Shown: piece after piece, positions 1-64,000 of the stretch | Layout: each line of letters starts with the position of its first letter | Position numbering within the stretch: position 1 is the stretch's first letter | Source of the DNA: a virus | Taxonomy: Duplodnaviria; Heunggongvirae; Uroviricota; Caudoviricetes | Direction: 5' to 3' (one strand) | Virus record (IMG/VR): IMGVR_UViG_3300025387_000013 | Location: 46,520 to 110,519 of that record | Length of the DNA: 64,000 nucleotides | Position numbers and translations under genes: made by a program | The notes under the pieces: generated by a model | Databases searched by the model: none | What the model was told of the DNA's origin: nothing | Seen by the model: only the letters and a program-made list of their open reading frames with translations

Positions 1-3000
1 AGATTTATCTACACCACTCCAAGTCTTATCTTCAGATTCAGTTGTAGTACCTAAGAAAAGACTAGTGGATGCATTCTTCTTACTGTCTTCATAAGTTTGA
101 GACTGTAAAAGTTTTGCTATATCTTCTTCATCACTACCTGTAGCAATATCACCAGAACTTATTTCTAATTCTTTTTGTACTTTAGCAACTTCTTCAGCAT
201 GCTTTAAAAGTTTCTCTTGTCTGGTTTCAACTCTATCAAAACCTTTTAATTGATCTATAGGAATATTTTGAATATCACCATTAGCATCTTCTACTTTCAC
301 TGTGCCATCTTCATTAAAAGCAATTACTTTTAAATTACTGAGATCTTGGGCATCTTGATTAAACTCATTAGCTTTTAACTGTGCCTTAGCTTCTGTTGAA
401 GCAAATGATACAGTTCCATTAGGAGCAGTAATTTGCCATCTATCTTCATCAATCTTAGCAATGGTAGATTTACCAACAGAAGAACTTTCGTATTGTCTAT
501 TAAGTTCTATAGGTTCTTGAGCTCCTTCTTTATTAGTGAACTTAGGACCTTCTGGAGCACCACCTAATCCTCCTGCTGGAGCAGCAGGTTTTTCTTCTGG
601 GGCAGTTTCTTTGAAGTCTTTAGTGTTAAATCTAATATCTTCATTCATCTTATTAGCAAGATCAAAGAACTTCTCAAATCCTTCTGCACTTGTAAGAGCA
701 TCAACAGCAAGACTTGCTTTCTTTTTCTGAATAGCTAATCCATTAAGATCATGTCCATATTCATATAAATTAGCAGCATGTTCAAATCCTACAGCATCTT
801 CTCTACTTCCATCTTGACCATTTAATTCAAAGTTCAATATATCATGGAATGTTTTTGCATCTATATTTTTACTGTTTAATGCTAAGTTTATCTTTTCAGA
901 ATTTGTACGTAATGATTTAATTTGATCTTTAACAGATTGTCTTTCTGCTGCAGTCATATCATCATGAATGCTACCATTTAAAAGCTTTGCTCTTTCTTCA
1001 TATCCCTCAGCAATATTTTTTAATACACTAGGGTTTACTATACCTGCTACTAAATTATTATTTAGATCTGGATGAAGCTTATATAGATTCTCTTGGATAG
1101 AACTAATTCTATCATTTACATCCACCTTAACACTACTATAATAAGTTAGGTTAGTTTTCCATTCTTCAAAATTATGATAGTTATTGGTAGCTTCTTTTTC
1201 TGCCTCAGTCTTTGGATTTACAAATCTTTCATATGGATTCTTGAATGTGCCAGAAATAGCATCATATGATTTCTTAAGTTCATTTGCATGCTCTATAAGT
1301 TTATCAATATATTCACTTGTAGTTTGTTTATTAGATTCACTAAAATCTACACCAAAGAATTTCTCAAACTCTTCTTTAGGAAGATCTTTAAGCATTTTTA
1401 ATTGCTCAATAGTATAATCATGCATTCCTGTTTGCAAACGTGAGTTTACAAAATCAAAGAAGTTATCATGCTGCAGATTTTTATATTTAAATATATTATT
1501 CTCTTTAACAGCTTCTTGCATTTCTTTTGCATTGTTAACAGAGTTTAATGTATCACTATATCTACCTTCTAATACACTTGTTACTTTATGTTTATTTAGA
1601 ACGTTTATAGCTTCATTAAGCCTTTGGTCTTTAGACATTCCTTTAGATCTGTCTATACCATTATGAATAGCTCCTGTTACAAGGCCTAACATAGCACCTG
1701 TGAACATTGCATCCAGTCCTTCTGTTGTTCCAAACTGTTGTCCTAATGCAAATTGTGTAGACTTAATCAGTTGATTAACACTATTGAAAGTTTCTTTGTT
1801 ATTAGGATCATTTAAATCTTTATACTTATTTGTATAATAGTCTTCTACTCCTTTACCTCCAGCAAACATTCCTCCCATAGTAAGAACACTCTCTGCAAAT
1901 ATATTAGGAAGTTTAGGTTTAACTGATTCCCAGATTTTACCAGGAGCAGTTTTTGCTCCTTGTTTTACAAACTCATCAAGGCTGCCTTCTTTAAGTCCTA
2001 TTTTACCTAGTCCTTCAAGATCTTGTGTAGCCCCACTAGCCAAAGCTTTAGAAGCCTTACCAAATGATTTAAATAGATTATCAAACTGAATAGCATTAGA
2101 TATATTCAACAAAACCATATCAATACCAAATCTGGTATTCATAGCATTTGTAGCATACTCATGTATATCATCAAGATCTTTTCCTGTAGGATCATTATCA
2201 CCATGAGTTGATTTATATTGCTCTACAAGCTTTTTGCTCACTTCACTATAAGTGTCTCTAGCATCTACAGCACCCATTGTTCTAGCAGAACCATATTGAG
2301 CTAATGTATATTTAAGACCATCTTTTAATTTTGTAGCTTCTGCTAATTGTCCAGATTTTATTACATTTCCAATTTGTTCTTCTGTAAGAACTCTTCCTGC
2401 TATTCTTTCTGATTCTCCTAATGCACTTAATACTTTCTCAACATCATTACTTCCTGTTAAGAATTTATTTAAAGCTAAAGAAGCTTTACCAATTTGATTA
2501 GCAAGTAATGGAATTTCTCCAAGCCCTTCTGTAATAAGTCCTACAGCAGCATCTTGTACAGCAGCTCCAGCAATAAATCCACCAACTATTCCAATGTTCT
2601 TAAATATCTTATCTCCTATAAAATTAGAAAATCCAGATCCGAGAATTGATTTAAATGGATGCTGTCTTTCATAATTAGATATATAGTTAGGAAAAACATC
2701 TTCCATATTTTTCATCCAATCACTCACCTTAGATTCAACTCCTCCATCAACACCACCTGATAAATCAGAAAGCTTACCGCTTTTAATAGCATTTGCTGTA
2801 TCAGGAATAGTCATCATACTTTGAGCAAATGTACCAACAGCACCAACTCCCATTTTAACTAACCCATTACCCATTTGTTTATACCAAGGTTGCTGACGTG
2901 CATACAAATCTTCAAGATCTGCATTTCTTTCATACATTGGATAACGTTTGTTTTCCATTAATTCAGAACCTCTAACAGCAGAGAAAGGTTGATCAAACCC

Positions 3001-3201
3001 TGTTTGAGCAGGAGCAGATCTCATAACACCCCAAGGAAGTCCTCCAGAATTAGAACTAGCAGTATCACCTTGATAGATCGGTAATTTTCCTAAATTAGGA
3101 TCAATTGGTTTTGTATCTGGTGATCTAAGATCTACATCAGGAACTTGTAAGTTACTAAGTTTAACCCCTTGATCATTTATGTCATTATCAAAAATTGGCA
3201 T
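1..3201 (-). CDS. Giant virion protein, partial (N-terminus at 3201, continues beyond window start). Tape-measure-like or ejected-protein candidate with glycine-zipper segments.
   Basis: ATG at 3201-3199 overlaps the stop of the upstream gene as TAATG. No competing ORFs of 60 aa or more on the minus strand across 1..3200, and plus-strand ORFs here are short. The translation has GxxxG-rich hydrophobic stretches (GIVGGFIAGAAV, MFTGAMLGLVTGAI) and coiled-coil-like regions. Not in the ORF track because no stop lies inside the window. Confidence 0.5.
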   Translation of the reverse strand, partial: MPIFDNDINDQGVKLSNLQVPDVDLRSPDTKPIDPNLGKLPIYQGDTASSNSGGLPWGVMRSAPAQTGFDQPFSAVRGSELMENKRYPMYERNADLEDLYARQQPWYKQMGNGLVKMGVGAVGTFAQSMMTIPDTANAIKSGKLSDLSGGVDGGVESKVSDWMKNMEDVFPNYISNYERQHPFKSILGSGFSNFIGDKIFKNIGIVGGFIAGAAVQDAAVGLITEGLGEIPLLANQIGKASLALNKFLTGSNDVEKVLSALGESERIAGRVLTEEQIGNVIKSGQLAEATKLKDGLKYTLAQYGSARTMGAVDARDTYSEVSKKLVEQYKSTHGDNDPTGKDLDDIHEYATNAMNTRFGIDMVLLNISNAIQFDNLFKSFGKASKALASGATQDLEGLGKIGLKEGSLDEFVKQGAKTAPGKIWESVKPKLPNIFAESVLTMGGMFAGGKGVEDYYTNKYKDLNDPNNKETFNSVNQLIKSTQFALGQQFGTTEGLDAMFTGAMLGLVTGAIHNGIDRSKGMSKDQRLNEAINVLNKHKVTSVLEGRYSDTLNSVNNAKEMQEAVKENNIFKYKNLQHDNFFDFVNSRLQTGMHDYTIEQLKMLKDLPKEEFEKFFGVDFSESNKQTTSEYIDKLIEHANELKKSYDAISGTFKNPYERFVNPKTEAEKEATNNYHNFEEWKTNLTYYSSVKVDVNDRISSIQENLYKLHPDLNNNLVAGIVNPSVLKNIAEGYEERAKLLNGSIHDDMTAAERQSVKDQIKSLRTNSEKINLALNSKNIDAKTFHDILNFELNGQDGSREDAVGFEHAANLYEYGHDLNGLAIQKKKASLAVDALTSAEGFEKFFDLANKMNEDIRFNTKDFKETAPEEKPAAPAGGLGGAPEGPKFTNKEGAQEPIELNRQYESSSVGKSTIAKIDEDRWQITAPNGTVSFASTEAKAQLKANEFNQDAQDLSNLKVIAFNEDGTVKVEDANGDIQNIPIDQLKGFDRVETRQEKLLKHAEEVAKVQKELEISSGDIATGSDEEDIAKLLQSQTYEDSKKNASTSLFLGTTTESEDKTWSGVDKS

Positions 3202-5939
3202 TACTTACTCTTTTTTAATATGTCTTGAATTGTTGCAGGTCCAAAATCATTCTGAATATAGAATTGTATATCAGCGGCAGATCTATATCCACCTGTTTGT
3301 GGAGCTGGTATCCAAGTTCCTTTATAATTTACATATGCATTCACTTGAAATCTATCAGTATCCATATCTCCAGTGTTATGGTGAGGATCTCCAACAATAT
3401 CCCATCTCACTTTATTCTCCCATCCACTACCTTGTAATCCAGGTATTTCATATCCTCTATGAGCAGCTCCAAGAGCATCGGTTGATTTATCTCCTCTACC
3501 ACCCATAGTGTTTGTAGTGGCATCTGGACTTGCTAATACAGCATGAAAATCTTCATTGTAAGGATTTCCTTTAGCATAGTCTGGATAGTATTTGGCAAAG
3601 TTTTCAGCAGTGACAGGAATTGTTTGTGTAGCACTTCCTTGATGTACAATGATCATTGCTGAGCCATCATATTTTTTTACAACATTTGCTGTAACATCTT
3701 CTTTAGCATCTCCTGATTTAGACCTCATTTTAGCAAGAGTATCTACATCAAATTTAGCATCAGTAGGAAGATTAGGTAATCCTTTTGAAACAGTGGCATT
3801 ATCAATAGCATTACCAATCAAATTACCCAACATAGCCATGTCACGTTCGTTCTTTGGATTTATAGTTCCAACTTGTTCTTGATAGAAAGGATCGTATTTA
3901 GATACAGTTTTAGCTACAGCATCAAATTTATCTTTTTCAATTTTCTCTACAATAGGGTCTGCAACTTTTTTAACATCTGTTAGTTTATTAAGTACTACTC
4001 TTTCATTAGCAGTTAATGACTGTCCAGATGTTTGTTTAATTAATGCTTTAGCAAGATATTGTTTTGTAGGATCGCTACCAACTTCTTTTAAGAAGTTATT
4101 TACATTAAATTCAGGACTACGGTTTACAGTAGATCCCCCAACAGATATTGTAGATCCTGTACTAAGATTTCTTTGAAAGGCTGCTTGCACATCCCAAAGA
4201 TCTCTACCTGTAGCTAAAGATTGACCATTAGCTCCTGTAATTCCTTTTACATTAGATAAAGATTTGTTTAACTGTTCTTCAAAAGGTTGTGCAGCCTCCT
4301 CAGCTTTTTTTTGTATATTTGTTTGTATAGCTGCTTGTCTTTCGAAAAAGTCTCTCTTATGTACATACTCTAATGCATCTCTATTTGTTACAGCTCCATC
4401 TCCAGATTCTTTATATTTATTATAAATATCATCTAATCCAGAATATGTAACTTTTCCATCTTTACCAACAGTTGGTGTTAACTTGAGAGTCTTTCCATAA
4501 TCATTATTCAGCTTATCAGTATCCTTTAAAATACTAGAAATATTATCCTTTACACTATTTAATGTAGGAGCTGTCATCTCTGTAGATATAGCTCTAGTTT
4601 CAGTAACCATTCCTTGTTCTGGATGTTCTAATTTTAATTTTCTTTCATTATATTCACGAGTCCGTATATCATTAAGTTCTTTCTGTCTAAGAGAAGCGTA
4701 ATCATAAACAAGCTTATTCATAGCATCTGAATGCTGTATGTCATGATAGCGTATTTCTTCTTGAATCTTAGCACGTTCCATATTCATTGCTGCATAAGGA
4801 TTAGCTAGAATTTCTTGTTTATAACTTTGATTAGAAAGATCTACAGCATTTCCTTGTAATAATTTATTTGTGTATTGTTGGTATTTAATATTTTCTAAGT
4901 TAGCTGGATTTTGTAAATTAGCTAGTGTTTTATTTAGTTCTTTATCAAGATCTCCACTATCTAATTTATCTTGATACTTTTTAATATCAGCTTGTATACT
5001 AAGTTTATCACTTGTTGTTAAATTAGGACTTGTTAATAAATCTACGTTTAATTTATTTATCTCCCTACCTATCATTTCTTTACCTAATTGAACATTATCT
5101 GTAGCATCTTCAGCTAGTTTTTTAATTAAAGTATCGCCAGAATGTCCTTGATACTGTGCAGCAGCATCTATTTTCAATTGTTCAATATCATCTGCATTCA
5201 AAGAATCTTTAAACGAATTATACATAGCTTGAGCAGAAACACCTTTTATAGTAATTCTTTTCATAGCATTGTCTTCTACAGGTTTTCCTCCACTAGAAGG
5301 ATCAGTTGACGTTGTTATATTTCCAGTTTTCTCATCCTGTTTAAAGTATAATGTTTTTCCAGACTCATCTGTTTTATAAGGATTTTCAATAGAATTATCA
5401 GGAGCATCTTTCTTTCTATTGTCAGCTATGTTTTGTAACTTCTTAGCAATATCTACATAGTTTACATACTTAGCATTAAATGAAGCATTTACATCTTGAT
5501 TATTTTGATAGCTACTAACTTTGTTACGTATATCATTTATATTATTAATAGATGATTTTCCAGCTTTGTATGCAGCTTCTCCAGTTTCAAGTTCAGTCTT
5601 AGCTCTTTGCGTAGAATAAACAGCATTCTGTATAACAGGATCTTTAACAATTGATGTTGCCATCCCTCCTACAGAATTAACTAACTGTTGATTAGAGAAG
5701 TCTCCAGCAGCAACAGTTTTTAATTTACCACCAAGTTCATCAAGCTTAGATTGTAGATATTTCTTTTGAGTCTCATTGCCAATATCCATTCCAGCCACAT
5801 TATCTATTTGTGTCTGAATCTTTTGCACACCCTGATTGTATTGGGCCTGTTTTTCCATACCAACTTGTACCATAGCTTGTATGGGAAGTTGTGCTACGTA
5901 AGGAGTGAATGGGGTTAATTGATCGGTAAATGATGCCAT
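3201..5939 (-). CDS. Large virion structural or internal protein (912 aa)
   Basis: Long ORF in the late minus-strand operon, contiguous with the giant-protein cluster. No recognisable catalytic motif. Confidence 0.55.
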   Translation of the reverse strand: MASFTDQLTPFTPYVAQLPIQAMVQVGMEKQAQYNQGVQKIQTQIDNVAGMDIGNETQKKYLQSKLDELGGKLKTVAAGDFSNQQLVNSVGGMATSIVKDPVIQNAVYSTQRAKTELETGEAAYKAGKSSINNINDIRNKVSSYQNNQDVNASFNAKYVNYVDIAKKLQNIADNRKKDAPDNSIENPYKTDESGKTLYFKQDEKTGNITTSTDPSSGGKPVEDNAMKRITIKGVSAQAMYNSFKDSLNADDIEQLKIDAAAQYQGHSGDTLIKKLAEDATDNVQLGKEMIGREINKLNVDLLTSPNLTTSDKLSIQADIKKYQDKLDSGDLDKELNKTLANLQNPANLENIKYQQYTNKLLQGNAVDLSNQSYKQEILANPYAAMNMERAKIQEEIRYHDIQHSDAMNKLVYDYASLRQKELNDIRTREYNERKLKLEHPEQGMVTETRAISTEMTAPTLNSVKDNISSILKDTDKLNNDYGKTLKLTPTVGKDGKVTYSGLDDIYNKYKESGDGAVTNRDALEYVHKRDFFERQAAIQTNIQKKAEEAAQPFEEQLNKSLSNVKGITGANGQSLATGRDLWDVQAAFQRNLSTGSTISVGGSTVNRSPEFNVNNFLKEVGSDPTKQYLAKALIKQTSGQSLTANERVVLNKLTDVKKVADPIVEKIEKDKFDAVAKTVSKYDPFYQEQVGTINPKNERDMAMLGNLIGNAIDNATVSKGLPNLPTDAKFDVDTLAKMRSKSGDAKEDVTANVVKKYDGSAMIIVHQGSATQTIPVTAENFAKYYPDYAKGNPYNEDFHAVLASPDATTNTMGGRGDKSTDALGAAHRGYEIPGLQGSGWENKVRWDIVGDPHHNTGDMDTDRFQVNAYVNYKGTWIPAPQTGGYRSAADIQFYIQNDFGPATIQDILKKSK

Positions 5940-6025
5940 ATGAATAGAATTAGCAAATGTAATTTAAAATATTTTACATACCAAGAGAAATAACGATTTC
6001 AGTTAATTTGGTATAATCAGATTAA

Positions 6026-9000
6026 TTAGATAGTTTTTAGAGCTTTCACAATAGAACCATTTCTTGCCTTAAGCTTAGCACCGTTCTTTTTAGATGATGA
6101 TTCTTTAAGGTCTTCATCAGCAGATTCTTTACTACCATCATCTTTAACAAATGTAGGTTTTATTACCACCTTGTATCCAGGATAGGAACCTTTAGCTGTA
6201 CCAGAACCAATAGATCCATTACCTTCTGTATTGAACTGAGTAGGAGCATTAACATTGTAAATCTTTCCATTAGGTCCATATCTATAGTTGTATCTATTTT
6301 CTTCAATTCCTAATGTTCTATTTTCTAATTTGTTCTGAGCAATTTTAGAAGCAATAGATTGAAGAGCTTGTTGAGGTATTTCTTTAGATTTACTCTTAGC
6401 TATAGATTGTCTTTCATATTGTTTATCTAGAATACCTAAGTTTTGTAACTGAGCTTGATTCATCATCTCTCTGTTTCTATTGTAAGTTTGATCAGCTGCT
6501 CCTTGGTTCATTCTAAATTGTTCTCCTAACACTTTATTCTTCATCTCTGCTGCACTAGCCATAATTTGAGCTTGAGCTCCAGGGTTTCTTCCAGCAGCTC
6601 TTATAGCAGCGTTAGATTGTGCATCTATAGAGTTTAATTGATCTTGTAGAGAGATACGTGAAGGTTGTCCTTGTAACATTGGTTGGAATGTTTGAGCTTG
6701 AACAGGCTCTATTTGGTTATTACCTAATGCATACATCTCTCCCATCAACTGATTAGGATCTAAAGGCATTTGATTTGTAGGTCTAGCATAGTCAAATGCA
6801 CTAGAAATAGCATCTGTAATTGCAGTGTTTTTGTCACCTTTCTTTTTATCTTTAGTTGAGAAAACACCAGGAAGAGGACCTTGATCATCTATTAAATTAC
6901 CAGCCTTATCGTAATAATTACCATCTATTTGTTTAATGTTTCTTGGAGAAGATGTAATATTTACATCTGGTAAAACCCCTGGTTGATAAGGAATAGTTGT
7001 ATAATTATCATCTTGTAATAATCTTGGGACAATAGTAGAAATATCAAATTTAGGAGAGTTGCTTGGAGCAAGAACACCATCTTGGGCTTTATTAAGCTTA
7101 GCTCCCATTTTAGCTTGTTTTAAATTTCCTTTCATAACATCTTTATTAAACTTATCAGAGTCTTCATATCCATATTCTTTGGCTGTATCTAGAATAGCAT
7201 TCTGAACATGTGCTGCAGCTTTTAGTTTTTCTGCATTAGCTTTTTGTTTTGCTGTAGCTCCCATCAACATAGCCTTACCAGAATTCAAAGCAAGCTGATC
7301 AAATGGTGTATTTTCACCTGAGTTGTTTACAATACTTGTAGCTCTATTTATAATTTGATTTTGTTTCTTATCGTTCTTAGCTATATCAGTAGCATAGTGT
7401 TTGAACTTTCTTCCTTCTGCTAATTTATCACCTATCTCATCAATTGCCCATTTAGGAATCTGCATATTACCATATACTACAGCATCTCCATCTGTATTTC
7501 CACCATCTTCAAATTTAGGTATTTTAACAACAGGTTCTCCACCTTCCACTTCTATCTGATTGTTTCCAAATCTTGTAGGCATTCCTCCATCATCATGAGA
7601 AGGTCCTCTAAATATGTTTAGCTCTCCTAGATATGGATTGTGAGAAAGAGTTTCAATCTTACCACGTCCTACTTCTAGGTCACCACCCATAGCTAATTGC
7701 GAACCATCTTCAGCAATAGGCATCAATGGTCTTTCTGTAGAAAGAGCTCTTGCACTTGGGGCTACATAATCTTCTTTTAAATGTCCACCACTTCTTAGCA
7801 TATCTGCATCATGTGGAGGTTGTAAAAGATCTTTAAGAGAATATTCTCCAAACTTAGTAATGGTTTGTGGTTGCCATGTATGACTGTTCCATTTATATTC
7901 ATCTCCTACATCTCCACCATTTCTTAAACTTGCAGAATTTGCAGCTTGCATCATTTTTGCCCCAGCAGCCACAGCAGCTCTTTGTGTATTCTGTGTTGTT
8001 TGGTTTTGATAGTTTGCTAATTTTCTAGCATCATCATCACCACCGAATATATTACCTGCACCAGTTCCTAATAGTCCACCAACAACTCCACCAATAGGAC
8101 CAAAGAACGCAGAACCTACAGCACTACCTATTCCTTTACCAATACTAGCTTGTCCTGAAGATTGAAAGAAATCACTAAATCCAAAATCAGCTTTTGGCAA
8201 TTCACCACCCTCTTCGTATTGTTTAGGAGAACTTTCATTTAAAGGTTCATAACCAAGATCATTATATAGGTTGTTAGGAGCATAAGTGTTTTGTATCTCT
8301 GTTGGATTACCGCTTATTCTAGTTCCATATTGAGCTAAATAGTTTGTTCCTACACCTGTAGGACTTCCTAATTGTCCAGGTTGTACTAATTGATCTTCAG
8401 GTCGTACATATCTATTCTGTTGTTTCTGAGCACGACTACCAGCAGCTTGAGCTGTTAATGCAGAGATGTCAGCTGTTTGTTCAGCACCTAATATGTTTTG
8501 TTTTTGCTGTTTCATTTGTCCAATCCCCTGTAGAATTTGAGGAGCAGCATTTAATACACCAAGTCCAGCAGCTCCAGCACTTCCAGCAAAACTTTTACCA
8601 GCACCACCCATAATTTTATCTGCACTACCAGCACCACCAAATATATTTGCAAGTTCATTACCTACACCACCTTGTTTCTGCGTAGCTGTGCCAAGAGCAG
8701 TTCCAAATGATGTAAGATCAAAACCAGACTGAGCTTTCTTTAACCTCTTACCATTCTTACCAAAAGCTGCAGCTCCTATTTCACTTCCTGCATCTTGAAG
8801 AGCACTATTTGTTGCAGCTGTTTTAGCCTGTGAAGCAAATGTATTTAGCAATGAACCAATACCACTACCAGCATTACTAGCAGTAGCATTACGTTGCATA
8901 GCTGCTTGCATGGCTGCTTCTTTCTGTTGCTCATCATATTGAGCTCTACTAACACCAGTGTTTGTAGCTTGAGCATTTGCTAATAGATCATTGAAGGCCA

Positions 9001-9193
9001 TACCGTTCTGAGCAATAGGAGGATTACCAAAATCTGTAAGCTGATGTAACTGTGTGTTTACCATCTTAGTACCCATCTCAGCTTTCTTGAAAGCTTTACC
9101 ATGAGCTTTCATGAATGCCTCTTCTGTAGGGTATTTCTTATAGAAGGCTTTTTCATCCTTCACCTTGGCCATCTTTAAAATTTGATCTTTCAT
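6026..9193 (-). CDS. Giant Gly-rich virion protein (1055 aa), tape-measure-like or internal protein
   Basis: Long ORF with many Gly-rich GxxxG tracts (GGAGSADKIMGGAGKSFAGSAGAAGLG; IGGVVGGLLGTGAGNIFGG). Lies in the structural operon. Confidence 0.55.
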   Translation of the reverse strand: MKDQILKMAKVKDEKAFYKKYPTEEAFMKAHGKAFKKAEMGTKMVNTQLHQLTDFGNPPIAQNGMAFNDLLANAQATNTGVSRAQYDEQQKEAAMQAAMQRNATASNAGSGIGSLLNTFASQAKTAATNSALQDAGSEIGAAAFGKNGKRLKKAQSGFDLTSFGTALGTATQKQGGVGNELANIFGGAGSADKIMGGAGKSFAGSAGAAGLGVLNAAPQILQGIGQMKQQKQNILGAEQTADISALTAQAAGSRAQKQQNRYVRPEDQLVQPGQLGSPTGVGTNYLAQYGTRISGNPTEIQNTYAPNNLYNDLGYEPLNESSPKQYEEGGELPKADFGFSDFFQSSGQASIGKGIGSAVGSAFFGPIGGVVGGLLGTGAGNIFGGDDDARKLANYQNQTTQNTQRAAVAAGAKMMQAANSASLRNGGDVGDEYKWNSHTWQPQTITKFGEYSLKDLLQPPHDADMLRSGGHLKEDYVAPSARALSTERPLMPIAEDGSQLAMGGDLEVGRGKIETLSHNPYLGELNIFRGPSHDDGGMPTRFGNNQIEVEGGEPVVKIPKFEDGGNTDGDAVVYGNMQIPKWAIDEIGDKLAEGRKFKHYATDIAKNDKKQNQIINRATSIVNNSGENTPFDQLALNSGKAMLMGATAKQKANAEKLKAAAHVQNAILDTAKEYGYEDSDKFNKDVMKGNLKQAKMGAKLNKAQDGVLAPSNSPKFDISTIVPRLLQDDNYTTIPYQPGVLPDVNITSSPRNIKQIDGNYYDKAGNLIDDQGPLPGVFSTKDKKKGDKNTAITDAISSAFDYARPTNQMPLDPNQLMGEMYALGNNQIEPVQAQTFQPMLQGQPSRISLQDQLNSIDAQSNAAIRAAGRNPGAQAQIMASAAEMKNKVLGEQFRMNQGAADQTYNRNREMMNQAQLQNLGILDKQYERQSIAKSKSKEIPQQALQSIASKIAQNKLENRTLGIEENRYNYRYGPNGKIYNVNAPTQFNTEGNGSIGSGTAKGSYPGYKVVIKPTFVKDDGSKESADEDLKESSSKKNGAKLKARNGSIVKALKTI

Positions 9194-9211
9194 ATCTTGT
9201 ATTTGTATGAT

Positions 9212-12200
9212 TTATTTATATTTATCTAACCAACCACCATTTTTCTTTTCTTTAACTCCATATTGTGGAAGTACAACATGTTCTCCTTTAATATAAGGTC
9301 TTTGTATATTTTTTGGAATAACTCCTCTTTTAATTTGTTCATCTAATTCTGAATTTAGATATTTTGCAACCTCTTCAGGTTCATATCCATATCCTGATAA
9401 ATAACCCATTGTATTCATAGGTCTATATCCAAGAAATTGAGGACTTCCTTTATCATATTTGAAAACTTGTTTCATTTGGGGTAACCAAGAACTATGTGAA
9501 GTGTTTGTACTTCCTGTAAATACATCTCCAGAATTTATTCCTTCTGGAGCAAAGTTAACTTTTTTAGAAATATTTTTCAAACTACCTTCTGAACCTAACA
9601 TAAGAAGAGGTACTTTCTGTTGAACTTCTCCTGAATACGAAGGGTAGTCTTGTATTAAATTGTTTACAAATTCATTAATATTTTTTCTAGGTATAAGTTT
9701 ACTAGGTACACTAGCTATTTTAGGAATAATATTATCTGTTTTTCTAGGAGTAAATGGTTCTGGTCTAAAATCTCTAATTGCTTCATTAAGAATGTTTCTA
9801 ACTCTTTCACTTCTATCTACTCCTGATATAGGATCTATATAAGATTGTATTCTGGGTGCTCTGGCTCCATCTATTTCTTCATCTAAAGCATTCCATTCAG
9901 GAGTACCTGGTTGGTGACCATTTATAGGTCTTCTATAATATGGAATAACAGGGTCATTTGAAACATCTACAAAATCTCTATCAATATCAGAATCAGGACC
10001 TGTAGGAATAGTTCTTGATGGTTCTGATCTACTTAAGTTAAGTCTACTTCTTATTTCAGCACTTCTTGTAGCGTCTTGTTCTCCAAATCCTGAATTTAAT
10101 AAATTTTGTGCTTCTTCTCTTGATTTACCAAATACTTTCTGAAAATGATTTTCTGGAAGTTTATTTTCTAAAGCATATTTCATTTGATCTGATAGAGAAG
10201 ATCTTGTTGATTTCAATCTTCCAATTTCTTGAACCTGTCTAAGAGCTTTTACATCTTCTATACCCATTCTTGGTAATGTACTTTCTAAAGGAATTCCTCC
10301 AATACGACCAATTGCTTCTTTTATATTTTTTGCTCTTGGTAAATCACTTGCTATAGCTCCTAATTCTTTTATTGAGTTAGATGCTCCAGGAATCTCAGAT
10401 AATGCAGGAAGTATACTTAAGGTATTTGCTCCTGCTTGTAATAATTCTCCTCTACTAATATTTCCAGGTATTTTATTAATAGCATCTATATAATTTACTG
10501 GATTAACTATATCGGTAGCATGTTCTAATATATTTCTAGGTCCTCTGTCAAAATGTTCAGGAATATTTTTTCCTTTTACTTTATATTCTAAAGCAGTCAT
10601 TGGATTCTTAGCTATAGCCCAAGCTTTATCTACAGCTGATCTAGGTTCTTCTATTTTAGATATAGTAGCTCTATTATTAAATTTATTTTGATTTTCAATA
10701 TTTTTTTCAAGAGTTAATCTATTTTCTATATCAGATTGAGAAGGAGTTCCTGGCTGTGTTTCATATTTACCTAACCAACCATTTTGTGCCTGTGGATACT
10801 CTGTCACCTTCTTACCTTTGAACTTATAATCTTTTCCAGGCTTCATAAGCTTTGTATCCCCTGTGTCACTAACACCAAGAACAGGATAATCCACTCCTTG
10901 CATTGTGATGTTGTTAGAACCTATCTCTGTTATCTCTCCTGGATGTGCCCATTGACCTCTGTCATCTTTTATAACAGAACCATTCTCACTAATTGTTTTA
11001 GGAGTCCAATCAAGACTGTTCTGATAGAATTTCATTTCTCCACCATTCTGAAATGCAGGAGTGTTCTCTACAATAGTCCTAATTCTAGGATCTTTCTTAA
11101 TGATATTATCTCTAACATCCACCACTCTATTTCCATAAACAGGATTTTTATTCATGTTTATTGGATGTTTGCTAACATCTATACCATAGTAAAACTTAGT
11201 GTTGTCTTCACTCTTTGGTGTAATATGTCCATATCCATTCCAAGATTGAAGAACATCAGCGTCACCTTTTTTAAGGAGATGTTTCTGTGCATAATTTGTT
11301 TTTTGACCAAGCATGTCCATAAACATATCAACTTGATCACCCTTATACTTTGTATTTAATTTTTCAAAGTTATCATCATAAGCTCTACTTAAATGAAAAG
11401 GATTTTCTGGACCAGCTTCACTATTACCAATCCCACTTTCTTCATAAGCCATACCTAAAGCTGTATAAGGATCTTTACCAAATTTTTTAGCTGAACCTAC
11501 TATTTTTTTAACAAGATTAGTATCAATTCCTTTTTCATATTCTAGTTTATTTTGATCAGTGATAGGATTACCAGAAGCTTTATCAATCTTTCTAGTGTCC
11601 TTTATCTCAAGAATAGGATGTACTAATGGTGATGCTGTTGGGTCAAATTGATCATTAAATTGATAGCCTGAACCTTTGAATTTTGTAGCATCCATAAATG
11701 TACCATTCTGTGCAGAAGCTTTTGTCTTCTTAGCATATTTACCATTAGAAGGAGCAGGGTTCTGTGTACGTGCGTACATCATTCCTGTTGCTCCTGGTAG
11801 AGAACCACCCATTTGAAACTGTCCACCCCATGCAGGAGAATAATCTCTACCCTTTGTGTTATATCCAAGACCTACAAAATCAGGACCTGTAGAAACTTGA
11901 GCATCATTGTAATTACCATGTTTACCATAGTTGTCTGCTTTCTTTTCTAATAACCTACCACCTTGTTCAAACCTATCTAACCATCCACCATTCTCTTTCT
12001 TAGGTTCATCTTTTAGCTGTTGAAACTTTTTTGTAGTGTTATCGGTCCAATGACCATCTGTAGCTTCAAGGGCTTTGAATGCTCTTGTCACTTTACTATG
12101 TGTAATTATATCATCACTCTTAGGAGCAGCTTTTACCATCTCATAAGCTTTCTCCATTCTATCTTTAAAACTATCAAATGACTCTCCACCAGGAACAGCT

Positions 12201-12604
12201 TTGTCAGGAATCTTTACCCATTGCTTTTCTTTAAAACTTCCTTCTGGCTTACCATCATATTCACCAATATTCCATGTTCTAAGTAAGGGGTTAGTAGTGT
12301 GTTGCATGCCAGCCTCATCAGCCATAACTCCTGCTGTCTGTACAGCTCTTTCTATATCACTAGATATAACAGCTTTCTTACCTTGTTGAGCAGCTTGTTT
12401 ACCTATTGCTTTTGCATATTTAATTCCTTTTTTAGTTAAGTCTGTTGGTTCTACACCATTCTCTTCATGATCAGCAGTTGCTGTATCTTCTCCATGTTCA
12501 TACACCTCTGTACCATTTAGTTTAATAGGAGGCACCTTAGGACCAGAGATATTTCCACCATCTGCATACTTATCTAGCCATCCTTGTTGTTTACTCTTTG
12601 CCAT
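9212..12604 (-). CDS. Giant virion protein (1130 aa) with an internal lytic-transglycosylase (SLT)-like peptidoglycan hydrolase domain
   Basis: SLT-like motif triad: AYEESG (catalytic E-S), DMLGQ (GLMQ-like) and SWNGYG (AYNxG-like). The motif GGWLDKY recurs four times, including both termini. Confidence 0.55.
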   Translation of the reverse strand: MAKSKQQGWLDKYADGGNISGPKVPPIKLNGTEVYEHGEDTATADHEENGVEPTDLTKKGIKYAKAIGKQAAQQGKKAVISSDIERAVQTAGVMADEAGMQHTTNPLLRTWNIGEYDGKPEGSFKEKQWVKIPDKAVPGGESFDSFKDRMEKAYEMVKAAPKSDDIITHSKVTRAFKALEATDGHWTDNTTKKFQQLKDEPKKENGGWLDRFEQGGRLLEKKADNYGKHGNYNDAQVSTGPDFVGLGYNTKGRDYSPAWGGQFQMGGSLPGATGMMYARTQNPAPSNGKYAKKTKASAQNGTFMDATKFKGSGYQFNDQFDPTASPLVHPILEIKDTRKIDKASGNPITDQNKLEYEKGIDTNLVKKIVGSAKKFGKDPYTALGMAYEESGIGNSEAGPENPFHLSRAYDDNFEKLNTKYKGDQVDMFMDMLGQKTNYAQKHLLKKGDADVLQSWNGYGHITPKSEDNTKFYYGIDVSKHPINMNKNPVYGNRVVDVRDNIIKKDPRIRTIVENTPAFQNGGEMKFYQNSLDWTPKTISENGSVIKDDRGQWAHPGEITEIGSNNITMQGVDYPVLGVSDTGDTKLMKPGKDYKFKGKKVTEYPQAQNGWLGKYETQPGTPSQSDIENRLTLEKNIENQNKFNNRATISKIEEPRSAVDKAWAIAKNPMTALEYKVKGKNIPEHFDRGPRNILEHATDIVNPVNYIDAINKIPGNISRGELLQAGANTLSILPALSEIPGASNSIKELGAIASDLPRAKNIKEAIGRIGGIPLESTLPRMGIEDVKALRQVQEIGRLKSTRSSLSDQMKYALENKLPENHFQKVFGKSREEAQNLLNSGFGEQDATRSAEIRSRLNLSRSEPSRTIPTGPDSDIDRDFVDVSNDPVIPYYRRPINGHQPGTPEWNALDEEIDGARAPRIQSYIDPISGVDRSERVRNILNEAIRDFRPEPFTPRKTDNIIPKIASVPSKLIPRKNINEFVNNLIQDYPSYSGEVQQKVPLLMLGSEGSLKNISKKVNFAPEGINSGDVFTGSTNTSHSSWLPQMKQVFKYDKGSPQFLGYRPMNTMGYLSGYGYEPEEVAKYLNSELDEQIKRGVIPKNIQRPYIKGEHVVLPQYGVKEKKNGGWLDKYK

Positions 12605-13470
12605 TATTTGTATGAAATTTGTTCTTCTGCAATAATGAATTGACTAATCAAATGGGCTGTAGAACTATTATCTAGAATGTGTCTTATCTTAAGACTCTTA
12701 GATCTTATAGGTTCTTTCTTAAAACTTCTCTTACCATAATCCATATTAGCTTGGTTGAGCACCTTATCTATAGATAAAGACTCACAACTGGTTAAAAACA
12801 AAGGTATGGTTTTATCTCTAACAAGTCCCCAGAATGTATTATATTGATAGAAGTTATCACTCTTTGTATAGATGATAGTTTTACTACCGACATTATAAGT
12901 TGGATAGGATAGATATGTGCTTAGGTTATTGATAGGTTTAGGTACCAATTCTAGAAGACCTGAGCACTGTTGACCATTATATAGAATAGCTTTATTGAAC
13001 CATTGATCATCTGTTTCTATTCTATTAGTTGTGTTATATACACCATCTGTGCTAGCAAAGTATCTGTAGGCTTTTGTAAAGTCTTTAACACTCTGTAAGA
13101 TTTCATCATAAGATTGAAATGCAAATGGATATTCTATAATATATGGTTCTATGTTTCCATAGTAGTTATTATAAAGACTGATGTTTGTTAAATGTCTCCA
13201 TAGAGATGCTGTATTACAAGAAGTAAATGTAATAGCAGCTATCTGTTCTACATCAAGATTTTCAATAGACATCTCTATCAATGTCTGACATTTACCAACA
13301 GATTGTAAAATAATAGTAGATACGCCATCCTGTACAGAAACAGCATAGCCATCTATAAGAGTATCTTTAGATATATTTGTGCCAAGAACATTCCCTAAGT
13401 TGTCATAGACATCAAAGGGACCTGTTCTATATCCTGCACAAGTTAATTTTACGATTACTGTTGTTGCCAT
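12604..13470 (-). CDS. Hypothetical tail or baseplate protein (288 aa)
   Basis: ORF in the structural operon. Its start overlaps the stop of the upstream giant gene by 1 nt. Confidence 0.5.
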   Translation of the reverse strand: MATTVIVKLTCAGYRTGPFDVYDNLGNVLGTNISKDTLIDGYAVSVQDGVSTIILQSVGKCQTLIEMSIENLDVEQIAAITFTSCNTASLWRHLTNISLYNNYYGNIEPYIIEYPFAFQSYDEILQSVKDFTKAYRYFASTDGVYNTTNRIETDDQWFNKAILYNGQQCSGLLELVPKPINNLSTYLSYPTYNVGSKTIIYTKSDNFYQYNTFWGLVRDKTIPLFLTSCESLSIDKVLNQANMDYGKRSFKKEPIRSKSLKIRHILDNSSTAHLISQFIIAEEQISYK

Positions 13471-13480
13471 TTATTTTATT

Positions 13481-16400
13481 TTAACATGTAAAGCCAGTGT
13501 TACCTGTTGTCCATATTGTTAATGTACCTCCTGCTACTGGAGTAGCGGTGTTGTGAAGACAATCTGTTACTGTGCCTGGGCATACTCCACCTGCTGTTGC
13601 ATTTACACTATAATTAGTTGATAAACTAGGTCCAGAAATATCAGACATCATAATAGTAAATACGGTTCCTAATGGATATGAAGAAGTAGTACCTAATGAT
13701 GTGCAAGTAGTGTTTAGTACTCCAGAATTTGTACCACCATTTAATATATTCCAAGTAGTACCAGAGTCAGTACTATACCACATATATAAAGTACCTCCTG
13801 AACCACTTGATTTTTTACCATTAACTAATAAATTAACCGTAGCATGTGTTGTTGTGCTAGTAGTTGTTGGTGGTGCTGTAGTTGTTGTTGTTGTTACAGG
13901 CGGAGGTGCAGGTGTTGTTGTGCTTGTTGTTGTAGGTGTAGGTGTTGTAGTTGTGGTAGTTGTTGGTGCAGGTGTTGTTGTGCTTGTTGTTGTAGGTGTA
14001 GGTGTTGTAGTTGTGGTAGTTGTTGGTGCAGGTGTTGTTGTGCTTGTTGTTGTTATACTACTACAAGCTATACATCCTCCACTTATTATAGTTGCTATAG
14101 ATGTTCCGTTTGTTGTACCCACAATAAAATTACCTCCATAAGAGAAATAATAAGTATCACTAGGCAATGCAATTAATGAACCTCCTGTTAATTGAGTAGC
14201 GGTACAGAAATTACTTGTATTAGGTGTTACCCCCACTATTGAAGCTGATGTACATGCCATAGCTCCTCCTGCACTTGTTGATATATAATTAACATTTATA
14301 AACCCAGCTGTAGTTGTTGTTGTTGTAGTTGGTGGTGCTGTAGTTGTAGTGGTTGTAGTACTAGTAGACGTACTGGTACTAGTAGATGTACTAGTGCTGG
14401 TAGACGTACTGGTAGAAGTGCTAGTACTAGTAGATGTACTGGTAGAAGTGCTGGTACTAGTAGACGTACTGGTACTGGTAGAAGTGCTAGTGGATGTGCT
14501 AGTAGATGTAGTTGTAGTGGTAGGATCAAATATAGCTCCACCTGCTACATCACAATTATCTGTTATAAATAATGCTCCACCTGCTACAGCACAACTTACT
14601 ACTGTTGTTGTAGTGGTAGTTGTTGTTGGTGTAGGAATCTCGGTAATAGCCACAGCTTGAAGATCACATCCTTGATTAAGTCCTGAATAAAAGAATGTTT
14701 GATCAGTTACATAGAAATTGGGAAGATAACTATGAAAACTAATCCATGTCTTAGTGTTAAAATTAAATGAGAGTGTAAAGCTCTTGTTACAGAAATATTC
14801 TTGGTCTGTAAGTTGAACCACTTTTCTTAATGTTGTACAGCCATAAATCTTATTTACATAGAACTCTTGTGTGGTTGCATCATATTGTACACCGCTATTT
14901 AAAAGAGGAATATAATCAAGTTTGGTAATTATCACCCTATCATACTTAGCATCATACACTCCATGTAATCCAAGATTGTTATAATGATTATCTGTATTTA
15001 CATTAGGAAAATAGTTAAGTATTTGGAACGGTAGATAGTTTGAAAAGAATCTATTCATTCCAGATCCAAATGCAGCAAGATCTGTAGGAAGGTATCTTCC
15101 ATACATATTTAAGCTAATCAAGAATATTTGTCCTCTTTTAGCATCTATAGATATTTGACCTTCAGGAACCTTAATTAAGAACTTATTTTGAGTTCCCATA
15201 TATCCTATATCAGTTTCAGCAAAGTCTTGTGGAGGAGATGATTTAAATAATTGATCATTTCCTATATACGCTGCTTGAGGATTACTTGTATTTAATGTAA
15301 GTAGGGAATTATAAATAAGTCCTTTGTTTTCAAACCTAGCAAGAATTCCTTTGTTTTGAATACCATCTAAAGATACGAGACCACCATAATTCTCAGGGAA
15401 ATCAAAGCTAGATACAGGTCTATATATAAGCCAGTTATTCACTCTGTTATCTGTATAGCTTTGTTGTGGATCAGAATAAATTGCTCTAAATGGAAAATTA
15501 GAATAGCAAATATTAGGAGTCCAGTTTATAGGTAGATGAGAAAAATAGTTCTCTTTGTTCTGTTTAGAATAAGTTACATTATAAGTGTATGTATTATCAA
15601 AAGCAATTGGTACAAATGTTTGTTGCAACCAATTATCTGGAATACCTGAACTTACATGTGGATAGAAGTCTCCTTCTTGATTATTGAATGCTTGACGAAG
15701 ATCAACGTTAATAGAAGACTCTGTATAATAATAAGGAATACCATAAGCAAATAAATACATCTTTCCAGTGTATGTAGCATTTAATGGAGCAGATGTTACA
15801 TTTCCTTCTATTGTTGTTGTTGTAGAACTTGTTGTTGTAGTGGTTCCTTGTATAGTTGTAGTGTTATTAGAACAATCAAAGTTGTGAGCTTTGATTGATA
15901 TGATATTGTTTAACAATACATTATTAGGAGTGGTCCAGTTATACAAAATAGATCTAGCAGAGTGCCAGTATTGTGGGAATGCCACATTACCAATCTCATC
16001 ATAGAATATATCTGAATCATCAGGAGCACCCACTCTATTATCTATAAAGAAAGGAAGTTTTGTTTTGAATGCAAATTTTCCAATAAACGTATCACCACCA
16101 AACACTATTCCTGGATCTTGTGTAGGAAGAGCATTGAATATTCTTTGAAATCCTGTATCAATTGTAGAATAAGAATATATCTGTCCCCATTGATCAGGAG
16201 ATATAGTTTTTATAGAACCATAATATGAAACAACTTTAATAGGATTTAAATATTCTGGTGTATCACAATGTGTTGTTTCAGAGAGGGTAAATCGAGAAGA
16301 ATCCGAAATAAGGCTACCAGAGTTACCAACTAAAGATGGTGTAGCATTAGGAAAAGGAAGACTAGCAACAAGTGCAGATCCTCTTTTTTCTATAGTCTTT

Positions 16401-19150
16401 ATATACACAGAGGATTCTCTTTGGTAATTATTTACATTCCAAACATCTCCTACAGATTCAACACCTGGAATGAGATATTGACAGATATCAAGTTCTCTTT
16501 GTTTTTTACCAAGATTGTTATTTATATTAGCAGAATAGTCATATGTAGCTACAGAGTTAAATGAATATGCATAGTTTTGTCTACTTATACCATTTAAATA
16601 AATCTGTAGATATGCTTGATAGGCAGTGAACATTGCTGTTGCATTGAATGTTCCTGTAATATTAGCAATGTTATAACTTGATTGTAAAGCTGCTAATTGA
16701 GCATCTCTTGTAAGAAGTTTATATTGTGCATTATTCTTCACTTGTACAAAGTGAGCTTGACCAGCACCATATAGTACATTCTCCATTTTAAGAACTGTTC
16801 CTAATGTAGGCTGTCCAAAAGAAGTTTCAGGAGAATTAAATACCATTCTATATTCAGCATCTCCTTGAAATCCATATAGTTTAGATGGGTCACAAACAGC
16901 ATTCTGATTACTTTCTTGTATACTATATTTAGTTGATCCTCCTGTACGTACAGGAATAGTGTAAGAATTTAAGGTTATAGGAGAACCAACATACACTGTA
17001 ACATTCTTTAAAGAAGATGTATCATTTGGATCTGTGTATTGAAATGTAACATTATTACCAGTGGGTCCATCAAGATAACATGTCAGTGTAAATGATATAG
17101 CTGTAATATTTTTAATAGTTGCAGCTCCAGTGAGAATGACAGGATAGGATATAGAACATATCTGAATATCAGTGGGCATACTTACAGTGACTAACCTACC
17201 ATCATTACAATCATTATATTGTATAGTACCAGCTACTGATACTGATATTTGGTAAGTTTGACATTGAGAATTATATGCATTGTTCTGTGTAAGAAGAAAT
17301 GGATCTGGATCAAGATCGTTATAAGGATAGTTTGGATAGTAGTAGTAAGTTGGATTAGGATTTTCTAAAGAACTATCTCTTGTATATTTACCAACATTTC
17401 TTAATATGCCCTTTCCTACAATAGATCTATTTGTACTTCTATCTCCTCTAACAATTTTAAATCCAACAATCTGAGATTTTTCAGCTGATGTAAGATCTGA
17501 TGTATTTATTAGATTTCTAATTTCTTCAACATCCACTTTAATACCAATAGGGTAAACAGCATCTGCTGTTTGCATTTCTACATTATATGTACCATCAATA
17601 TTAGTAGTTGGAATAGCACTTTCAAATGCAGGACTTACTAATATATCTGGAAACTTATGATGTCTAATATGCTGATCTGCAAGATCTCCCCAAACATTAG
17701 TGTTACAAGGATATTTCTCTATAGATTCCCAATATGCAAATTCACCATATTGATATGGTGTAGCATTACCTATAGGAAAATTAGAACTATCATTACCTAT
17801 TACAGAAGCTGTATTATATATTTTCCAATAAGGAAGAGTGGTAGCACCACTACCATCAGAAATAAAGTCAGGATTGGTATTAGGTATATCTGGTTGAGAG
17901 AACTCATTATAATTCTTTGCTCTACCAGGAATATGAAAACCATCTGTTTGTTTACCATTATCTAATAAAAACACTATTTCAAAAGCATACACCTCATCTC
18001 TAAGATAACCTCTTAAGTTAGTAGCATTAAATGAATCTGCATAGTTTTCTGTAGCAGGTATTCTATATGTTTCCCATAGAAGTTTAATTCTATTAGCGAT
18101 AGATTGGTAGTTCACCTTATCTATAGAAGTCACTTGATCCCATATAAGAACATCTCTTGCTGTAGTGATATCTTGTGCAATTTCATAATAAGGAAACTTC
18201 TCAAATATATCAGCAAGTGTAAGAGGAATTGCAGTTACATTTTGTCCTGTGTAAGTGATTTGAGTTGATGTGTTATCAATAAAATATGTACCTACAAGTT
18301 CAACAGATGTAATGTCATTAATAGTTTTAATTACAGCAAGATTGTAATATTGATAATATCCTGTAACATCTATATTATCAATGTTTAATCTAATAGACTT
18401 ATTCACTGGATAGTTAAAATCAGCAGTGGTTAAGTGTACATCAGCAATTGGTGTAGGATTAGTAACAGAATAATATGATGTATAAGCATCTCCAAAAGAG
18501 TTACTATATTGTATTGCAAATTGGTAAGTACCAGCAAGAAGATTACCACCAGTAACAATACTATTTATAGATAGTTCTGGAATAGCAAAATTAGGCTGCA
18601 CCTTTAATTTATTACAATCAATCACTCCTACATCAGGAGTTGCATCACAAACATTATTTCCTGGAATAGTTACCCAAGGTGGGTTATTAAGATCTAAGAA
18701 TCTTCTAGGATTATAACCATCTGTCCAATATATCTCTGTTGTACAATTTGTAATTTTATGTACAGCTTTAAGAATTGGATAATTTATATTAAAATTGAGA
18801 CACTTACCCTGAATATATTGAATATAATTACAATCACCATTTACCATCCATCCAATTTGACAATCTCCTGTTTCTGGATTTGTTAAAAAGAATACATGTT
18901 TATTTTCTTCTGGAATAAAATGTTCACCAAGTACATGAAAGTTTTGAGGAAAGTTTAGGCATAGTTCGTTACCTGGCTCATTCTGATAGTTAACAGAACT
19001 TGAGTCAAAGTTTTCTACAGCAGCATTTAGTGCATATGTAAGACTACCTTTCTCCACCTGATTAACAGATAGATCCATGTTTAATCCTTTCCTACCTAAA
19101 TTAAACTCGCTTCTTATATTACCTTGCGGTTGTTGTTCCTGTTCAGCCAT
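13481..19150 (-). CDS. Giant tail fibre or receptor-binding protein (1889 aa) with Thr/Ser/Pro-rich tandem-repeat linkers
   Basis: Very long ORF. The C-terminal third contains (TS)n and TTTTPAPTTTTTTTPTPTTTSTTT blocks, encoded by a perfect 60-bp tandem repeat and by hexamer repeats. Many Cys/Gly/Asn-rich beta-type segments typical of fibres. Confidence 0.65.
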   Translation of the reverse strand: MAEQEQQPQGNIRSEFNLGRKGLNMDLSVNQVEKGSLTYALNAAVENFDSSSVNYQNEPGNELCLNFPQNFHVLGEHFIPEENKHVFFLTNPETGDCQIGWMVNGDCNYIQYIQGKCLNFNINYPILKAVHKITNCTTEIYWTDGYNPRRFLDLNNPPWVTIPGNNVCDATPDVGVIDCNKLKVQPNFAIPELSINSIVTGGNLLAGTYQFAIQYSNSFGDAYTSYYSVTNPTPIADVHLTTADFNYPVNKSIRLNIDNIDVTGYYQYYNLAVIKTINDITSVELVGTYFIDNTSTQITYTGQNVTAIPLTLADIFEKFPYYEIAQDITTARDVLIWDQVTSIDKVNYQSIANRIKLLWETYRIPATENYADSFNATNLRGYLRDEVYAFEIVFLLDNGKQTDGFHIPGRAKNYNEFSQPDIPNTNPDFISDGSGATTLPYWKIYNTASVIGNDSSNFPIGNATPYQYGEFAYWESIEKYPCNTNVWGDLADQHIRHHKFPDILVSPAFESAIPTTNIDGTYNVEMQTADAVYPIGIKVDVEEIRNLINTSDLTSAEKSQIVGFKIVRGDRSTNRSIVGKGILRNVGKYTRDSSLENPNPTYYYYPNYPYNDLDPDPFLLTQNNAYNSQCQTYQISVSVAGTIQYNDCNDGRLVTVSMPTDIQICSISYPVILTGAATIKNITAISFTLTCYLDGPTGNNVTFQYTDPNDTSSLKNVTVYVGSPITLNSYTIPVRTGGSTKYSIQESNQNAVCDPSKLYGFQGDAEYRMVFNSPETSFGQPTLGTVLKMENVLYGAGQAHFVQVKNNAQYKLLTRDAQLAALQSSYNIANITGTFNATAMFTAYQAYLQIYLNGISRQNYAYSFNSVATYDYSANINNNLGKKQRELDICQYLIPGVESVGDVWNVNNYQRESSVYIKTIEKRGSALVASLPFPNATPSLVGNSGSLISDSSRFTLSETTHCDTPEYLNPIKVVSYYGSIKTISPDQWGQIYSYSTIDTGFQRIFNALPTQDPGIVFGGDTFIGKFAFKTKLPFFIDNRVGAPDDSDIFYDEIGNVAFPQYWHSARSILYNWTTPNNVLLNNIISIKAHNFDCSNNTTTIQGTTTTTSSTTTTIEGNVTSAPLNATYTGKMYLFAYGIPYYYTESSINVDLRQAFNNQEGDFYPHVSSGIPDNWLQQTFVPIAFDNTYTYNVTYSKQNKENYFSHLPINWTPNICYSNFPFRAIYSDPQQSYTDNRVNNWLIYRPVSSFDFPENYGGLVSLDGIQNKGILARFENKGLIYNSLLTLNTSNPQAAYIGNDQLFKSSPPQDFAETDIGYMGTQNKFLIKVPEGQISIDAKRGQIFLISLNMYGRYLPTDLAAFGSGMNRFFSNYLPFQILNYFPNVNTDNHYNNLGLHGVYDAKYDRVIITKLDYIPLLNSGVQYDATTQEFYVNKIYGCTTLRKVVQLTDQEYFCNKSFTLSFNFNTKTWISFHSYLPNFYVTDQTFFYSGLNQGCDLQAVAITEIPTPTTTTTTTTVVSCAVAGGALFITDNCDVAGGAIFDPTTTTTSTSTSTSTSTSTSTSTSTSTSTSTSTSTSTSTSTSTSTSTSTSTSTSTSTTTTTTTAPPTTTTTTTAGFINVNYISTSAGGAMACTSASIVGVTPNTSNFCTATQLTGGSLIALPSDTYYFSYGGNFIVGTTNGTSIATIISGGCIACSSITTTSTTTPAPTTTTTTTPTPTTTSTTTPAPTTTTTTTPTPTTTSTTTPAPPPVTTTTTTAPPTTTSTTTHATVNLLVNGKKSSGSGGTLYMWYSTDSGTTWNILNGGTNSGVLNTTCTSLGTTSSYPLGTVFTIMMSDISGPSLSTNYSVNATAGGVCPGTVTDCLHNTATPVAGGTLTIWTTGNTGFTC
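13905..14053. repeat. Perfect 60-bp tandem repeat (about 2.5 copies) inside the giant fibre gene
   Basis: 13921-13980 is identical to 13981-14040, with partial flanking copies. Encodes the T/P-rich linker. Confidence 0.8.
14347..14520. repeat. Degenerate 6/12-bp tandem repeats encoding a (Thr-Ser)n tract
   Basis: Iterated actagtagacgt / actggtagaagtgct units. The minus strand encodes TSTSTSTS.... Confidence 0.7.
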
Positions 19151-19157
19151 AGTTTAT

Positions 19158-20186
19158 TTATTGATTACCATACCAAGAATTTCCACCATTTGCATAACCT
19201 CCATTTACACTTCTATATCCAGAATCTCCATTAGGACTAGCATTTGGTAATCCATATTTATTATTTCTATTAAGATCATTTTTAATTCTTCTTTGTTTCT
19301 CCCAAGAAGTTTGTTTCTTAATTTCAATATCGGCCATTATAAATGCCTCATCATGAAGTCCTTTATAATATCCCATCTTTTGTTGTATTTGAACAAATGT
19401 TTCATCATTGATTTGATTAGCTAACATTTCAAACACTTTCCATTTAATATATGCTTCTACAAACTCTCTGACACGATAGTTATCAGGAATTAATTGATTA
19501 CCCACTTGATCATAGTCTGTTACATAGAATACTAAATGAACTATACCAGATCTAAAGTTTGTGACAAACTTATTATCTCTAATATCAAATGAGTCATAAC
19601 TAGCAGCTCCAGGAGTGAACTCACGAACAGGAGGAGCATAGTCTGCAAATTCCCAAGCATTTGTATATTGTACATCACAATTCTTTCTTACAGAAATGTT
19701 TCCTGGTTTAAGAAGATATTGTTGTTGATAAGATCTAGGAACAGAACCGTTTGTTTTATATACAGATTGTACAATTTCAGGCATACAATTTCCATCACAA
19801 CCAGGAGTGGTACAATTAGGATTACCAGATACACAAGGAACACCATTAATTGTAATAGGGCTCACTTGAATTGTAGTTCTATCTGCAGCTTGTGTATATA
19901 ATGAGTTAGCGGATTGATATGGATAATGAGGAATCTCTGCACACATCCAAGCTTCTCTTACAGCAATAAAATTATCTGGAAGCCTAGCTTGAAAGTCTTC
20001 TATATATAAAGGTTGTTCTTGAATAACATAAGATGACTTACCTAGCTTTCTAAGACATTTGTCTAGATAGGTAGGAAACAATAGATCATCCACTGCTCCT
20101 GTATCAAAATAACTTTTAAGTTCTTCCTTAACAGTTGAATAAATTGGTTCAGGAGAAACAAAGTTGTATTTGTAATAATAAGACAT
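19158..20186 (-). CDS. Hypothetical Cys-rich tail-associated protein (342 aa)
   Basis: ORF tightly packed in the operon. Cys-rich CxxxxC patterns (VPCVSGNPNCTTPGCDGNC). Confidence 0.5.
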   Translation of the reverse strand: MSYYYKYNFVSPEPIYSTVKEELKSYFDTGAVDDLLFPTYLDKCLRKLGKSSYVIQEQPLYIEDFQARLPDNFIAVREAWMCAEIPHYPYQSANSLYTQAADRTTIQVSPITINGVPCVSGNPNCTTPGCDGNCMPEIVQSVYKTNGSVPRSYQQQYLLKPGNISVRKNCDVQYTNAWEFADYAPPVREFTPGAASYDSFDIRDNKFVTNFRSGIVHLVFYVTDYDQVGNQLIPDNYRVREFVEAYIKWKVFEMLANQINDETFVQIQQKMGYYKGLHDEAFIMADIEIKKQTSWEKQRRIKNDLNRNNKYGLPNASPNGDSGYRSVNGGYANGGNSWYGNQ

Positions 20187-20192
20187 ATTATT

Positions 20193-20669
20193 TTATTTTA
20201 GCCACTCATGATAAATGTATTGATATTTATCATCAGCGTTAATGTAATGAGATAGTAATCTTGATGTAATTCTAGAAGGCTTAAAATACCAAAGATCTAT
20301 GTTTTTTATTCTAGCAGATTCTTTAAACCATACCCATCCAAAGAAATATCCTTCTGTATGATAATTGAAATTGTATATAATTTTTCCTTTCTCTTTGCTT
20401 CTTTTCCAATCAACTGGTAGATTAACATATTCCTTACCCTGAATGTTTTTAATCTTCTTTCTCTTCTTTTTATTTATAGAGAATTCACCAAAGCCAAAAG
20501 GAATTCTAGCTTTTTCACCAGTTTCTAATATATAAGTTTTAAATTGCTCATTAAATAGATAGATGATATTTCTCCACTCATCAAATGTTAATTGTAAAAG
20601 AGGATGTTTATTACAAAAATCATTATAATTATCTTTACTAGCACTTCTCCAATCTATCTTAGTTCGCAT
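20193..20669 (-). CDS. Hypothetical protein (158 aa)
   Basis: ORF whose stop abuts the start of the upstream gene. Consistent with translational coupling. Confidence 0.45.
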   Translation of the reverse strand: MRTKIDWRSASKDNYNDFCNKHPLLQLTFDEWRNIIYLFNEQFKTYILETGEKARIPFGFGEFSINKKKRKKIKNIQGKEYVNLPVDWKRSKEKGKIIYNFNYHTEGYFFGWVWFKESARIKNIDLWYFKPSRITSRLLSHYINADDKYQYIYHEWLK

Positions 20670-21403
20670 TAATTTGTTGGTTTTGCATTAGGTGCTTGAC
20701 CATCTATACCATCAGCTGTATTATCTGATTTAATATTGAAATACGTACTTAGTAATTTCTTAGATGTGAGATCAAGCACTTGTGTTTCTAAATAACCAGG
20801 GCATCCATATTCTCTATCTAAAGGATTTATACACAATTGGTCTGTTGTATAAGTGATTCCACAACCACAACCACTTGGTGGATATAATATTTCATTAGGA
20901 ATATCTTCTTCAAAGAATGCAGATATCCTAATTGATTTTAATAAAGGATTATTTACATATAAATATCCCCCATTAGCAATCCAATAATATTGTTCTTTCT
21001 TTATAATAGGAAGTTTTAATAGATTTAAATATCTATTAATGGTAACTTCTTTAAATCTTCTCCCTTGTCCACCCATTGCGTTTATAGAATAAACACCTTG
21101 AATAAGGTATTGATAATTTCCTTCACTTATGCGAGGAAGAGGATATTTACTTCTAGCAACTTGACAAGGGTCTACATATCCACAACAATCAGAAATAGGA
21201 ACTTCTATCATCTCTAAACAAGGGATGGTAGTAAACAACGTATCAGTGGCCCAAAGCTTTCTAAGATTTGTTTCACGTTTAATTAATAATTGTGTATTGT
21301 TTTTGATTTCAGAAGCTATAGCTCTATTAGTTACTAATCCATCAGAGGACAATAACTTATGAGTTGCTCTAATATCTGAAACCATTTTTCTTAAGGTAGC
21401 CAT
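20669..21403 (-). CDS. Hypothetical Cys-rich protein (244 aa)
   Basis: ORF with CCGYVDPC and GCGCG motifs. Coupled to the upstream gene. Confidence 0.45.
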   Translation of the reverse strand: MATLRKMVSDIRATHKLLSSDGLVTNRAIASEIKNNTQLLIKRETNLRKLWATDTLFTTIPCLEMIEVPISDCCGYVDPCQVARSKYPLPRISEGNYQYLIQGVYSINAMGGQGRRFKEVTINRYLNLLKLPIIKKEQYYWIANGGYLYVNNPLLKSIRISAFFEEDIPNEILYPPSGCGCGITYTTDQLCINPLDREYGCPGYLETQVLDLTSKKLLSTYFNIKSDNTADGIDGQAPNAKPTN

Positions 21404-22659
21404 TATAAATACTGTTTAAATATATTTGTCATTCCATCTGTCTCATCTATTAAAAATGCAGTGATTTCTCCCTTAGACATTACATGACCATTTTTATCAT
21501 CCCATGAACTTTTAGCATTTGAAAAAGCTGGAACTTGATAGAATTTAATACCATTAAAATCATGACTTATTTCATGATGTTTATCTCCTGTAAATATGTA
21601 AAACACTTGATGTTTAGACCAGTGTTCTCTAAACTCTATTGGAAATATACCAGCAAGTTTTGCAGGTTTGATAGCATCACCATGATTAAACATCATTCCT
21701 GTAATACCATATCCTACATATTTTCTATACTTAGGACTAATATCAAATTCTACTCTTTCTTGATTTCTGAAATAAGTTTGTAACCAATGTAACATATGCC
21801 ATCCTACAAACTCATCATGATTACCTGATACATAGGTGATATACACCTTATTAGCATATTGTAATAACATTGTAATTACAAGAACCTCATGATTACATAT
21901 TTGAATAAATGATTCATGATATGTATTTATATTTTGTTGAGGGGTTCCTTTAGTTGTGGTCCCTGTAAATTCACTATTAAACTGATCAGATCCAAGAATA
22001 TAAGTGACATGATCTAAGTTGTTAGATAGTTGAGCTTGTGCCATTATAGTTTCTATTCTATAAATTATTCTAGCACATCTCTCCACTATATTGTTATTTC
22101 CATCTATATCAAACTTATTTAGATGTGAGTCTTGTTTACTAATTACTAGACACCCATGAGGTTTGCTAGCAGTAAACTTAGGACTCATAACATCTTGACT
22201 AACAGGCTTATATAAAGCTAAAAAGTCTACAAACGCATCTTGAAAAACTTGTTCTGTAGACTTCTTACCTAACCATGCCTTAACTTGCCAATGGGGCTCT
22301 TTTTCATTCCCCCAGAAGTTTTGTACATATTTAGTTATTTCCCATTTCTCTGTATCTATTTTGCATTTCTCAATTAGATCATCAAGACTTTTAATTTCTT
22401 CTTTAACATTTACAACTATCTCACCTGTTCCACGTGAAACATCTTCTGTAAATTTAACTATAACATCTTCTAATTCTGATACATAATTTCCAACTTCTGC
22501 ATCATCTTCAATTTGTTCTTTCTTTCTTATATCACTTAGTAAATCATAAACCTCATTTTCTGTAATTCCTAATTTTTCTGCGTAAAACTTTTTTGATTTC
22601 TTCCAATGTAACATTTGTTCAAGTTGCTGTAGAAGAGATTGATTTTCAAGCATATGCAT
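21403..22659 (-). CDS. HTH plus calcineurin-like metallophosphoesterase (Mre11/SbcD or Ser/Thr-phosphatase-like, 418 aa)
   Basis: N-terminal HTH-like segment (YAEKLGITENEVYDLL). Phosphoesterase motifs D-S-H, GSDQ, GNHDE, NHGD and GDKHHE appear in canonical order. First gene after the intrinsic terminator at about 22757-22789. Confidence 0.6.
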   Translation of the reverse strand: MHMLENQSLLQQLEQMLHWKKSKKFYAEKLGITENEVYDLLSDIRKKEQIEDDAEVGNYVSELEDVIVKFTEDVSRGTGEIVVNVKEEIKSLDDLIEKCKIDTEKWEITKYVQNFWGNEKEPHWQVKAWLGKKSTEQVFQDAFVDFLALYKPVSQDVMSPKFTASKPHGCLVISKQDSHLNKFDIDGNNNIVERCARIIYRIETIMAQAQLSNNLDHVTYILGSDQFNSEFTGTTTKGTPQQNINTYHESFIQICNHEVLVITMLLQYANKVYITYVSGNHDEFVGWHMLHWLQTYFRNQERVEFDISPKYRKYVGYGITGMMFNHGDAIKPAKLAGIFPIEFREHWSKHQVFYIFTGDKHHEISHDFNGIKFYQVPAFSNAKSSWDDKNGHVMSKGEITAFLIDETDGMTNIFKQYL

Positions 22660-22756
22660 TTTTTATGGTTAAAATTGCTGTGAAGATATGAATTTATTAT
22701 ATACCTACCAAATTTAATTAACCTCTTTGATTAGATAGATTAATTAGATTAATTAG

Positions 22757-22789
22757 AATAAAAAACTCCCAGGGTAGAAACCCCAGGAG
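22757..22789 (-). terminator. Intrinsic terminator on the minus strand (CUCCUGGGG-UUUCUA-CCCUGGGAG + UUUUUUAUU)
   Basis: 9-bp stem with two G-U pairs and a 6-nt loop followed by a U6 run. Lies between 22832 (end of the upstream tail gene) and 22659 (start of the phosphoesterase gene). Confidence 0.65.
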
Positions 22790-22831
22790 GACTTCCTGTA
22801 AACCAACAAACAGGATTTTTAATAAAATTTA

Positions 22832-23545
22832 TTACCAGTAAGGTATGTTTGTACAACCTTGTATATGTAATGTAACAACAGTAGATCCTACCATAAATGT
22901 ATCACCACTATTATAAGTAATCAGAGAACCTCCATTAATTGCTATTAACACTTGTTGAACACTACCTCCAATAAGAGATATGCTCTGAGATTTTACAGAT
23001 GGTCTATTACTAGGGTTAGATTCAAGACTTCCAGTAGTAGTAGCTAATGTACTACCTGCTGTTATTATACTAGGATTAGTAGTCATTTGGAAACTATCTA
23101 TATCAGTTCCTGTACATCCTGCAGTGTCATATCCTGTAACTAATAAATTCTCTATTTTAAGAAAATCACTCACTGGATTAGTTAAACTAAATGTCCATGT
23201 AGGGCCACCAAAAGAAGGACCTGTAAATGATATAGATAATATAGATGTAGGAATAGTTGTAGTACTTGTAGATGTAGTGGATGTACTAGTTGAGCTAGTT
23301 GATGTAGTGGATGTTGTAGGAGCTCCTACAATTGGCATATAAAGATCTCTAGTACAAATTCCTGTAGATCTAGCAAGAATAGTTGTACTGGCATCAGGAA
23401 CCACTGTAGATGTATATCCTGCAAGTAGATCTGCTGCTGAAATACCTGTGGCAAATGGTGTTATATAGCCATCAGCATCTGAATATAGATTGAAAGGCCC
23501 TACGTCAGAACCTGCTAATGTGAAGGTTATTGTAACTGTATACAT
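22832..23545 (-). CDS. Hypothetical tail protein with S/T-rich linker (237 aa)
   Basis: ORF with a central TSTTSTSSTSTSTTSTSTTT linker. Last gene before the minus-strand terminator. Confidence 0.5.
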   Translation of the reverse strand: MYTVTITFTLAGSDVGPFNLYSDADGYITPFATGISAADLLAGYTSTVVPDASTTILARSTGICTRDLYMPIVGAPTTSTTSTSSTSTSTTSTSTTTIPTSILSISFTGPSFGGPTWTFSLTNPVSDFLKIENLLVTGYDTAGCTGTDIDSFQMTTNPSIITAGSTLATTTGSLESNPSNRPSVKSQSISLIGGSVQQVLIAINGGSLITYNSGDTFMVGSTVVTLHIQGCTNIPYW

Positions 23546-23553
23546 AGAATATT

Positions 23554-24660
23554 TTAAGGAAGGTATATAATATAATAAGTAGCTAATACAGGTTGAATAT
23601 TATTATGTGCACCATTACTACCAGCTGGAGCATTTGTTACACCTACTGATGTAGATACACCAATACCTGTTGTAGCAACAGAAGTTGCATAATCTTGAGG
23701 AGTATTACTTGATAGTCCAATTGTACCACCTCCTCCAGTATCTCCTGTTTTACCACCATAATGATAGTGACCAGGATCACTCACTATTGAAATAGCAGAC
23801 GCTGTAGCACTATGTGTATGACTTGGCATTTGTGATGCAAGAAGTGTAACAGAATTTACACCATCTGTATCACCTATAGCATAGTTTGGATTACCAGCAA
23901 ATGCAGGATCTATAGCAGGGCTTAAAGGTACACCTACAACTCCAGGAGTTACAATTGCACCAACACCCACTCTTCCTCTTTTATCTGGTGTACCATTATT
24001 ACCATTACATAGATAGACTTTATCCCATCCTAATGAATTAATACCTGCACCTGTACCATCAAAGTTAGTCAGAGGGCCATAATATTCAACAGCTGTATAA
24101 GGAACCATCTTTAAATACTGCTGATTATTTGAGCTTGTACTATTTAAATATGCTTGAATTAATGAATTAAGATCAGCTACTCTTACATAGTTAGATGTGA
24201 CATCGTTTGTTAAAGCAGCTAAATCTGAAACTGTTGTACATAATTGTGTAATTGCAGCTTGAACTACAGCATGTGTATTAGATGAACCATCTACACTAGG
24301 AAGACAGCTTGCTGAATAAGGACTATTAAGAGCAGTTAATGTACTATTAATTGTATCAACTTGTCCTTGTAAATTACAAGCAGCTCTTACTAATGCTGAT
24401 GCTAATTCAACTAATGTAGGAACAGCTGGAGGAGCTGGTAAATATTGAGAAACTAATGTACAATAATATGAAGGATTTACAGTGATATTAATACCTGAAC
24501 CATCTAAGAAAGAAACTACAGCATCAATTAATGTATTCTCTATACATAAAAGATTGGTTGGCACAGTAATTCCTAACGCAGGAACTTCTGCTCCTGTGTA
24601 ATTAACACATTGATCGGTTGTTACTTGAATACAACCATTGTTACAATTATCGCAAGGCAT
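23554..24660 (-). CDS. Phage tail-collar-domain fibre protein (368 aa)
   Basis: C-terminal motifs LLASQMPSHTHS and NIQPVLATYYIIYL match the phage tail collar / MdpB-type domain signature (xMPxHxH ... NxQPylxxnyII). Confidence 0.6.
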   Translation of the reverse strand: MPCDNCNNGCIQVTTDQCVNYTGAEVPALGITVPTNLLCIENTLIDAVVSFLDGSGINITVNPSYYCTLVSQYLPAPPAVPTLVELASALVRAACNLQGQVDTINSTLTALNSPYSASCLPSVDGSSNTHAVVQAAITQLCTTVSDLAALTNDVTSNYVRVADLNSLIQAYLNSTSSNNQQYLKMVPYTAVEYYGPLTNFDGTGAGINSLGWDKVYLCNGNNGTPDKRGRVGVGAIVTPGVVGVPLSPAIDPAFAGNPNYAIGDTDGVNSVTLLASQMPSHTHSATASAISIVSDPGHYHYGGKTGDTGGGGTIGLSSNTPQDYATSVATTGIGVSTSVGVTNAPAGSNGAHNNIQPVLATYYIIYLP

Positions 24661-24666
24661 TTTAAC

Positions 24667-24933
24667 TTATTTATGGATTAACACTATCACTCTACTAGCA
24701 ATCATTTGTACTGTAAAATGTTCACAGTAATAAGGATTACAGAGCTTGTAAGCTAATATCTGTTTATAATTCAATAGATCATTAACCAGTTCTCCTGATA
24801 TATACTTATTCAAAGAGAATACAATATTGTTATATTGATAATTAGCTAAGTCTGTAAGCTTACAATCAATATCTTTTAATAATGATTCTATTGTAGTACA
24901 ATCAATACAGTTTGTTAATCTTGTGTATAACAT
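24667..24933 (-). CDS. Hypothetical small protein (88 aa)
   Basis: ORF in the operon. Confidence 0.4.
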   Translation of the reverse strand: MLYTRLTNCIDCTTIESLLKDIDCKLTDLANYQYNNIVFSLNKYISGELVNDLLNYKQILAYKLCNPYYCEHFTVQMIASRVIVLIHK

Positions 24934-25046
24934 TTTTTATTCTTTGAGTTGTTTGTTTCAGCTTATAGTGACAGGCTGAACACAAACCATTAATCAATTG
25001 ACATCCACATCCAACTTGAAGTCCGCAAGATCTACAGTTTGCCATA

Positions 25047-25607
25047 TTAATAAAAGTTTATTGTATAGTTATTTCCACTACAGCCACAATTATTATTTAT
25101 AAAATTGGTTAGCATATTATCTGCTTGCATGTATAACTTATTTGCTGTATCTATAGCACAGTTATTAGCAGCAGCAACTGCTCCTTGTATCATAAAATAA
25201 ATGCTACTTAGTGTCACTTTAGATTGTGTTCTTATTGCAGAATCACATTCCATCATATCTAGTTTCATAAATGCACTATCATACTTCTCTTGTATACGAT
25301 CAATACGCATAAATGTCTTAGTAACAAAATTTGTTATAGCAGGATCTACAGAATATGTAGCAGTCCAAACTCCATCTGGAAGAGGAAGTAAAGGTTGACC
25401 TGATGTACTAAGTCCTAATATAAGAGAATTAAAAACATTAAAGTTTAATGGAACAAAAGGTAACACTGTAGGACTTGAAAATCCTGGAATAGTAAAACTC
25501 ATACTAGGACTTACAACAACTGGAGGAGTTGTATCATAAGTTGATGTATCTGCTATACCTATTGTATTTACAGTGTAAGTATTGATTACTAAAAAATCTA
25601 GAGTCAT
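25047..25607 (-). CDS. Hypothetical structural protein (186 aa)
   Basis: ORF in the structural operon. Confidence 0.45.
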   Translation of the reverse strand: MTLDFLVINTYTVNTIGIADTSTYDTTPPVVVSPSMSFTIPGFSSPTVLPFVPLNFNVFNSLILGLSTSGQPLLPLPDGVWTATYSVDPAITNFVTKTFMRIDRIQEKYDSAFMKLDMMECDSAIRTQSKVTLSSIYFMIQGAVAAANNCAIDTANKLYMQADNMLTNFINNNCGCSGNNYTINFY

Positions 25608-25693
25608 AGCTTATTAAAAATAAAAATGCCAGAGGATTTGAGAAAGATCCTCTCACCCTCTGGCATAGGTTATATGATAACTACCTTATTCTG

Positions 25694-26854
25694 TTAAGGA
25701 ATTAAAGTGGTAGTTGATGTAGTGGTACTTGTGCTAGAAGTTGAGCTAGTGGTAGTTGTGGTTACACAAGCGTTATCGCTAGCTACAGTTCCTAAAGCAG
25801 CTTGTAATACACCTTCAATAGTAGCAGTGGCTCCTTGAGGTATAGCAATGATTACAGAGCTATCTTCCATAATATAGTCACCCCACTGATAAGTAGATTT
25901 GTCAAACGCATTAAACTTGATATAATAAGTATCATAGGTTGTACCAGTAGATACCCAGCTTTCAAAGTTTTCGTTATAACCAACCATTCTGTAAAGATGC
26001 TTCAAATATCCAGCTTGGTAGCTATAGAAATTCTTTTCTAATTGTTGAATCTCTGCAGAAGTACCAGTTGCATAAGAAGAACGTTGTAAAATAACAGGCT
26101 CAGCAACAAAGTTACATCTGTCAGCAACAATGAAGTCTGCAGTTGTAGCAGGACCAGAGTAAACAAATGTACGGAAGTAAAATCTGTCATACTCGAAAGG
26201 ATCTGCAGCAACGTCACAAGGTTGGCCATATTTAGTTAATGGTTTACCAGTGATTTGTAATGTAGCACTCTGATCATTTCCAATTCTTTGGAAACTGTAG
26301 AAAGTGTTGAAGCTAATGTTATCAGGGTTGTCACCAGGTGCTTGTTGAGTTAACTTAACGATGAAAGCATCAATTAAAGCAGGAACATCAACATCAGTAC
26401 AAGGATTACCACCACAATCACAACATGGAGCTTGAACAGTTACACTACGTGTGAAACCATTAAAATACAATGTATCAACATAGCTAGAGAATCCACGTAA
26501 GGTTAAAGTTACAACATCACCACATTTAACTGTCCAACCACCTACTGAGGTGATTTGATTAGCTGCTGTAGGACATCCATTTACCTTATACCATTCAGTA
26601 ACGTTAGGAGCATAAGCTGAGTTATTGATACCAGAGATTTTGTCTGAACGCTTAGATCCCTGTAAATAGGTATTCACTCTACCTTGTGCTAAATAGAAGT
26701 ATGGAAAGTTTGCAATGTTTACACTAGTTGCTACTGTGTAATCACTGCCAAAGATACCAAACTGACCAGCTGTTAAATTTTGTGTAGATCCAGAGCTAGG
26801 TAGAGTATTTCCTACTGGAACCACAAAGAGCGTGGTTAATGAAAAATCGGCCAT
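25694..26854 (-). CDS. Hypothetical major tail or structural protein with C-terminal S/T tract (386 aa)
   Basis: ORF. The C-terminus TTTTSSTSSTSTTTSTTTLIP resembles the linkers of the other tail proteins. Confidence 0.5.
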   Translation of the reverse strand: MADFSLTTLFVVPVGNTLPSSGSTQNLTAGQFGIFGSDYTVATSVNIANFPYFYLAQGRVNTYLQGSKRSDKISGINNSAYAPNVTEWYKVNGCPTAANQITSVGGWTVKCGDVVTLTLRGFSSYVDTLYFNGFTRSVTVQAPCCDCGGNPCTDVDVPALIDAFIVKLTQQAPGDNPDNISFNTFYSFQRIGNDQSATLQITGKPLTKYGQPCDVAADPFEYDRFYFRTFVYSGPATTADFIVADRCNFVAEPVILQRSSYATGTSAEIQQLEKNFYSYQAGYLKHLYRMVGYNENFESWVSTGTTYDTYYIKFNAFDKSTYQWGDYIMEDSSVIIAIPQGATATIEGVLQAALGTVASDNACVTTTTTSSTSSTSTTTSTTTLIP

Positions 26855-26881
26855 TGTGTTTTTTATTTAAATTGTAAAAAA

Positions 26882-27613
26882 TTATTCGTTTGTTTGAATT
26901 CTATACACTGAACTTTGAACTGCAGATTGATTCTCTGTGTACATTGCTAAGTTTTGAACTGTTAAATCTAAAAGTTCATCTTCTAAGTATAGTTCAAGTT
27001 CACAATCACTATCTATTGAAGGAGTGCCATCAAACCTTGTATATCCCACTTTATCTATATACTGAGGATATCTCATATATGATATATTAATGGATGTAGG
27101 TGCGAAGGTTCCATCTGTATAAATATTCACTTCATCTGTTGACAAGAAGATAAATGTTTCTTGATATTCAAAAGATGGTTTGAAATGATCATTAGTTATT
27201 AGAAATTGTAAGTCTTGATGTTTAGCAAGATCTCTATTAATCCAAATCTTTCTATTTATACAAGGTCCTTTATCTGCTAATAAGTAACTATCTATATAAA
27301 ACATATATTGTGGAATCAAGGCGTGTATATTTGCACCCCACTGATTCAACTCAGCATTCTTCAAATACATAGGAAGAGGCTGATGGTTATATGTAATAAT
27401 TAAACTTTGTAGGTCTTCATAACGCTTTTTAAAAGCATCCAACCCTAAACCAGAAGCTGTACTAAATCCATCAAACTTTTGCTTAATCAACTTAACTTGG
27501 GCCTCATTCAATGCCAAGATCTTGTCTTCTAAGTTAATCTGTTGATGTTCGTTTGTTGATAGTTTATTTAGTTTCTGATCAATCTTATATAATAAACTAT
27601 CTACAGGGATCAT
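26882..27613 (-). CDS. Hypothetical head-tail connector or structural protein (243 aa)
   Basis: ORF in the operon. The minus strand codes across this region. Confidence 0.45.
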   Translation of the reverse strand: MIPVDSLLYKIDQKLNKLSTNEHQQINLEDKILALNEAQVKLIKQKFDGFSTASGLGLDAFKKRYEDLQSLIITYNHQPLPMYLKNAELNQWGANIHALIPQYMFYIDSYLLADKGPCINRKIWINRDLAKHQDLQFLITNDHFKPSFEYQETFIFLSTDEVNIYTDGTFAPTSINISYMRYPQYIDKVGYTRFDGTPSIDSDCELELYLEDELLDLTVQNLAMYTENQSAVQSSVYRIQTNE

Positions 27614-28635
27614 ACAGAAGCTAGTTTTTTAGTTTTTAATTTACCTTCTAATGTTAATAGTTGGTCTTGATTATCTTCGTCAGCAAGTTGCTTTACTAAA
27701 TCATCTTCATCAATAGCTATTTCAAAATCACCTTCGTATATTCTTCCATTAGGTCTTGATCTGTAGATAGAGTGAGCAATTGCTTGTTTTACTAAATCTT
27801 TAATATGGAGCAAGTTTTCTTTCATGTCAGCAAATCTTCCAAAGATTTCTACAGGATTAAGTCCTTGGTATTTACCATTCTTAAACTCTGTTTGTTTTAA
27901 CAGATTATCAACTAGGTTATATACCACTTCTTCTTTTGTATCATCTGTAACAGGAAGTCCTAATAAACGAGAAACCTTTTTCTTTTTCTCAGGACTCATT
28001 GCGTCAAATTTAATAATGGCTTTGTTAATCAACTGTTTCTTCTTATACATCACTGCATTTTCAATCTCATCATCAGCTACATAGAACTGAATGTCTGCTG
28101 GATATTCACCACGCTCCCAAGCTTGATAGCTAGAAGCAATTGTTGGATGAACTCTTAACCATGCAAATGCTAGTTCTTGAAAAGGTTGTGAGAAATCAAA
28201 ATAATTATCTCCATCCATAAGCTTTACAGCTTGTACATGAAGAGTATCATCTGAAGAAGTTGAGAGTCCATAATTCCAAAATGAAGATCTAGGTCCTAAA
28301 TCAATATCACCTAAAGCAGCTTCTAGTCTCTTTTTTAACTCTGTAACTCTTTCTATTTCTAAATCTCTTTCTACCTTATCTCCAATACGTTTAATGTAAG
28401 AAGCATTAGGATTTAATCCTGTTCTATACTGGCCATCTAATTCTTTATAAGGATATTTAAAAACTCCTGTTCCAGGAATTCTTGTTAAGCCTTTGGTAGC
28501 TAGTCCACCTTGCATAGTTTGTAACTGAGAATTATTGTAATCCTTTTTAATAGTTGAAATTTTGCCAATCTTGCCCATATGTAGTTTATTTATTTGGTTT
28601 ATTAGCAGATGAATGTTCATCGAAGAACTAGCCAT
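27610..28635 (-). CDS. Hypothetical head-associated structural protein (341 aa)
   Basis: ORF immediately downstream of the major capsid protein gene and the structured intergenic region. Confidence 0.5.
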   Translation of the reverse strand: MASSSMNIHLLINQINKLHMGKIGKISTIKKDYNNSQLQTMQGGLATKGLTRIPGTGVFKYPYKELDGQYRTGLNPNASYIKRIGDKVERDLEIERVTELKKRLEAALGDIDLGPRSSFWNYGLSTSSDDTLHVQAVKLMDGDNYFDFSQPFQELAFAWLRVHPTIASSYQAWERGEYPADIQFYVADDEIENAVMYKKKQLINKAIIKFDAMSPEKKKKVSRLLGLPVTDDTKEEVVYNLVDNLLKQTEFKNGKYQGLNPVEIFGRFADMKENLLHIKDLVKQAIAHSIYRSRPNGRIYEGDFEIAIDEDDLVKQLADEDNQDQLLTLEGKLKTKKLASV

Positions 28636-28670
28636 TAAGCATAAGACTTAATCCAATCATCTGTGTTTTT

Positions 28671-28770
28671 GAGAAGACTCCCCTAGCTGTGAGGGCTAGG
28701 GGGTAATTCTTCTCGGTAGGGTTATAATGACTCATCCGAGGGGGCTGTTCTATGGGTAGCCTGATGAGTA
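28671..28770 (-). promoter_or_regulatory. Two GC-rich RNA hairpins immediately 3' of the capsid gene (no U-tract)
   Basis: Hairpin 28730-28770 has an ACUCAUC/GAUGAGU outer stem. Hairpin 28671-28714 has a GAGAAGA/UCUUCUC outer stem plus a CCCCUAGC/GCUAGGGG inner stem. GC-rich island in an AT-rich genome. Confidence 0.5.
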
Positions 28771-28776
28771 CTGTTA

Positions 28777-30330
28777 TTAGAATTGTGGAATCTCTTCAAT
28801 CAAAACTGTACGAGACAAATCTTCAATGAATACATCACAACGGTCTTTCATCCAGATTTCGTATCCTGGGAATTTGTTAGCACTTGACATACCTTGAGAC
28901 TTAGCAAAGCCTAAGTGGTGACGAGTACCATCAATATATCCCCAAGTCATAGAAGGTGCACCCTTCATACGAACTTCACGAATGTTGTTAATCATAGAAC
29001 CATCGCTCATTGGGCTCACATCAAATACCATGAATACTGGAGTAGATTTTTTGTTCTGTCCAAATTCAAGATTAGTTTGAGGAAGATCCAATTCTTTCAA
29101 GTGAATAAGTTCAACACGACCAGTCTCACGAGTAACCATTGCATCGAAAGCAAAGTTGTAAGTGATATGTTGACCTTCTCCTTGCATATATCTGTTACCA
29201 GAATCAGCCATGAAAGTAAGACCAGAGTTTAAAGCGTCATTCTTTAAAGCTTGTTGGAACACGTCAAAACCAGCTTCATTAGTGTACATTTTAACTCTAC
29301 GATCTTTAACATCAACACGTCTGTAGAATAAGTCACCAAACACTGAACGAATCAAGTTTGCAGTGAACTCACCACGATTGTATTGAACTAAGTTACCGTT
29401 ATTACGCATTCTGTGGTAAACACCAGCAGAAGTTCTTTTTAATTCTTGCTTAGAACCATTGGTCTTCACTGTACCAGGCTTAGCCCAGATCATACGCTTA
29501 ACCTTTAATTCTAACATAGATTTACGCATCCAGAACTCAATGAATGGTTCCCACTTAACATCATTACGAGTTAAAGGAAGTTGGTTACGTCTTTGAGGAG
29601 CATACACCAAGATATCCAAAGGTTTACCAGAAGCATCTCTCATCATTTTGTCATCAGCCCACTCAGTGATTTTGTGCTCATAACCATATGCAGAACCTAA
29701 AGATTCAAACATAGTAATTTGCTCACCTAAACGAGGAAGACCTAATAAGTCTTGATCAAACTCACCAATAGCTGCATCAACTAATTCTAATTCGATACCA
29801 ACTTTTAAGAAGGTTCCGTTTACATAGTCTACAGTTGGATTGTCAGTTACAAGAGTGAATGTGTATAAATATCCTACATTCCAAGGCTGAGGATCTTTAA
29901 CAACATAGAAACGAGGACCATACTGACGAGTACCTACAGATACAATTGCGTTCTTAGAAAACTCATTAGTATCAATAACTAAAGTGAATTCTTGACCATC
30001 AATACCTGGCTTATCTAAGTCTTGGGTACTGGTTGGAACATCAATGATTTTAGGGAATTTGTACGGAACTTGTACTTGCCACTTCCAAGCATCACTATTA
30101 TTATCAATATAGTAAGGAGTCGACTTGTTAATCATATCCAAGAAGTCATTACTGTAAAGAGAACTCTGAGTATAAAGACTGATAATTTTTTTATCATAGT
30201 CTGCTGGCTCAGTTGAGTGAAAACTCTCCAAGTGGTTTGAATCTGTTAATTTACCTACAGCTCGCTTATCCATAGAAGCGACTCTTGCGTAAGTAAAACC
30301 AGTTAAACCTGGGATTGTTTGAATTGCCAT
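28777..30330 (-). CDS. Putative major capsid protein (517 aa)
   Basis: Order terminase-portal-scaffold, then this gene. Size is typical for a major capsid protein. Followed by strong RNA hairpins, as is common after highly expressed capsid genes. Confidence 0.6.
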   Translation of the reverse strand: MAIQTIPGLTGFTYARVASMDKRAVGKLTDSNHLESFHSTEPADYDKKIISLYTQSSLYSNDFLDMINKSTPYYIDNNSDAWKWQVQVPYKFPKIIDVPTSTQDLDKPGIDGQEFTLVIDTNEFSKNAIVSVGTRQYGPRFYVVKDPQPWNVGYLYTFTLVTDNPTVDYVNGTFLKVGIELELVDAAIGEFDQDLLGLPRLGEQITMFESLGSAYGYEHKITEWADDKMMRDASGKPLDILVYAPQRRNQLPLTRNDVKWEPFIEFWMRKSMLELKVKRMIWAKPGTVKTNGSKQELKRTSAGVYHRMRNNGNLVQYNRGEFTANLIRSVFGDLFYRRVDVKDRRVKMYTNEAGFDVFQQALKNDALNSGLTFMADSGNRYMQGEGQHITYNFAFDAMVTRETGRVELIHLKELDLPQTNLEFGQNKKSTPVFMVFDVSPMSDGSMINNIREVRMKGAPSMTWGYIDGTRHHLGFAKSQGMSSANKFPGYEIWMKDRCDVFIEDLSRTVLIEEIPQF

Positions 30331-30361
30331 TTTTGTTATTTTTTAATTTTTGTTATGTGAA

Positions 30362-31615
30362 TTATTGGAACCACGACATTGGTTTGACAGGAGCTTTAGA
30401 TTTTACAGCACTTTTATTTGCTTGTCTAGCAACTTCTCCAAATAATTCATTAGATTTTTTGGTGATGCCTGTCTTTTGAATGGTAGAGAGAGTGGGATCT
30501 TTTTCAAGAATTTTAAGTAGCAATGCCACCTTCACTTTCTTCTCATGATTCTCAGGACGCTTTAGATCTAGAATAGTACGATCAAATTCTGTAAGGGTTT
30601 CTCCAGAAGGTGTTTTGTATCTATCTGTTACTAGGAAATCTTGTAGTTCACCAGCCAATTTAGGATTAAGAGGAATACCATCAAACTCTTTAGTTTTAAG
30701 CTTTTCTTGCAGAACATTATTTACATTCTGTTGATATTGCTGTCTAATAGTTTGTTGTTGTTGTAATTGTACCTCTTTTTCTTGTTCAAGTTGTTGAAGC
30801 TTTGCAGCTTCTTTTTTAACTAATACTTTGTGATGTCTAGTTGCTACTGTTTCTAGGTCACCGTAGTTTTTAAGTCTGTCCACTTCTGTTGTAACATCTT
30901 CAGGATCAAACCCTTGATCAGTTAGAGCCTGTTTTATAATTGCCACTTGATTTGATTCTTCTGCAAGATCCATCTCAGCGAAAGACTGTATTTTATTGAA
31001 AGCACTAAAATATTCTATTGGACTAACTCCTTTTACATATATGGCATCAAATGCTTTTTGATAATCTTCTCCAAATTGACCTATGAAGTTATTTACCACT
31101 TCTATAGCTCCTTTCTTCTTTTCAGCATTGAATTTTTCTAGAAACTCTTCAGGGGTAGATACTATTGTTTCTTCTTCATCATCATCTTTAGAAAAGACAC
31201 CTAATTTATATAGATCTTTAGATAGAGCAGTGAACTGGTTTGGTTCATCTGTTTCTTCAGGATCTTCTGTAGAAGTTTCAGCGACAGGAGCCACTGTCTT
31301 TTTTGGAGATTTAACAGGAGGAGTTTCTTCTTCATTTTCATCTTCCTCAGTATCATCAAAAAAATCTTCAATTGATTTAGAAGGATCTGGTGCTTCTGTA
31401 GTTTCTTCAGATGTAGTTGCAGCTTCTTTTTTACCAGGAGCTTTCTTTTCAGGAGGAGGAGGTGTATCTTTTATATCCTGAATATCATCAGGATCAGTTG
31501 TAGATGTTTCTGGAGCAAACAAGTCACTTAAAAGTTCTTGGTTTCCTGCTCCAAACTCCATAGTATTCTCAATACTGAAGTTACCCATTGTGGGGTTATC
31601 TAGATTTTCAGCCAT
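30362..31615 (-). CDS. Putative scaffolding protein (417 aa)
   Basis: Highly acidic, low-complexity N-terminus (D/E/T-rich). The C-terminal half is predicted coiled coil (QQLEQEKEVQLQQQQTIRQQYQQ). Sits between the portal and the capsid gene. Confidence 0.55.
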   Translation of the reverse strand: MAENLDNPTMGNFSIENTMEFGAGNQELLSDLFAPETSTTDPDDIQDIKDTPPPPEKKAPGKKEAATTSEETTEAPDPSKSIEDFFDDTEEDENEEETPPVKSPKKTVAPVAETSTEDPEETDEPNQFTALSKDLYKLGVFSKDDDEEETIVSTPEEFLEKFNAEKKKGAIEVVNNFIGQFGEDYQKAFDAIYVKGVSPIEYFSAFNKIQSFAEMDLAEESNQVAIIKQALTDQGFDPEDVTTEVDRLKNYGDLETVATRHHKVLVKKEAAKLQQLEQEKEVQLQQQQTIRQQYQQNVNNVLQEKLKTKEFDGIPLNPKLAGELQDFLVTDRYKTPSGETLTEFDRTILDLKRPENHEKKVKVALLLKILEKDPTLSTIQKTGITKKSNELFGEVARQANKSAVKSKAPVKPMSWFQ

Positions 31616-31730
31616 ATGTAGTTGTATTTATTTGGTTTTCAAGTAGTAAAATTATGTTACATATTATTAATAGCAAAGAGATGAAGATTGTTTAGCTCTA
31701 TTATTTATGATAATATAGCATTAATATTTT

Positions 31731-32261
31731 CTACTCTTTGAAAACAGTGAACATTTTTGTTGTAACTATTCTTCCAAAGTACACTTTTAGAATATTTACT
31801 CCCATGTCATCACACTCACTCTTTAGTTTATTCTTGATTTGTGTAAGTGTTTTTTTATCTTTTATGTCTTCCCAATTACAATCTGTAAGATGATCAGCTA
31901 TTATTCCTCTAGCTATATCATGTAGATTGTCTGATGCTTGATTTGTATCTATTAGATATTTCTTAAAATCTACAATATCAAATTTGATAATAGGTTCTAC
32001 AGATGCTTGTTTACCATCCAGAGTTGTAATATCTACAGCAGCTACATGAAATGTATCTACTGTTTTGATCACTGAATGTACCTCATCTATAAATGGCATT
32101 TTAAAATTAACACCTTCCTTAAGTTCACCTTGATAACTACCAAGTCTAAGAAGCACACCTCCCTCATAACATCTAAGTATGACTATAGGAGAGAGGTGAT
32201 CTACCCATTTTTCAATCACCCATTCAAGGGTGCTTATTATAATATTACTGTCAGGAAGCAT
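31731..32261 (-). CDS. SPFH/band-7 (stomatin/prohibitin-like) domain protein (176 aa)
   Basis: EGGVLLRLGSYQGELKEGVNFKMPFIDEVHSVIKTVDTFHVAAVDITTLDGKQASVEPIIKFDIVD follows the SPFH consensus (ergVv.rfGky...l.pGlhf.iPfid.v..vd.r......q.v.TkD...v.vda.v.y.v.d). No TM helix. Confidence 0.6.
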   Translation of the reverse strand: MLPDSNIIISTLEWVIEKWVDHLSPIVILRCYEGGVLLRLGSYQGELKEGVNFKMPFIDEVHSVIKTVDTFHVAAVDITTLDGKQASVEPIIKFDIVDFKKYLIDTNQASDNLHDIARGIIADHLTDCNWEDIKDKKTLTQIKNKLKSECDDMGVNILKVYFGRIVTTKMFTVFKE

Positions 32262-32263
32262 AA

Positions 32264-34849
32264 TTATTTAGATTTATTTCTACCTCTAGCATTAATCTTT
32301 GCTATCTCTATATCATCTTTATGATTCTTTCTTTCATTATCTAGTTTCTCTCTTTCCACTTTTATCTTCTCCATCGCTATATTACTCTTAGTTTGAATAT
32401 CCATAGTCTTGAGTCTATAATCATTGGCAGCTTTAGTTTGCTCATGCATCAGTCTACTATTCTCTAAAATATCTGGGATTGAATCTTGATTGACATCCAA
32501 AGGTACCTTTTCAATACTCTCAGCTTTGATGGTAGCAATTTGCTCTTTACTGATTCTATCCAATTGATTTTGGTAGTCATCATGAGCCATTTGCTCTTCA
32601 TGCTGTCTTTGAGCTTGTTGAATTTGAGCATCAGTGTTATATCTCTGTTGATCAATCTCTTGTTGTTTCTGTTGCATTTGTTGTTGCTGAATGGTATCTT
32701 GTTTATCTTTAAGATCTTTAAACACCTTCTTCATCTGACGTACAGAATTTGTAGAATACAATTCAATAATATCATATAAAGATCCACCACTCTGAATAAC
32801 AGTTTGAGACAGTTGTCTAATCTCATTAAACATTTTTTGATCTTCAGGTCTATTAGTTAAGAATACTTTTAAGTCTCTAAACTTAAGATCTGTACCATTC
32901 ACTGATATGAAAGCTGATTCACCAGAGTTAGTTACATAAGAAATAGTTGACTCAGGTTTCTTACTCTCTACATACATAGCAGCATCTATAATTGCTTGAT
33001 AGAGCTGACCTAATATATATTCGTGTGCAACAAATAAAGGTTCTGTCTGTGAATACGATTGACTGATAGCTGTATTTGTACCTGTAGCAGTTTCACTAGC
33101 TGATACTGAACCAAGTCTTTGTTTAGACATACCAACTAATTCCCAACACTCATTCTTAAGCTGTACAGCTAATTGATATCTAGATTGAATCTCTTGTGTA
33201 CGTGTAAGATCAATATCTCTAAATTGATTGAATGAACTAGGACTCTTTAAGTTCTCTGGAGAGTCATCAATAAACATCACTCCTCTATTACGTGCTTCCA
33301 TTTCCCATACATCAAGAGCATCTTGTGCATCTCCATCTTTAGGAATTGGTATGTGTCTAATAGATGTCAAATAAACTTTACCCACTTCTTTCTCAAGAAG
33401 TTTATAAAGCTGATTCATACATACATTATATAACACTTGGAAAGGCTTCATAAGATCTACTAAGCTCTTAGCTTCTGTATTCTTCACCTCATGAATCACT
33501 CCTATAATAGGACAATAGTCTAATAATTTATACGGTTTGATGTTATAGATGTCTGGTCCAATTTTAACTCCTTGATACCATTGATTAATCCATCCCCATT
33601 CTAAAGATTGCTCTGTAGGAATAGTTTTGGATTTATAACTTTCATCTACTAATAGAGATTGCTCATTACCCATTTCATCTAAATAGATAAGTTTTCCTAT
33701 CTTCTTTTTAGAAATCCAATAGGCTCTTACAACAACATATTTATATCCAAAGGAACTAACGTTAGAAGTTAGTCCTAAGAAATCTCTAAGTCCATCGTTG
33801 TTCTCTTTCATTTCAGATTCAATGATCATTCTTGTTTGTAGAACAAGAGGATCATATGTATCATATGTAACAGAGTCTATACCTGGAGTGGCATTAGGAT
33901 TACCAAGATTAGATTCACGTACATTAATCAATCCATAATCTTGAAGAGAGCTACGTAAGTGATCTATTTCATCTTTAGTTATATCAGGAAATGTTTCAAT
34001 AATCTCAGATAGTTCCATCACTTGTACTATACCAGCAGCATAAGCTCCTTGTGCACGACCTGTAGGATCTGAAATATATTTTCTATCTGGGGTTGTTAAG
34101 AACCAAACGTTCTTAGGATTGGCCACCTCAATATTAAATCCAAGTTTTGAATTATCTTCATATATATGAAAGAACTCTCTAGAAGAAATTAACAAATCAC
34201 GAAAAGCATCTTCTGACTTTTCTTTCATTACAAACTCGGCTTTCTGAGATGTAAGAATATGATTGGCCCATTTCTCAGCAACTGATGTATAAGAATCAAT
34301 TTGATCTTTTACACTCTCAAGAGTTTGTTGTTGAACCTGTGGATCGTTCTCATCTAACTCTTGTCCTTTTAATAAGGCTTCTATTTGCATTTTCTTCTTT
34401 GCTTCAGAGATCACATACTCTTGTAAGATTTGTGTCTTGAATTCAAGTTCTTCAGCCTGACTATCATCATCAAAAGCTTTCACTCTAAATGAATCTGGTC
34501 TTTTAGATATCTCACCAACTAGTTCATTTAAAGGAGTGGTGACAATAGAATACATTTTTACGTAAGCTGGTAATTGAAGATCTGCTGTAAGTACATCTGT
34601 AAAACTTCTTACCTGAGGTTCTTGATAGAAATCTTCCATTCTAAGGATACCTTTAACAAGATCATAGTTCTTAACAAATGTATCTCTATTCTTTACATAT
34701 TCAGCATAAGCTCTATTTGCAAAATAGTCCATTGTATTCTTCACCCAACTTTCATCTTGTTTTTCCTTATCAGTTTTAAACTGATCAGGGAATATATTTA
34801 AGTAGGCATACCTAATCGTTGCGTCTTTTGTATATCTTATAATTGCCAT
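32264..34849 (-). CDS. Putative portal protein (861 aa)
   Basis: Large ORF directly downstream of the terminase large subunit, its start overlapping that stop. C-terminal charged, Q-rich coiled-coil tail. Confidence 0.6.
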   Translation of the reverse strand: MAIIRYTKDATIRYAYLNIFPDQFKTDKEKQDESWVKNTMDYFANRAYAEYVKNRDTFVKNYDLVKGILRMEDFYQEPQVRSFTDVLTADLQLPAYVKMYSIVTTPLNELVGEISKRPDSFRVKAFDDDSQAEELEFKTQILQEYVISEAKKKMQIEALLKGQELDENDPQVQQQTLESVKDQIDSYTSVAEKWANHILTSQKAEFVMKEKSEDAFRDLLISSREFFHIYEDNSKLGFNIEVANPKNVWFLTTPDRKYISDPTGRAQGAYAAGIVQVMELSEIIETFPDITKDEIDHLRSSLQDYGLINVRESNLGNPNATPGIDSVTYDTYDPLVLQTRMIIESEMKENNDGLRDFLGLTSNVSSFGYKYVVVRAYWISKKKIGKLIYLDEMGNEQSLLVDESYKSKTIPTEQSLEWGWINQWYQGVKIGPDIYNIKPYKLLDYCPIIGVIHEVKNTEAKSLVDLMKPFQVLYNVCMNQLYKLLEKEVGKVYLTSIRHIPIPKDGDAQDALDVWEMEARNRGVMFIDDSPENLKSPSSFNQFRDIDLTRTQEIQSRYQLAVQLKNECWELVGMSKQRLGSVSASETATGTNTAISQSYSQTEPLFVAHEYILGQLYQAIIDAAMYVESKKPESTISYVTNSGESAFISVNGTDLKFRDLKVFLTNRPEDQKMFNEIRQLSQTVIQSGGSLYDIIELYSTNSVRQMKKVFKDLKDKQDTIQQQQMQQKQQEIDQQRYNTDAQIQQAQRQHEEQMAHDDYQNQLDRISKEQIATIKAESIEKVPLDVNQDSIPDILENSRLMHEQTKAANDYRLKTMDIQTKSNIAMEKIKVEREKLDNERKNHKDDIEIAKINARGRNKSK

Positions 34850-36876
34850 TATGTAAACAATTTATTTTTGTATTTTCTAGTTTTAAACATTCCTCTTGAT
34901 TCTGTAAATAACATATTAGCAGGTTTCTTATTAAACATAGCTAACACTCTTTGATCAGAAGATCCTCCTATCTTTCCCATAATTGGGTCCATCTTAAGTG
35001 CTTGAGCAATAGCTAGTTCTGCAGCAATGATTCGGTCAAAGTTACCCTGATCATTATATTGTATAATTTCTTCTAATAATACAGGATCAAATATCTTACT
35101 AACACCATGCACTTCTCTTATCACTTCTCCTTCATCATTTTTTTCTCTATGTAAAACACTCTCTAGGTATTTCTTCAAACAGGTATGTAAGAATTCTATT
35201 ATCTTATCACTAGAACGATGTATACCAAAGTCTCTTTTTACAGTGGTGTTTGGTACAATCTCCTTAAGCCAATCTGGTTGTTTCTCTAAATAATGAGCAT
35301 CTCCTTTAGCTTTCATATATTCTATAAAAGATATATCATCATTCTCACAGAGAGTTCTAGCATTGTAATATTTAATTAATAACCTAGCTTGTTCTTCCCA
35401 TGTATCTTTCTTATCTGGTCTAGCTACGTAAGACGCTACAAACATATCTTGGTATTTCTCACCTGATATTTCATGCATTCTCTTATATATGTATACAGCT
35501 CCTAAAGAACTTGAATAAGCTGATTTACCTTGTCTATAAGGATCGACTCCTGCTGTATATAATCCATAAGGAGGATTTTCTACAGGAAATTCATATATAA
35601 TAACTGGAGCATCTTTGAGATCACTATTCTTTAAGGGGAAGTTTGTTATGGGAGTTTTATCTGTAAACTCATGTTTGATTCCTGTATCATCTGTATATAA
35701 CACTACAGGAACTCCTGTTTTTTCTTGTTGTAAAAGTCTGAACTTTTGTCTCTTGGCTCCTTCAATATCAAATATATTTGTATCCTCATTTAAGAATATA
35801 TCATCTACATTCTGAGGATAGTACATCTTCTCTTTTAAATAAGCAATTCTGTCTCCAGCTTTTTTAAGTCTATCTAGATTTGCATTGGTTATCTCATCAG
35901 CTTTTTCTTGATTAGACACCAACATTCCAACAGAATGTAGCCCATTATCTTTGGGAAGTTCCAAATAAGCACCCAAAGAACTTTCTTCTTTAGCTTCCAT
36001 TCTGTATTTATGCCCAATGAAAAGCCCATGTATTCTGTTATCTTCTTTATTGTTGTATGTAAGGAAATTAAAATTATCTACATCAAACATCAGGGATTTT
36101 GCATCCATGAATTTCTTCATATCACCCCCAGTACCTGTAAGAATTGGACTACATCCCCAACCATAGGGTGTTGTGAAACCAGGTATAGCCGCTTGCAAAC
36201 CTCTGAGGAAGTTCCCCTTACCAATCTCGTCAATGATAAGTTTTCTAGGTTTGGTACCTGCAATTGCTTCTTCATTGTTACCTTCATCTAAGTTACGTAT
36301 TAATATAGAGGAGAATGGAATACGTTCTCCTGATTTAGTTTTAATTCCTAATGTCACTTGATTCTTCCAATTGTCTTCAATCCTCTGCCATCTCCAATAT
36401 TCAGGAATAAAATTTAATCCTTTATCAATCTTATCTGTAATTAATTTTATATCTGGAGCATTCAGGCCAGCAATAATATTCTGACTATTCTCATCAAATG
36501 TAGCTCCCCAGGCAATATAACTTGCCTCAATAACTGATTTAGCAAAACGTCTAATTCCTAATATTACAAGTCCTCTTCTTTCTGTCTGAGCTCTATCTAT
36601 CTCATTTGTAACAATCCATTCATTATCTCTAAGAAAAGGATTGGCATACTTTTGAGAGATTCTACCCCTATCATCAATTACATCCACTTCTGTATGCCAT
36701 ATATTTAGGTGCCAATATAAAAAGGGGTTAATATAAACCCCATCCATCATAGCACCATTTAGGCAAAGCTCTTTATGAAAATCAAAGAAAGGCTTATACT
36801 CAGAAGAATCTTTATCTGGAAGTCTTTTTTGATTTATGAACCAATCTTTATAATCTATATTTTGTAAATCATTCAT
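34849..36876 (-). CDS. terL: Terminase large subunit (675 aa)
   Basis: Walker A-like LVILGIRRFAKS and Walker B KLIIDEIG. C-terminal nuclease-domain acidic motifs (GVDPYRQG..). Its position heads the head-morphogenesis module. Confidence 0.8.
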   Translation of the reverse strand: MNDLQNIDYKDWFINQKRLPDKDSSEYKPFFDFHKELCLNGAMMDGVYINPFLYWHLNIWHTEVDVIDDRGRISQKYANPFLRDNEWIVTNEIDRAQTERRGLVILGIRRFAKSVIEASYIAWGATFDENSQNIIAGLNAPDIKLITDKIDKGLNFIPEYWRWQRIEDNWKNQVTLGIKTKSGERIPFSSILIRNLDEGNNEEAIAGTKPRKLIIDEIGKGNFLRGLQAAIPGFTTPYGWGCSPILTGTGGDMKKFMDAKSLMFDVDNFNFLTYNNKEDNRIHGLFIGHKYRMEAKEESSLGAYLELPKDNGLHSVGMLVSNQEKADEITNANLDRLKKAGDRIAYLKEKMYYPQNVDDIFLNEDTNIFDIEGAKRQKFRLLQQEKTGVPVVLYTDDTGIKHEFTDKTPITNFPLKNSDLKDAPVIIYEFPVENPPYGLYTAGVDPYRQGKSAYSSSLGAVYIYKRMHEISGEKYQDMFVASYVARPDKKDTWEEQARLLIKYYNARTLCENDDISFIEYMKAKGDAHYLEKQPDWLKEIVPNTTVKRDFGIHRSSDKIIEFLHTCLKKYLESVLHREKNDEGEVIREVHGVSKIFDPVLLEEIIQYNDQGNFDRIIAAELAIAQALKMDPIMGKIGGSSDQRVLAMFNKKPANMLFTESRGMFKTRKYKNKLFT

Positions 36877-37208
36877 TACTTTCTATTTGCCAAGAACTCA
36901 GCAGCAGCTCCAGATAGTTCACCCTTTCCTCTCACTTCCACCTTTGCTTCTTCCATACTTCTAAGCTTATCTACCACCTCAACAAGAGCTAAATAATTCT
37001 TCATAGTCTCTTGAACAAACTTACCCTGTGCTTCAATAGAAGCAATCACCATAGGTAACATACCTCCTTTAGATGTGGGTTTCCATTCAATTCTATCTTT
37101 CAATTCATGAAGGGGATTAGCATCTACATAAGCCTTCCAGCTTTTGAGTTGTGTTTCAGCCCATTCAAGTTCTGTATTAATATATGTAGTTTTTTTAATA
37201 GTCGCCAT
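36876..37208 (-). CDS. Hypothetical small protein, possible terminase small subunit (110 aa)
   Basis: Immediately upstream of the terminase large subunit, overlapping it by 1 nt. No motif. The assignment rests on position only. Confidence 0.3.
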   Translation of the reverse strand: MATIKKTTYINTELEWAETQLKSWKAYVDANPLHELKDRIEWKPTSKGGMLPMVIASIEAQGKFVQETMKNYLALVEVVDKLRSMEEAKVEVRGKGELSGAAAEFLANRK

Positions 37209-37482
37209 TATCTTCTTCCTCTTTTAATATATTATCAAGATCCATTCCTTCTTTTAATATCTTATCTATCTCAGAATCGTCTGGATGAGGAATATCTAGA
37301 TCTAGTTGACTTTTGTATTTAGTTAGGGCAAATGCTAGTTCTTTATCTGTCATTCCCCATACATCTCCATACTCATCAAGAACTGTAGAGATGTGTCTTC
37401 CCATGTTATAGGAAGGAAAGCTCTTGTGTAATTCCTGAAGAATTAAGAGTGACTCGTTATAATAATTCTTCTTATTAGTCAT
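37195..37482 (-). CDS. Hypothetical acidic protein (95 aa)
   Basis: ORF in the operon. Confidence 0.4.
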   Translation of the reverse strand: MTNKKNYYNESLLILQELHKSFPSYNMGRHISTVLDEYGDVWGMTDKELAFALTKYKSQLDLDIPHPDDSEIDKILKEGMDLDNILKEEEDNGDY

Positions 37483-37656
37483 GTTAGCCAGTTATAATAC
37501 CAGCTTCCGCAGCTGATAATTTTACTAAATAAGGAGTTATAATATCCTTTATAAGTTTACTAATATGGTCATTAGCAAGCTTTTTTACATCTTCTGAAAT
37601 TCCTGGTGTGGCACATAATGCTCCAAGTCTTTCAATAACAATCCACGCTTCTGGGT

Positions 37657-37929
37657 TCATAATAATTGGTTTAAATCTTCGTCAGTTAGTTTTGTTGATA
37701 TTTCTATTGGTTCTGTATTTTCTTTAAAATGTTCTACACCATCTTTAGTCATATAGTCTGAGTTAAAGGAAATGCTCATCTTATCTTGTCTATCCCCCTT
37801 CTCTCCTATAAGATCTATATAATCCACTCCCTTATTATAGAGGTCTATTAACACTTCTATTAATTGATCTAAAGGAATCTTTTTTATAATGGTGTTATTA
37901 TCCATTTTGCATAGCAGTTTTAAGTTCAT
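37657..37929 (-). CDS. Hypothetical protein (90 aa)
   Basis: ORF. Confidence 0.4.
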   Translation of the reverse strand: MNLKLLCKMDNNTIIKKIPLDQLIEVLIDLYNKGVDYIDLIGEKGDRQDKMSISFNSDYMTKDGVEHFKENTEPIEISTKLTDEDLNQLL

Positions 37930-38194
37930 CCTCTTTATCCTGTTCTATTAAAGCTAACCATTTACCTTTAGGACATTCGCAAGAGAGGCATTTTGTTTTA
38001 GCAGAAAGGGTGCATCCACAATCTGTACAATGATCATCTAGTCTAAATGTTTTATGATGTTTAGAATGAAATTCACATTCCTCACATATGCTTGTTCTTT
38101 CTTTACTAACAGAACTAATTAGAGGTCTTAGCTCTTTAGAAGGAAGAAGATTATTCTTCCAGCCTTCATATATCTGTGAAAAATCAATCTTCAT
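37898..38194 (-). CDS. Cys-rich zinc-ribbon protein (98 aa)
   Basis: CEECEF..H..C..CGC..C..CEC cysteine clusters. Confidence 0.45.
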   Translation of the reverse strand: MKIDFSQIYEGWKNNLLPSKELRPLISSVSKERTSICEECEFHSKHHKTFRLDDHCTDCGCTLSAKTKCLSCECPKGKWLALIEQDKEDELKTAMQNG

Positions 38195-38537
38195 ATTTAG
38201 TTCTAGCTTTAAGTTGGTTTATAGAAGCTATTGTTTTATCAAGGGTAATTTGTGCACTTTTCTTTCTTTGTTCTGTTGTCTCTGGATTGACAATGATTTT
38301 TTCCATAGCTCCTATTTTAGCATTTAAGGCAGCAATCTTTTTAATAGCCTTCTTATTATTAAAATAGAATTTACCAAATCCAGAAATCTCCACACTATCA
38401 TTAACATTCATTGCCTGATTAGCAGATGAGAACTGATGATCTATCACCTTCTCAATTGTCTTTTCTGACACCATCATCTTCACTGCCAAAGTTCTAATGA
38501 GAAAGTCTCTGACAGACATACTCATTGGTTTATCCAT
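38184..38537 (-). CDS. HU/IHF-like DNA-binding protein (117 aa)
   Basis: Hallmark HU-family arm motif VEISGFGKF(Y), preceded by helical N-terminal segments. Confidence 0.55.
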   Translation of the reverse strand: MDKPMSMSVRDFLIRTLAVKMMVSEKTIEKVIDHQFSSANQAMNVNDSVEISGFGKFYFNNKKAIKKIAALNAKIGAMEKIIVNPETTEQRKKSAQITLDKTIASINQLKARTKYED

Positions 38538-38886
38538 GTCCCATAGTTATTTGTAACACTACATCATTCTCAAAATTAAGAAGAATCATAGGGTTCACCT
38601 TTATCTTAGATCCATCTTTAATAAGAATCTTCATCTTCTTAAGCCTGGAAATAATGTTATTAATAGTTGGTGTAGAGCTATTATACTTTGTACAAAACTC
38701 TTCCCTTATATTAGCATAGGAAATGTTTCCTTTTATAGCAGCAAAAGCTATCAGCTGTATTTCTCTCTGCGTAAGCTTTAGATTATTAAAGGATGACAGA
38801 ATGGTGTAATACATCTCTGCAGAAGAGAATGGATCTTCCATGTTTCTCTTTAGCTTTTGAACTACTATTTTCTTATTGGTTTCCAT
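38530..38886 (-). CDS. Putative winged-helix DNA-binding regulator (118 aa)
   Basis: C-terminal TPTINNIISRLKKMKILIKDGSKIKVNP is wHTH-like. Adjacent to the HU-like gene. Confidence 0.4.
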   Translation of the reverse strand: METNKKIVVQKLKRNMEDPFSSAEMYYTILSSFNNLKLTQREIQLIAFAAIKGNISYANIREEFCTKYNSSTPTINNIISRLKKMKILIKDGSKIKVNPMILLNFENDVVLQITMGHG

Positions 38887-39271
38887 AATTAGTTAAAACA
38901 AAGATAGGGGTTATATATCAACTTACAAATAACTAATTTAAATGATTAGAAATTAAATGCTATATTATGCTTCATTTCTAATAAATGTAAAACAAACATT
39001 AATGATTAGAAGACCTATTTTAAACTCTCTTTCTGTAGAACTATCATCATTATTATATATCTTGTTAGAGATTCCTAGTTCAAATGATCCTTGCCAGAAG
39101 ATATTAAGTTCTATAGCAAATATTACATCATCAGATCTAAAATACTCTATCACCATAATCAGAAGAACAAACCCTATAATTGTATACATATACTTAGAAG
39201 TTTTAAACGTAGTTATGTCTAACCCACCCAACCACCCCAAAGGTAGAGGTAAAAATAATTACCAACCAAAT

Positions 39272-40234
39272 TTATTTATCTTCCTTACGAGATTTAAAAT
39301 ATTGAACAAGCTTTGGTTCTATAAGTCCTTTAGGATCAATCAGTTTTAACATACCCTGTGAATCCTTCTTCAAATGTTTAATTGGATCAAATTGTGTCTC
39401 TTCTAAAATTTTCCATCTAGTTTGATATCCCCTATCCTTCTTAGACCCATGATAATAATGATTAAGATGTGTCTTTAAATATCCAAATCTTTCACCAATA
39501 TGTTCCAAAGCAAGAGTTTGCCAATCATGAGCAGCTTTCTTATAATTAGGGTGAAACTCCAAAACTAATGAAAGATCTACTTGTCCCACTAAAGAAAGAG
39601 CCATGTAATTATCTGCAGAACCAAGAATACCTACATCAAGCAATCCTTTCAAATCATCAATTGTTTCTCTTCTATACGCCCAAGCATATCCAGGGTGCTG
39701 AAACCCAACCACTCCCTCATGAGCTTTTTGTAACTCATTATTAACTATTTTATTATTATAAGCATACACAAATCCTAAATGTTGCTTCATCACTTGATAA
39801 TCAGAATCAAGATCATTAGCATGTGTAAACATCTGTATCATCTTATAATACTGAAGCTCATGTATTGTAGCCTTCACCCAATCATGTCTTGTAAAAGAAA
39901 CATCAGCATCTATAGTAGCCATATACTCCCAATCATTAGGAAGTCTACCAATCCCTATATTAATCAAATTCTCCTTATACCAAAGAACATTCTTTGTCCT
40001 AATCTGTATATGATGGGGATTGTCAGCCTGTGTCACATGAAATGGCTTATTCCCAATAGCCAATTCCACTGTATAAAGAATAGCACCACTATCCTCTATA
40101 TACTTAGCAAAGGTGTTATACAGCTCATACCTATTCTTATAGCCTTCTGGATTGAAGACTGTTGTCACTACATAAAGATTGTTATTACGCATAAATTTAA
40201 ATTGGGGGATTTTAAAACAAAAATAACCATTCAT
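39272..40234 (-). CDS. Putative GT-A-like glycosyltransferase (DxD) or nucleotide-sugar transferase-like protein (320 aa)
   Basis: VVTTVFNPEGY Rossmann-like start. ATIDADVSF DxD-type acidic motif. First gene of the minus-strand operon, 25 bp downstream of the palindrome. Confidence 0.35.
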   Translation of the reverse strand: MNGYFCFKIPQFKFMRNNNLYVVTTVFNPEGYKNRYELYNTFAKYIEDSGAILYTVELAIGNKPFHVTQADNPHHIQIRTKNVLWYKENLINIGIGRLPNDWEYMATIDADVSFTRHDWVKATIHELQYYKMIQMFTHANDLDSDYQVMKQHLGFVYAYNNKIVNNELQKAHEGVVGFQHPGYAWAYRRETIDDLKGLLDVGILGSADNYMALSLVGQVDLSLVLEFHPNYKKAAHDWQTLALEHIGERFGYLKTHLNHYYHGSKKDRGYQTRWKILEETQFDPIKHLKKDSQGMLKLIDPKGLIEPKLVQYFKSRKEDK

Positions 40235-40258
40235 TTGAATATTCCAATATTATTTTAA

Positions 40259-40274
40259 TGTTCCACGTGGAACA
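40259..40274. promoter_or_regulatory. 16-bp perfect palindrome TGTTCCACGTGGAACA (operator-like site 1) between divergent operons
   Basis: Perfect dyad symmetry. Related copies at about 41055-41072, 41152-41167 (both GTTCCACGTGAAAC) and 54790-54805 (GTTCCACGTGGAAC). Confidence 0.55.
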
Positions 40275-40465
40275 ATATAAAAAATTTTTTCCAAAATTTT
40301 AGGACCTCCTTGTTTAAGGGAGAGGAGGCTACTCCATCTTGTAACCCCCATGGGAGTTGGTAGGGTTGGGGGTAGGGGGGGTGGTTGCTGATTGGGAATG
40401 ATAATTAATTCGAGCAAATTAAAAATAAAAGTGATTGCGACACTATAAAGACTGCAACATTACAA

Positions 40466-40930
40466 ATGGCTAACGCTATAGACACACAAGTTAAGAGTTT
40501 TGAAATTCTTACAGGCGAACAGGTTTTTGACGTTACTTTCATTGAGAATGGATTGCCTTACAATCCTGAAACTGAAAAGGGTAAGAAAAAGCTAACCTAT
40601 TCTCGTTACAGATTCAATGGTACAGTGTTTACTGTTGATGATGATCATGCTTTCATTACTGATTTCAAATCAGGTAACGTTAAGCGAATTAAGCTTGAGA
40701 ATGCTACTTACAAGAAGAAAATCACTGATGCTGACGGTAAAGAAATAACAGAAACTACATCATCATTGAGATTTGACACCTACCTTAATAAGGCACAATG
40801 GCGTGCTATTAAAGACGGTCAAATCGAAGATGCTGAAGATGATTACAAAATCAGCAAATTCAAAAAGCTTGCAGCAGCTCCATTGCAAATGTCTGACGAA
40901 TTGCATGCTGCCTTTGCTACACAAGGCTAA
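40466..40930 (+). CDS. Hypothetical early protein (154 aa)
   Basis: First plus-strand ORF after the divergent control region. Followed by a strong intrinsic terminator. Confidence 0.5.
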   Translation: MANAIDTQVKSFEILTGEQVFDVTFIENGLPYNPETEKGKKKLTYSRYRFNGTVFTVDDDHAFITDFKSGNVKRIKLENATYKKKITDADGKEITETTSSLRFDTYLNKAQWRAIKDGQIEDAEDDYKISKFKKLAAAPLQMSDELHAAFATQG

Positions 40931-40941
40931 TTGATTACTCA

Positions 40942-40976
40942 CATGCTCTCTCTTAATTGGGAGAGCATGTTTTACA
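40942..40976 (+). terminator. Intrinsic terminator (CATGCTCTC..GAGAGCATG + TTTT)
   Basis: 9-11 bp perfect stem followed by a U-run immediately after the stop at 40930. Confidence 0.7.
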
Positions 40977-41054
40977 CGCTTATATATAGCGTGTGGGTTT
41001 AGGGGTTAGGGGCTGTGGGACAATAACTTAACAAAATGTTCCACGTGAAACATT

Positions 41055-41072
41055 GTGTGAAATAAAAAGTTT
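41055..41072. promoter_or_regulatory. Palindrome variant ATGTTCCACGTGAAACAT (site 2)
   Basis: Half-sites ATGTTCCAC / GTGAAACAT. Confidence 0.5.
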
Positions 41073-41151
41073 TTACGGCTATCATATATACTTATTTTAT
41101 AATGCTTCTATTGATAATCAATGAGTTATGCAATAAAACTGTTATGAAATT

Positions 41152-41167
41152 TGTTCCACGTGAAACA
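41152..41167. promoter_or_regulatory. Palindrome variant TGTTCCACGTGAAACA (site 3)
   Basis: The same 14-bp core as site 2, about 100 bp downstream of it. Confidence 0.5.
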
Positions 41168-41882
41168 TATTTAGGGGAATGAATGAGAGGTTGTATGACC
41201 CCTCAAAGCCTAACGAGTTGAAAACCAATTTATTAAAAGGGCTATAACAAAGAAAATATATAGCATTAAATAACAATTATATGAGAACATATTGGATTAC
41301 AAACTATAGCTCTATAGGACTGACTATAGGTGTAGGTAGAGAACATGTTATAACTAGACATACATATATACATAGTAGAGTTATACACTTTACAATAGGG
41401 ATTCTATTCTGGACCTATGTTATTAATATAGATATATAATGCACCATTTCTATTTCCCAAGGATAGACAGATATAATAATAAGTAATTGGGTTATTATAT
41501 TTGAGTGCAGAGGGTTTTTTGGTTCATGCATATTTTTAATTTTTAAAAAGCTCTGGTGTTTCTACACTGGAGCTCTATAATGCATCATTCTACAGTGGAT
41601 ATGAAGACTTCTTATAATTGGTCAAGAGTAATAACCTTGGTTATAAGATGTGAAACCACCTGATTAATTAAAGAGCCTGATAACAATCATATTATGGGAT
41701 GGTATTATGTCTATTCGTATTGGAGGATAACATAATAAAGAGAAACAGGGAAATCAGCTCCCAAGGTGTAGCAGTTGTAATGGTAGGGAGATTATAAAAG
41801 TATCCTAATACCTGTTTGGAATATAATAGGACTATTACAACTGAATGCAGAGGGATTTGTGAAGAAAGACTAGAGGAAAAAT

Positions 41883-41925
41883 AGGAGAGGACTGTGGTAT
41901 GTTCTCTCCTATTTTTATTTTAATT
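41883..41925 (+). terminator. Intrinsic terminator (AGGAGAG..CTCTCCT + ATTTTTATTTT)
   Basis: 7-bp GC-rich stem, 14-nt loop and a T-rich tail at the end of the 1 kb ORF-free region. Confidence 0.6.
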
Positions 41926-42171
41926 ATATTATATATTAAAAATAAATCTATTATGAAAATAAATAAAAATGGTAACGCTACAGGTTTACAAAGAATGAGG
42001 AGAAATTTAAATCATGGATATAAAACAGCTTATTTAACTAAACCTGATCACTCTGTTTATTCTACTCATATGTTTATTACAAATAAAGAAAATAAACCAG
42101 CATCTACATACACTCTTGATGAGTTGTATAATTTATATAAAAATGATAAAATTTTAATTAAACCAATTTAA
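41899..42171 (+). CDS. Hypothetical small protein (90 aa)
   Basis: ORF. The true start is possibly the internal M (MKINKNG). Confidence 0.3.
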   Translation: MFSPIFILIILYIKNKSIMKINKNGNATGLQRMRRNLNHGYKTAYLTKPDHSVYSTHMFITNKENKPASTYTLDELYNLYKNDKILIKPI

Positions 42172-42192
42172 CAAACAATAAATTAATTAGTT

Positions 42193-42522
42193 ATGTCAAA
42201 AAAAAATAGAAATCAACGTAATATTTTAGAACTAAAACTATTCAGTGACACTGTTAGAACATATGATAAAGTAGGTAATGATACATATGGTAATCATCTA
42301 GATAAATATGGAGACTGGCATAATCCTATAATAGGTGTGAAATTCTGTACTGGTCATGACGGAGAAGATAATTCTGATATAGAAATACAAATTAAAGACA
42401 TAGAAGATAAGCATAACATGTTAGAATTTATAATTAATAGAGATACTGCAGCTTATTTACATAGTTATTTACAAACCTACTTAGAATTAAATAAAAGAAA
42501 TTATAAATCTAAGAAATTATAA
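42193..42522 (+). CDS. Hypothetical protein (109 aa)
   Basis: ORF. Confidence 0.4.
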   Translation: MSKKNRNQRNILELKLFSDTVRTYDKVGNDTYGNHLDKYGDWHNPIIGVKFCTGHDGEDNSDIEIQIKDIEDKHNMLEFIINRDTAAYLHSYLQTYLELNKRNYKSKKL

Positions 42523-42533
42523 ATCAATTAGTT

Positions 42534-42734
42534 ATGAAAACATTATTCTTATGTGTAGCATGGATTGTAATATTCATGCTATTTTTCTTCCTATTGAGTT
42601 CAATAGGACTGTTATGGGGATATAGTTATAAAGCCATTATTAGTAATGTAGAATGGTTTGTCACATACACAATGCTTATAGGATGGTGGATTGCCACATT
42701 TTGTACTATGGAAATAAATGAAGAATGTTTATAA
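42534..42734 (+). CDS. Small membrane protein (66 aa)
   Basis: Two hydrophobic helices. Confidence 0.35.
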   Translation: MKTLFLCVAWIVIFMLFFFLLSSIGLLWGYSYKAIISNVEWFVTYTMLIGWWIATFCTMEINEECL

Positions 42735-42973
42735 AAAAACAAACAAATATGAAACTACATCCAACATTAGACAACTGCAAGCTTTGTAAGACAAAGTTTA
42801 TTAATCAATTTGATATAGTGGGAAAAACATTCTATATAACAAAGGATGATAATTCCATATTATGTCATAGGCATTATCATTTGGAACAACGGCCAGCTGT
42901 AATAGCTATTGGTGAATATCAAGAGATTACAGTTGTGTTAAGAAAATTAACCTCTATATATTCAAGAAGATGA
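42725..42973 (+). CDS. Small Cys/His protein (82 aa)
   Basis: C..C ... CHRHYH pattern. Confidence 0.35.
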   Translation: MFIKKQTNMKLHPTLDNCKLCKTKFINQFDIVGKTFYITKDDNSILCHRHYHLEQRPAVIAIGEYQEITVVLRKLTSIYSRR

Positions 42974-43045
42974 AATATTTAATATTAATTGCTATATATA
43001 TGTGTATATTAATATACGCATATAAAACAGCACAAAAAGATCCAT

Positions 43046-44146
43046 ATGAATAAAATATTATTAACAATCATATTATTTATATCTTCTCTATCTGCTAAAT
43101 CAGCAATAACAGATGGAGAAGATTCTCTTTATCAATCCATATTATGTATGGATTTTGATCAGCCTGATATTGTTTGGGCTCAAGCTGTTCTTGAAACAGG
43201 ACATTTAAAGAGTAAGCTTTGTGTTAATTACAACAATCTATTTGGGATGAAATATCCTAGAAAGAGACAAACAATGTCTTATTTAAGAACAAACAAAGGA
43301 TATGCAGCATATGAATCAAGAGATAGTTCATTAGCTGATTATCTTTTATGGCAGAAATACATGATTAAACACAAAATGAGTGTTAAAGCTTATTTAAGAT
43401 ATTTAGATCATGTGTATTGTGATGTTCCTGGTTATTCAAAACAGCTAAGAAAGCTATTAAGAAAGAACAAAGGAGATTTAGCAGCTATTAAAAGAATGTT
43501 AGAAGCATATAATTTACAATTACAAACTAAAACAAGAAAAATGAAGTTTGAAGACTTTAAATTAAATCCAAATTGGTCTGAAGAGACTAAAAAGACATTA
43601 GAAGCATTCCATAAAGAAATATGGACTGATAATGAATATAGTAGATTTGGTGTTTGTGTTAAACCAGGTGACACTGTTGTAGATCTTGGAGCTAGTATTG
43701 GCTTATTTAGTGAATATGCACTAAAAGAAGGAGCTAGAAGAGTGTATGCATTCGAGACAGATCCTGAAAGATGTGACTATATTAAACAAAACACTAGAAA
43801 AATAGATGTATTTGTTAAACAAGCATATATAACAGGAAGTCCTAATTTAAAGACAGATCTTAATTTAAGTGGTGTATTACAGCTAGTAGATTTTGGTTAT
43901 GTGGATTTTATGAAGGTGGACATTGAAGGGGCTGAATATAGTTTTATATTAAATGCAGATAATGCTGATATACAAAGAGTGAGAAAATGGGCTATTGAGC
44001 TACATGCTTGGGGTATGTTTGCAAATACTGCTGATGAATACAAGCTTATAATGAAAGTGATTGAAAAACTCACTCTTAATGGATATGATATTAAAATACA
44101 ACACATTCATGAAAATACGTGCTTATACATGTTATATGCATCTTAA
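43046..44146 (+). CDS. Secreted glucosaminidase (LYZ2/FlgJ-type muramidase) fused to an FkbM-family SAM-dependent methyltransferase (366 aa)
   Basis: N-terminal signal peptide (MNKILLTIILFISSLSAKSA). Glucosaminidase motifs WAQAVLETGHLKS ... NNLFGMK ... GYAAYES. C-terminal FkbM signature VVDLGASIGLFSEYA ... RVYAFETDP ... VDFMKVDIEGAEYSFI. Confidence 0.65.
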   Translation: MNKILLTIILFISSLSAKSAITDGEDSLYQSILCMDFDQPDIVWAQAVLETGHLKSKLCVNYNNLFGMKYPRKRQTMSYLRTNKGYAAYESRDSSLADYLLWQKYMIKHKMSVKAYLRYLDHVYCDVPGYSKQLRKLLRKNKGDLAAIKRMLEAYNLQLQTKTRKMKFEDFKLNPNWSEETKKTLEAFHKEIWTDNEYSRFGVCVKPGDTVVDLGASIGLFSEYALKEGARRVYAFETDPERCDYIKQNTRKIDVFVKQAYITGSPNLKTDLNLSGVLQLVDFGYVDFMKVDIEGAEYSFILNADNADIQRVRKWAIELHAWGMFANTADEYKLIMKVIEKLTLNGYDIKIQHIHENTCLYMLYAS

Positions 44147-44388
44147 AAATTAAACATATGAAATTATTATTAGGGGTTTTATTATCCAATCTTACTTCAG
44201 CATTGATTTTTGTATTTATGTTCTTTATACCTTATAGTAAGATGCATTTAGCAGAATTAACACTTATAATGTTTATATTATATGCTGTTTCTGCTATTCT
44301 TATATTAGGTAGTGTAGATCAAAAATGCTCACAGGCATATCTAGATGGATATGCTGATGGAGATCATTCATCAAGAAATACCAATTAA
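44119..44388 (+). CDS. Small membrane protein (89 aa)
   Basis: Two hydrophobic TM-like segments. Confidence 0.35.
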   Translation: MLIHVICILKIKHMKLLLGVLLSNLTSALIFVFMFFIPYSKMHLAELTLIMFILYAVSAILILGSVDQKCSQAYLDGYADGDHSSRNTN

Positions 44389-44614
44389 TATGAGAGAAGA
44401 ACCATTAATTGATTTTAATCCTTGGCCACTTGCTATAATACTATTCTTTGGAATAGGAGTGTGGCTTGGTATACAAGTGTGCAAAGAGCAATATGATATG
44501 CCAGAAGAGTTTAATATACATACAATTTCACGTGATAGGTCTAAACCAACAGAAATGATGGTGATATATGACACAGCAAAAAACAAATACACATTTGAAT
44601 TTATAGACAAATGA
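44345..44614 (+). CDS. Small membrane protein (89 aa)
   Basis: Central TM helix (PLAIILFFGIGVWLGIQV). Confidence 0.35.
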   Translation: MDMLMEIIHQEIPINMREEPLIDFNPWPLAIILFFGIGVWLGIQVCKEQYDMPEEFNIHTISRDRSKPTEMMVIYDTAKNKYTFEFIDK

Positions 44615-44838
44615 ACAACAAAAAGCAAATAATAGCTCTAATAATCATAATGATATTAGGCTATATATTAACTTACATAATAACATAAACAATGAAAACC
44701 ATTCAAGTAACACCAATAGAATTTTATCTATTTAGGCAATTAGCCAATTTCTTATACGATTTTAAAGTGATTGATTCATTAGTCCATATTGTGGCTGATG
44801 AACAAAAATTGGCTATGTTAGGATATTAAACAAATAAT

Positions 44839-45330
44839 ATGTATACACCAGCAAAATTATCATTTAGAAGCTACATGCCTAAACAATTAGAAATAGGTAT
44901 GTGGTTTCTATCTAAGAAACATGAAACAATATATGGTAAAACATATAACTATTTACAAATATATGAGCTTAAAGAGATTCCAAGAGATGTACAATCCTTC
45001 TTAGAGATTAATGGAGCTCCTGTAGAACTGTATATAGTTGCTAAGATGATGAATCCTGATTCAAGAGAAATTGTATTAGCTGAACCACATGAAATAGGTT
45101 GGTTAGATGAAGGCGATTGGTCTGAAGATCTAACTGAAATAGATGTAAACATCATCAATTACCTATTAGAAGAGTGGAGTGGCGACATTGCTATTGAAAC
45201 AGATGAAAATGAAGAAATTATTATTTACGAACACAAATGCACAATTAGAACCATTGATACTGTTCCAGAGGATGAATCAAATGATGAAGAACCTTGGGAT
45301 GATATGGATGATGACAGTTGGCGTGAGTAA
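44839..45330 (+). CDS. Acidic early protein (163 aa)
   Basis: The C-terminal half is very D/E-rich (EDESNDEEPWDDMDDDSWRE). Confidence 0.45.
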   Translation: MYTPAKLSFRSYMPKQLEIGMWFLSKKHETIYGKTYNYLQIYELKEIPRDVQSFLEINGAPVELYIVAKMMNPDSREIVLAEPHEIGWLDEGDWSEDLTEIDVNIINYLLEEWSGDIAIETDENEEIIIYEHKCTIRTIDTVPEDESNDEEPWDDMDDDSWRE

Positions 45331-45559
45331 AACTATTTATTATGGATGCATTAAAAAGAGTATTAGAATTATTATACAAAGACAAACAACCAGAAGAACA
45401 GCCTAAAAGACTAGAAATTAAATCTAGAGATATTATTACACCTGAAGAAAGAGAATCATTCAATCAATGGTGTAGAGAATTGAATGTAAGTATATTATAT
45501 GAAAGAAATAATGAATTTGGTTAGTTTGTATATGTTTCATTGGTGAAAGCTCCTCAGAA

Positions 45560-46132
45560 ATGGGGAGCTTTTTAATTAAATTAATTATTATGACAAAACC
45601 ATCTTATGTAAAAGCAGCAAATAAGAAAGCTGTTAGAGAATTTATATTCTCACATTTTCAATTACCGTCTGTTATAGGACTTGCGGGCCCAGATATAAAT
45701 GAATATATTGAATGGTGCCATGCTAAAGGAATAAAAGATATAGAAATATGGGAGAATACACCAGACGTTATAATGCAACAGATGATAAAAGTTAAACATC
45801 CTGTTACAATGAAGTTTGGAAACATACTAAACGCAGAGTTGAAAGACGATGTGTTATATGATCTTGATTATTGTGTTACAGTGAAGTATATGAAAGAACA
45901 TATACAAAAGTTTACTAAAAACTTTATAATGACATTTTCTAGAAGAATCAAAGGAGAACAAGATGGTTACACCATTAATAAATTTTTTGGAGATAGAAAA
46001 GAGAAGATTATTAGTTCTATTGATAAGCTATTTCCTGTTAAACATACAATTTTCACAACAAACCTTGGTAAATACATTTATACACCGTATTGGGACACAT
46101 CAGCAATGTGTTGCATAACAAAAATTAAATAA
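45560..46132 (+). CDS. Hypothetical protein (190 aa)
   Basis: Weak Rossmann-like VIGLAGPD only. Confidence 0.4.
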   Translation: MGSFLIKLIIMTKPSYVKAANKKAVREFIFSHFQLPSVIGLAGPDINEYIEWCHAKGIKDIEIWENTPDVIMQQMIKVKHPVTMKFGNILNAELKDDVLYDLDYCVTVKYMKEHIQKFTKNFIMTFSRRIKGEQDGYTINKFFGDRKEKIISSIDKLFPVKHTIFTTNLGKYIYTPYWDTSAMCCITKIK

Positions 46133-46133
46133 A

Positions 46134-46439
46134 ATGGCAAGAGAATTCAAATTTTGGTCAGATGTAGAAACAAAAGCATTAATTACAACTATTGAGAAGT
46201 TTCAATCTATTAGTAAAGCAGCTGAATGGCTATCTCCTAAGATTAATAGACCAATTGCTAATATAAATCAAAAAGCTTACGGTTTAATTAAAGCAGGAAT
46301 TATTAAACGCCCTAAAACTAGAATAAAACAAAAAGATGTTACAAAAGTTACAGGTGTGAATCTACCTGATGGATTTTCATTTGATTTCACTCCAAAAAGA
46401 GCTGAAATGTTCAAAGATCATGTTAAGTTATATTTTTAA
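46134..46439 (+). CDS. Hypothetical DNA-binding-like protein (101 aa)
   Basis: Basic and helical. Confidence 0.4.
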   Translation: MAREFKFWSDVETKALITTIEKFQSISKAAEWLSPKINRPIANINQKAYGLIKAGIIKRPKTRIKQKDVTKVTGVNLPDGFSFDFTPKRAEMFKDHVKLYF

Positions 46440-46441
46440 TT

Positions 46442-46885
46442 ATGCCTACAATAGATATTCCAGATAAAATATGTCCTCATTGTGGTGGTACTAGATATAT
46501 AATTGAGAATCGAAAGAAACCAACTAAGTCTAATCCTAATAATGTTAGAATTAGATATAGATGTGTAGTTAAATCAAATGAAAGATATGCTAAATGGGCT
46601 ATAAATAATTTTGATAAACTTAAAGCATATAGAGAAAACTATATACCACATCCTAAACCAAAGGGATATTGGAAAACTCCTGAAATGAAAGAGCATTATA
46701 GATTAAAACATAAAAGAGAGTCTGAACAGCTCACTGATAATTTTGTTAAAAACAAAATATTAGGTGACTCAGGCAGTTTAGCAAGAACAAACTTATCATT
46801 TAAAGATATAACACCAGAACTTGTAGAACTTAAGCGTAAACAAATACAACTGTATAGAAGATTAAAACAAAATGGCAGCAGTTAA
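46442..46885 (+). CDS. Zn-ribbon protein, paralogue A (147 aa)
   Basis: N-terminal ICPHCGGTRY and C-terminal PELVELKRKQIQLY, both shared with the next ORF. Confidence 0.5.
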   Translation: MPTIDIPDKICPHCGGTRYIIENRKKPTKSNPNNVRIRYRCVVKSNERYAKWAINNFDKLKAYRENYIPHPKPKGYWKTPEMKEHYRLKHKRESEQLTDNFVKNKILGDSGSLARTNLSFKDITPELVELKRKQIQLYRRLKQNGSS

Positions 46886-47288
46886 TATACCAGACAGAAT
46901 ATGTTCACATTGTGGTGGCACTAAATGGAATTTGAAATATCTAAAAAAAAAATTAGCCTCAGGAGAATTTAAAACATATGAAATATATGTATGTTCTAAA
47001 AAACAATTAGAGCAACAAACCAGATATAAGTATAAGAATATTAGTAAATACAGAAAAAAATACAGAGAGTCTATAAAAAATAGAAGAAAAACTGATAAGG
47101 CTTTTGCTAATAAACTTTGTCAAATTCATAAAACTGTTGTTAATAATTTACCTGATTGGTATATACGTAAAATTTTAACAGATAATTCTGATTTAACTTC
47201 CTCAGATATACCACAAGAACTTGTAGAATTAAAACACAAACAATTATTATTAACAAGAACAATTAAAAATCAAACAAATGGCAACTAA
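46872..47288 (+). CDS. Zn-ribbon protein, paralogue B (138 aa)
   Basis: N-terminal ICSHCGGTKW and C-terminal QELVELKHKQLLL. Tandem paralogue of 46442..46885. Confidence 0.5.
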   Translation: MAAVNIPDRICSHCGGTKWNLKYLKKKLASGEFKTYEIYVCSKKQLEQQTRYKYKNISKYRKKYRESIKNRRKTDKAFANKLCQIHKTVVNNLPDWYIRKILTDNSDLTSSDIPQELVELKHKQLLLTRTIKNQTNGN

Positions 47289-47496
47289 AACAGTAAAAAC
47301 AATTACAATTACAGAAGTTATTGATGTAACACGTGAAATGGGTGATAAGGTTATGACTCAGTACAATAAAACAAATGACATCAAGTTAGGAGATTTAGCA
47401 TTAAATGCTTACAAAACAGCAATACAAGCTGCTAAAACCCAATTAATCTATAAAAAACTAACAGGAACTCCAGGAGAAATAGATTTTCTAAAATAA
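47278..47496 (+). CDS. Hypothetical small protein (72 aa)
   Basis: ORF. Confidence 0.35.
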   Translation: MATKTVKTITITEVIDVTREMGDKVMTQYNKTNDIKLGDLALNAYKTAIQAAKTQLIYKKLTGTPGEIDFLK

Positions 47497-47509
47497 AAAC
47501 CAATAAACA

Positions 47510-47731
47510 ATGGCACATTACACACTAGTTTACTCAACCAAAAACTATCCATTTAGAAATGTTCTCTCTTATACACCAGGAGAAGATGCATTAGACAAGT
47601 TCTTAAATAAGGTGGTAGATTATTCTCAGCAAAAGGTGGCCAAGAAAAGGCTATCATTAAGAAATAATCATTATTTTTACACCCCTTCTAATGAATATAA
47701 ACAAAGATTCATTAGGTTTAAACATGTATAA
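47510..47731 (+). CDS. Hypothetical small protein (73 aa)
   Basis: ORF. Confidence 0.35.
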   Translation: MAHYTLVYSTKNYPFRNVLSYTPGEDALDKFLNKVVDYSQQKVAKKRLSLRNNHYFYTPSNEYKQRFIRFKHV

Positions 47732-47733
47732 TT

Positions 47734-47952
47734 ATGAAGAATCTAATAACGAAGTTAGTAGTTAAATCAAATGGTGAATACATTAAATGTAAAATAGAAG
47801 GCGATGATGATGTTTTAAGTTCTGTGGTTGCAGAACTTTTAATATCTAATGAAGCAGAAGGTAGATTTAGAGATATATTTACAGAAGCTGTAAAAGCAGT
47901 TGCTATTCATTTAGAAAAGAAATCTGCAAAGAAAACAAGGAAGAAGAAATAA
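47734..47952 (+). CDS. Hypothetical small protein (72 aa)
   Basis: ORF, followed by a terminator. Confidence 0.35.
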   Translation: MKNLITKLVVKSNGEYIKCKIEGDDDVLSSVVAELLISNEAEGRFRDIFTEAVKAVAIHLEKKSAKKTRKKK

Positions 47953-47953
47953 C

Positions 47954-47978
47954 AAAAGGGGGATTTATTTCCCCCTTT
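47954..47978 (+). terminator. Intrinsic terminator (AAAAGGGGGA..TCCCCC + TTT)
   Basis: GGGGGA/TCCCCC stem with a 6-7 nt loop and a T-run, directly after the stop at 47952 and 7 nt before the tmRNA 5' end. Confidence 0.6.
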
Positions 47979-47984
47979 ACATAT

Positions 47985-48455
47985 GGGGCTGTTATTGGTA
48001 ATTGATCCGTATGAGAATGGTAGTATCACATGCAAGACTAGGAGGAGTCAAACAACCTCTAAACAATAACCGCAAAGACTAAATCTGAGCGTGTTGCAGA
48101 AGGTGGAGCAATCATTGCTTCTCTTTTTGCTGGTCGTGTAGCAGTTGCTGCATAACCTAACGGAGTGGTAACAACTTGGCAACAGAAAGTTACAATGTGT
48201 GAAGACTAGACGAATTTTGGCTCGTGATTTTAGAGCTTACACAGTAGTATGCCAATACTACAAAATGTTTTCTTGGTAGTCATAAAACCAAGTGGTGGCA
48301 GTGTTGTACTTAACCGTACGACCCCAATACGGTGCAATTAGTAAGCTTATAAGCTGACTAATAGTACAAAGTTGTCAGGCTATAAGCTGACTAAGCATGT
48401 AAGAATGGTATTATGATTACTTACGGAGACAGGGGTTCGAATCCCCTCAGCTCCA
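47985..48455 (+). ncRNA. ssrA: tmRNA (ssrA), complete and phage-encoded
   Basis: 5' GGGGCUG pairs with 3' CAGCUCC-A and includes the G3:U wobble (Ala identity). The 3' region CUGACUAAGCAUGUA...GGAGACAGGGGUUCGAAUCCCCUCAGCUCCA closely parallels E. coli tmRNA (..GACUGACUAAGCAUGUAGUACCGAGG..GGACGCGGGUUCAACUCCCGCCAGCUCCACCA). AAACAAUAACC-GCA resume context matches E. coli AAAAAAUAGUC-GCA. Tag ORF 48072..48152 (27 codons, AKTKSERVAEGGAIIASLFAGRVAVAA) with stop at 48153-48155. Confidence 0.8.
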
Positions 48456-48461
48456 CAACAG

Positions 48462-48533
48462 TCTCAGGTAGCTCAATTGGTAGAGCCTTTAATTGTATTA
48501 AAGAGTGTGTGGGTTCAAATCCCATCCTGAGAC
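48462..48533 (+). tRNA. tRNA, probable Thr (UGU). Anticodon assignment is tentative.
   Basis: Acceptor TCTCAGG/CCTGAGA, D-arm GCTC-AATTGGTA-GAGC with G18G19, anticodon stem CTTTA/TAAAG with loop ATTGTAT, T-arm GTGGG-TTCAAAT-CCCAT and discriminator C. No encoded CCA. 72 nt, position 26 apparently absent. Confidence 0.6.
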
Positions 48534-48548
48534 CTAAATTAAACAATT

Positions 48549-48695
48549 ATGAAACAGTTATTAGCAATTTTATTAATTAGTGGATTAGCCAGTTGTGCTA
48601 CAAATATGTATGCATATAGAAAATGTCCTACAAATGACAAAAGATATTTTTATAATGAAATGGGTGCTAAAGTTCCTAAAGCATTTAGAAAATGA
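48549..48695 (+). CDS. Small lipoprotein (48 aa)
   Basis: MKQLLAILLISGLASC has a signal peptide and lipobox L-A-S-C. The stop overlaps the polymerase ATG (ATGA). Below the ORF-track size cutoff. Confidence 0.35.
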   Translation: MKQLLAILLISGLASCATNMYAYRKCPTNDKRYFYNEMGAKVPKAFRK

Positions 48696-49676
48696 ATGTA
48701 CTTATATATGATATAGAAACATTAAAGGAGCTGTTCCTTGTTGTTATTTATAATCCACAAACAGATGTTACATATGAATTTGCTGTAAGTAAATGGAATA
48801 ATCAATTAGATCCTTTCATTAGATTTACAGAACAACATGAAGACTATTATTGGGTAGGATATAACAATCTACGCTTTGATAGTCAAGTGGTTGAATATAT
48901 TATTAGAAACTATGAAGATTGGCAAACATTGAGTGGATTAGAGATATGTGCTAAAATAGCATTAAAAGCCTCTGATACCATTCATGATGCTAATTATGAT
49001 GTATTTCCTGAATATAGAGAAGAAGCTCTTAGTCTAAAACAAATAGACTTATTTAGAGTGAATCACTATGATAATAAGAATAGACGTGTTAGCTTAAAGA
49101 GATTGGAGTTTGAAATGGATCTTGAGAACATTGAAGAGATGCCTATTCATCATGAAAAGATTGATATGTCCAAAGAAGACATAGAAACTACTATCAACTA
49201 TTGTCACAATGATGTTATGGCTACTTATGAGTTTTATAAGGTGACTATTGGTGAAACTAATCATCCTCTGTATAAGGGCAATAACCAAATAGCTCTTAGA
49301 CAGGATATACAAGAAGAGTTTGGTATTCCTTGTTTGAACTATTCAGATAGTAAAATAGGGGATGAAATGATTAAGAAGTTTTATTGCCAGGAAAAGAACA
49401 TACAATACACTGCTCTACCAAAAAAAGGTACATTCAGAAAGAAAATCAGTGTAAAAGAATGTATTGCACCATATGTAGAGTTTATAACAGATGAGTTACA
49501 GCAGTTCTTAAAGAAGATTAGAAGAATGAATCTTACAATACAAGATGATTTCAAAGAGAGTTTACATTTCTATAATAATGTATACACATTTGCAAAAGGT
49601 GGTCTTCATACAGAAAATAAACCTAAAGTGTTTGAAGCTAGTGAGGATACATTTATTATTGATTGGGATGTTTCGT
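48692..49676 (+). CDS. Family B DNA polymerase, exon 1 (3'-5' exonuclease domain to start of motif A)
   Basis: Exo I (LIYDIETL) and Exo III-like (YCHNDVMATYEFY) motifs. Ends ..IIDWDVS, the first half of Pol B motif A DxxSLYPS. 5' splice site after U49676 is predicted from P1 pairing GUUUCGU/GCGAAAC with a terminal U-G. The ORF track runs on to an in-intron stop at 49696. Confidence 0.65.
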
Positions 49677-50632
49677 TAACAATATGGCGAAACTAAAATT
49701 CCTTAAATTGACGGGAACCTCCTTAGAGCTTAATCTACCAAATTACAGTAGAAATACATATAGTGGCTGAAATAATTACTCAGGTATGGTAAAAAAGATT
49801 AAGATTGGACAATCCGCAGCCAAGGGTCTATAGTGAAATAGATCAAGGTTCAGAGACTAAACAGGGAACTTTAACTATTAATTAATTTAAGTGCCTTGGT
49901 TCTATCCATGTAATTACATATATTTGTAACATGAAATTAGATAGAAAACAAGACTTAAACCGAAGTGGTATATATTGTATAAGAAACAAAGTAAATAATA
50001 AAGTTTACATAGGAAAAGCTGTATGTGTTTATAGAAGGATCAGACAACATATCAATAATCTGAATAAAAAAAACAGAAAAGAAGAAAATGATCATCTTAT
50101 AAATGCTTGGCATAAATATGAAAGAGAAAATTTTGAATACTTTGTATTAGAATATGTATCAATTGACCAATTAAAAGAACAAGAACTATATTGGCAAAAA
50201 ATCTACAAGTGTACTGATAGAAGTAAAGGATATAATTTTAGAGAAGATTCTGAAACAGGTTGTATTGTTTCTACAGAAACAAGAAAAAAACTTAGTGAGG
50301 CTCAAATTAAAAGATTTTCTGATCCAAAAGAAAGACTAAAATCTAGTCATACTCATTGGAAAGATAATCCAGAAGCTACTAAAGAAATGGCAAAAAAAGT
50401 TTCAGAAGCTAAAGTAAAATATTACATTGATCAGTATAGTAAAGATGGAAAATTTATAAAAAGATGGAATTCTGTAAAAGAAATTACAGAACAAAATCCT
50501 TCTTATAAATGGCAGCAAATATACTCAGTTTGTTCAGATCACAAACCTTCTATGTATGGGTTTGTCTGGAAAAAAGAATTAATAGTTAAATGATGATATA
50601 GTCCAGCTATAGTTGAAAGATTATAGATTAAG
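49677..50632 (+). mobile_element. Group I intron carrying a GIY-YIG homing endonuclease, interrupting the DNA polymerase gene
   Basis: Conserved core elements: P-like AAATTGACGGGAAC (about 49712), Q AATCCGCAGC (about 49813-49822), R GGTTCAGAGACTAAAC (about 49847-49862) and S GATGATATAGTCC (about 50596-50608). IGS GGCGAAAC. P9 hairpin CUAUA..UAUAG. Terminal G50632. P10 CAUA/UAUG. Confidence 0.7.
49931..50593 (+). CDS. GIY-YIG homing endonuclease (220 aa), intron-encoded
   Basis: SGIYCIRNKVNNKVYIGKA ... YRRIRQH ... N (GIY-10aa-YIG with R and H), then a basic DNA-binding tail. Lies between the R and S elements. Confidence 0.75.
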   Translation: MKLDRKQDLNRSGIYCIRNKVNNKVYIGKAVCVYRRIRQHINNLNKKNRKEENDHLINAWHKYERENFEYFVLEYVSIDQLKEQELYWQKIYKCTDRSKGYNFREDSETGCIVSTETRKKLSEAQIKRFSDPKERLKSSHTHWKDNPEATKEMAKKVSEAKVKYYIDQYSKDGKFIKRWNSVKEITEQNPSYKWQQIYSVCSDHKPSMYGFVWKKELIVK

Positions 50633-51600
50633 CATACTATCCAGCTATTATTATTAACAATGAACAATATCCTGCACATTTAGGAAAAGAATTCTTAAGA
50701 GGATATAAGACAATGTTTGATAAGAGATTGGAACTTAAGCCTTTAGCTAAGAAAGATAAGAAGATAGCAGGTATTGTTGGTGCTCTTAAACTTGCTGTAA
50801 ACTCTGTATATGGTAAGAGTTCTGATATGCAGAATTGGATTTATGACAGAAGGCTTACCATGTTTACCACTATTACAGGTGAATTGAGTCTTTTAATGTT
50901 AATAGAACAATATGAACTACGTGGAATTCATGTTATTTCAGCTAATACAGACGGTGTCACTATAATGGTGAAAAAAGAGCAATTAGAAATAATGAAAGCC
51001 ATCAATACGTGGTGGATGGATATTACTAAATATGAGCTAGAACGCACAGACTATCAAAAGATTACATTCTCAACAGTTAATGATTATCTAGCTATTAAAA
51101 CTAATGGAGATGTTAAAAAAAAAGGTGATTTTCTCACAGATTTTGAACTACATAAAAATAAATCTGCTAGGATTGTGCCTATGGCTCTTGAGCAGTATTA
51201 TGTTAACAATATTCCTATTGCTGACACTATTACCAATCATACTAATATATATGACTTTGCGTTAAGACAGAAAGCTAGTAAGGATTTCCATTATGAAGGA
51301 CTTACAGATATTAGTAAAACAGTGTACAATAAGCTAATTCGTTATTACATATCTAAAACAGGAGAGAAACTGTTGAAGGTTAAGAATGAGAATTCTGATT
51401 CTAATGCAGCTAATATTAGTCAGGTGGAAGCAGGAGAATGGGTGATGACAGTGTGTAATCATTTAACACAAGATCATCCTCTTAACAATATCAATTATAC
51501 ATATTATATAGAAAGAGCTCAAAGAATCATTGATAAGATACAATATGAGGGTAGAAAAAAGAAAGTCAATATTGACAAAAATCAACTTTCCTTATTTTAA
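50633..51600 (+). CDS. Family B DNA polymerase, exon 2 (motif A second half YYPAIII, motif B KLAVNSVYGK, motif C-like ISANTDGV)
   Basis: The frame stays open upstream of the first Met (50713) to 50632. KxxxNSxYG motif B is present. The 3' splice site assignment is inferred. Confidence 0.6.
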
Positions 51601-51610
51601 AACAAACAAC

Positions 51611-51985
51611 ATGACACACAAAGAAGCTAAAGAACTTTCAATGAAGTCCAGATGGAAAACAACACCATGTGGTCAAGAAAAGTGTTGGTGTTTAATGATT
51701 GAGCCTGAAACACCTATTAAGTATGATGAAGTAGAAGAATATTATATAGCAGGTAGTGGATGCATTGCAAAAGAAGAAGCAGAACATATCGTTAAACTAC
51801 ATAATCAAGCCCTTCAATCAGAAAGTGAAAGAATGTATGAAATAGAATTTGATAGAGGATTAAAAACTGTAATACAAGTTACAGATAGTGGTATTAAAAT
51901 CATTTCAGCAGTAGATGGCTGGGGTTGTAATATTGAAGATGAATTTATTACTATCCAATCCCTTCCTAAAACACCTAAAATATAA
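51611..51985 (+). CDS. Hypothetical Cys-containing protein
   Basis: ORF 51530..51985 in the track. A likely start at MTHKEAKEL lies just after the polymerase stop. Confidence 0.4.
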   Translation: MTHKEAKELSMKSRWKTTPCGQEKCWCLMIEPETPIKYDEVEEYYIAGSGCIAKEEAEHIVKLHNQALQSESERMYEIEFDRGLKTVIQVTDSGIKIISAVDGWGCNIEDEFITIQSLPKTPKI

Positions 51986-51989
51986 TAAC

Positions 51990-52700
51990 ATGGACGAAAG
52001 AGATTATCAAGCAATGAATAAACAACCTAAATCAGAATCAAGGATGTATTCAGAGGATGAAGTAATAGGATTTGGTATATGGTTAGGGGAAAAGTATTGG
52101 TTTAATCTTTCCACTTATAAATGGGAGTGTAGAAATGAAGAAGGATTATACGAGGTTCTTGATTCAAAACAATTAATGGAATTATATCGCCAATCCCTTC
52201 AACCAAAGACAGAAGAACTCAAAGAAGGATTAAAACCATGTCCTAATCACCCTGATGTACTTACAAGTCAATGTGGAATATGTAATGGTACTTTCCCTAA
52301 ACTACAACAACCAAAGACAGAAGAAGTAGAAAGAGGATGGACTATAACAGACAGAACAGTAATTGATAAACAATTAGAAGCTATAAAAACTGTCATGGGT
52401 ACTATTAAAACTAAAGAACAAGCAATTCAATTCCTAAAAGATGCAGGTATTGAATTAGAAGAACAACCTTCCCCATCCATAAAGAAGGAAGATAAAATAT
52501 CTAAACTAACATTCGATAAAGAGATAAGTCAATGGGTAGACATTTATAGTTATGAATTAGGATTAATAAAAGGGAAGGAAGAAGGCTACAAAGTTAACAA
52601 CTCATTGGATATAGCTATTGCCCATTATGAAAAACTATCAGAAGAAGGGAGTAATCAGGCTTATGTAGTAGCAAAATATTTAAAAACATTAAAACCGTAG
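51990..52700 (+). CDS. Hypothetical protein whose C-terminal domain is paralogous to 52977..53366
   Basis: ORF track start is 51915, but ATG 51990 (MDERDYQ) lies after the upstream stop. Internal QPKTEE repeat. C-terminus PSPSIKK..GYKVNNSLD..HYEK..LKTLKP. Confidence 0.45.
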   Translation: MDERDYQAMNKQPKSESRMYSEDEVIGFGIWLGEKYWFNLSTYKWECRNEEGLYEVLDSKQLMELYRQSLQPKTEELKEGLKPCPNHPDVLTSQCGICNGTFPKLQQPKTEEVERGWTITDRTVIDKQLEAIKTVMGTIKTKEQAIQFLKDAGIELEEQPSPSIKKEDKISKLTFDKEISQWVDIYSYELGLIKGKEEGYKVNNSLDIAIAHYEKLSEEGSNQAYVVAKYLKTLKP

Positions 52701-52728
52701 ACAGGGTACAATCTGAATAACAAAGGAC

Positions 52729-52962
52729 ATGGAAATTAATCAAGAATTTATTGCAGCAGCAGAACCTTTAGTGAACTTTCTAAGAAAGCACAAACACCCT
52801 CATGCGAAGATTATTGTAGACCAAACAGGAGCAGAACTTGTAGAAGGAACATTATCAACAGGAGCAGCTTATGATGGTTCTACACCTGAACAAACAGAGT
52901 TTAAAAGAGGCTCAAATGAAGCAGCACAGTACATTAAAGAAAATGCTCCTTATTTAAAATAA
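52729..52962 (+). CDS. Hypothetical small protein (77 aa)
   Basis: ORF. Confidence 0.4.
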   Translation: MEINQEFIAAAEPLVNFLRKHKHPHAKIIVDQTGAELVEGTLSTGAAYDGSTPEQTEFKRGSNEAAQYIKENAPYLK

Positions 52963-52976
52963 AAACCAATAATAAA

Positions 52977-53366
52977 ATGACACAAGCACCTTGTACTGCT
53001 TTTGAAGCATCAAATTTTACATCATCAGCTACTAAATGCAAATGGTGTGGATTTGAAGAATGGCAACATAAAGAATTTAAAAAATTCTCTTTACTACCCG
53101 AATCATCTAATCCAATAGCAACAGACCATACTACTTTGAATCCTTCCCCATCCATAGAGAAGATGGCAGAGGAGTATGCTACAATAAATGCTATTAGTAA
53201 AGAAGATAAGCATTGCCTAAAACAAGGTTTTATTAGTGGCTACAAAGCTAACAACCACTTGGAAGAATTAGAGAAGTGGGTGAGAGAAGAACGTTATCAT
53301 TATGGTAATGATATTAATGCACAAGAATTGATGAATAAACTTTACCAACTAAAAACAAAACCGTAG
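52977..53366 (+). CDS. Hypothetical protein paralogous to the C-terminus of the preceding 51990 gene
   Basis: PSPSIEK..GYKANNHLE..HYG..LKTKP. The same 3' flank repeat follows both genes. Confidence 0.45.
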   Translation: MTQAPCTAFEASNFTSSATKCKWCGFEEWQHKEFKKFSLLPESSNPIATDHTTLNPSPSIEKMAEEYATINAISKEDKHCLKQGFISGYKANNHLEELEKWVREERYHYGNDINAQELMNKLYQLKTKP

Positions 53367-53392
53367 ACAGGAGTATCTGAATAACAAAACAC

Positions 53393-53734
53393 ATGAGTAC
53401 ATTTATTGAAAGACTACTACAAGAAGAAACAGAACTGGATGAGAAGATTTCTAAGTTAGAAAAATTCGCTGAATCAGAAGGATGGAACACAATTGATAGA
53501 GAGCAGAGAGGATTTTTGCTTATCCAACTAAAAGCAATGAGAACTTATGCCGAGATACTTAATAGATTAGTTGATATTAATGAGAAAGAAGCTGAACAAA
53601 AAAATGTTAGTCCACTTGATGCACCATCAGCACACCCACTTGATGTTTTATTGCGTGAACTTAAATGGGGTAGAAAAGCTGCACAACAACATTTAATTGA
53701 CAAATGGATTGCAGAGTTGACAGTAGAAGATTAA
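53393..53734 (+). CDS. Hypothetical coiled-coil protein (113 aa)
   Basis: ORF, followed by a GCACACTA/TAGTGTGC hairpin terminator at about 53742-53775. Confidence 0.4.
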   Translation: MSTFIERLLQEETELDEKISKLEKFAESEGWNTIDREQRGFLLIQLKAMRTYAEILNRLVDINEKEAEQKNVSPLDAPSAHPLDVLLRELKWGRKAAQQHLIDKWIAELTVED

Positions 53735-53826
53735 CCAATCAAAGCACACTATCTAATAATGGGTAGTGTGCTATTTGTCACCTTTTTACGTAAATAAGTG
53801 ACATTTCAAGAACTAAAAACAAAACA

Positions 53827-54192
53827 ATGAGTAAAGAAGAAATACTAGAAGGTAATAAGCTGATTGCTAAGTTTATGGGAGCAGAAGTATCTCAAGCATA
53901 TTCTAAAACAAAAGAGCAAGACGGGGTAATGTTTTATTATCCTAAAGATAGTAGCCCTGATATGTTTAGGAATTTATCAAGTGCTTCAATTAAATATCAT
54001 TCTTCATGGGATTGGTTGATGCCTGTTTATATTAAGATAGCCAAAGAAGAAAAACTTTGGGGAGATTACGAAAAAAGTATTATAATTTTTAATATCATGT
54101 ATGATAGGCTTGGTGATGCAGAAGGTATTGATAAAGTTTATGAATCAGTAGTTGAATTTATTAAATGGTATAACCAAAACTTAACCAAATAA
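53827..54192 (+). CDS. Hypothetical protein (121 aa)
   Basis: ORF with the conserved leader AAGAACTAAAAACAAAACAATG. Confidence 0.4.
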   Translation: MSKEEILEGNKLIAKFMGAEVSQAYSKTKEQDGVMFYYPKDSSPDMFRNLSSASIKYHSSWDWLMPVYIKIAKEEKLWGDYEKSIIIFNIMYDRLGDAEGIDKVYESVVEFIKWYNQNLTK

Positions 54193-54217
54193 AAAACAAA
54201 AGAACTAAAACAAAACA

Positions 54218-54412
54218 ATGACATTCAATAAAGGCGATAAGCTATTAGATTATATGGGGGATGAATGGACTGTAATTAAAGTTAAGGATAAGATAGTCTA
54301 TTTAAAATGTGATGAGGGTAGAAATAGGAGACAAACATCTAAAGAGTTAGAATATTCCTTAAATATGAACTACTATCAAGGGTATGTAAAATTTAAACCA
54401 GTAAAAATTTAA
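54218..54412 (+). CDS. Hypothetical small protein (64 aa)
   Basis: ORF with the same conserved leader as the gene starting at 53827. Confidence 0.35.
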   Translation: MTFNKGDKLLDYMGDEWTVIKVKDKIVYLKCDEGRNRRQTSKELEYSLNMNYYQGYVKFKPVKI

Positions 54413-54468
54413 AGATGCTAAATAAACAAACCATTGGGAATTAGATAACCCACCTAAAAAAGTTTAAT

Positions 54469-54741
54469 ATGACAACAAAAGAGTTTAACGAGAAGTATAA
54501 ACAATACATTCCAGAAGGATGGTATGGATTAGAATTTGATATTCCTATAGTAACAGAGTACTTAGATGAGGTGATGCAAGATTTAATCACTATTCCAGGA
54601 TTTGAATTACACCAAATCAAATTAAAGTTTGGGATGGCTAGGTTCTATTTCAAAGCTGATTGGAAAAATAAAGGATTAGAACTAGCTATTGAGTTTAAGA
54701 TTGAAGAGATGATTAATAAATTAATTAAGACCAATGAATAA
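54469..54741 (+). CDS. Hypothetical protein (90 aa)
   Basis: ORF. Confidence 0.4.
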   Translation: MTTKEFNEKYKQYIPEGWYGLEFDIPIVTEYLDEVMQDLITIPGFELHQIKLKFGMARFYFKADWKNKGLELAIEFKIEEMINKLIKTNE

Positions 54742-54919
54742 ATTATTATTAATTGCCACCATCTTGTTTTTAACAAGTTGTGGACCAGAAGTTCCACGTG
54801 GAACACAGTATGAAATGTATTATGAATACTACTATCCTTATGGATATCGTTTTGCACCAATAAGAATTCAGCGTTTTAGACAAATTCAACCAATTAGAAG
54901 ATATGGACGAAATAAATAA
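54734..54919 (+). CDS. Small lipoprotein (61 aa) containing the 14-bp palindrome
   Basis: MNKLLLIATILFLTSC lipobox L-T-S-C. Tyr/Arg-rich tail. Confidence 0.4.
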   Translation: MNKLLLIATILFLTSCGPEVPRGTQYEMYYEYYYPYGYRFAPIRIQRFRQIQPIRRYGRNK

Positions 54920-55023
54920 TAAAATAATAGCCACTCTTGAAGAAATGGTTGTATTAAAAGATCAACAAATTGCAGATCTTAAAAAGCATATTAATGCATT
55001 AACATTATTATTAGATAAAGTTA

Positions 55024-55290
55024 TTGATATACATCATGGCAAAGATAAATCGTGAAAATATAGCTGATCATTTAATTGATTATCAATTAGAAATGATTGG
55101 TAAGACAATAGCTGAAGCTTATAAGACTAATGAATGGTATAGCAAATGGACTATGACACAAGCTCAACATGATGAATTTAAGGCCTATGCTATACCATTA
55201 TTAAAAAAAGTATTTAAATGTAATAAGACAAGAGCTGAACAAACATTTAGCTGGTTTGATTTACAATTTGGTTTACGAATAAAAGACTAA
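55024..55290 (+). CDS. Hypothetical protein (88 aa)
   Basis: ORF. Confidence 0.4.
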   Translation: MIYIMAKINRENIADHLIDYQLEMIGKTIAEAYKTNEWYSKWTMTQAQHDEFKAYAIPLLKKVFKCNKTRAEQTFSWFDLQFGLRIKD

Positions 55291-55406
55291 CTCATGAATG
55301 AAGAACGTGAACCTCAGCCTACATTAGCTGAGGTTATTTTGTTTATAACAGGACTTACAGTAATAGTTTTTCTATTAGCATTTATATTATATCATACATA
55401 TCAATT

Positions 55407-55604
55407 ATGACAACAAAAGATATAAAAAATCCTCTACCATCAGAAAACATATTAAACACTACATTAGTAACTCAGGTGGAGGTTATAGAAAATGGTGTAG
55501 TGAAATATTACAATTTTAGCAATAGTTCAAAAGTGTATGTGATGTTAGAAGATACACACAGAACAATGCGTATTATTATTAATAAACATAAACAACATGC
55601 CTGA
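55407..55604 (+). CDS. Hypothetical small protein (65 aa)
   Basis: ORF. Confidence 0.3.
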   Translation: MTTKDIKNPLPSENILNTTLVTQVEVIENGVVKYYNFSNSSKVYVMLEDTHRTMRIIINKHKQHA

Positions 55605-55678
55605 TATTTCAAAATAGTGCCTGAAAAATTTGGTTTTCTGACATTATTGTTTTAACTTTACATCCTAAATATATAATT

Positions 55679-56095
55679 ATGGATGCTAAAGAAAAAAAGA
55701 AGCTGTATGATGTAGAATACAGAAAGAAAAACAAGGAAAAACGCTCAGACCAAAACAAAGATTGGTATCAAAGTTCTAGAAAGGTCAAGTTTACCAACGA
55801 TCCTCAACACTATTTATGGTATGTTGCTAGAACAAGGTCACGTCAAAATAGTGCTGAGTTTACTATTGTTAAAGAAGATATAATCATACCAGAAGTTTGT
55901 CCTATTTTAGGAATGCCTTTGACAAAAGGAGATGGTTATTTACCAAATGCCATGTCTTTGGATAGAGTTGATAACACAAAAGGTTATATACCTGGAAATG
56001 TTAGAGTTATATCTAGACAAGCAAATCTATTGAAGTCTTCTTTAACATTAGAGATATTAGAAAATATTATTAAATACATTAAAAAAGAAATTTAA
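55679..56095 (+). CDS. HNH homing endonuclease (138 aa), free-standing
   Basis: MSLDRVDNTKGYIPGNVRVISRQANLLK, an HNH_3-type motif (DRxDN..GY..NV..xxxxN). Confidence 0.65.
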   Translation: MDAKEKKKLYDVEYRKKNKEKRSDQNKDWYQSSRKVKFTNDPQHYLWYVARTRSRQNSAEFTIVKEDIIIPEVCPILGMPLTKGDGYLPNAMSLDRVDNTKGYIPGNVRVISRQANLLKSSLTLEILENIIKYIKKEI

Positions 56096-56096
56096 C

Positions 56097-56282
56097 ATGG
56101 ATATAACTATGTGTAAGGGAATAGATTGCCCTAAGAAACATTCTTGTTGGAGATTTATGGCTTATCCAACACCATATGGTCAAAGCTATTTTGTTCAGCC
56201 TCCATTTATAAATGATGGAGAATTTAGTTGTGAGTATTATTGGCCAATTAAACCTAAAAAACATGAAACTAACACCAATTAA
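56097..56282 (+). CDS. Small Cys-rich protein (61 aa)
   Basis: CKGIDCPKKHSC ... C pattern. Confidence 0.35.
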   Translation: MDITMCKGIDCPKKHSCWRFMAYPTPYGQSYFVQPPFINDGEFSCEYYWPIKPKKHETNTN

Positions 56283-56958
56283 ATATCAAGAAGGATGGTT
56301 GTATGTGGATAAGGAAGCTAAAATAAAAGTAAGTGATTGGGCTTATAGTGTACAAATAAAAGTTGCGGGAATAGTTAATCTTATATCAGAAAAAGACGAT
56401 ATAGATGACCTATTTTCTTTTTCTGAAGAAGCACAATTAGATATACAATCATCTAGAAATAATTTTTGGAAAGTATGTGGTCAATCCCCTAGTCTATCCC
56501 TACCTAACATACCTTATATAGAGGAAGTGGAAGAAAGTATAGAATCTTTAGCACATAAAGTTATGATGAATTATCTAACTAATGGTAACCCCGATGGAGA
56601 TTTTAAACATTCTACTATTGGTGCTGATGATAATAAAAATTGGTGGATTGCAGGTTATAAAGCAGCACAATCTAAAGGTGGATATAGTGAAGCTGATTTA
56701 AGAAAGGCTTACGAAGCGGGTATTCATTTCAATGAAGAATCTAATGAGTCTTTTGGCCCAACAGAAAGCAAATGGAAGTGGGATACTTTTATTGAATCCA
56801 TTAACCAACCAAAAGAGAATATCGAGATTATAACAAAGTGTTCTATGTGTAGTATGATAGATGGGCACAAAATGAGTTGTAAGACCGAATCATTAAGAAA
56901 TCAAACACCTGTAACCTATAAAAAAGATGGTAAAACATTCTTAAAAGTAAAACAATAG
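56212..56958 (+). CDS. Hypothetical protein (248 aa; the true start may be the later MKLTPIKYQ)
   Basis: ORF. Confidence 0.45.
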   Translation: MMENLVVSIIGQLNLKNMKLTPIKYQEGWLYVDKEAKIKVSDWAYSVQIKVAGIVNLISEKDDIDDLFSFSEEAQLDIQSSRNNFWKVCGQSPSLSLPNIPYIEEVEESIESLAHKVMMNYLTNGNPDGDFKHSTIGADDNKNWWIAGYKAAQSKGGYSEADLRKAYEAGIHFNEESNESFGPTESKWKWDTFIESINQPKENIEIITKCSMCSMIDGHKMSCKTESLRNQTPVTYKKDGKTFLKVKQ

Positions 56959-56960
56959 TT

Positions 56961-57212
56961 ATGAATATACATACAGCAGAAGAACACATAAATGATAGAG
57001 GATTTGCTACATGGTTTGTAGCTCATTCTGATACAGAAGGAGAAGTAGTTATTAACTTCTCAGATTGTAAAGAAGCAATGATAGAGTTTGCTCAATTACA
57101 TGTACAAGCTCAAACAGAAGCTATATTAGAAAGACTTAAACTTAGAGGAGAATATAGTAATATAGATAAAAATATTATTATTAACGCCTATACCTTAACT
57201 AATATAAAATGA
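56961..57212 (+). CDS. Hypothetical small protein (83 aa)
   Basis: ORF. Confidence 0.4.
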   Translation: MNIHTAEEHINDRGFATWFVAHSDTEGEVVINFSDCKEAMIEFAQLHVQAQTEAILERLKLRGEYSNIDKNIIINAYTLTNIK

Positions 57213-57350
57213 CAGAAGAAGATTTTGAAAGAGAATCTCAAAAGGATTTCATATATTTGCAAGAGGCTCAAATCCTTATGGAGCAAGAGTTTGAGAGGCT
57301 TCCTGCTAAAATAATAGTTGTTGATAAAGAAAGCATATTAACGCAAACAC

Positions 57351-57977
57351 ATGAATATAAAAGTAACACCTTACCATTTTGAAGCCCTCATCACTGAGGG
57401 GTATACATTAGATCAAGTGTTTCTTCTTAAAGGTATTAAAGAAGGATATGATGTTCAGAAGCTATGCGATTCTACCCCTAGACTAGAAGCTATATGTCAA
57501 TCAATCTATAGAAAAGGACTTGTATCAACTGATTACAAACTTACAGAAAGGGGTAAAGCTTTGTTAGAATTTATGGAATCTAAAGCTAAAACTGCTACAA
57601 TATTAGTTAAGAAAGAAAGCTCTGTTGAGTTTGACAGATGGTGGAAAGCCTATCCAGGTACAGATATATTCACACACAAAGGAAAAAGTTTTACAGGAAC
57701 TAGAACATTAAAAGTGGGTAAAGACGATTGTCTAGCTAAACTTAACAATATTCTTTCTGAAGGTGAATATACAATAGATGAGTTGATTGCTGCATTGGAA
57801 TATGAAGTGTTACAAAAGAAAGAAAACTCTGTTAAAACAGGAATTAATAAACTAACATATATGCAGGGTACATCAACTTATTTAACTCAGAAAACGTTTG
57901 AAGCATTTGTTGAACTCATTAGAGAAGGTAAAACAGTGGTTGAAGAACCCACAACAACAGGAGGAACAGATATTTAA
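57351..57977 (+). CDS. Hypothetical replication-module protein (208 aa)
   Basis: ORF upstream of the helicase gene. Confidence 0.45.
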   Translation: MNIKVTPYHFEALITEGYTLDQVFLLKGIKEGYDVQKLCDSTPRLEAICQSIYRKGLVSTDYKLTERGKALLEFMESKAKTATILVKKESSVEFDRWWKAYPGTDIFTHKGKSFTGTRTLKVGKDDCLAKLNNILSEGEYTIDELIAALEYEVLQKKENSVKTGINKLTYMQGTSTYLTQKTFEAFVELIREGKTVVEEPTTTGGTDI

Positions 57978-57987
57978 AACAATCCAT

Positions 57988-58224
57988 ATGACAACTAAAG
58001 AAAAAGCAATTAATTTATATAATACATTTTATTCAACTAATAATCATCAAGTTAGTATAAAAGAAAGACACAATCTTACTAAAAAAGCTATTATAACAAA
58101 AATAAATGCAGCATATTTTCATACAGCAATTTGTGATGACGATGAATTAACTCTAAAAGTTGGTACAAGAAAAGAAACTTTATTATATTTATTAGAGCTT
58201 AGACAAGAAATAGAAAAGTTATGA
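57988..58224 (+). CDS. Hypothetical small protein (about 78 aa)
   Basis: ORF track 57898..58224. A start at MTTKEKAI after the upstream stop is more likely. Confidence 0.35.
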   Translation: MTTKEKAINLYNTFYSTNNHQVSIKERHNLTKKAIITKINAAYFHTAICDDDELTLKVGTRKETLLYLLELRQEIEKL

Positions 58225-59285
58225 GTTTTGAAGATCTTAAAAGAGAAGTACAAAAAGGCCTTGATGGTAGAAACACTGGTGTACCTATGGGGTTTAACAG
58301 ACTCAATAAGTATATTGGTATCAGAAAAGGTATTTACACATTAGTGGGTGGATTGACAGGCTCTGGTAAGACAAGTTTCATTGATGATGCTTATGTTCTT
58401 AATCCATTTGATTGGTATATATCTAAAGCTAATAAAACAGACATAAAGCTCAAGATATGGTATAGGTCTATGGAGAGAAGTAAGACCTACAAAATGGCCA
58501 AATGGATTTCTAGAAAGATCTTTATTGATCATGGAATAATCATCTCTGTGAATAAGCTATTAGGTTGGACTGAAAAAATGACCAAAGATGAACATGATAT
58601 ATTCTTAATGTATGAAGACTACATGGAAAGAATGAAAGAAGTGATAACAATCATTGATGGACCAGAGAATCCTGTAGGAATAGCCAAAGAGTTAAAAGCT
58701 TATGCATTAGAACGTGGAAAGATTATTCAAGCAGATGAATATAACAAGAAATACATCCCTAATGATGATAATGAAATAACTATTGTCATTATTGATCACA
58801 TTGGTCTATTGAAAACAACTAAAGACCAGCCTACAAAGAAACAAGCTATTGATAAGATGAGTGATGAACTCAGATATGCTAGAGATTTCTATGGATATAG
58901 TCCTGTTGTAGTTAGTCAGTTTAATAGGGATATTAGCAATTTTATGAGACTGAAGAATGGAGATGTTGAACCACAACTAGAAGATTTTAAAGACAGTTCA
59001 CAAACACAAGATGATGCTGATGTTGTATTAGCACTATTTGACCCTATGCGATATAAAGTGGCAGATTTCTCAGGCTACAATCTTGAAAAGCTTAAAGATC
59101 CAATGGGTGCAAAGTATTTTAGAAGCCTAAGGCTAATTAAAAATAGCTATGGTGAAGATGATATGAGAGTTGGTCTTGGTTTCCTTGGCCAGATAGGTAT
59201 GTTTAAAGAACTACCTAGAAAGTCAGACATGACAGACACTATTTATGAATCAATTATTAATAAAACCTATTTTTTAAAGAAATGA
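58221..59285 (+). CDS. DnaB-like replicative DNA helicase (RecA-fold C-terminal domain, 354 aa)
   Basis: Walker A GGLTGSGKTSF and Walker B IVIIDHIGLL. SQFNRD.. arginine-finger-like region. Architecture of a phage gp4/DnaB C-domain. Confidence 0.7.
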   Translation: MSFEDLKREVQKGLDGRNTGVPMGFNRLNKYIGIRKGIYTLVGGLTGSGKTSFIDDAYVLNPFDWYISKANKTDIKLKIWYRSMERSKTYKMAKWISRKIFIDHGIIISVNKLLGWTEKMTKDEHDIFLMYEDYMERMKEVITIIDGPENPVGIAKELKAYALERGKIIQADEYNKKYIPNDDNEITIVIIDHIGLLKTTKDQPTKKQAIDKMSDELRYARDFYGYSPVVVSQFNRDISNFMRLKNGDVEPQLEDFKDSSQTQDDADVVLALFDPMRYKVADFSGYNLEKLKDPMGAKYFRSLRLIKNSYGEDDMRVGLGFLGQIGMFKELPRKSDMTDTIYESIINKTYFLKK

Positions 59286-59450
59286 ATATAGTAAGTAAAA
59301 CGTATAACACCCTACCCAGCAAAACAGAATCGTGGTGGCAATTTGTTGTATTACCAACAATTAGTATAATGAATAGCTTAAATGATAATGATGAATATGT
59401 AGCTATTAATGTAGAATGGTTATTTTGGTCATTTACAACAATTATATCTT

Positions 59451-60536
59451 ATGGCAAAGGTTTTAACAATTAGAGACCAGAGACAGAAAGAGTTTGCTGA
59501 TGTATGGCTTAAACATGGGAAGTTTGGTATACTAAACCTATGTCCTAGATTTGGCAAAATATACACAACAATAAATATATTAGAGCAATTACCAAAGAAC
59601 ATCAACATATTAATAGCCTATCCAGATCTTAAGATTAAAGACTCTTGGGAAACAGACTTTAAGACCAGGAAATATAAGAACAAAAACATTACATATACAA
59701 CACATCTATCTATTAAAAAGCATTTAGATGAGTGTTATGACCTAGTGATATTAGATGAGATACATTTGCTCTCTGAAGCACAAATAGAGGCTGTAAAGGA
59801 GCTGCAATACGTAGATATGCTTGGTCTTACAGGAACGCTCTCTAAGCACACAGAGAAAACCCTGAATGAAGAACTAGATATGTATGTTTTAGCTACATAT
59901 ACAATAGAACAAGCTATTGAAGAAGGTGTAATTACAGATTATGAAATCAATATTGTCAAAGTGCCTTTAGATAATATAATCATTAATGATTATAAGGGTA
60001 AGAAAAGAACAGAGAAGAAACAATTTGATAGTTATGGATGGGTGATTGATCAATTACAAAGACAAGATAAACCCACAATGTTCTTACGTTTAGCTAGAAT
60101 GAGGATTATACAGAATAGCATAGCTAAGCTGAATAAGACAAGAGCTCTATTGTCTAAATATAAGAATGAAAGGATTCTTGTGTTCTGTGGTGTAACTAAA
60201 ATAGCAGATGGTCTTGGAATTCCTGTCTATCATAGCAAAGCTGGAGAAAAAGAAACCTTTGAAGCTTTTGCTAAAGGAGAAGGAAACCATTTAGCTGTTG
60301 TTAGAATAGGTAACACAGGAGTAACATATAAACCTCTCAATAGAGTGATAATTAATTATTTTGATAGCAATGGTGAAAACCTAGCACAAAAGATTAATAG
60401 ATGTATGGCTATGGAATATACTAATCCAGACAAGAAAGCCTACATAGACATCATATGCTCAACAGAGGATGTAGAACAGAAATGGCTCAAGAGTGCTCTT
60501 GAGTTTTTTGATAACACAAAAATTAAATACGTATGA
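59451..60536 (+). CDS. SF2 (DEAD/DExH-like) DNA helicase (361 aa)
   Basis: Motif I LCPRFGKI, motif II LVILDEIH and motif III LGLTGT. Confidence 0.6.
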   Translation: MAKVLTIRDQRQKEFADVWLKHGKFGILNLCPRFGKIYTTINILEQLPKNINILIAYPDLKIKDSWETDFKTRKYKNKNITYTTHLSIKKHLDECYDLVILDEIHLLSEAQIEAVKELQYVDMLGLTGTLSKHTEKTLNEELDMYVLATYTIEQAIEEGVITDYEINIVKVPLDNIIINDYKGKKRTEKKQFDSYGWVIDQLQRQDKPTMFLRLARMRIIQNSIAKLNKTRALLSKYKNERILVFCGVTKIADGLGIPVYHSKAGEKETFEAFAKGEGNHLAVVRIGNTGVTYKPLNRVIINYFDSNGENLAQKINRCMAMEYTNPDKKAYIDIICSTEDVEQKWLKSALEFFDNTKIKYV

Positions 60537-60730
60537 AAATTGAATTAGTAGAAGAAACACAGTTTAACAAAGAACCTTGGTATTCTGTTCGAGTGAATGA
60601 TGTTTACATCATTGGAACAGGAATTAAGAAGAATGCAGAAGAGCTTTATGACAGAGTTGTTAAAGATCCAAGTCTTGTAGAAAAGAAGATAAATATTTTG
60701 AAATCTGAAGAAATTGACGTAAATTTATAA
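60533..60730 (+). CDS. Hypothetical small protein (65 aa)
   Basis: ORF, overlap-coupled. Confidence 0.35.
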   Translation: MKIELVEETQFNKEPWYSVRVNDVYIIGTGIKKNAEELYDRVVKDPSLVEKKINILKSEEIDVNL

Positions 60731-60748
60731 ACCTAAAAACAATAAAAA

Positions 60749-60991
60749 ATGGCAACAAGAAAACCAGTTGTAAAAGCAACACCAGTAAAAGAAGAACTTT
60801 ATGCATTCGTAGATTTTGTTAATGAAGAGTTGATTTCACCATTAACTCTTGAACAATTAGAAAATAAATTCTGTGAATTTAATGAGTTTGAACTTGCAAT
60901 TGTAGAAGTGGTAAAACTTTCTACAGGAGAAAAATATACAGTAACATTAAAAAAAGATTTTGTTCTTACTTTAAACAAACAAGATGTCTAG
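60749..60991 (+). CDS. Hypothetical small protein (80 aa)
   Basis: ORF. Confidence 0.35.
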   Translation: MATRKPVVKATPVKEELYAFVDFVNEELISPLTLEQLENKFCEFNEFELAIVEVVKLSTGEKYTVTLKKDFVLTLNKQDV

Positions 60992-61655
60992 TAAATTAAT
61001 CGGAATTGTTGGTCAAACAGGGACTGGCAAATCAACATCAATCAAGCACCTAGATCCAAAAGAAACCTACATCATTAATGTAGCAAAGAAAGAGCTTCCA
61101 TTCAGAGGCTCTGAAAAGCTATATAATGATGACGCTAAGAATTACAAGGAAATAGATAGAGCGGATCTTATTATAGATCAACTTTTAAAGATTTCTAAAA
61201 ACGCACCACACATTAAGAACATCATTATCGAAGATTCAAACTACTTAATGGGCTTTACACTATTGGATCAAATCTCTATCAAGGGCTTTGAGAAGTTTAG
61301 TATAATGGCTAAAGAGATGGTTGAATTATTTAAGACAGCTAGAAAACTGCGTGATGATATCAAAGTGTTCTATTTTACTCATCCTGAAACTATTGAAGAT
61401 GGTGGAGAGATTATAGGATATAAGATTAAAACAGCAGGTAAATTAATTGACAACCAAATTGTGTTAGAAGGTTTATTCACTGTATGTCTTTACACTCATG
61501 TTGATGAGGGAAAAGATGGTGCAGCAACATACAACTTTGTAACCAATAGATTTAAGAAATACCCAGCCAAGAGTCCTGATGGTATGTTTGAAAAGATTTT
61601 AATTCCAAACAACTTACAGGAAGTGGTAAATTCAGTAGATAATTATTATAAATAA
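60984..61655 (+). CDS. P-loop NTPase (AAA/Sak4-like ATPase, 223 aa)
   Basis: Walker A GIVGQTGTGKST and Walker B-like IIIEDSNY. Confidence 0.55.
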   Translation: MSSKLIGIVGQTGTGKSTSIKHLDPKETYIINVAKKELPFRGSEKLYNDDAKNYKEIDRADLIIDQLLKISKNAPHIKNIIIEDSNYLMGFTLLDQISIKGFEKFSIMAKEMVELFKTARKLRDDIKVFYFTHPETIEDGGEIIGYKIKTAGKLIDNQIVLEGLFTVCLYTHVDEGKDGAATYNFVTNRFKKYPAKSPDGMFEKILIPNNLQEVVNSVDNYYK

Positions 61656-61666
61656 AAAGCAAAACT

Positions 61667-62536
61667 ATGAGCAGTATTGGTGGTAAAAAAAGGGAAAAAT
61701 TAGAAGTTACGGAGTTTAAGAAATTCGTAGGACTATTTGAAGCAACAGTAGTAGCAATTAATCCTAGTGTAGAGGAATTCAAAGACATATTAAATATGGA
61801 ATTGAAAGAAGACTCTAAGCAAACTGAATATCTAGGAAAGAGTAAAGATGATAATCAATCTCTTAGAATAGATATTTGGTTAGAAGAAATCAAAAACCAA
61901 GAGAAGTTTAAATTGGTATTCTTCTTAGAGAATAAAGAGAAGGTGAGTAAAGATGGTCTTAAGAAACAATATATCAATAGTGTAGGTCAATGTACTTGGG
62001 CTGAAGATCCTAATGATATTCCTGATTGGTTTTCTAGTAGGGATTATCGTGTAGCATTTGAAGGTGAAGAGAATTTATTTAAGTTCTTACGTTCATGGTT
62101 AGGTGGTCTTGATCTTAAAGATGCTGAATCTACATTACAATTAGAATGGAAGAAGTTAATGAAAGGTAATGTTAAAGACCTTAGAGACTTGATTGGTGGT
62201 GAACTAACAACTAATGTCGTTGCTTTAGCTACAATTAAAACTGTAGAGAAAGAAGATGGTCCTAAGTCTTATCAAGGTGTGTTTAACAAAGCTTTCTTAC
62301 CTCCCTATCACATTAAACATTTTAGATTGACAGATTATAGTAATCCAGCAATTCTTAAAAGTATTAAAGATAAGAAGCCTAAAGATCTTAAACCTCACGA
62401 ACGTTTTATTAAAGATGTTACAGGTGAATATGGTTGTCCAGACTTTTATGTATTAAAAGATCTTAAAGAATATGATCCAAGTGATAACTTAGTTGAATCA
62501 GACAAGGTTATTGCTGATGATGATGGAAGTTATTAA
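61667..62536 (+). CDS. Hypothetical protein (289 aa), possibly a ssDNA-binding or annealing partner of the ATPase
   Basis: ORF. The assignment rests on synteny only. Confidence 0.4.
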   Translation: MSSIGGKKREKLEVTEFKKFVGLFEATVVAINPSVEEFKDILNMELKEDSKQTEYLGKSKDDNQSLRIDIWLEEIKNQEKFKLVFFLENKEKVSKDGLKKQYINSVGQCTWAEDPNDIPDWFSSRDYRVAFEGEENLFKFLRSWLGGLDLKDAESTLQLEWKKLMKGNVKDLRDLIGGELTTNVVALATIKTVEKEDGPKSYQGVFNKAFLPPYHIKHFRLTDYSNPAILKSIKDKKPKDLKPHERFIKDVTGEYGCPDFYVLKDLKEYDPSDNLVESDKVIADDDGSY

Positions 62537-62600
62537 TAGTTCCCCCTCCAAAAGAAAGGGCCTCACGAAAGTGGGGCTCTTTTAATTAATTTATTAGTGT

Positions 62601-63602
62601 ATGATAAAAGGAAAGAAAAGAGAAGAACTCATACCAGAAACTATATTAAGCAAGATTAGTGAGTATGATATATTCAGATATTACATGCCACATCCATTTA
62701 AACTTAATGTTGTAACTCTTTCTCCATTTAGAAAAGAAGACAATCCCTCTTTTATAATAGGTAATAAACGTGGGTTTATATCATTTATAGACTTTGCTGA
62801 CACTAATAAGAGAGGAAACTGTTTTCAGTTTGTCAAGATGCTATTTAATCTAACATCATTTGATGATGTACTTAGAATGATAGATAGAGATTTTGGTCTA
62901 GGTATATCTAATGGAGCAAGTGGACAACTGTATAAGCAAATAGTATCTGCTTACAAACAACCTGAAATGGAGAAACGTTATTCTCTTATTCAAGTGAAAA
63001 CTAGGAAGTTCACTAAAGAAGAATTAGCTTATTGGAATCAGTATCATCAGGACATACAAGATCTTAGAGATAATAATGTATATGCAATCAAATCTGTCTA
63101 TCTAAACAAGAGTAAGTTTCCTATTCCAGAGAATGAACTTACGTTTGGTTATCTGTATGAGGGGCAGTATTGGAAGATTTATAGGCCATTTGCTGATAGA
63201 AAGAGTAAATGGGTGCCTAACAATGTTCCTATTACAACTATGGATGGTAGAGAAGACATACGCTATTGTAATACAGCATTCATCAATAAGAGCAAGAAAG
63301 ACTATATGGTGATGAAAAAGATATTTCCATGTAGCTGTGCTGTACAAAATGAAGGTATAGGCTGTTTCTCAACTGAGAATGTGGAATATCTAAAAACTAA
63401 TTCTGATATACAAATCTTGAGCTTTGACAGTGATGTTACAGGTGTAGAAAACAGTCAGCAAATAACTAAGCTGTTTGATTTTGGCTATTGTAATGTTCCT
63501 AGAAAGTATTTAACAGAAGGTATTAAGGACTGGGCTGATCTGGCCAAAGAACATGGTATGGAAGCAATTAAAAATTATTTAAAGAAAAAAAATTTATTAT
63601 GA
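62601..63602 (+). CDS. DnaG-like DNA primase with a degenerate zinc-ribbon (333 aa)
   Basis: LSPFRKEDNPSF...ISFIDFADTNKRGNCFQFV parallels the DnaG Zn-ribbon CPFHxExTPSF...CFGCG but has lost the cysteines. C-terminal LSFDSD TOPRIM-like acidic motif. Confidence 0.45.
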   Translation: MIKGKKREELIPETILSKISEYDIFRYYMPHPFKLNVVTLSPFRKEDNPSFIIGNKRGFISFIDFADTNKRGNCFQFVKMLFNLTSFDDVLRMIDRDFGLGISNGASGQLYKQIVSAYKQPEMEKRYSLIQVKTRKFTKEELAYWNQYHQDIQDLRDNNVYAIKSVYLNKSKFPIPENELTFGYLYEGQYWKIYRPFADRKSKWVPNNVPITTMDGREDIRYCNTAFINKSKKDYMVMKKIFPCSCAVQNEGIGCFSTENVEYLKTNSDIQILSFDSDVTGVENSQQITKLFDFGYCNVPRKYLTEGIKDWADLAKEHGMEAIKNYLKKKNLL

Positions 63603-63746
63603 CAATAAATGATCTTGTAGAATGTATTCAACACCAAATAGAATGGTTATCTACAACAGAAGAAGATGAAATAAAATGTATAAGTATTGAAAATCTAGAA
63701 GGAATTTTAAGCGAATATTTTGAAAAAGAAATAAAAATATCAGAAA

Positions 63747-64000
63747 ATGACTGAGACGTATAACACAACTAAGGAACTTATTTTAAGTGCACCAGTTCCT
63801 GCACAAACAAGAACATATAAGCCAGTGAGTCATGCACAATTGATTGATCTTACATTAAATGGCATTGAGAAAGCAGGTTTTACATTAGATAAGGAAACTT
63901 ATTCATCTGCAAAAATTGGTCAGATAGCTAATGGTAGATTTAGTATTAGTAATGTAGCTGATAGTGAAATGCAGCTTCAGATTGGTTGGCAGAATAGTTA
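63747..64000 (+). CDS. Hypothetical protein, partial (runs off the window 3' end)
   Basis: ATG at about 63747 (MTETYNTTKELILSAP..). Open to the window end. Confidence 0.35.
   Translation, partial: MTETYNTTKELILSAPVPAQTRTYKPVSHAQLIDLTLNGIEKAGFTLDKETYSSAKIGQIANGRFSISNVADSEMQLQIGWQNS

Follow-up and report, generated by a model that had tools for sequence, protein, structure and literature searches.

A predicted family of three-way-junction RNAs and a candidate operator at the start of the early arm of environmental crAss-like phages

Comparative sequence analysis strongly supports two structured RNAs, the short and the long copy of one previously undescribed three-way-junction family, in a gene-poor region of an environmental crAss-like phage. 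The region, positions 40235-41925 of the 64,000-nt stretch of DNA that we analyzed (here referred to as the window), forms the beginning of the rightward (early/replication) arm. A preliminary description based on the letters of the window had proposed that it holds an operator and promoter cluster, possibly with the replication origin or "one or more non-coding RNAs." The last of these proposals is borne out in a more specific form, as two copies of an RNA family with covariation support.

The fold of the family consists of a 5-bp closing helix (P1), a hairpin with the near-invariant loop UUCCCAAGG (P2), a stem of free length, 20 to 250 nt (P3), and the 3′ tail CAGAGGG(R). We aligned 67 sequences (alignment A1) found with a search pattern that contained CCAUU, UUCCCAAGG, and CAGAGGG and left the stems free; the invariance of these three motifs in A1 is therefore partly by construction. 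Across the alignment, 95% of cells were paired, compared with 31-51% when partners were slid, and 255 cells were compensatory, compared with 74 in shuffles (0/500). Changes on both sides were found at 14 of the 25 pairs: P2 covaries at 5/5 pairs, with ∼10 stem variants, P3 covaries at 8/11, and P1 switches from C-G to U-A in 21 sequences. Some 35 nucleotides are nearly invariant and cluster in the junctions, loop, and tail, and the stems are saturated with compensatory changes; given the narrow clade, part of this invariance possibly reflects shared ancestry. For the long form, ∼20 homologues were gathered, and in alignment A4, 24/46 pairs had changes on both sides, with 89% paired versus 28-39% for slid partners. 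The long-range helices P1 and P2 of A4, which are 98.7% paired, covary at 2/5 and 5/5 pairs, respectively, across an insertion of 80-250 nt. The helices are also asymmetric between strands, with 31 G-U versus 10 A-C on the + strand. Finally, the CAGAGGG tail could pair with UCCC of the P2 loop to form a candidate pseudoknot, in which three pairs are invariant, the fourth is U-A or U-G, and no covariation was detected. The base of P3 (GUUGUAAU...AUUACAAC), a stem whose length varies from 20 to 250 nt, may resemble CRISPR repeats of Bacteroidota.

The short copy, X1, occupies 41435-41526 on the + strand and matches the covariance model at 77 bits (E = 6e-18). Its P1 pairs 41440-41444 with 41505-41509, its P2, with loop UUCCCAAGG, pairs 41449-41453 with 41463-41467, its P3 pairs 41468-41480 with 41491-41503, and its CAGAGGG tail ends at 41514. 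The minimum-free-energy fold of X1 is the same as the comparative fold, and single-sequence folding is unexceptional (z = -0.98). The long copy, X2, extends from about 41576 to 41866 on the same strand, with model R1 giving 21.9 bits for its 3′ half. Here P1 (UGCAU/AUGCA) joins 41581-41585 to 41845-41849 and P2 (CUACA/UGUAG) joins 41590-41594 to 41767-41771, the P2 loop carrying an insertion of ∼165 nt with two further helices, P2a (GUGGAUAUGAAGACUUCU...AAGAUGUGAAACCAC) and P2b (CUGAUUA...AAUCAG); P2 is followed by CUCCCAAGG, P3, and the CAGAGGG tail. The repeated TGCAGAGGG motifs of the preliminary description do occur, at 41506-41514 and 41846-41854, but each is the 3′ end of one RNA copy and not a signal of its own. 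Between X1 and X2 lies a 10-bp hairpin (AGCUCUGGUG/CACUGGAGCU, 41550-41575, with 2 G-U pairs on the + strand), at the position first reported for it; relatives, too, commonly have a hairpin immediately 5′ of the unit. A strong intrinsic terminator on the + strand, also noted earlier, closes the non-coding island at 41877-41925: a 16-bp stem with an 8-nt loop (41877-41916) is followed by TTTTTATTTT, with the T-run reaching about 41925.

The core of the family was found in at least 119 IMG/VR contigs, and the matches listed include 105 distinct units of 53-296 nt. In 22/22 loci anchored on the terminase gene TerL, a unit lies 1.5-2.5 kb beyond the winged-helix gene described below, in the early orientation, and the late genes of these 22 loci contain no copies. 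Genomes often have two copies of the unit, one short and one long, and in one related locus (L026) a tRNA is nested within the unit. Searching the window with Rfam 15 (4,227 models) at the gathering threshold returned nothing but a tmRNA and a tRNA that lie outside the region; positions 40100-42100 searched at E ≤ 10 gave only noise (14-23 bits, far below thresholds), and no unit was matched in ten unit-bearing related loci. The family consensus matched GenBank phages only at the level of chance (E = 8). A 26-nt pattern had 120 loci in GTDB genomes, of which the covariance model passed one among the first 100, and this locus (L274) is a phage contig, with terminase, portal, and winged-helix genes, binned with a Sediminibacterium metagenome-assembled genome. 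Judged from these matches, the family is restricted to phages, its presence in bacterial genomes reducing to one mis-binned phage contig among the first 100 of the 120 GTDB loci.

Between 40977 and 41898 there is indeed no ORF of ≥60 aa; the longest has 52 aa. Stop-codon recoding does not explain this gap, because TAA, TAG, and TGA are present in all six frames. No DNA homology to deposited phages was found for the region. Sequence comparison with related environmental crAss-like phages shows the ORF-free stretch to be mosaic, its non-coding modules recurring in them in various combinations: conserved islands of 40-120 nt, 85-97% identical and variably spaced, stand in an otherwise unalignable region. 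Module C (41064-41133, + strand), which includes the ATTGATAATCAAT palindrome, is 87-99% identical in five loci (L001, L023, L039, L052, and L342). Module E (41241-41291, + strand), a GCTATA..TATAGC hairpin plus ATTAAATAACAATTATATGAGA upstream of the RNA units, occurs in ∼25 related loci at 82-100% identity, directly abuts the RNA unit in L056, and may serve as a promoter or leader element. One locus (L342) has modules C, D/E, and X2 and lacks X1. In another (L097), identity to the window is ∼97% as far as the 5′ strand of P3, past which the two are unrelated.

Upstream of the ORF-free stretch, gene calls place the strand switch where the divergent arms had been said to meet, between 40234 and 40466. 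The first gene of the rightward arm is an accessory 154-aa ORF (40466-40930, + strand) without family assignment; its homologues, at 31-42% identity, are present in only 8/80 related loci, and the 320-aa ORF on the other side of the junction (39272-40234) is present in 0/80. A pattern scan of IMG/VR for the 154-aa protein recovered no relatives, and related loci were gathered by terminase instead. Downstream of this ORF are a terminator-like hairpin (CATGCTCTC..GAGAGCATG and then TTTT; 40943-40974, + strand) and the CACGC..GCGTG hairpin noted previously, which is present at 40976-40994 and is not conserved as such in relatives.

The divergence point itself is marked by a palindrome. The perfect 16-bp palindrome TGTTCCACGTGGAACA was confirmed at 40259-40274. 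Of the further copies listed in the preliminary description, those at 41152-41167 and 54790-54805 are present with one mismatch each, but the one placed at about 41055-41072 actually lies at 41037-41052, and a fifth, at 22426-22441, was absent from that list. These five sites with ≤1 mismatch in 64 kb compare with 0.16 expected (0/100 shuffles). Three fall within 0.9 kb of each other, and the copies at 22426 and 54790 are inside ORFs. The second and third palindromes (41037-41052 and 41152-41167) both read TGTTCCACGTGAAACA; the second is followed 12 nt on by AAAAAGTTTTT, an arrangement like that of site 1, and the third has an equivalent second site in L056. An A6T6 tract accompanies the palindrome sites, and AAAAAATTTTTT adjoins site 1. 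In relatives, the half-sites GTTCC/GGAAC are kept and the center varies (ACGT, ATGT, or TTGT). Of 46 distinct related loci, 28 have the palindrome at the divergence point, 316-1,369 nt beyond the winged-helix gene, and its density is 0.39 per kb at the junction versus 0.03 per kb elsewhere in the loci, a 13-fold enrichment. Site 1 opens a head block (40257-40385, + strand), alignable in 24 related loci, in which an A-tract/T-tract ∼15 nt downstream of the palindrome is followed by GGGAG, ACCCC, and GTTGGGG boxes. An RNA fold was considered for this block and rejected, RNAalifold finding 0 compensatory pairs in an 11-sequence alignment (A2) in which the sequence itself is conserved; its character thus seems to be that of a regulatory block in DNA or of a leader conserved in sequence.

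The leftward arm has as its first conserved gene one (38530-38886, - strand) that encodes a 118-aa protein found in 76/80 related loci, with >2,000 homologues. It models as a winged-helix, transcription-factor-like fold (AF2, pLDDT 77), with fold matches at E > 0.001: the best is the N-terminal domain of T4 MotA (E = 2.7e-3, TM 0.63), and others are regulators of the MarR/Fur type. The Pfam family Phage_rep_O matches the protein at E = 0.004 and 18.1 bits, below the cut-off of 28.7, and PDB sequence searches with the 118-aa and 154-aa proteins gave nothing informative. An HU/IHF-like gene is its neighbor. The palindrome is probably an operator, because its place at the divergence point, beside a winged-helix gene, is conserved, and the 118-aa protein is a candidate binder, a pairing that we put forward purely as conjecture. 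As in systems governed by MarR/Fur repressors and the MotA N-terminal domain, a perfect 16-bp palindrome with conserved 5-bp half-sites lies near a small winged-helix protein whose model best matches such folds, but the resemblance is weak (E ≥ 2.7e-3). In MotA, it is sigma and not DNA that the N-terminal domain contacts. Of the operator and promoter cluster proposed earlier, the operator part is made plausible by the enrichment of the palindrome and its winged-helix neighbor, but sigma-70-like promoter matches are at the level of chance (12 found versus 9.9 expected).

The two G-quadruplex (G4)-type motifs of the preliminary description, at 40363-40381/84 and 40995-41019, are the sole canonical matches in the window, both strands included, to a pattern of four tracts of ≥3 Gs separated by 1-7 nt; shuffled versions contain a mean of 0.05. 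The first, GGGTTGGGGGTAGGGGGGGTGG (40363-40384, + strand), fits the pattern, but its G4 potential is not conserved, because relatives have GGGGG-TAn-CCCCC in its place, or C-runs on the same strand. Homologues of the second, GGG-TTTA-GGGG-TTA-GGGG-CTGT-GGG (40995-41019, + strand), occur in 6/41 related loci as 4-5 distinct variants, all with four intact G-tracts and with varying loops (TGTA; TTA/CTA/TCA; TTGT/TTGA). There is no complementary C-run near this motif, and its RNA fold z-score is 0.05.

The reading that we prefer, and to which we give about an even chance of being right, is that an operator/promoter block is followed by a rightward-transcribed island with a cis-acting leader or inter-cistronic RNA. 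The palindrome (GTTCC-N4-GGAAC), the A/T tract, and the GC-rich boxes would form an operator/promoter bound by a dimeric winged-helix protein, for which the product of the 118-aa gene is the obvious candidate. The island of RNA modules, ∼0.9 kb, would be transcribed rightward, and the RNA would act in cis within early transcripts, as a structured leader or between cistrons, providing a site for binding, processing, or stabilization. It would travel as a cassette together with the A/U-rich leader of whichever early gene comes next. In agreement with such a placement, the end of the unit is ≤60 nt from the ATG of the downstream ORF in 44/121 cases and ≤120 nt in 73/121, and many units are followed by a shared A/U-rich leader, TTAACTTATAGAAACTT...AAACTTATG. 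The downstream ORFs differ between phages and share no family or metabolic theme. Upstream of the units the sequence is not conserved and contains no recognizable promoter, although many units are flanked by hairpins or have terminator-like stems 3-8 nt upstream. Terminators within 220 nt of a unit (23/113, versus 43/300 random segments) show no consistent association. For a riboswitch or attenuator, a consistent downstream gene family and a terminator or expression platform would be expected, and neither was found at the units.

Two known systems bear on this leader reading. Two long intergenic regions in the early arm of the crAss-like phage phi14:2 give rightward transcripts at higher levels than most genes, and these persist late in infection (Drobysheva et al., 10.1101/2020.03.07.982082). 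Early promoters of this phage have no detectable motif. The region described here resembles these early long non-coding RNAs (the g004-g006 intergenic regions) in being a kilobase-scale gene-free start of the early arm, oriented in the direction of the early genes. Expression was demonstrated in phi14:2, whereas the units are known here from sequence alone; no conserved fold was reported for the phi14:2 regions, and no homology in sequence or structure was detected between the two. Because model R1 found no homologue in phi14:2 bases 1-9000, the precedent is an analogy only. The put RNAs of phage HK022 act in cis and make RNA polymerase resistant to terminators. Like the units, they are multi-helix RNAs of ∼70-90 nt, present as two paralogous copies heading early operons, with covarying stems and conserved unpaired bases, and the units would likewise need no dedicated downstream gene family. 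Unlike them, put consists of two stacked hairpins and not a pseudoknotted three-way junction, and many units here lie downstream of terminator-like hairpins, with no terminator enrichment downstream: X1 and X2 of the window precede the terminator at 41877, but terminators are not enriched family-wide. In crAss-like phages, the polymerase of the early genes may be a virion enzyme.

A cis-acting leader is not the only reading of these distances. Since ∼40% of units are >120 nt from any ORF, a free-standing RNA fits them as well as a leader does, and the units may instead be abundant trans-acting early RNAs that serve as decoy, sponge, or host-takeover factor, with the UUCCCAAGG loop as interaction site; we regard this as possible but somewhat unlikely. 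Very abundant and persistent early non-coding transcripts are known from phi14:2 (10.1101/2020.03.07.982082) and may work in this manner, and a trans-acting role would suit the hairpins or terminator-like stems beside many units, the frequent pairing of a short with a long copy in one genome, the near-invariance of a single-stranded loop, and the strong terminator after X2. Against it, the window contains no complementary CCUUGGGAA target (the single CCTTGGG of the + strand is at 45292), the terminator is not a consistent companion of the units, and the phi14:2 region shows no homology by model.

The mosaic arrangement of the modules raises a further reading, which we consider unlikely, that the conserved blocks are recombination cassettes shuffling accessory early genes and that the RNA fold is incidental. 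Promoter-early stem-loop (PeSL) elements are reportedly mobile regulatory cassettes of T4-type phages (Arbiol et al. 2010), and in both cases short conserved regulatory repeats flank variable early accessory genes and mark recombination breakpoints. The sharp break in identity between the window and L097 falls inside P3, different ORFs follow the units in different phages, and accessory genes adjoin the units (8/80 loci have the 154-aa ORF and 0/80 the 320-aa ORF). However, PeSL combines a promoter with a simple stem-loop, whereas the fold here covaries over 80-380 nt and has no identifiable promoter, and recombination alone selects neither for compensatory changes nor for G-U over A-C on one strand. 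Cassette behavior and an RNA role are compatible, and the former is best regarded as an additional property, not as a competing explanation.

It is quite unlikely, in our view, that the region is primarily a replication origin, in which the palindromes would be initiator sites, the A/T tract would unwind, and the G-rich runs of the non-template strand would stabilize an R-loop primer, as has precedent in ColE1, T4, and mitochondrial CSB II. The evidence for the origin suggested in the preliminary description is circumstantial. Cumulative GC skew reaches its minimum in the window at 39-40 kb, but transcription changes direction at the same place, and the skew is for that reason not independent evidence of an origin. 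Three palindromes within 0.9 kb, with AAAAAATTTTTT beside site 1, would suit an initiator, yet most relatives have a single palindrome and no iteron array; a lambda-like iteron origin would have 3-4 or more clustered initiator repeats beside an A/T-rich unwinding element. The window has no other such G-runs, and both lie on the non-template strand, but that at 40363 is not conserved and that at 40995 is found in only 6/41 loci. The neighboring HU/IHF-like gene fits an origin, as would the weak Phage_rep_O match of the 118-aa protein, but the latter is below the Pfam cut-off, and the fold search favors transcription factors (MotA N-terminal domain, MarR, and Fur). An origin would also leave the + strand-specific covariation of the RNA units unexplained.

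Catalysis or sensing by the three-way junction was considered in two forms. That the family is a new RNA class of the crAss-like clade, either a ribozyme that acts alongside Hatchet to cut early leaders or a cofactor or sensor needed by the unusual transcription machinery of the phage for early expression, seems quite unlikely too; that it is a new self-cleaving ribozyme class trimming early transcripts, or a riboswitch-like sensor, we hold to be very unlikely. The ∼35 near-invariant nucleotides set against compensated stems, and a compact architecture of the kind seen in many ribozymes and aptamers, a pseudoknotted junction in which the length of one stem is free, point in this direction, as does the position of units often 30-60 nt upstream of start codons. 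The units also share non-coding islands with Hatchet ribozymes (RF02678), which lie 0.7-1.6 kb upstream of units on the same strand in seven related loci. Hatchet and the unit both have one free-length stem and GUGCAGA near the 3′ end, but the topology of Hatchet is different, a nested domain coming after a hairpin at the 5′ end, and in the unit family GUGCA is a strand of a covarying helix. Identification of X1 and X2 as Hatchet was rejected: RF02678 (threshold, 51 bits) matched neither these nor the units of L088 at E ≤ 1 to 10, a search of L088 positions 6200-8300 at E ≤ 1 found the Hatchet only and neither of the two units, and nhmmer with the L088 Hatchet matched six other loci and not the window. 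By inspection, HDV-like, pistol, and hammerhead topologies were also rejected, because the helix order does not fit. Further points against a ribozyme or sensor are that no Rfam ribozyme or riboswitch matches even at E ≤ 10, that downstream genes are heterogeneous without a common metabolic theme, that an expression platform or terminator is not consistently present, and that the invariance comes partly from the search pattern and may come partly from the shared ancestry of a narrow clade.

That the ORF-free region encodes small proteins is highly improbable: a 52-aa ORF (41281-41439) is intact in L097 and an AUG is conserved at the start of each unit, but L097 is ∼97% identical there and so uninformative, with few changes (3 of roughly 5-6 non-synonymous), no other relative has the ORF, frames from the unit AUG run for 4-53 codons in all three phases, and conservation tracks stems and not codons. 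A peptide reading from the unit AUG to the conserved UGA was likewise rejected, since that frame occurs in each of the three phases and closes after 4 codons in 29 units.

CrAss-like phages are among the most abundant viruses known. The family described here places a covariation-supported RNA at the head of their early arm in more than 100 contigs, new to Rfam and to GenBank phages, and it offers a concrete, synthesizable object of 80-90 nt for functional study in Bacteroidota. The conserved palindrome beside the winged-helix gene provides a candidate operator-regulator pair for the divergent junction. More broadly, "ORF-free" stretches of these genomes appear as mosaics of RNA modules, including the unit motif, Hatchet ribozymes, and intron-bearing tRNAs, and not as junk, which matters for the annotation of viral dark matter.

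Comparison among related phages predicts a new and well-supported phage RNA family, two copies of which lie in the modular noncoding island (40977-41898) that heads the rightward, early arm. Both copies, a short form (X1) and a long form (X2), start with UAAUG(C/U)A(C/U)CAUU and end with UGA(G/A)U(G/A)CAGAGGG; the TGCAGAGGG repeats listed as separate signals in the preliminary description are present but are the 3' ends of these two RNA units. Units with the same boundaries were also found in loci of related phages collected via the terminase (TerL-anchored loci). A pattern scan of IMG/VR, in which CCAUU, UUCCCAAGG, and CAGAGGG were fixed and the stems left free, recovered at least 119 contigs with the family pattern, yielding 105 distinct units of 53 to 296 nt. 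The units are predicted to form a three-way junction of helices P1 (UGCAC/GUGCA, with alternates UGUAC/GUACA or UGCAU/AUGCA), P2 (5 bp, with ~10 different stem sequences, closing the loop UUCCCAAGG), and P3, which has the base CAG(U/A)UGUAAU...AUUACA(A/U)CUG and a tip free in length and sequence.

In an alignment of 67 trimmed short-form sequences (A1), in which GAAA replaced the variable P3 tip, 95% of cells were paired, versus 31 to 51% with slid partners. Compensatory cells numbered 255, versus 74 ± 11 in shuffles (0/500 reached the observed value), although kinship within a single phage clade inflates such shuffle statistics; the slid-partner control and the count of different stem variants are more robust measures. 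Covariation extends to all five pairs of P2, 8 of 11 pairs of P3, and one position of P1, in 21 sequences, and is not circular because the stems were free in the search pattern; P3, P2a, and P2b (the latter two specific to the long form) were trimmed to their bases, which hides the behavior of the tips. G-U outnumbered A-C on the plus strand (31 versus 10), so the strand that folds is sense with respect to the early genes. Pairing is possible between the GGG(R) of the tail and the UCCC of the loop: three pairs are invariant, and at the fourth 36 sequences have U-A and 26 have U-G. This is compatible with a pseudoknot but does not count as covariation. The invariance of CCAUU, UUCCCAAGG, and CAGAGGG arises partly by construction, given that the alignment was pattern selected; it has some independent support from the TerL-anchored set and from a natural variant, UUCCCCAGG, in locus L057. 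The earlier suggestion of one or more noncoding RNAs is thus borne out by two units of a covarying family whose fold is conserved across related phages.

A covariance model of the family (R1) matched the 64-kb window twice and nowhere else: at X1 (41435-41526), with 77 bits, and at the 3' half of X2 (41749-41866), with 21.9 bits. The minimum-free-energy fold of X1 equals the comparative fold exactly, yet with z = -0.98 it is not unusually stable; the argument therefore draws on related sequences and not on thermodynamics. About 170 nt separate the 5' strands of the X2 helices P1 and P2 (41581-41594) from the remainder of the unit, owing to an insertion of two hairpins within the P2 loop, just 5' of CCCAAGG. 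P2a, with a highly conserved internal loop, reads GUGGAUAU(G/A)AAGACUUCU, a variable tip, and AAGAUGUGAAACCAC; P2b reads CUGAUUA, a variable tip, and UAAUCAG. Thirty IMG/VR contigs have the long-form signature GATGTGAAACCACCTGAT; the complete long-form units collected number ~20. In the long-form alignment (A4; 15 trimmed sequences), two of five pairs of the long-range P1 and all five of P2 covary, with 98.7% pairing; overall pairing was 89%, versus 28 to 39% with slid partners. Locus L343 carries long and short forms in tandem; the order in the window is short, then long.

The gap in ORFs is real and is not accounted for by recoding. Coding by the units themselves is ruled out by the offset from their conserved AUG to the conserved UGA, which falls in all three phases and would give peptides of 4 to 53 codons, with 29 short units stopping after four. 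A 52-aa ORF on the plus strand (41281-41439), between the conserved module E (41241-41291) and X1, is intact, with three amino acid changes, only in the near-identical locus L097 and is absent in the other relatives, and it seems unlikely to be a gene.

At the end of the leftward arm are genes for the portal (32264-34849), the large terminase (34849-36876), an HU-like protein (38184-38537), and a 118-aa winged-helix (wHTH) protein (38530-38886, minus strand). In the rightward arm, small early ORFs are accompanied by a tmRNA and tRNA-Thr, a polymerase in split form together with a GIY-YIG gene, and helicases of the DnaB-like and SNF2 types. The terminase shares <40% identity with any deposited phage (nearest, Leptolyngbya phage Lbo-JY46, 39.8%), 33.6% with Cellulophaga phi4:1 and phi17:2, and ~27% with gut crAss-like phages, and it has 487 relatives in IMG/VR. 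On this divergence and these relatives, we place the phage in an uncultured environmental clade related to Crassvirales. The host may belong to the Bacteroidota, as weakly hinted at by one phage contig (L274) that was assigned to a Sediminibacterium MAG. The tmRNA (70.9 bits; not called by ARAGORN) is followed 4 nt on by tRNA-Thr(UGU) (together 47985-48534), upstream of which the close relative L342 has a group I intron (86 bits, 7357-7591). Farther along, 48692-50593 holds a single 334-aa ORF that is exonuclease-like and polymerase N-terminal-like, followed by a free-standing GIY-YIG homing-endonuclease gene (49931-50593); a mobile element seems to have split a polymerase gene here.

From the 487 relatives, we fetched 80 loci with 81 to 95% terminase identity for comparison. 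Of these, 76 have the wHTH, HU, and Zn-ribbon genes in synteny, 8 have the 154-aa ORF at 40466-40930, and none has the 320-aa ORF inserted between the wHTH gene and the palindrome (39272-40234, minus strand), which lacks a family match. That ORF is therefore lineage-specific cargo, and the junction of the two arms is a hypervariable accessory region. Aligning 40200-42000 with the relatives by blastn gave short islands of 40 to 120 nt at 85 to 97% identity, variable in spacing and order. Locus L342 has 41033-41283 and X2 in common with the window and is missing X1; similarity to L001 stops at 41116; and L097 matches 41232-41478 at ~97% and is unrelated beyond, inside P3. The ORF-free region is a mosaic of modules, of which close relatives have different subsets. 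Aligned with L097 8221-8469, window 41247-41478 remains ~97% identical up to the P3 5' strand of X1 and is unrelated from inside the P3 tip, a break that we interpret as a recombination breakpoint within the variable stem of the X1 RNA. Module C (41064-41133) contains, at 41098-41133, a 13-nt perfect palindrome, ATTGATAATCAAT (41113-41125), just past a TATAAT hexamer, and is conserved in L023, L039, L052, and L342. Next to the units lie other recurrent noncoding modules that may represent additional RNA families, such as ATCAAGGATTGCAACCTTGTGAGAGTAC, TATCCAGTAAGTTGCTGGCG..., and the hairpin GAATATATAGCTGAGGCAACATTAAGCTATATATTCGCTTT (e.g., L121, L154, L176, L179, and L192; L118, L168, L194, and L199; L003, L037, L057, and L152).

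The preliminary description read the whole junction as a control hub, and nearly all the features it listed are present, but that generic reading is right only in part. Recurrence of its 16-bp palindrome holds, with five sites at ≤1 mismatch versus 0.16 expected, although the second hub site lies at 41037-41052 and not at 41055-41072. Two further near-perfect copies, at 22426-22441 (in a 418-aa ORF, minus strand; additional to the sites first listed) and 54790-54805 (in a 61-aa ORF, plus strand), may have persisted by chance or may act as regulatory sites inside genes. Among 46 distinct related loci, 28 have the palindrome, GTTCC-N4-GGAAC, no more than 1.6 kb from the wHTH gene; its density is 0.39 per kb there and 0.03 per kb elsewhere, and the half-sites are kept while the center is variable. 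At a fixed distance of ~15 nt follow AAAATTTTTTT and then the boxes GGGAG, ACCCC, and GTTGGGG. This block aligns in 24 loci with no compensatory changes, and we read it as a probable regulatory DNA element; the second hub site repeats the palindrome-plus-A5GT5 layout of the first. The 118-aa protein has >2,000 homologues and is modeled as a winged helix (pLDDT, 77); by fold it comes closest to the N-terminal domain of T4 MotA (E = 2.7e-3; TM, 0.63; 1.9 Å) and to MarR/Fur regulators. The economical reading is that palindrome and protein form a candidate operator-regulator pair. Sigma-70-like promoter matches are at chance level. A replication origin here seems improbable: GC skew turns near the hub, but together with the transcription switch; the hub has three palindromes, but relatives usually have one; and the Pfam Phage_rep_O match of the 118-aa protein is below threshold only.

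The two G-quadruplex (G4) motifs of the hub were correctly singled out, as no other canonical motif occurs on either strand of the window (0.05 in shuffles). The motif at 40995 recurs in 6 of 41 loci with all four G-tracts intact and varied loops, and it has no C-rich partner and an unexceptional predicted RNA fold; in this small sample, a selected G4 or protein site would look like this. The run at 40363 stands in place of a GGGGG-UAn-CCCCC hairpin of relatives; several relatives have C-runs on the plus strand instead. Conservation here is of richness in G/C runs and not of a strand-specific G4.

Neither the hub nor the units in relatives matched Rfam, and no match to the region or the family was found among 50,697 GenBank phage records. 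A looser 26-nt pattern, run over 185,579 representative genomes of bacteria and archaea, hit 120 loci; among the first 100, R1 passed one, the phage contig L274. By R1, the TerL-anchored loci have one unit each, always 1.5 to 2.5 kb beyond the wHTH gene in early orientation, and none in the late genes. The unit ends ≤60 nt from the ATG of an ORF of ≥40 aa in 44 of 121 cases and ≤120 nt in 73, and the ORFs downstream come from several families with no relation to one another. Many units share an A/U-rich leader (TTAACTTATAGAAACTT..AAACTTATG) on their 3' side, which suggests a portable unit-plus-leader cassette. No sequence conservation is seen upstream, where it is common for a hairpin to end 3 to 8 nt 5' of UAAUG; in many cases this hairpin is a textbook terminator for the ORF before it. 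Terminators are not enriched 3' of units (23/113 versus 43/300 controls); in the window, a strong one (41877-41925) lies downstream of X2.

Other RNAs occur near or in the units of relatives. Bona fide Hatchet self-cleaving ribozymes lie in the early noncoding islands of seven related contigs (L088, L199, L179, L189, L181, L197, and L176), 0.7 to 1.6 kb upstream of the unit on the same strand (in L088, 6387-6553, plus strand; 79 bits, threshold 51); the window has none. The unit of L026 encloses a tRNA gene (5925-6082, minus strand; 36.7 bits; not called by ARAGORN), as do those of L027 and L028; the anticodon loop of this tRNA has gained 85 nt, and a 15-nt duplication, ATTTCTATTTCCCAA, flanks the gene.

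Published work on phage phi14:2 describes two long, early intergenic regions whose rightward transcripts exceed those of most genes in level and are still present late in infection; these noncoding regions have no known function, and early promoters there have no common motif (10.1101/2020.03.07.982082). R1 found no homologue in bases 1-9000 of phi14:2, and the link is therefore by analogy only. That the units are free-standing, abundant early RNAs we regard as possible but doubtful, and a catalytic or sensing RNA as an improbable alternative. The downstream ORFs, leader, upstream hairpins, terminators, neighboring RNAs, and phi14:2 together favor a structured element of early transcripts, and we see an even chance that the units would serve these phages in this way, as a cis-acting leader, processing site, or stabilizer.

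Follow-up and report, generated by a model that had tools for sequence, protein, structure and literature searches.

The 64,000-nucleotide stretch of viral DNA analysed here (the window) carries what appears to be a functional, phage-borne standard tmRNA gene with a long tag specific to its phage lineage. This reading follows from the homologues of the gene, its co-varying helices, its conserved tag frame and the absence of the tag pattern from bacterial tmRNAs. We regard it as very nearly certain that 47985-48458 is a genuine phage-borne tmRNA gene. Since phage tmRNAs are already known, the gene is a new, well-supported example and represents neither a new kind of system nor a new mechanism.

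The standard tmRNA model of Rfam (RF00023) matches the plus strand of the window at 47985-48458 over its full length (model positions 1-374 of 374), scoring 70.9 bits (gathering score, 47; E value, 1.4e-25), which bears out the complete tmRNA described in an earlier note on this DNA. The match is co-linear with the standard model, whereas the permuted model matches the gut phage cr7_1 and not the window. A permuted (two-piece) form is ruled out for the window gene by the position of the acceptor 3' half, which does not lie upstream of the 5' half, and an intron form by an uninterrupted T-loop and the lack of any match to RF00028. The tmRNA and a tRNA were the only RNA families that Rfam found within the window. 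The earlier note had proposed Rfam models or ARAGORN as checks; the former matches end to end, but ARAGORN does not call the native sequence. The call is regained, with the same tag (coding part 88-171), after deletion of 55-120 nt of the pseudoknot region, so the miss reflects a length limit, exceeded because of the long spacer at 48156..48390, and not a structural defect. ARAGORN misses the window gene together with every family member of at least 446 nt. As phage tmRNAs have mostly been counted with this program, their frequency in uncultured phages is probably underestimated.

Features of the tmRNA locus in the window
Feature	Coordinates	Strand	Basis or remark
G+C-rich hairpin, AAAGGGGGA-UUUAUU-UCCCCCUUU	47955..47978	+	follows the stop codon of ORF 47734-47952; separated from the tmRNA by 6 nt
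tmRNA (ssrA) gene, standard one-piece, 474 nt	47985..48458	+	full Rfam model; ARAGORN after internal trimming; about 25 homologues
Acceptor stem 5' strand GGGGCUG, with G3 of the G3:U70 alanine identity pair	47985..47991	+	pairs with CAGCUCC, 48448-48454
P2 5' strand, ending in CAUGC (48029-48033)	48006..48033	+	covariation, duplex energy
PK1: stem 1 GACU/AGUC, stem 2 GGAGG/CCUCU	48036..48060	+	just 5' of the resume codon
Tag frame: resume codon GCA, 27 codons, stop TAA	48072..48155	+	translation; ARAGORN coding part; Rfam alignment of the resume region
Small hairpin inside the tag frame, GGAGC-AAUCAUU-GCUUC	48105..48121	+	stem-loop scan
Putative pseudoknot-rich spacer (PK2-PK4 region), most variable part	48156..48390	+	family alignment
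P2 3' strand GACUAAGCAUGUAAGAAUGGUAUUAUGAUUACUUACGGAGAC	48391..48430	+	pairs with 48006-48033; GCAUG is the partner of CAUGC
T-arm AGGGG-UUCGAAU-CCCCU (48431-48447), acceptor CAGCUCC, discriminator A (48455)	48431..48455	+	read from the sequence
tRNA-Thr(UGU)	48462..48534	+	ARAGORN; Rfam tRNA, 54 bits

About 25 distinct homologues, first retrieved with a 20-mer inside the P2 3' strand, occur on phage contigs of IMG/VR that fall into two gene-content groups, and their comparison supports the predicted RNA structure. Across 20 distinct relatives, pairing is retained in 95.6% of the cells of the acceptor, P2a, CAUGC/GCAUG and T-arm helices, whereas shuffles reach 76.7% and slid partners 44-52%. 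Double changes occur at 17 of the 24 helix pairs. The tRNA-Ala-like acceptor and the T-arm reported in the earlier note can be read directly from the sequence. All seven base pairs of the acceptor stem are formed in each of 20 family members (100% paired, double changes at four of seven pairs) and G3:U70 is invariant in 20/20 relatives; the T-stem, closed by a GUUCGAAUC-type loop, is likewise 100% paired, with double changes at four of its five pairs. A long P2 helix takes the place of the anticodon arm. Its P2a and CAUGC/GCAUG portions are 91% paired, with double changes at 9 of 12 pairs, and the mean duplex energy of cognate P2 strands is about 7.5 kcal/mol better than that of non-cognate ones (-16.9 versus -9.4 kcal/mol).

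In an exhaustive search for H-type pseudoknots, PK1 scored 22 against about 0.2 in shuffles, and its architecture recurs with other sequences in 24 of 25 relatives. The spacer that follows the tag frame contains the family motifs GGUGGUGG and ACGGUGCA and shows candidate helices for the PK2-PK4 region; this region is too variable to align, and its nested-only fold is no better than that of shuffles (z -1.2). CCA is not encoded by the window gene, which ends in ...CUCCA-CAA, and is encoded in just 2 of 25 relatives. CCA can be added after transcription during both tRNA and tmRNA maturation, and its absence from the gene is therefore not disqualifying. The mature 3' end is probably discriminator A 48455 followed by an added CCA.

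The tag frame encodes AKTKSERVAEGGAIIASLFAGRVAVAA and a stop (translation of 48072-48158 reads AKTKSERVAEGGAIIASLFAGRVAVAA, stop, P), exactly the 27-residue tag of the earlier note, with ...AIIASLFAGRVAVAA as its C-terminal stretch and VAA as its final residues. The tag is indeed long, given that tmRNA tags most often have 10 aa (PMC11915505), and it does not resemble the native 9-aa Bacteroides tag GETNYALAA (bioRxiv 10.1101/2025.03.18.644028). Its family has the consensus (A/D)KTQSERVAEGEAILASIFGEVA(V/I)AA, with a conserved core RVAEGxAI(L/I)AS(I/L)F. The frame is kept in all 18 distinct RVAEG-type members with mostly synonymous change; indels among these tags comprise whole codons only, all three stop codons occur at one position, and leucine is coded by CTT, CTG, TTA and TTG. 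The resume codons (GCA, GCT, GAC, GTA and GGC) all start with G. In 18 distinct relatives the pN/pS ratio is 0.34 for the whole tag and 0.16 for the core, although the conservation of the core is partly built in, since the retrieval pattern fixed 20 nt of it. To judge from these substitution patterns, purifying selection acts on the core at the peptide level. Part of the conservation of its nucleotides may be due to the small hairpin within the frame, whose 5-bp stem is preserved in 17 of 18 relatives; a double compensatory change (GAUGC/GCAUC) occurs once.

The final three residues are LAA, VAA, IAA or MAA on otherwise near-identical tags, a pattern suggestive of neutral variation within a single class of degron. 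The earlier note had considered VAA atypical and perhaps a cause of weaker degradation by ClpXP. This view finds no support, because VAA is a natural ending recognised by ClpX (ClpXP degrades the VAA tag of Chlamydia but not its VDD variant; PMC9601184) and because sister tags end in LAA, IAA or VAA.

We favour, as somewhat the more probable account, a genuine and probably functional tmRNA of a lytic crAss-like phage that rescues ribosomes and tags their products. The tmRNA would be transcribed together with the early or replication genes around it and the tRNA-Thr that follows, trimmed by host RNase P and 3' processing enzymes, provided with CCA and charged with alanine by the host AlaRS. Host SmpB and EF-Tu would then bring it to ribosomes that, in the infected cell, have stalled on mRNAs that are broken or lack a stop codon; the ribosome would move to the tag frame, append (A)AKTKSERVAEGGAIIASLFAGRVAVAA and terminate. 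Ribosomes would thus be released for phage translation, and the truncated proteins would end in ...AVAA, a degron for AAA+ proteases of the host. In addition to the terminal (L/V/I)AA, the tag core would probably provide a further element recognised by an adaptor or a protease.

A variant of this account, which widens the suggestion of the earlier note and is possible but in our view unlikely, retains the rescue of ribosomes but has the long tag with its conserved core send the products to a fate other than that of host-tagged proteins. They could be passed to a different protease or adaptor, be degraded more slowly, or be directed to membranes or aggregates. Conservation is higher in the core RVAEGxAILASIF than at the ends of the tag, the 26-27-aa tags share this core among phages with unrelated flanking genes, and tag cassettes have been exchanged between near-identical tmRNA backbones. 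There is also a precedent in the long tag of Mesoplasma florum, for which specificity switched from ClpXP to Lon (PMC9382460). However, the canonical (L/V/I)AA end is kept, a VAA-tagged reporter is ClpXP-competent in Chlamydia (PMC9601184), and the conservation of the core may partly reflect the RNA level or the retrieval pattern. Moreover, no phage adaptor or protease was detected beside the gene in either phage group: SmpB, Clp and Lon families were not found among 74 ORFs of the 64-kb window (of a genome of roughly 116 kb), nor a phage SmpB, protease or adaptor among the 10 conserved neighbours of the tmRNA in the second group.

A more speculative proposal, to which we give little credence at present, is that the tag is an exchangeable phage-specific module with an amphipathic core read by a partner other than that of the host tag. 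Infected cells would then sort phage-tagged and host-tagged rescue products differently, and cassette swapping would reflect selection on recognition, possibly an arms race. Whatever the partner, the tag family offers a natural experiment on tag function, in which the core is kept, the C-terminal residues drift and cassettes are exchanged. Should the core bind a specific adaptor or protease, it could provide an orthogonal degradation tag for Bacteroidota and a means of studying how stalled ribosomes are dealt with by lytic phages; at present, the locus offers a solid annotation and a comparative lead.

We think it quite improbable that the RNA acts mainly by titrating host SmpB or AlaRS and so shuts down host trans-translation, with the tag being irrelevant. 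Such a role has been proposed for the RNA of mycobacteriophage DS6A, which consists of approximately the tRNA-like domain (TLD) only, and such a molecule inhibits tmRNA (PMC4131195, PMC11915505); the window gene, too, would fit a competitor to this extent, in that no phage SmpB was found in the window and the phage RNA must therefore compete with host tmRNA for SmpB. Yet the window gene has a complete PK1, resume context and 27-codon frame, and the frame is under peptide-level purifying selection. A titrating RNA needs neither a conserved open frame nor a stop codon.

The carrier itself has the gene content of a phage, including capsid, portal, terminase and split DNA polymerase genes as well as the Pfam families CrAss_Ring_1, CrAss_Ring_2 and crAss001_48, and the window matches a 116-kb contig. 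Its terminase is 27% identical to those of crAss-like phages, 34% to that of Cellulophaga phage phi4:1 and 40% to that of Leptolyngbya phage Lbo-JY46. Judged by its crAss-type structural gene set, the carrier is a crAss-like phage (Crassvirales). Phage genes flank the tmRNA on both sides, and related phage contigs have the gene at the corresponding position. The closest relative (L005; DNA polymerase 93% identical) shares with the window the neighbours on either side of the tmRNA. In the tmRNAs of L005 and of a second relative (L065), a group I intron interrupts the T-loop at subsite 3, in one of the two cases together with a LAGLIDADG gene.

These observations bear on whether the tmRNA is a recent pick-up or attachment-site remnant of a chromosomal ssrA, without a phage role. 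The gene ssrA is often the target of integrative elements, which carry its fragments (PMC9004378, PMC4383910), phage tmRNA is presumably of bacterial descent, and the intron subsite of L005 and L065 has otherwise been reported only from the class Bacteroidia (PMC11915505). Against such an origin, the window gene is of full length and not a 3' fragment, and a scan of 74 window ORFs (all but a few, among them capsid, portal and terminase) yielded no integrase. Compensatory changes extend across the approximately 25 distinct phage contigs of both gene-content groups. A tag pattern with 20 specified bases, the one pattern scanned, retrieved tmRNAs in 21 of 21 IMG/VR matches; in the GTDB species representatives (one genome for each of 185,579 bacterial and archaeal species), the same pattern had 11 matches, none of which is a tmRNA. 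Nor does the tag resemble the Bacteroides tag (bioRxiv 10.1101/2025.03.18.644028). Derivation from host DNA in this sense is thus largely refuted and very unlikely, and the view of the earlier note that this is a phage gene rather than an attachment-site fragment is upheld.

Upstream of the gene, the earlier note had placed a terminator at a distance of 7 nt. A hairpin is present there, identical to that in L005; it ends 6 nt before the tmRNA and was scored as terminator-like for the minus strand only, because the plus-strand T-run is short; it may act as a terminator, an attenuator or a processing site. Downstream, the tRNA-Thr(UGU) starts 6 nt after the discriminator A, an arrangement shared by L005, and is probably co-transcribed with the tmRNA and freed by tRNA processing enzymes. 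No promoter is recognisable directly upstream of the tmRNA, the nearest plus-strand TAnnTTTG box being about 1.2 kb away, and this motif is not enriched in the window (92 observed versus 91.9 expected). In six relatives it sits 9-20 nt upstream of the tmRNA, where as a Bacteroidota-type promoter it would give a weak hint of host identity. That the hairpin terminates transcription and leaves a decaying or unexpressed gene is scarcely credible: its closeness to the tmRNA, the lack of a promoter-like box just upstream, unlike in the six relatives, and the lack of an encoded CCA would fit such a gene, but all recognised structural elements are intact, the closest relative has the identical arrangement of hairpin and tmRNA, the hairpin has no proper T-run on the plus strand, and the following tRNA-Thr is equally dependent on upstream transcription.

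Compared with known systems, the window gene shares with standard bacterial tmRNA (RF00023; E. coli SsrA, tag AANDENYALAA) the full co-linear match, the G3:U70 stem, the T-arm, P2, PK1, a resume codon starting with G, two alanines at the end of the tag and, putatively, a pseudoknot spacer. It differs in being phage-encoded, in its length of 474 nt, beyond the ARAGORN limit, in its 27-aa tag and in the lack of an encoded CCA. Tags much longer than 10 aa and a natural, ClpX-competent VAA end are also found in bacteria, as shown by the Lon-read tag of Mesoplasma florum among the Mollicutes and by Chlamydia tags (PMC9382460, PMC9601184), which have no sequence relationship to the phage tag. Intron-containing tmRNA genes of the T-loop group I type are a feature of L005 and L065 and not of the window gene, and the published cases are bacterial (PMC11915505).

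Phage tmRNAs have been described in the mycobacteriophage Bxz1 group, Bacillus phage G and huge phages (PMC4131195, PMC7162821, PMC9004378). They are uncommon, as the earlier note had stated; Buchholz et al. found them in 402 of 18,146 phage genomes, about 2.3% (PMC9004378). The window family has in common with them a complete ssrA, a virulent-type phage without its own integrase and a presumed role in ribosome rescue during infection. It is distinguished by its own conserved tag and by its carriers, which are uncultured crAss-like and other phages: among 50,697 deposited phage genomes, there was no nucleotide match to the tmRNA and tRNA and no tblastn match to the consensus tag. Methylophilales phage Melnitz and pelagimyophages, with two-piece tmRNAs, resemble the window phage in having a phage-borne complete ssrA in an early-gene neighbourhood and have given rise to the same functional hypotheses; however, the permuted form of the Melnitz tmRNA, its origin in Alphaproteobacteria and its link to a glutamine riboswitch have no counterpart in the window (PMC9004378).

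Within Crassvirales, tmRNAs are also annotated in RefSeq for the gut crAss-like phages cr7_1 and cr124_1 (Burzaovirus; NC_055895, NC_055899). These are circularly permuted two-piece molecules (RF04321, 66 bits) with a 13-aa tag, DNVNNIVDYTNVA, in contrast to the standard form and 27-aa tag of the window. Their T-arm and acceptor are nonetheless about 90% identical to those of a window-family member. In the deposited phage genomes, a divergent member of the window family (L002) matched only the T-arm and acceptor stretches of other phage tmRNAs and tRNAs.

The Rfam model for standard tmRNA, RF00023, covers positions 47985-48458 (+) of the window over its entire length with 70.9 bits (E 1.4e-25), against a gathering score of 47 bits, so that the complete tmRNA of the earlier note is borne out. 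The PK2-PK4 spacer aside, the gene has the structural parts of a standard-form tmRNA except an encoded CCA, the lack of which is not disqualifying. Translation of 48072-48158 returns exactly the tag that had been reported, AKTKSERVAEGGAIIASLFAGRVAVAA followed by a stop codon, and its 27 residues are indeed long compared with the modal 10 aa of tmRNA tags (PMC11915505). We have very little doubt that this is a genuine phage tmRNA gene.

Features of the window and of its tmRNA-bearing relatives (window positions unless a locus is named)
Feature	Position	Strand	Remark
Major head protein	28777-30330	minus	
Portal	32264-34849	minus	
Large terminase	34849-36876	minus	
tmRNA acceptor stem	GGGGCUG 47985-47991 with CAGCUCC 48448-48454	+	G3:U70 included; read from sequence
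PK1, H-type pseudoknot	48036-48060		GACU/AGUC and GGAGG/CCUCU; just 5' of resume codon
P2 closure, conserved		+	CAUGC...GCAUG; read from sequence
tmRNA T-arm	48431-48447	+	AGGGG-UUCGAAU-CCCCU; read from sequence
tmRNA discriminator A	48455	+	read from sequence
tRNA-Thr(UGU)	48462-48534		3' of tmRNA; ARAGORN
DNA polymerase, split	48692-49696 and 50713-51600		GIY-YIG homing endonuclease ORF 49931-50593 in between
L005 T-loop group I intron	7387-8053 (667 nt)		contig IMGVR_UViG_3300028392_000477; RF00028, 86 bits
L005 intron-borne LAGLIDADG endonuclease ORF	7649-8053		134 aa
L065 T-loop group I intron	3106-3363 (258 nt)		subsite as L005; RF00028, 96 bits
cr7_1 tmRNA (L103)	2449-2805		NC_055895.1 20629-20985
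cr124_1 tmRNA (L104)			NC_055899.1

The earlier note had named ARAGORN and Rfam as checks. Rfam matches, and ARAGORN is silent on the native gene, calling the tRNA-Thr(UGU) and missing the tmRNA. When 55-120 nt are removed from the pseudoknot spacer, ARAGORN does call it, with an unchanged tag and the coding part at 88-171. Within the tmRNA family all members of up to 426 nt are called and none of 446 nt or more; besides the window gene, those uncalled are at loci L002, L004, L074, L077, L079, L082, L086, L089, L090 and L091. Since trimming restores the call and the family divides at this size threshold, the miss is due to a length limit of the program. Annotation pipelines and phage surveys that use ARAGORN for tmRNA will overlook such long genes.

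The earlier note's assignment of the gene to the phage also holds. Structural and polymerase genes lie in the same window, and a search of 74 of its ORFs found no integrase and no family of SmpB, Clp or Lon. The tmRNA stands in a row of small plus-strand ORFs directly upstream of the polymerase, away from the genome ends and from any integration module. The same polymerase protein is encoded, in identical local gene order, on a contig of 116,062 bp. Pfam families CrAss_Ring_1, CrAss_Ring_2 and crAss001_48 occur in the window, and its terminase is most similar to that of Leptolyngbya phage Lbo-JY46 (40% identity), followed by Cellulophaga phages phi4:1 and phi17:2 (34%) and crAss-like gut phages (about 27%). 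As for an origin from a host ssrA, the tag-core pattern CGTGTNGCAGAAGGTGNNGCNATC, which codes RVAEGxAI, matched 11 bacterial contigs (Bacillus, Nonomuraea, Novosphingobium and others), none of them at a tmRNA. Rfam finds no intron in the split polymerase at 48692-51600; in L032 and L087 the polymerase segments are about 80 nt apart without an endonuclease, and one ORF spanning both was found.

Relatives were retrieved with a 20-mer of the tmRNA 3' part (five IMG/VR contigs), a polymerase protein scan (66 related phage loci) and a scan with the tag-core pattern (21 viral loci, all 21 being tmRNAs of this family). The family comprises about 25 distinct sequences of 350-658 nt, and clustering of the neighbouring genes divides the carriers into two phage groups. 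The window-like group includes loci L005, L023, L032, L056, L065, L078, L083 and L087; in the second, the tmRNA neighbours are almost without detectable similarity to window proteins. The tmRNA is accessory in the window-like group, being present in the fetched stretch of 4 of the 28 polymerase loci having the full 6 kb upstream; in at least one further such locus it lies farther off than that stretch. In the second group, three ORF families (166-188, 51-78 and 83-87 aa) follow the tmRNA in the same orientation at 16 loci, about 0.5-4 kb downstream (loci named: L001-L004, L072-L077, L079, L080, L082, L085 and L089-L091); neither Pfam nor PHROG gives a match to any of them, and these searches show no likeness to SmpB.

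We evaluated the RNA structure by aligning 20 distinct members without gaps over the acceptor stem, the first seven P2 pairs, CAUGC/GCAUG and the T-stem. Paired cells amount to 95.6%, against 76.7% after shuffling and 44-52% with the partners slid, and the covariation score is 0.514, against 0.153 (0 of 500 shuffles reach the observed value) and 0.076-0.132, respectively. Changes on both sides occur in 17 of the 24 pairs, while G3:U70 is kept in all 20 members. The full P2 5' strand pairs with its own 3' strand at a mean of -16.9 kcal/mol and with those of other members at -9.4. An H-type pseudoknot, differing in sequence, directly precedes the resume codon in 24 of 25 members, and the PK2-PK4 spacer is the variable portion.

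The RVAEG-type tag is common to 18 distinct members, with the consensus (A/D)KTQSERVAEGEAILASIFGEVA(V/I)AA. The window tag is the most divergent, with the substitutions E to G, L to I and I to L and an additional codon. In all 18 the frame is open, length differences are whole codons, and the stop varies among TAA, TAG and TGA at a constant position; leucine is encoded by CTT, CTG, TTA and TTG. The pN/pS ratio, 0.34 for the whole tag, falls to 0.16 in its 13-codon core, of which 20 nt were fixed by the retrieval pattern. A 5-bp hairpin, GGAGC...GCUUC (window 48105-48121), lies inside the core and is kept in 17 of the 18, with one double compensatory change, to GAUGC/GCAUC, in which an E-to-D codon change goes together with a silent change in an Ala codon. 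The sequences thus indicate that the RVAEG-type tag is read and selected as a peptide, part of its conservation possibly being at the RNA level since the in-frame hairpin is kept; the core may be constrained at both levels together. Altogether, the window gene is a complete, standard-form, phage-borne tmRNA that is maintained by selection and has a translated-looking tag.

The suggestion that the VAA ending marks a weakened degron does not stand. The Chlamydia tag ends in VAA, and GFP bearing it is degraded by ClpXP, the VDD variant being spared (PMC9601184); moreover, near-identical family tags end in LAA (L072, L087), VAA, IAA or MAA. To judge from these comparisons, the distinctive trait of the window-type tag is its conserved internal core and not the terminal three residues. 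Re-routing of tagged proteins by the long phage tag is possible by analogy, because the long tag of Mesoplasma florum employs Lon in place of ClpXP (PMC9382460). Other long tags in the family are ...EGAMIINMAFANVAVAA (L065), ...GASIINMAFASVELAVAA (L005), VELSTMDFDGLMAFVGGELEMAA (L032), DNSNVELSNYTVESLFAELECSELELA (L003) and GNTNVDLSEYTVDSLLAELEAEAVLA (L002 and L004), and that of L088 resembles a hybrid of two types (GTSNVD and RVAEG...). In Bacteroides the native tag reads GETNYALAA (bioRxiv 10.1101/2025.03.18.644028).

The closest relative is L005, whose polymerase is 93% identical to that of the window. Its tmRNA (7007-7386 and 8054-8074) matches window 47985-48458 at 99% over nt 1-84 and 94% over nt 301-474, the tag frame being 46% and the PK2 region 29% identical, a pattern indicating that a tag-plus-PK2 cassette was exchanged between otherwise near-identical tmRNA genes. 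The introns of L005 and L065 cut the T-loop after the UU of UUCGAAU or UUCGACU, which is subsite 3 in the scheme of PMC11915505; insertions there have been reported solely from tmRNA genes of the class Bacteroidia (PMC11915505).

The host is probably a member of the Bacteroidota, because the carrier is crAss-like, relatives have TAnnTTTG boxes and the introns occupy subsite 3. This Bacteroidota-type -7 box, searched for within 30 nt of the tmRNA 5' end, lies 9-20 nt upstream of the mature end in six relatives (L023, L032, L002, L004, L075 and L090), against about 0.5 expected by chance from the window background frequency. The window tmRNA has no such box nearby; it is preceded by a hairpin (47955-47978) that a scan scores as terminator-like for the minus strand only. 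Many second-group members share a downstream terminator hairpin, CCCCGGUGUUUCUACACUGGGG with a U-run, in place of which the tRNA-Thr stands at the window gene.

Phage tmRNAs are established as a kind. Mycobacteriophages of the Bxz1 group carry them, as do Bacillus phage G (PMC4131195) and huge phages (PMC7162821), and a census counted them in 402 of 18,146 phage genomes, of which 133 are unique (PMC9004378). An annotated, circularly permuted tmRNA (RF04321, 66 bits) is present in two crAss-like phages of the gut, cr7_1 and cr124_1 (Burzaovirus), with 13-aa tags, DNVNNIVDYTNVA and GNVNNIVDYTNVA by ARAGORN, whereas the window gene is of standard form with a 27-residue tag; both gene forms therefore occur in Crassvirales. 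No deposited phage genome matched the window RNA or tag, and we found no literature description of the family's long conserved tag, its two-group spread, or the cassette exchange and T-loop introns in phage relatives. What the window gene adds is a solid annotation and a comparative lead.

The tmRNA would share a transcript with the ORFs upstream of it and the tRNA-Thr that follows, and would be matured by RNase P, 3' trimming and then CCA addition. Host AlaRS, SmpB and EF-Tu would bring it, in the course of infection, to ribosomes that have stalled on broken mRNAs; these would restart at GCA 48072, append the 27 residues and stop at UAA. The freed ribosomes would again be available for making phage proteins, and ...AVAA would mark the truncated products for the AAA+ proteases of the host; a second contact may be provided by the conserved core. 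We hold this full rescue-and-tag mechanism to be moderately probable; the same roles have been proposed for other phage tmRNAs (PMC9004378, PMC7162821). Among 74 ORFs of the window that were scanned together, Pfam also matches an SPFH/Band 7 protein, a histidine phosphatase and RNA methyltransferase domains of the FtsJ-like and TRM5/TYW2-like kinds; RNA-modifying enzymes encoded beside phage tRNA and tmRNA genes might act on these RNAs.

What the first reader, a model, noticed from the sequence alone, without database searches (positions are those of the whole stretch)
49677..50632. Group I intron with GIY-YIG homing endonuclease splitting family B DNA polymerase exactly within motif A
The canonical group I core elements Q (AATCCGCAGC), R (GTTCAGAGACTAAA) and S (GATATAGTCC) are present, with a P-like element. 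A GIY-YIG ORF lies between R and S. Both flanking ORFs carry Pol B motifs: Exo I/III upstream, KxxxNSxYG downstream.

The exon 1 frame ends ..DWDVS. The exon 2 frame is open back to 50633 and reads YYPAIII, reconstituting motif A (DxxS-YPxII). The proposed junctions, 5' after U49676 and 3' after G50632, satisfy the U-G P1 pairing, the omega-G, the P9 hairpin and the P10 pairing, and they keep the frame.
Basis: partly seen in the sequence, partly recalled or inferred. Interest (0 to 1): 0.65.

Follow-up and report, generated by a model that had tools for sequence, protein, structure and literature searches.

The report
Mobile self-splicing intron in phage polymerase
A phage DNA polymerase gene is interrupted, inside its catalytic motif A, by a group I intron that carries its own GIY-YIG homing endonuclease; the call is correct and well supported, but this is a familiar kind of mobile element.

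Summary
Window 49677-50632 is a 956-nt group I intron.

- **Splice product.** Joining 49676 to 50633 gives a 650-aa protein. It is 100% identical to a protein encoded by uninterrupted genes on two other metagenome contigs, which are 99% identical in exon DNA.
- **Polymerase family.** A profile of this polymerase family matches solved family B polymerases (E 2.6e-9). The split Ser codon (T|CA) aligns to the Ser of DxxSLYPS.
- **Rfam.** The window intron scores only 42.6 + 16.4 bits against Rfam's Intron_gpI because the endonuclease ORF sits in the P8 loop and splits the match. An ORF-less 291-nt relative at the same codon scores 93.7 bits (threshold 50).
- **Covariation.** I collected 29 loci with an intron at this exact codon, in polymerases 26-100% identical. 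In 17 distinct introns, 96% of cells pair, against 33-40% in slid controls. 43 of 76 pairs show compensatory changes, including P1 and P10 tracking the exon sequence.
- **Endonuclease.** The ORF is I-TevI-like (TIGR01453, 77.7 bits).

Splicing and homing themselves are inferred, not shown. This is a new member of a known kind. Gene callers and default Rfam scans miss it.

The parts
48692..49676 (+). Exon 1 of the polymerase gene: 328 codons plus the first base (T) of Ser329. Carries ExoI DIE, ExoII NNLRFD, ExoIII YCHND and the start of motif A (DWDVS).
   Evidence: 99.7% DNA identity to intron-less L001/L002 over 48488-49671.
49677..50632 (+). Group I intron, 956 nt. Starts UAAC and ends with omega-G50632.
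49670..49693 (+). P1. Exon GUUUCGU (49670-49676) pairs with the internal guide GCGAAAC (49687-49693), with a U49676.G49687 wobble at the 5' splice site. Loop 49677-49686.
   Evidence: 4 of 7 pairs show compensatory changes across homologues; the U.G is invariant in 17/17.
49683..49686 (+). P10 guide UAUG, pairing with the first four bases of exon 2 (CAUA, 50633-50636).
   Evidence: 3 of 4 pairs are compensatory across homologues. Relatives have CACAAU/AUUGUG, CGAUGU/ACAUCG and CAAUGU/ACAUUG.
49699..49704 (+). P3 5' strand UUCCUU, pairing with AGGGAA at 49863-49868.
49709..49715 (+). P4 5' strand UG(A)CGGG with bulged A49711, pairing with UCCGCA at 49813-49818 (the 'P' and 'Q' elements).
49720..49809 (+). 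P5 (UCC/GGA) plus a roughly 85-nt peripheral extension. P5a is 49729-35/49797-803, P5a' is 49736-39/49788-91, P5b is 49742-47/49759-64 (one C.A mismatch in the window), and P5c is 49767-70/49780-83.
   Evidence: These helices have the most compensatory changes.
49820..49848 (+). P6 (CC/GG) and P6a (GGUCUAU/AUAGAUC).
49855..49859 (+). P7 5' strand GACUA within the R element, pairing with UAGUC at 50599-50603 (S element). This is the inferred guanosine-binding helix.
   Evidence: Invariant in all 17 introns, so no covariation evidence either way.
49870..49883 (+). P8 5' strand UUUAACUAUUAAUU. It forms a perfect 14-bp helix with 50577-50590. The endonuclease ORF fills the P8 loop.
   Evidence: 5 of 7 tested pairs are compensatory in relatives.
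49886..49959 (+). Hairpin enclosing the endonuclease start codon (AUG 49931-49933) and its first 9 or so codons.
   Evidence: MFE -18.8 kcal/mol. The same stem is predicted in relatives. The consensus has 12 pairs, 2 of them compensatory. Support is modest.
49931..50593 (+). GIY-YIG homing endonuclease gene (220 aa), I-TevI-like. Its last four codons and the first base of its stop codon form the 3' strand of P8.
   Evidence: Pfam PF01541. phrog_314 and phrog_7168 'homing endonuclease'. TIGR01453, 77.7 bits against a cutoff of 56.05. I-TevI catalytic domain 1MK0/1LN0, E 1.4e-5. 148 homologues.
50577..50590 (+). P8 3' strand AAUUAAUAGUUAAA.
50599..50603 (+). P7 3' strand UAGUC.
50607..50626 (+). 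P9 hairpin CUAUAGU-UGAAAG-AUUAUAG.
   Evidence: 5 of 7 pairs are compensatory.
50633..51600 (+). Exon 2. Begins CA, completing Ser329, then reads YYPAIII. Carries motif B KLAVNSVYG and motif C ANTDG. Stop codon at 51598-51600.
   Evidence: 98.9% DNA identity to L001.

Best explanation
Window 49677-50632 is a mobile group I intron inserted after the first base of the Ser329 codon in motif A (DxxS|xYP) of a divergent family B DNA polymerase gene of an uncultured phage.

Inferred mechanism:
1. The pre-mRNA folds into the P1-P10 ribozyme.
2. An external guanosine attacks after U49676, which is held in P1 by the guide GCGAAAC.
3. P10 (UAUG:CAUA) aligns exon 2 and omega-G50632 enters the P7 pocket.
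4. The exons are ligated to an mRNA for a 650-aa polymerase.

The intron's P8 loop encodes an I-TevI-like GIY-YIG endonuclease. During mixed infection this enzyme is expected to cut intron-less polymerase alleles near the insertion site. Repair from the intron-bearing genome would then copy in the intron together with a few flanking exon bases.

Two features suggest that endonuclease translation is restrained so that it does not prevent ribozyme folding. The endonuclease start codon sits in a conserved hairpin, and the end of its ORF forms one strand of P8.

Shown: the intron anatomy, the covariation, the exact junction, and presence/absence polymorphism between near-identical genomes. Inferred: splicing activity, endonuclease activity and target, and translational control.
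For: **Junction**
- Splicing 49676|50633 gives a 650-aa protein that is 100% identical to P0001. P0001 is encoded by uninterrupted genes on L001 and L002.
- Exon DNA is 99.1% identical to L001. All 18 differences are synonymous, and 5 of them lie at -5..-2 and +1 of the junction.
- No other in-frame junction within about 12-19 nt of each boundary gives this sequence.
- The window's junction bases (GTT TCG T|CA) are those that pair with its own guide in P1 and P10. The intron-less allele (GTG AGT T|CC) would not pair.
- Intron-less alleles use many different Ser codons at this position. Intron-bearing alleles of this clade nearly all read TCG T|CA (two closely related loci have T|CG).

**Ribozyme**
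- RF00028 hits at 49696-49869 (42.6 bits, E 3.3e-9, P3-P7) and 50591-50623 (16.4 bits).
- The ORF-less 291-nt homologue at the same codon in L122 scores 93.7 bits over the full model.
- 29 loci have the intron at the same codon phase. In every one, exon 1 ends in T, the intron starts TA and the intron ends in G.
- The covariation test on 17 distinct introns gave 96.2% paired cells against 33-40% when slid. 43 of 76 pairs have double changes, and 0 of 500 shuffles reached the observed values.

**Host gene**
- The spliced protein hits phrog_1252 'DNA polymerase' in one stretch, residues 2-639, E 1.7e-139.
- The family profile hits only family B polymerases in the PDB, and motifs A, B and C align.
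- No start codon exists in the exon 2 frame before 50713.

**Endonuclease**
- Supported.
- Homologues sit in the same exon1-HEG-exon2 layout.
Against: - No RNA data: splicing is not observed.
- The window intron does not reach Rfam's gathering score as a single hit (42.6 against 50) and is invisible in a 64-kb E-value scan.
- P7 is invariant, so it has no covariation support.
- P5b has a C.A mismatch in the window.
- Endonuclease activity, cleavage site and homing are untested.
- The start-codon hairpin has only 2 compensatory pairs.
Confidence: 0.93

Rival explanations
1. The polymerase is genuinely split into two subunit genes with a free-standing GIY-YIG endonuclease gene between them. No RNA splicing occurs.
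For: Gene callers on related contigs call three separate ORFs of 333-335 aa, 218-225 aa and 237-332 aa. Split phage polymerase genes without a recognised intron have been reported, for example in OM43 phages (PMC10580990).
Against: A complete, covarying ribozyme lies exactly between the two halves. P1 and P10 covary with the flanking exon bases in polymerases 26-100% identical. An ORF-less 291-nt version interrupts the same codon. The break lies inside the motif A strand, and exon 2 has no start codon for 27 codons. The precise join reproduces an existing uninterrupted protein residue for residue.
Confidence: 0.02
2. The intron splices, but its endonuclease is no longer an active homing enzyme. 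On this view it is degenerate, or retained for another role such as a maturase-like function or interference with competing phages, and the intron is now inherited vertically.
For: Homing endonucleases commonly decay after fixation (general knowledge). The window HEG has no identical copy in the protein collection, and the best match is 85% identical. An ORF-less derivative exists (L122). L057 is an intron-less allele that carries the intron-type junction, which suggests a cycle of gain and loss. An intron endonuclease acting in phage competition has been reported (PMC11620839, abstract seen).
Against: The ORF is full length. By inspection, and by analogy with I-TevI recalled from memory, the GIY and YIG motifs and the Arg, Glu and Asn positions are present. 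It passes TIGR01453. 148 full-length homologues at 42-85% identity are retained. Intron presence and absence differ between genomes that are 99% identical, as expected for recent mobility.
Confidence: 0.15
3. The element is a decayed, non-splicing intron remnant and the polymerase gene is a pseudogene.
For: The Rfam score for the window copy is sub-threshold. There is one mismatch in P5b.
Against: All core helices are intact in the window. Both exons are open and 100% identical in protein to the intact gene. The low Rfam score is explained by the 693-nt P8 loop, since the ORF-less homologue scores 93.7 bits.
Confidence: 0.02

Closest known systems
Phage T4 td intron with I-TevI (GIY-YIG)
   Same: A group I intron in an essential phage DNA-metabolism gene. 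The endonuclease has the I-TevI type of catalytic domain (1MK0/1LN0 E 1.4e-5; TIGR01453). The ORF lies in a peripheral loop and its start is embedded in RNA structure. The delayed translation of I-TevI is recalled from memory, not checked here.
   Different: The host gene is a polymerase, not thymidylate synthase. The ORF lies in P8, whereas I recall P6a for td. The window intron has no room for P2 or for P7.1/P7.2, which typify the IA2 phage introns, and it has a large P5 extension. Subgroup assignment was not tested with subgroup-specific models.
Group I introns in phage DNA polymerase genes (SPO1 and HMU phages, Bastille I-BasI, T7-like phages, cyanophage Pf-WMP3 I-PfoP3I)
   Same: A self-splicing intron with a homing endonuclease interrupting a conserved part of the phage replicative polymerase gene (PMC3984707 reference list; PMC3428280 abstract; PMC10580990).
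   Different: At least some of these endonucleases are HNH nicking enzymes, for example I-PfoP3I (title and abstract). That those polymerases are family A is recalled from memory and was not verified here. Here the host is a divergent family B enzyme and the endonuclease is GIY-YIG.
Group I introns in PolB genes of crAss-like phages (Delta and Zeta groups)
   Same: Group I introns inserted in phage PolB, recognised through their endonuclease domains (PMC7886860).
   Different: That is a different phage lineage and a different PolB clade. The paper gives no RNA structure or exact codon in the text I read. Here the junction is fixed to one nucleotide and supported by an intron-less allele.
Inteins at conserved positions of archaeal and Mimivirus family B polymerases
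   Same: Selfish elements target the most conserved active-site motifs of PolB. There are three fixed positions close to the active site (PMC549080).
   Different: Those elements are protein-splicing, not RNA-splicing. Whether one intein position coincides with the motif A Ser used here is only my recollection and was not checked.
Tetrahymena-type group I core consensus (P, Q, R, S elements)
   Same: The window's P, Q, R and S strings are almost the classical consensus, and RF00028 aligns them.
   Different: The window intron lacks P2, P2.1 and the long P9 extensions. The resemblance to Tetrahymena itself is from memory.

Membership tests
Group I intron (Rfam RF00028) | Covariance-model score at or above the curated gathering score (50 bits) | tested here: inconclusive
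   The window gives two separate hits of 42.6 and 16.4 bits, split by the ORF in P8, and nothing at gathering. The ORF-less homologue at the same codon (L122) scores 93.7 bits over the full model.
Group I intron (Rfam RF00028) | P1 formed by the 5' exon end and an internal guide, with a U.G wobble at the splice site | tested here: met
   GUUUCGU/GCGAAAC with U49676.G49687. The U.G is present in 17/17 introns, and 4 of 7 pairs are compensatory.
Group I intron (Rfam RF00028) | Terminal omega-G and P10 pairing with the 3' exon | tested here: met
   G50632 is the last base, and all 29 loci end in G. P10 is UAUG/CAUA, with 3 of 4 pairs compensatory.
Group I intron (Rfam RF00028) | Conserved core P3-P9 including the P3/P7 pseudoknot, supported by covariation | tested here: met
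   96.2% of cells pair against 33-40% in slid controls. 43 of 76 pairs show double changes and 0 of 500 shuffles reach the observed values. P7 itself is invariant.
Group I intron (Rfam RF00028) | Guanosine-dependent self-splicing | not testable with these tools
   Requires an in-vitro transcript or RNA-seq.
GIY-YIG homing endonuclease (I-TevI-like) | GIY-YIG catalytic domain | tested here: met
   PF01541, 35.5 bits against a cutoff of 22.6. TIGR01453 'group I intron endonuclease', 77.7 bits against 56.05. I-TevI catalytic domain, E 1.4e-5.
GIY-YIG homing endonuclease (I-TevI-like) | Encoded within a peripheral loop of a group I intron | tested here: met
   The ORF 49931-50593 lies in the P8 loop, and P8 closes at 49870-83/50577-90.
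GIY-YIG homing endonuclease (I-TevI-like) | Site-specific cleavage of the intron-less allele and homing | not testable with these tools
   Indirect evidence only: presence/absence polymorphism between 99%-identical genomes, and a recoded junction.
Family B DNA polymerase | Match to Pfam DNA_pol_B (PF00136) | tested here: not met
   No Pfam polymerase hit for the spliced protein even at E<=1. NCBIfam gives none either.
Family B DNA polymerase | Profile similarity to solved family B polymerases | tested here: met
   The A2 profile gives archaeal PolB E 2.6e-9, and also hits Pol alpha, Pol II and Pol epsilon. No family A hits appear.
Family B DNA polymerase | Motifs ExoI-III, A (DxxSLYPS), B (KxxxNSxYG) and C (DTDS) | tested here: met
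   Invariant columns are D7 and E9; N58 and D63; Y170 and D174 (D174 is nearly invariant); D326, S329, Y331 and P332; K381, N385 and G389; and N433, T434, D435 and G436. Motif C reads NTDG, so the first Asp is replaced by Asn.
Family B DNA polymerase | PolB-type 3'-5' exonuclease domain (PF10108) | tested here: inconclusive
   5 of 11 family members hit PF10108 (best E 4e-5). The window's own protein does not.

The most novel reading that the evidence does not exclude
The motif A intron may be one mobile lineage that has moved horizontally between family B polymerase genes as little as about 26-30% identical. It always lands after the first base of the same invariant Ser codon and retunes its P1 and P10 guides to each host. 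Its architecture (no P2, no P7.1/P7.2, large P5 extension, near-classical P/Q/R/S) may differ from the IA2 type usual in phages. Related cores occur in giant-virus bins and in viral contigs with more than a dozen back-to-back introns. That would point to a large pool of group I introns shared across virus realms that has gone unrecognised.
Probability: 0.3. Interest if true: 0.45.

Novelty: new member of a known kind. Interest (0 to 1): 0.3.

Why it matters
**Annotation.** The essential polymerase of this phage group is routinely called as two 'hypothetical' ORFs plus an endonuclease. Rfam at its default threshold misses the intron. Recognising the intron restores a single 650-aa enzyme.

**A natural experiment.** The window and L001/L002 differ by presence or absence of the intron at 99% identity. 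They also show a 5-base synonymous recoding exactly where P1 and P10 form. This is a clean example of how an intron and its exon context travel together. It also gives a ready substrate pair for mapping the endonuclease site.

**Biology.** It adds another case of selfish elements targeting the catalytic motifs of replicative polymerases. No new principle is involved.

Tried and rejected
- **Direct family searches on the spliced protein.** Pfam, NCBIfam and single-sequence PDB searches gave no polymerase family. The family B assignment needed an 11-sequence profile.
- **MFE folding.** Folding a mini-intron recovers P1, P6a, P8 and P9 but not the P3/P7 pseudoknot. I did not use it as evidence.
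- **ARAGORN.** It finds only tRNA-Thr and not the tmRNA that Rfam reports.
- **RecA hits.** The top PDB 'hits' of the endonuclease to fused RecA chains are repeated weak matches of 5-7 bits each, with 0 stretches passing on their own. I disregarded them.
- **IMG/VR relatives.** The 80 best IMG/VR relatives of the polymerase were all uninterrupted. Intron-bearing loci had to be found through the endonuclease and a core DNA pattern.
- **Intein and group II readings.** I rejected an intein because there are in-frame stop codons at both junctions and no Hint domain was detected. I rejected a group II intron because there is no such Rfam match and the core is clearly group I.
- **Structure prediction.** Not run, because the profile-to-PDB result already settled the family.
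- **Intron subgroup (IA/IB/IC).** Not assigned, because no subgroup-specific models are available here.
- **P8 register.** The window and L188 are one column out of register with the majority in alignment A1. The one search counts therefore slightly understate P8 pairing for those two rows. The window's own P8 is a perfect 14-bp helix.

Full report
**1. What is in the sequence**

The region holds three co-directional ORFs.
- 48692-49696 is 334 aa and ends ..IIDWDVSLTIWRN*.
- 49931-50593 is 220 aa.
- 50713-51600 is 295 aa. Its frame is open back to 50632 but has no ATG/GTG/TTG before 50713.

The middle ORF is a GIY-YIG protein. It matches Pfam PF01541 at 35.5 bits, PHROG 'homing endonuclease' families, TIGR01453 'group I intron endonuclease' at 77.7 bits against a cutoff of 56.05, and the I-TevI catalytic domain in the PDB at E 1.4e-5.

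- Q at 49811-49820
- R at 49848-49861
- S at 50595-50604
- a P-like element at 49706-49718

**2. The junction**

Joining 49676 to 50633 gives a 1953-nt ORF of 650 aa that reads ..IIDWDVS-S-YYPAIII... This product matches phrog_1252 'DNA polymerase' in a single stretch, residues 2-639, E 1.7e-139.

The decisive result came from the 5.8-billion-protein search. It returned P0001, which is 650 aa and 100% identical over 100% of the query. P0001 is encoded by uninterrupted genes on two independent contigs, L001 (ENA) and L002 (JGI).

The window's joined exons are 99.08% identical in DNA to L001. All 18 differences are synonymous. Five of them sit at -5, -4, -3, -2 and +1 of the junction: intron-less GTG AGT T|CC TAC against the window's GTT TCG T|CA TAC.

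blastn shows that the two genomes align at 99.7% up to 49671 and resume at 50635. The 956-nt element is therefore a clean presence/absence polymorphism. Among in-frame junctions within about 12-19 nt of each boundary, only 49676|50633 gives the P0001 sequence.

**3. The ribozyme**

Rfam at gathering threshold reports no intron. A local E-value scan gives Intron_gpI at 49696-49869 (42.6 bits, E 3.3e-9; P3, P4, P5, P6 and the 5' strand of P7) and at 50591-50623 (16.4 bits; P7' and P9). The match is split because the ORF lies in the P8 loop.

I wrote out the helices and checked each in the window:

| Helix | Window coordinates | Note |
|---|---|---|
| P1 | 49670-76 / 49687-93 | U49676.G49687 wobble |
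| P10 | 49683-86 / 50633-36 | |
| P3 | 49699-704 / 49863-68 | |
| P4 | 49709-15 / 49813-18 | bulged A |
| P5 | 49720-22 / 49807-09 | |
| P5a-c | within 49729-49803 | roughly 85-nt extension |
| P6/P6a | 49820-48 | |
| P7 | 49855-59 / 50599-603 | |
| P8 | 49870-83 / 50577-90 | 14 bp, perfect |
| P9 | 50607-13 / 50620-26 | |
| omega-G | 50632 | |

There is no room for a P2 between the guide sequence and P3. There is also no room for P7.1/P7.2 between P3' and P8.

**4. Comparative test**

Homologues of the endonuclease number 148, with the best at 85% identity. On other contigs they lie in the same exon1-HEG-exon2 layout.

A core DNA pattern fetched more viral contigs. tblastn with P0001 then showed 29 loci, the window included, in which the polymerase is broken exactly at residue 328/329. 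These polymerases are 26-100% identical to the window's. In every one, exon 1 ends in T, the intron starts TA (TAA in 28 of 29) and the intron ends in G. The joined reading is DxxS-xYP (WDVSSYYPA, ADIGSQYPN, SDIASLYPN, ADVGSMYPN and others).

One locus, L122, carries an ORF-less 291-nt intron at this codon. It scores 93.7 bits against RF00028 over the whole model.

I aligned 17 distinct mini-introns, replacing the P8 loop with GAAA, and counted pairs for my structure:
- 96.2% of cells pair, against 33-40% when the 3' partner is slid by 1-3 columns.
- 43 of 76 pairs carry changes on both sides.
- 0 of 500 column shuffles reach any observed measure.

P1 and P10 covary with the exon sequence. Examples are AUUGGGU/GCCCAAU, AUUGCGU/GCGCAAU and GUUUCCU/GGGAAAC for P1, and CACAAU/AUUGUG and CGAUGU/ACAUCG for P10. 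This independently fixes both splice sites. P7 never varies, so it is neither supported nor contradicted.

**5. The host gene**

Neither Pfam nor NCBIfam recognises the spliced protein. A single-sequence PDB search finds nothing.

tblastn finds relatives at about 30% identity in 913 GenBank phage records, including Sashavirus, Proteus, Vibrio, Nitrincola and Rheinheimera phages. Most are single-piece genes annotated 'DNA polymerase'.

I built a profile of 11 diverse members. It hits only family B polymerases in the PDB: archaeal PolB at E 2.6e-9, then Pol alpha, Pol II and Pol epsilon. The alignments place iiDaDvaSlYPniii on vyLDFRSLYPSIII, KLalNSvYG on KILANSVYG, and saNTDG on YSDTDG.

The invariant columns give ExoI, II and III and motifs A, B and C. 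Motif C reads NTDG. So the gene is a divergent family B polymerase, and the intron splits the Ser codon of motif A.

**6. Mobility signals**

In 86 uninterrupted relatives, the two Ser codons at the site use many synonymous combinations (TCC AGT, AGT TCC, TCT TCT, AGC AGT and others). Intron-bearing alleles of this clade nearly all read TCG T|CA, the version that pairs with the intron's own guide (two closely related loci have T|CG).

One intron-less locus, L057, carries exactly the intron-type junction. This would be expected after precise intron loss.

Together with the 99%-identical intron-plus and intron-minus pair, this fits recent gain or loss with co-conversion of a few flanking bases. 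Homing itself is inferred.

**7. Endonuclease expression**

This section is inferred. The AUG at 49931 lies in a hairpin spanning 49886-49959 with an MFE of -18.8 kcal/mol. The same stem is predicted in relatives. The consensus has 12 pairs, only 2 of them with compensatory change.

The last four codons of the ORF and the first base of its stop codon form the 3' strand of P8. A ribosome finishing the ORF would therefore unwind P8. Both features suggest that translation and ribozyme folding compete on the same RNA and that translation is kept low. I recall this being described for I-TevI, but I did not check that source.

**8. Comparison with known systems**

Group I introns with homing endonucleases in phage DNA polymerase genes have been known since SPO1. 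They are listed for Bastille, T7-like phages and Pf-WMP3. Group I introns in PolB of crAss-like phages have also been reported (PMC7886860). Inteins occupy fixed active-site positions of archaeal and Mimivirus PolB (PMC549080).

The present element is therefore a new member of a known kind. Its particulars are the GIY-YIG enzyme in P8, the motif A Ser codon, a P2-less architecture with an extended P5, and a wide spread across divergent PolBs. I found no description of them in the literature searches I ran. Those searches cover open-access text only.

**9. Verdict**

[quoted passage not shown] Interest is modest (0.3): the case is very clean and useful for annotation, but it is not surprising.

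Noticed in passing
window 47985-48534 (+): A tmRNA (RF00023, 70.9 bits, E 1.4e-25) spans 474 nt against a 374-position model, with large inserts. A tRNA-Thr(UGU) follows at 48462-48534. Both lie just upstream of polymerase exon 1. ARAGORN reports the tRNA but not the tmRNA. The region is conserved in L003.
   Followed up: partly
L202 4854-5139; L154 about 9485-10588 (-); L163 about 5337-6440 (-): Some relatives that carry the motif A intron have a second interruption at polymerase residue 389/390, right after motif B NSVYG. In L202 it is a 286-nt ORF-less group I intron of a different type (RF00028 31.2 bits, E 5.4e-6, full model). In L154 and L163 the insertion is about 1.1 kb. The window lacks it.
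   Followed up: partly
L122 4245-4535: An ORF-less 291-nt version of the same intron sits at the same Ser codon, in a polymerase only about 35% identical. It scores 93.7 bits against RF00028.
   Followed up: yes
L057 about 3976-3990: An uninterrupted polymerase gene, 74% identical in protein, carries exactly the intron-type exon junction GATGTTTCGT|CATAC. Other intron-less alleles use other Ser codons. This is a candidate for precise intron loss.
   Followed up: partly
L114 (IMGVR_UViG_3300034096_001425) 660-8954 (-); L140 2653-8824 (-); L205 689-6596 (-): Viral contigs fetched by the generic core pattern hold dense runs of full-length group I introns above Rfam's gathering score: 14 in L114, 9 in L140 and 4 in L205. 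Some are separated by only about 40-160 nt; the sequence profile adds further sub-threshold core matches. A few HNH-like or GIY-YIG-like ORFs lie among them. The host gene or genes are not identified.
   Followed up: partly
loci L102, L111, L117, L124, L135, L165, L166, L168, L173 (GVMAG contigs): The Q..R core pattern CAATCMGCAGCCAAG..GGTTCANMGACTAAAC also matches giant-virus metagenome bins. The same core type is therefore widespread beyond phages.
   Followed up: no
window 51601-52030: Directly downstream of the polymerase, the window has about 430 nt where L001 has about 110 nt. This stretch overlaps ORF 51530-51985 (151 aa). It is a second indel between otherwise 99%-identical genomes.
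   Followed up: no
window 46442-47288 (+): Two adjacent ORFs of 147 and 138 aa look like a tandem duplicate. Both start ..IPD[KR]IC.HCGGT.. and end ..ELVELK[RH]KQ...
   Followed up: no
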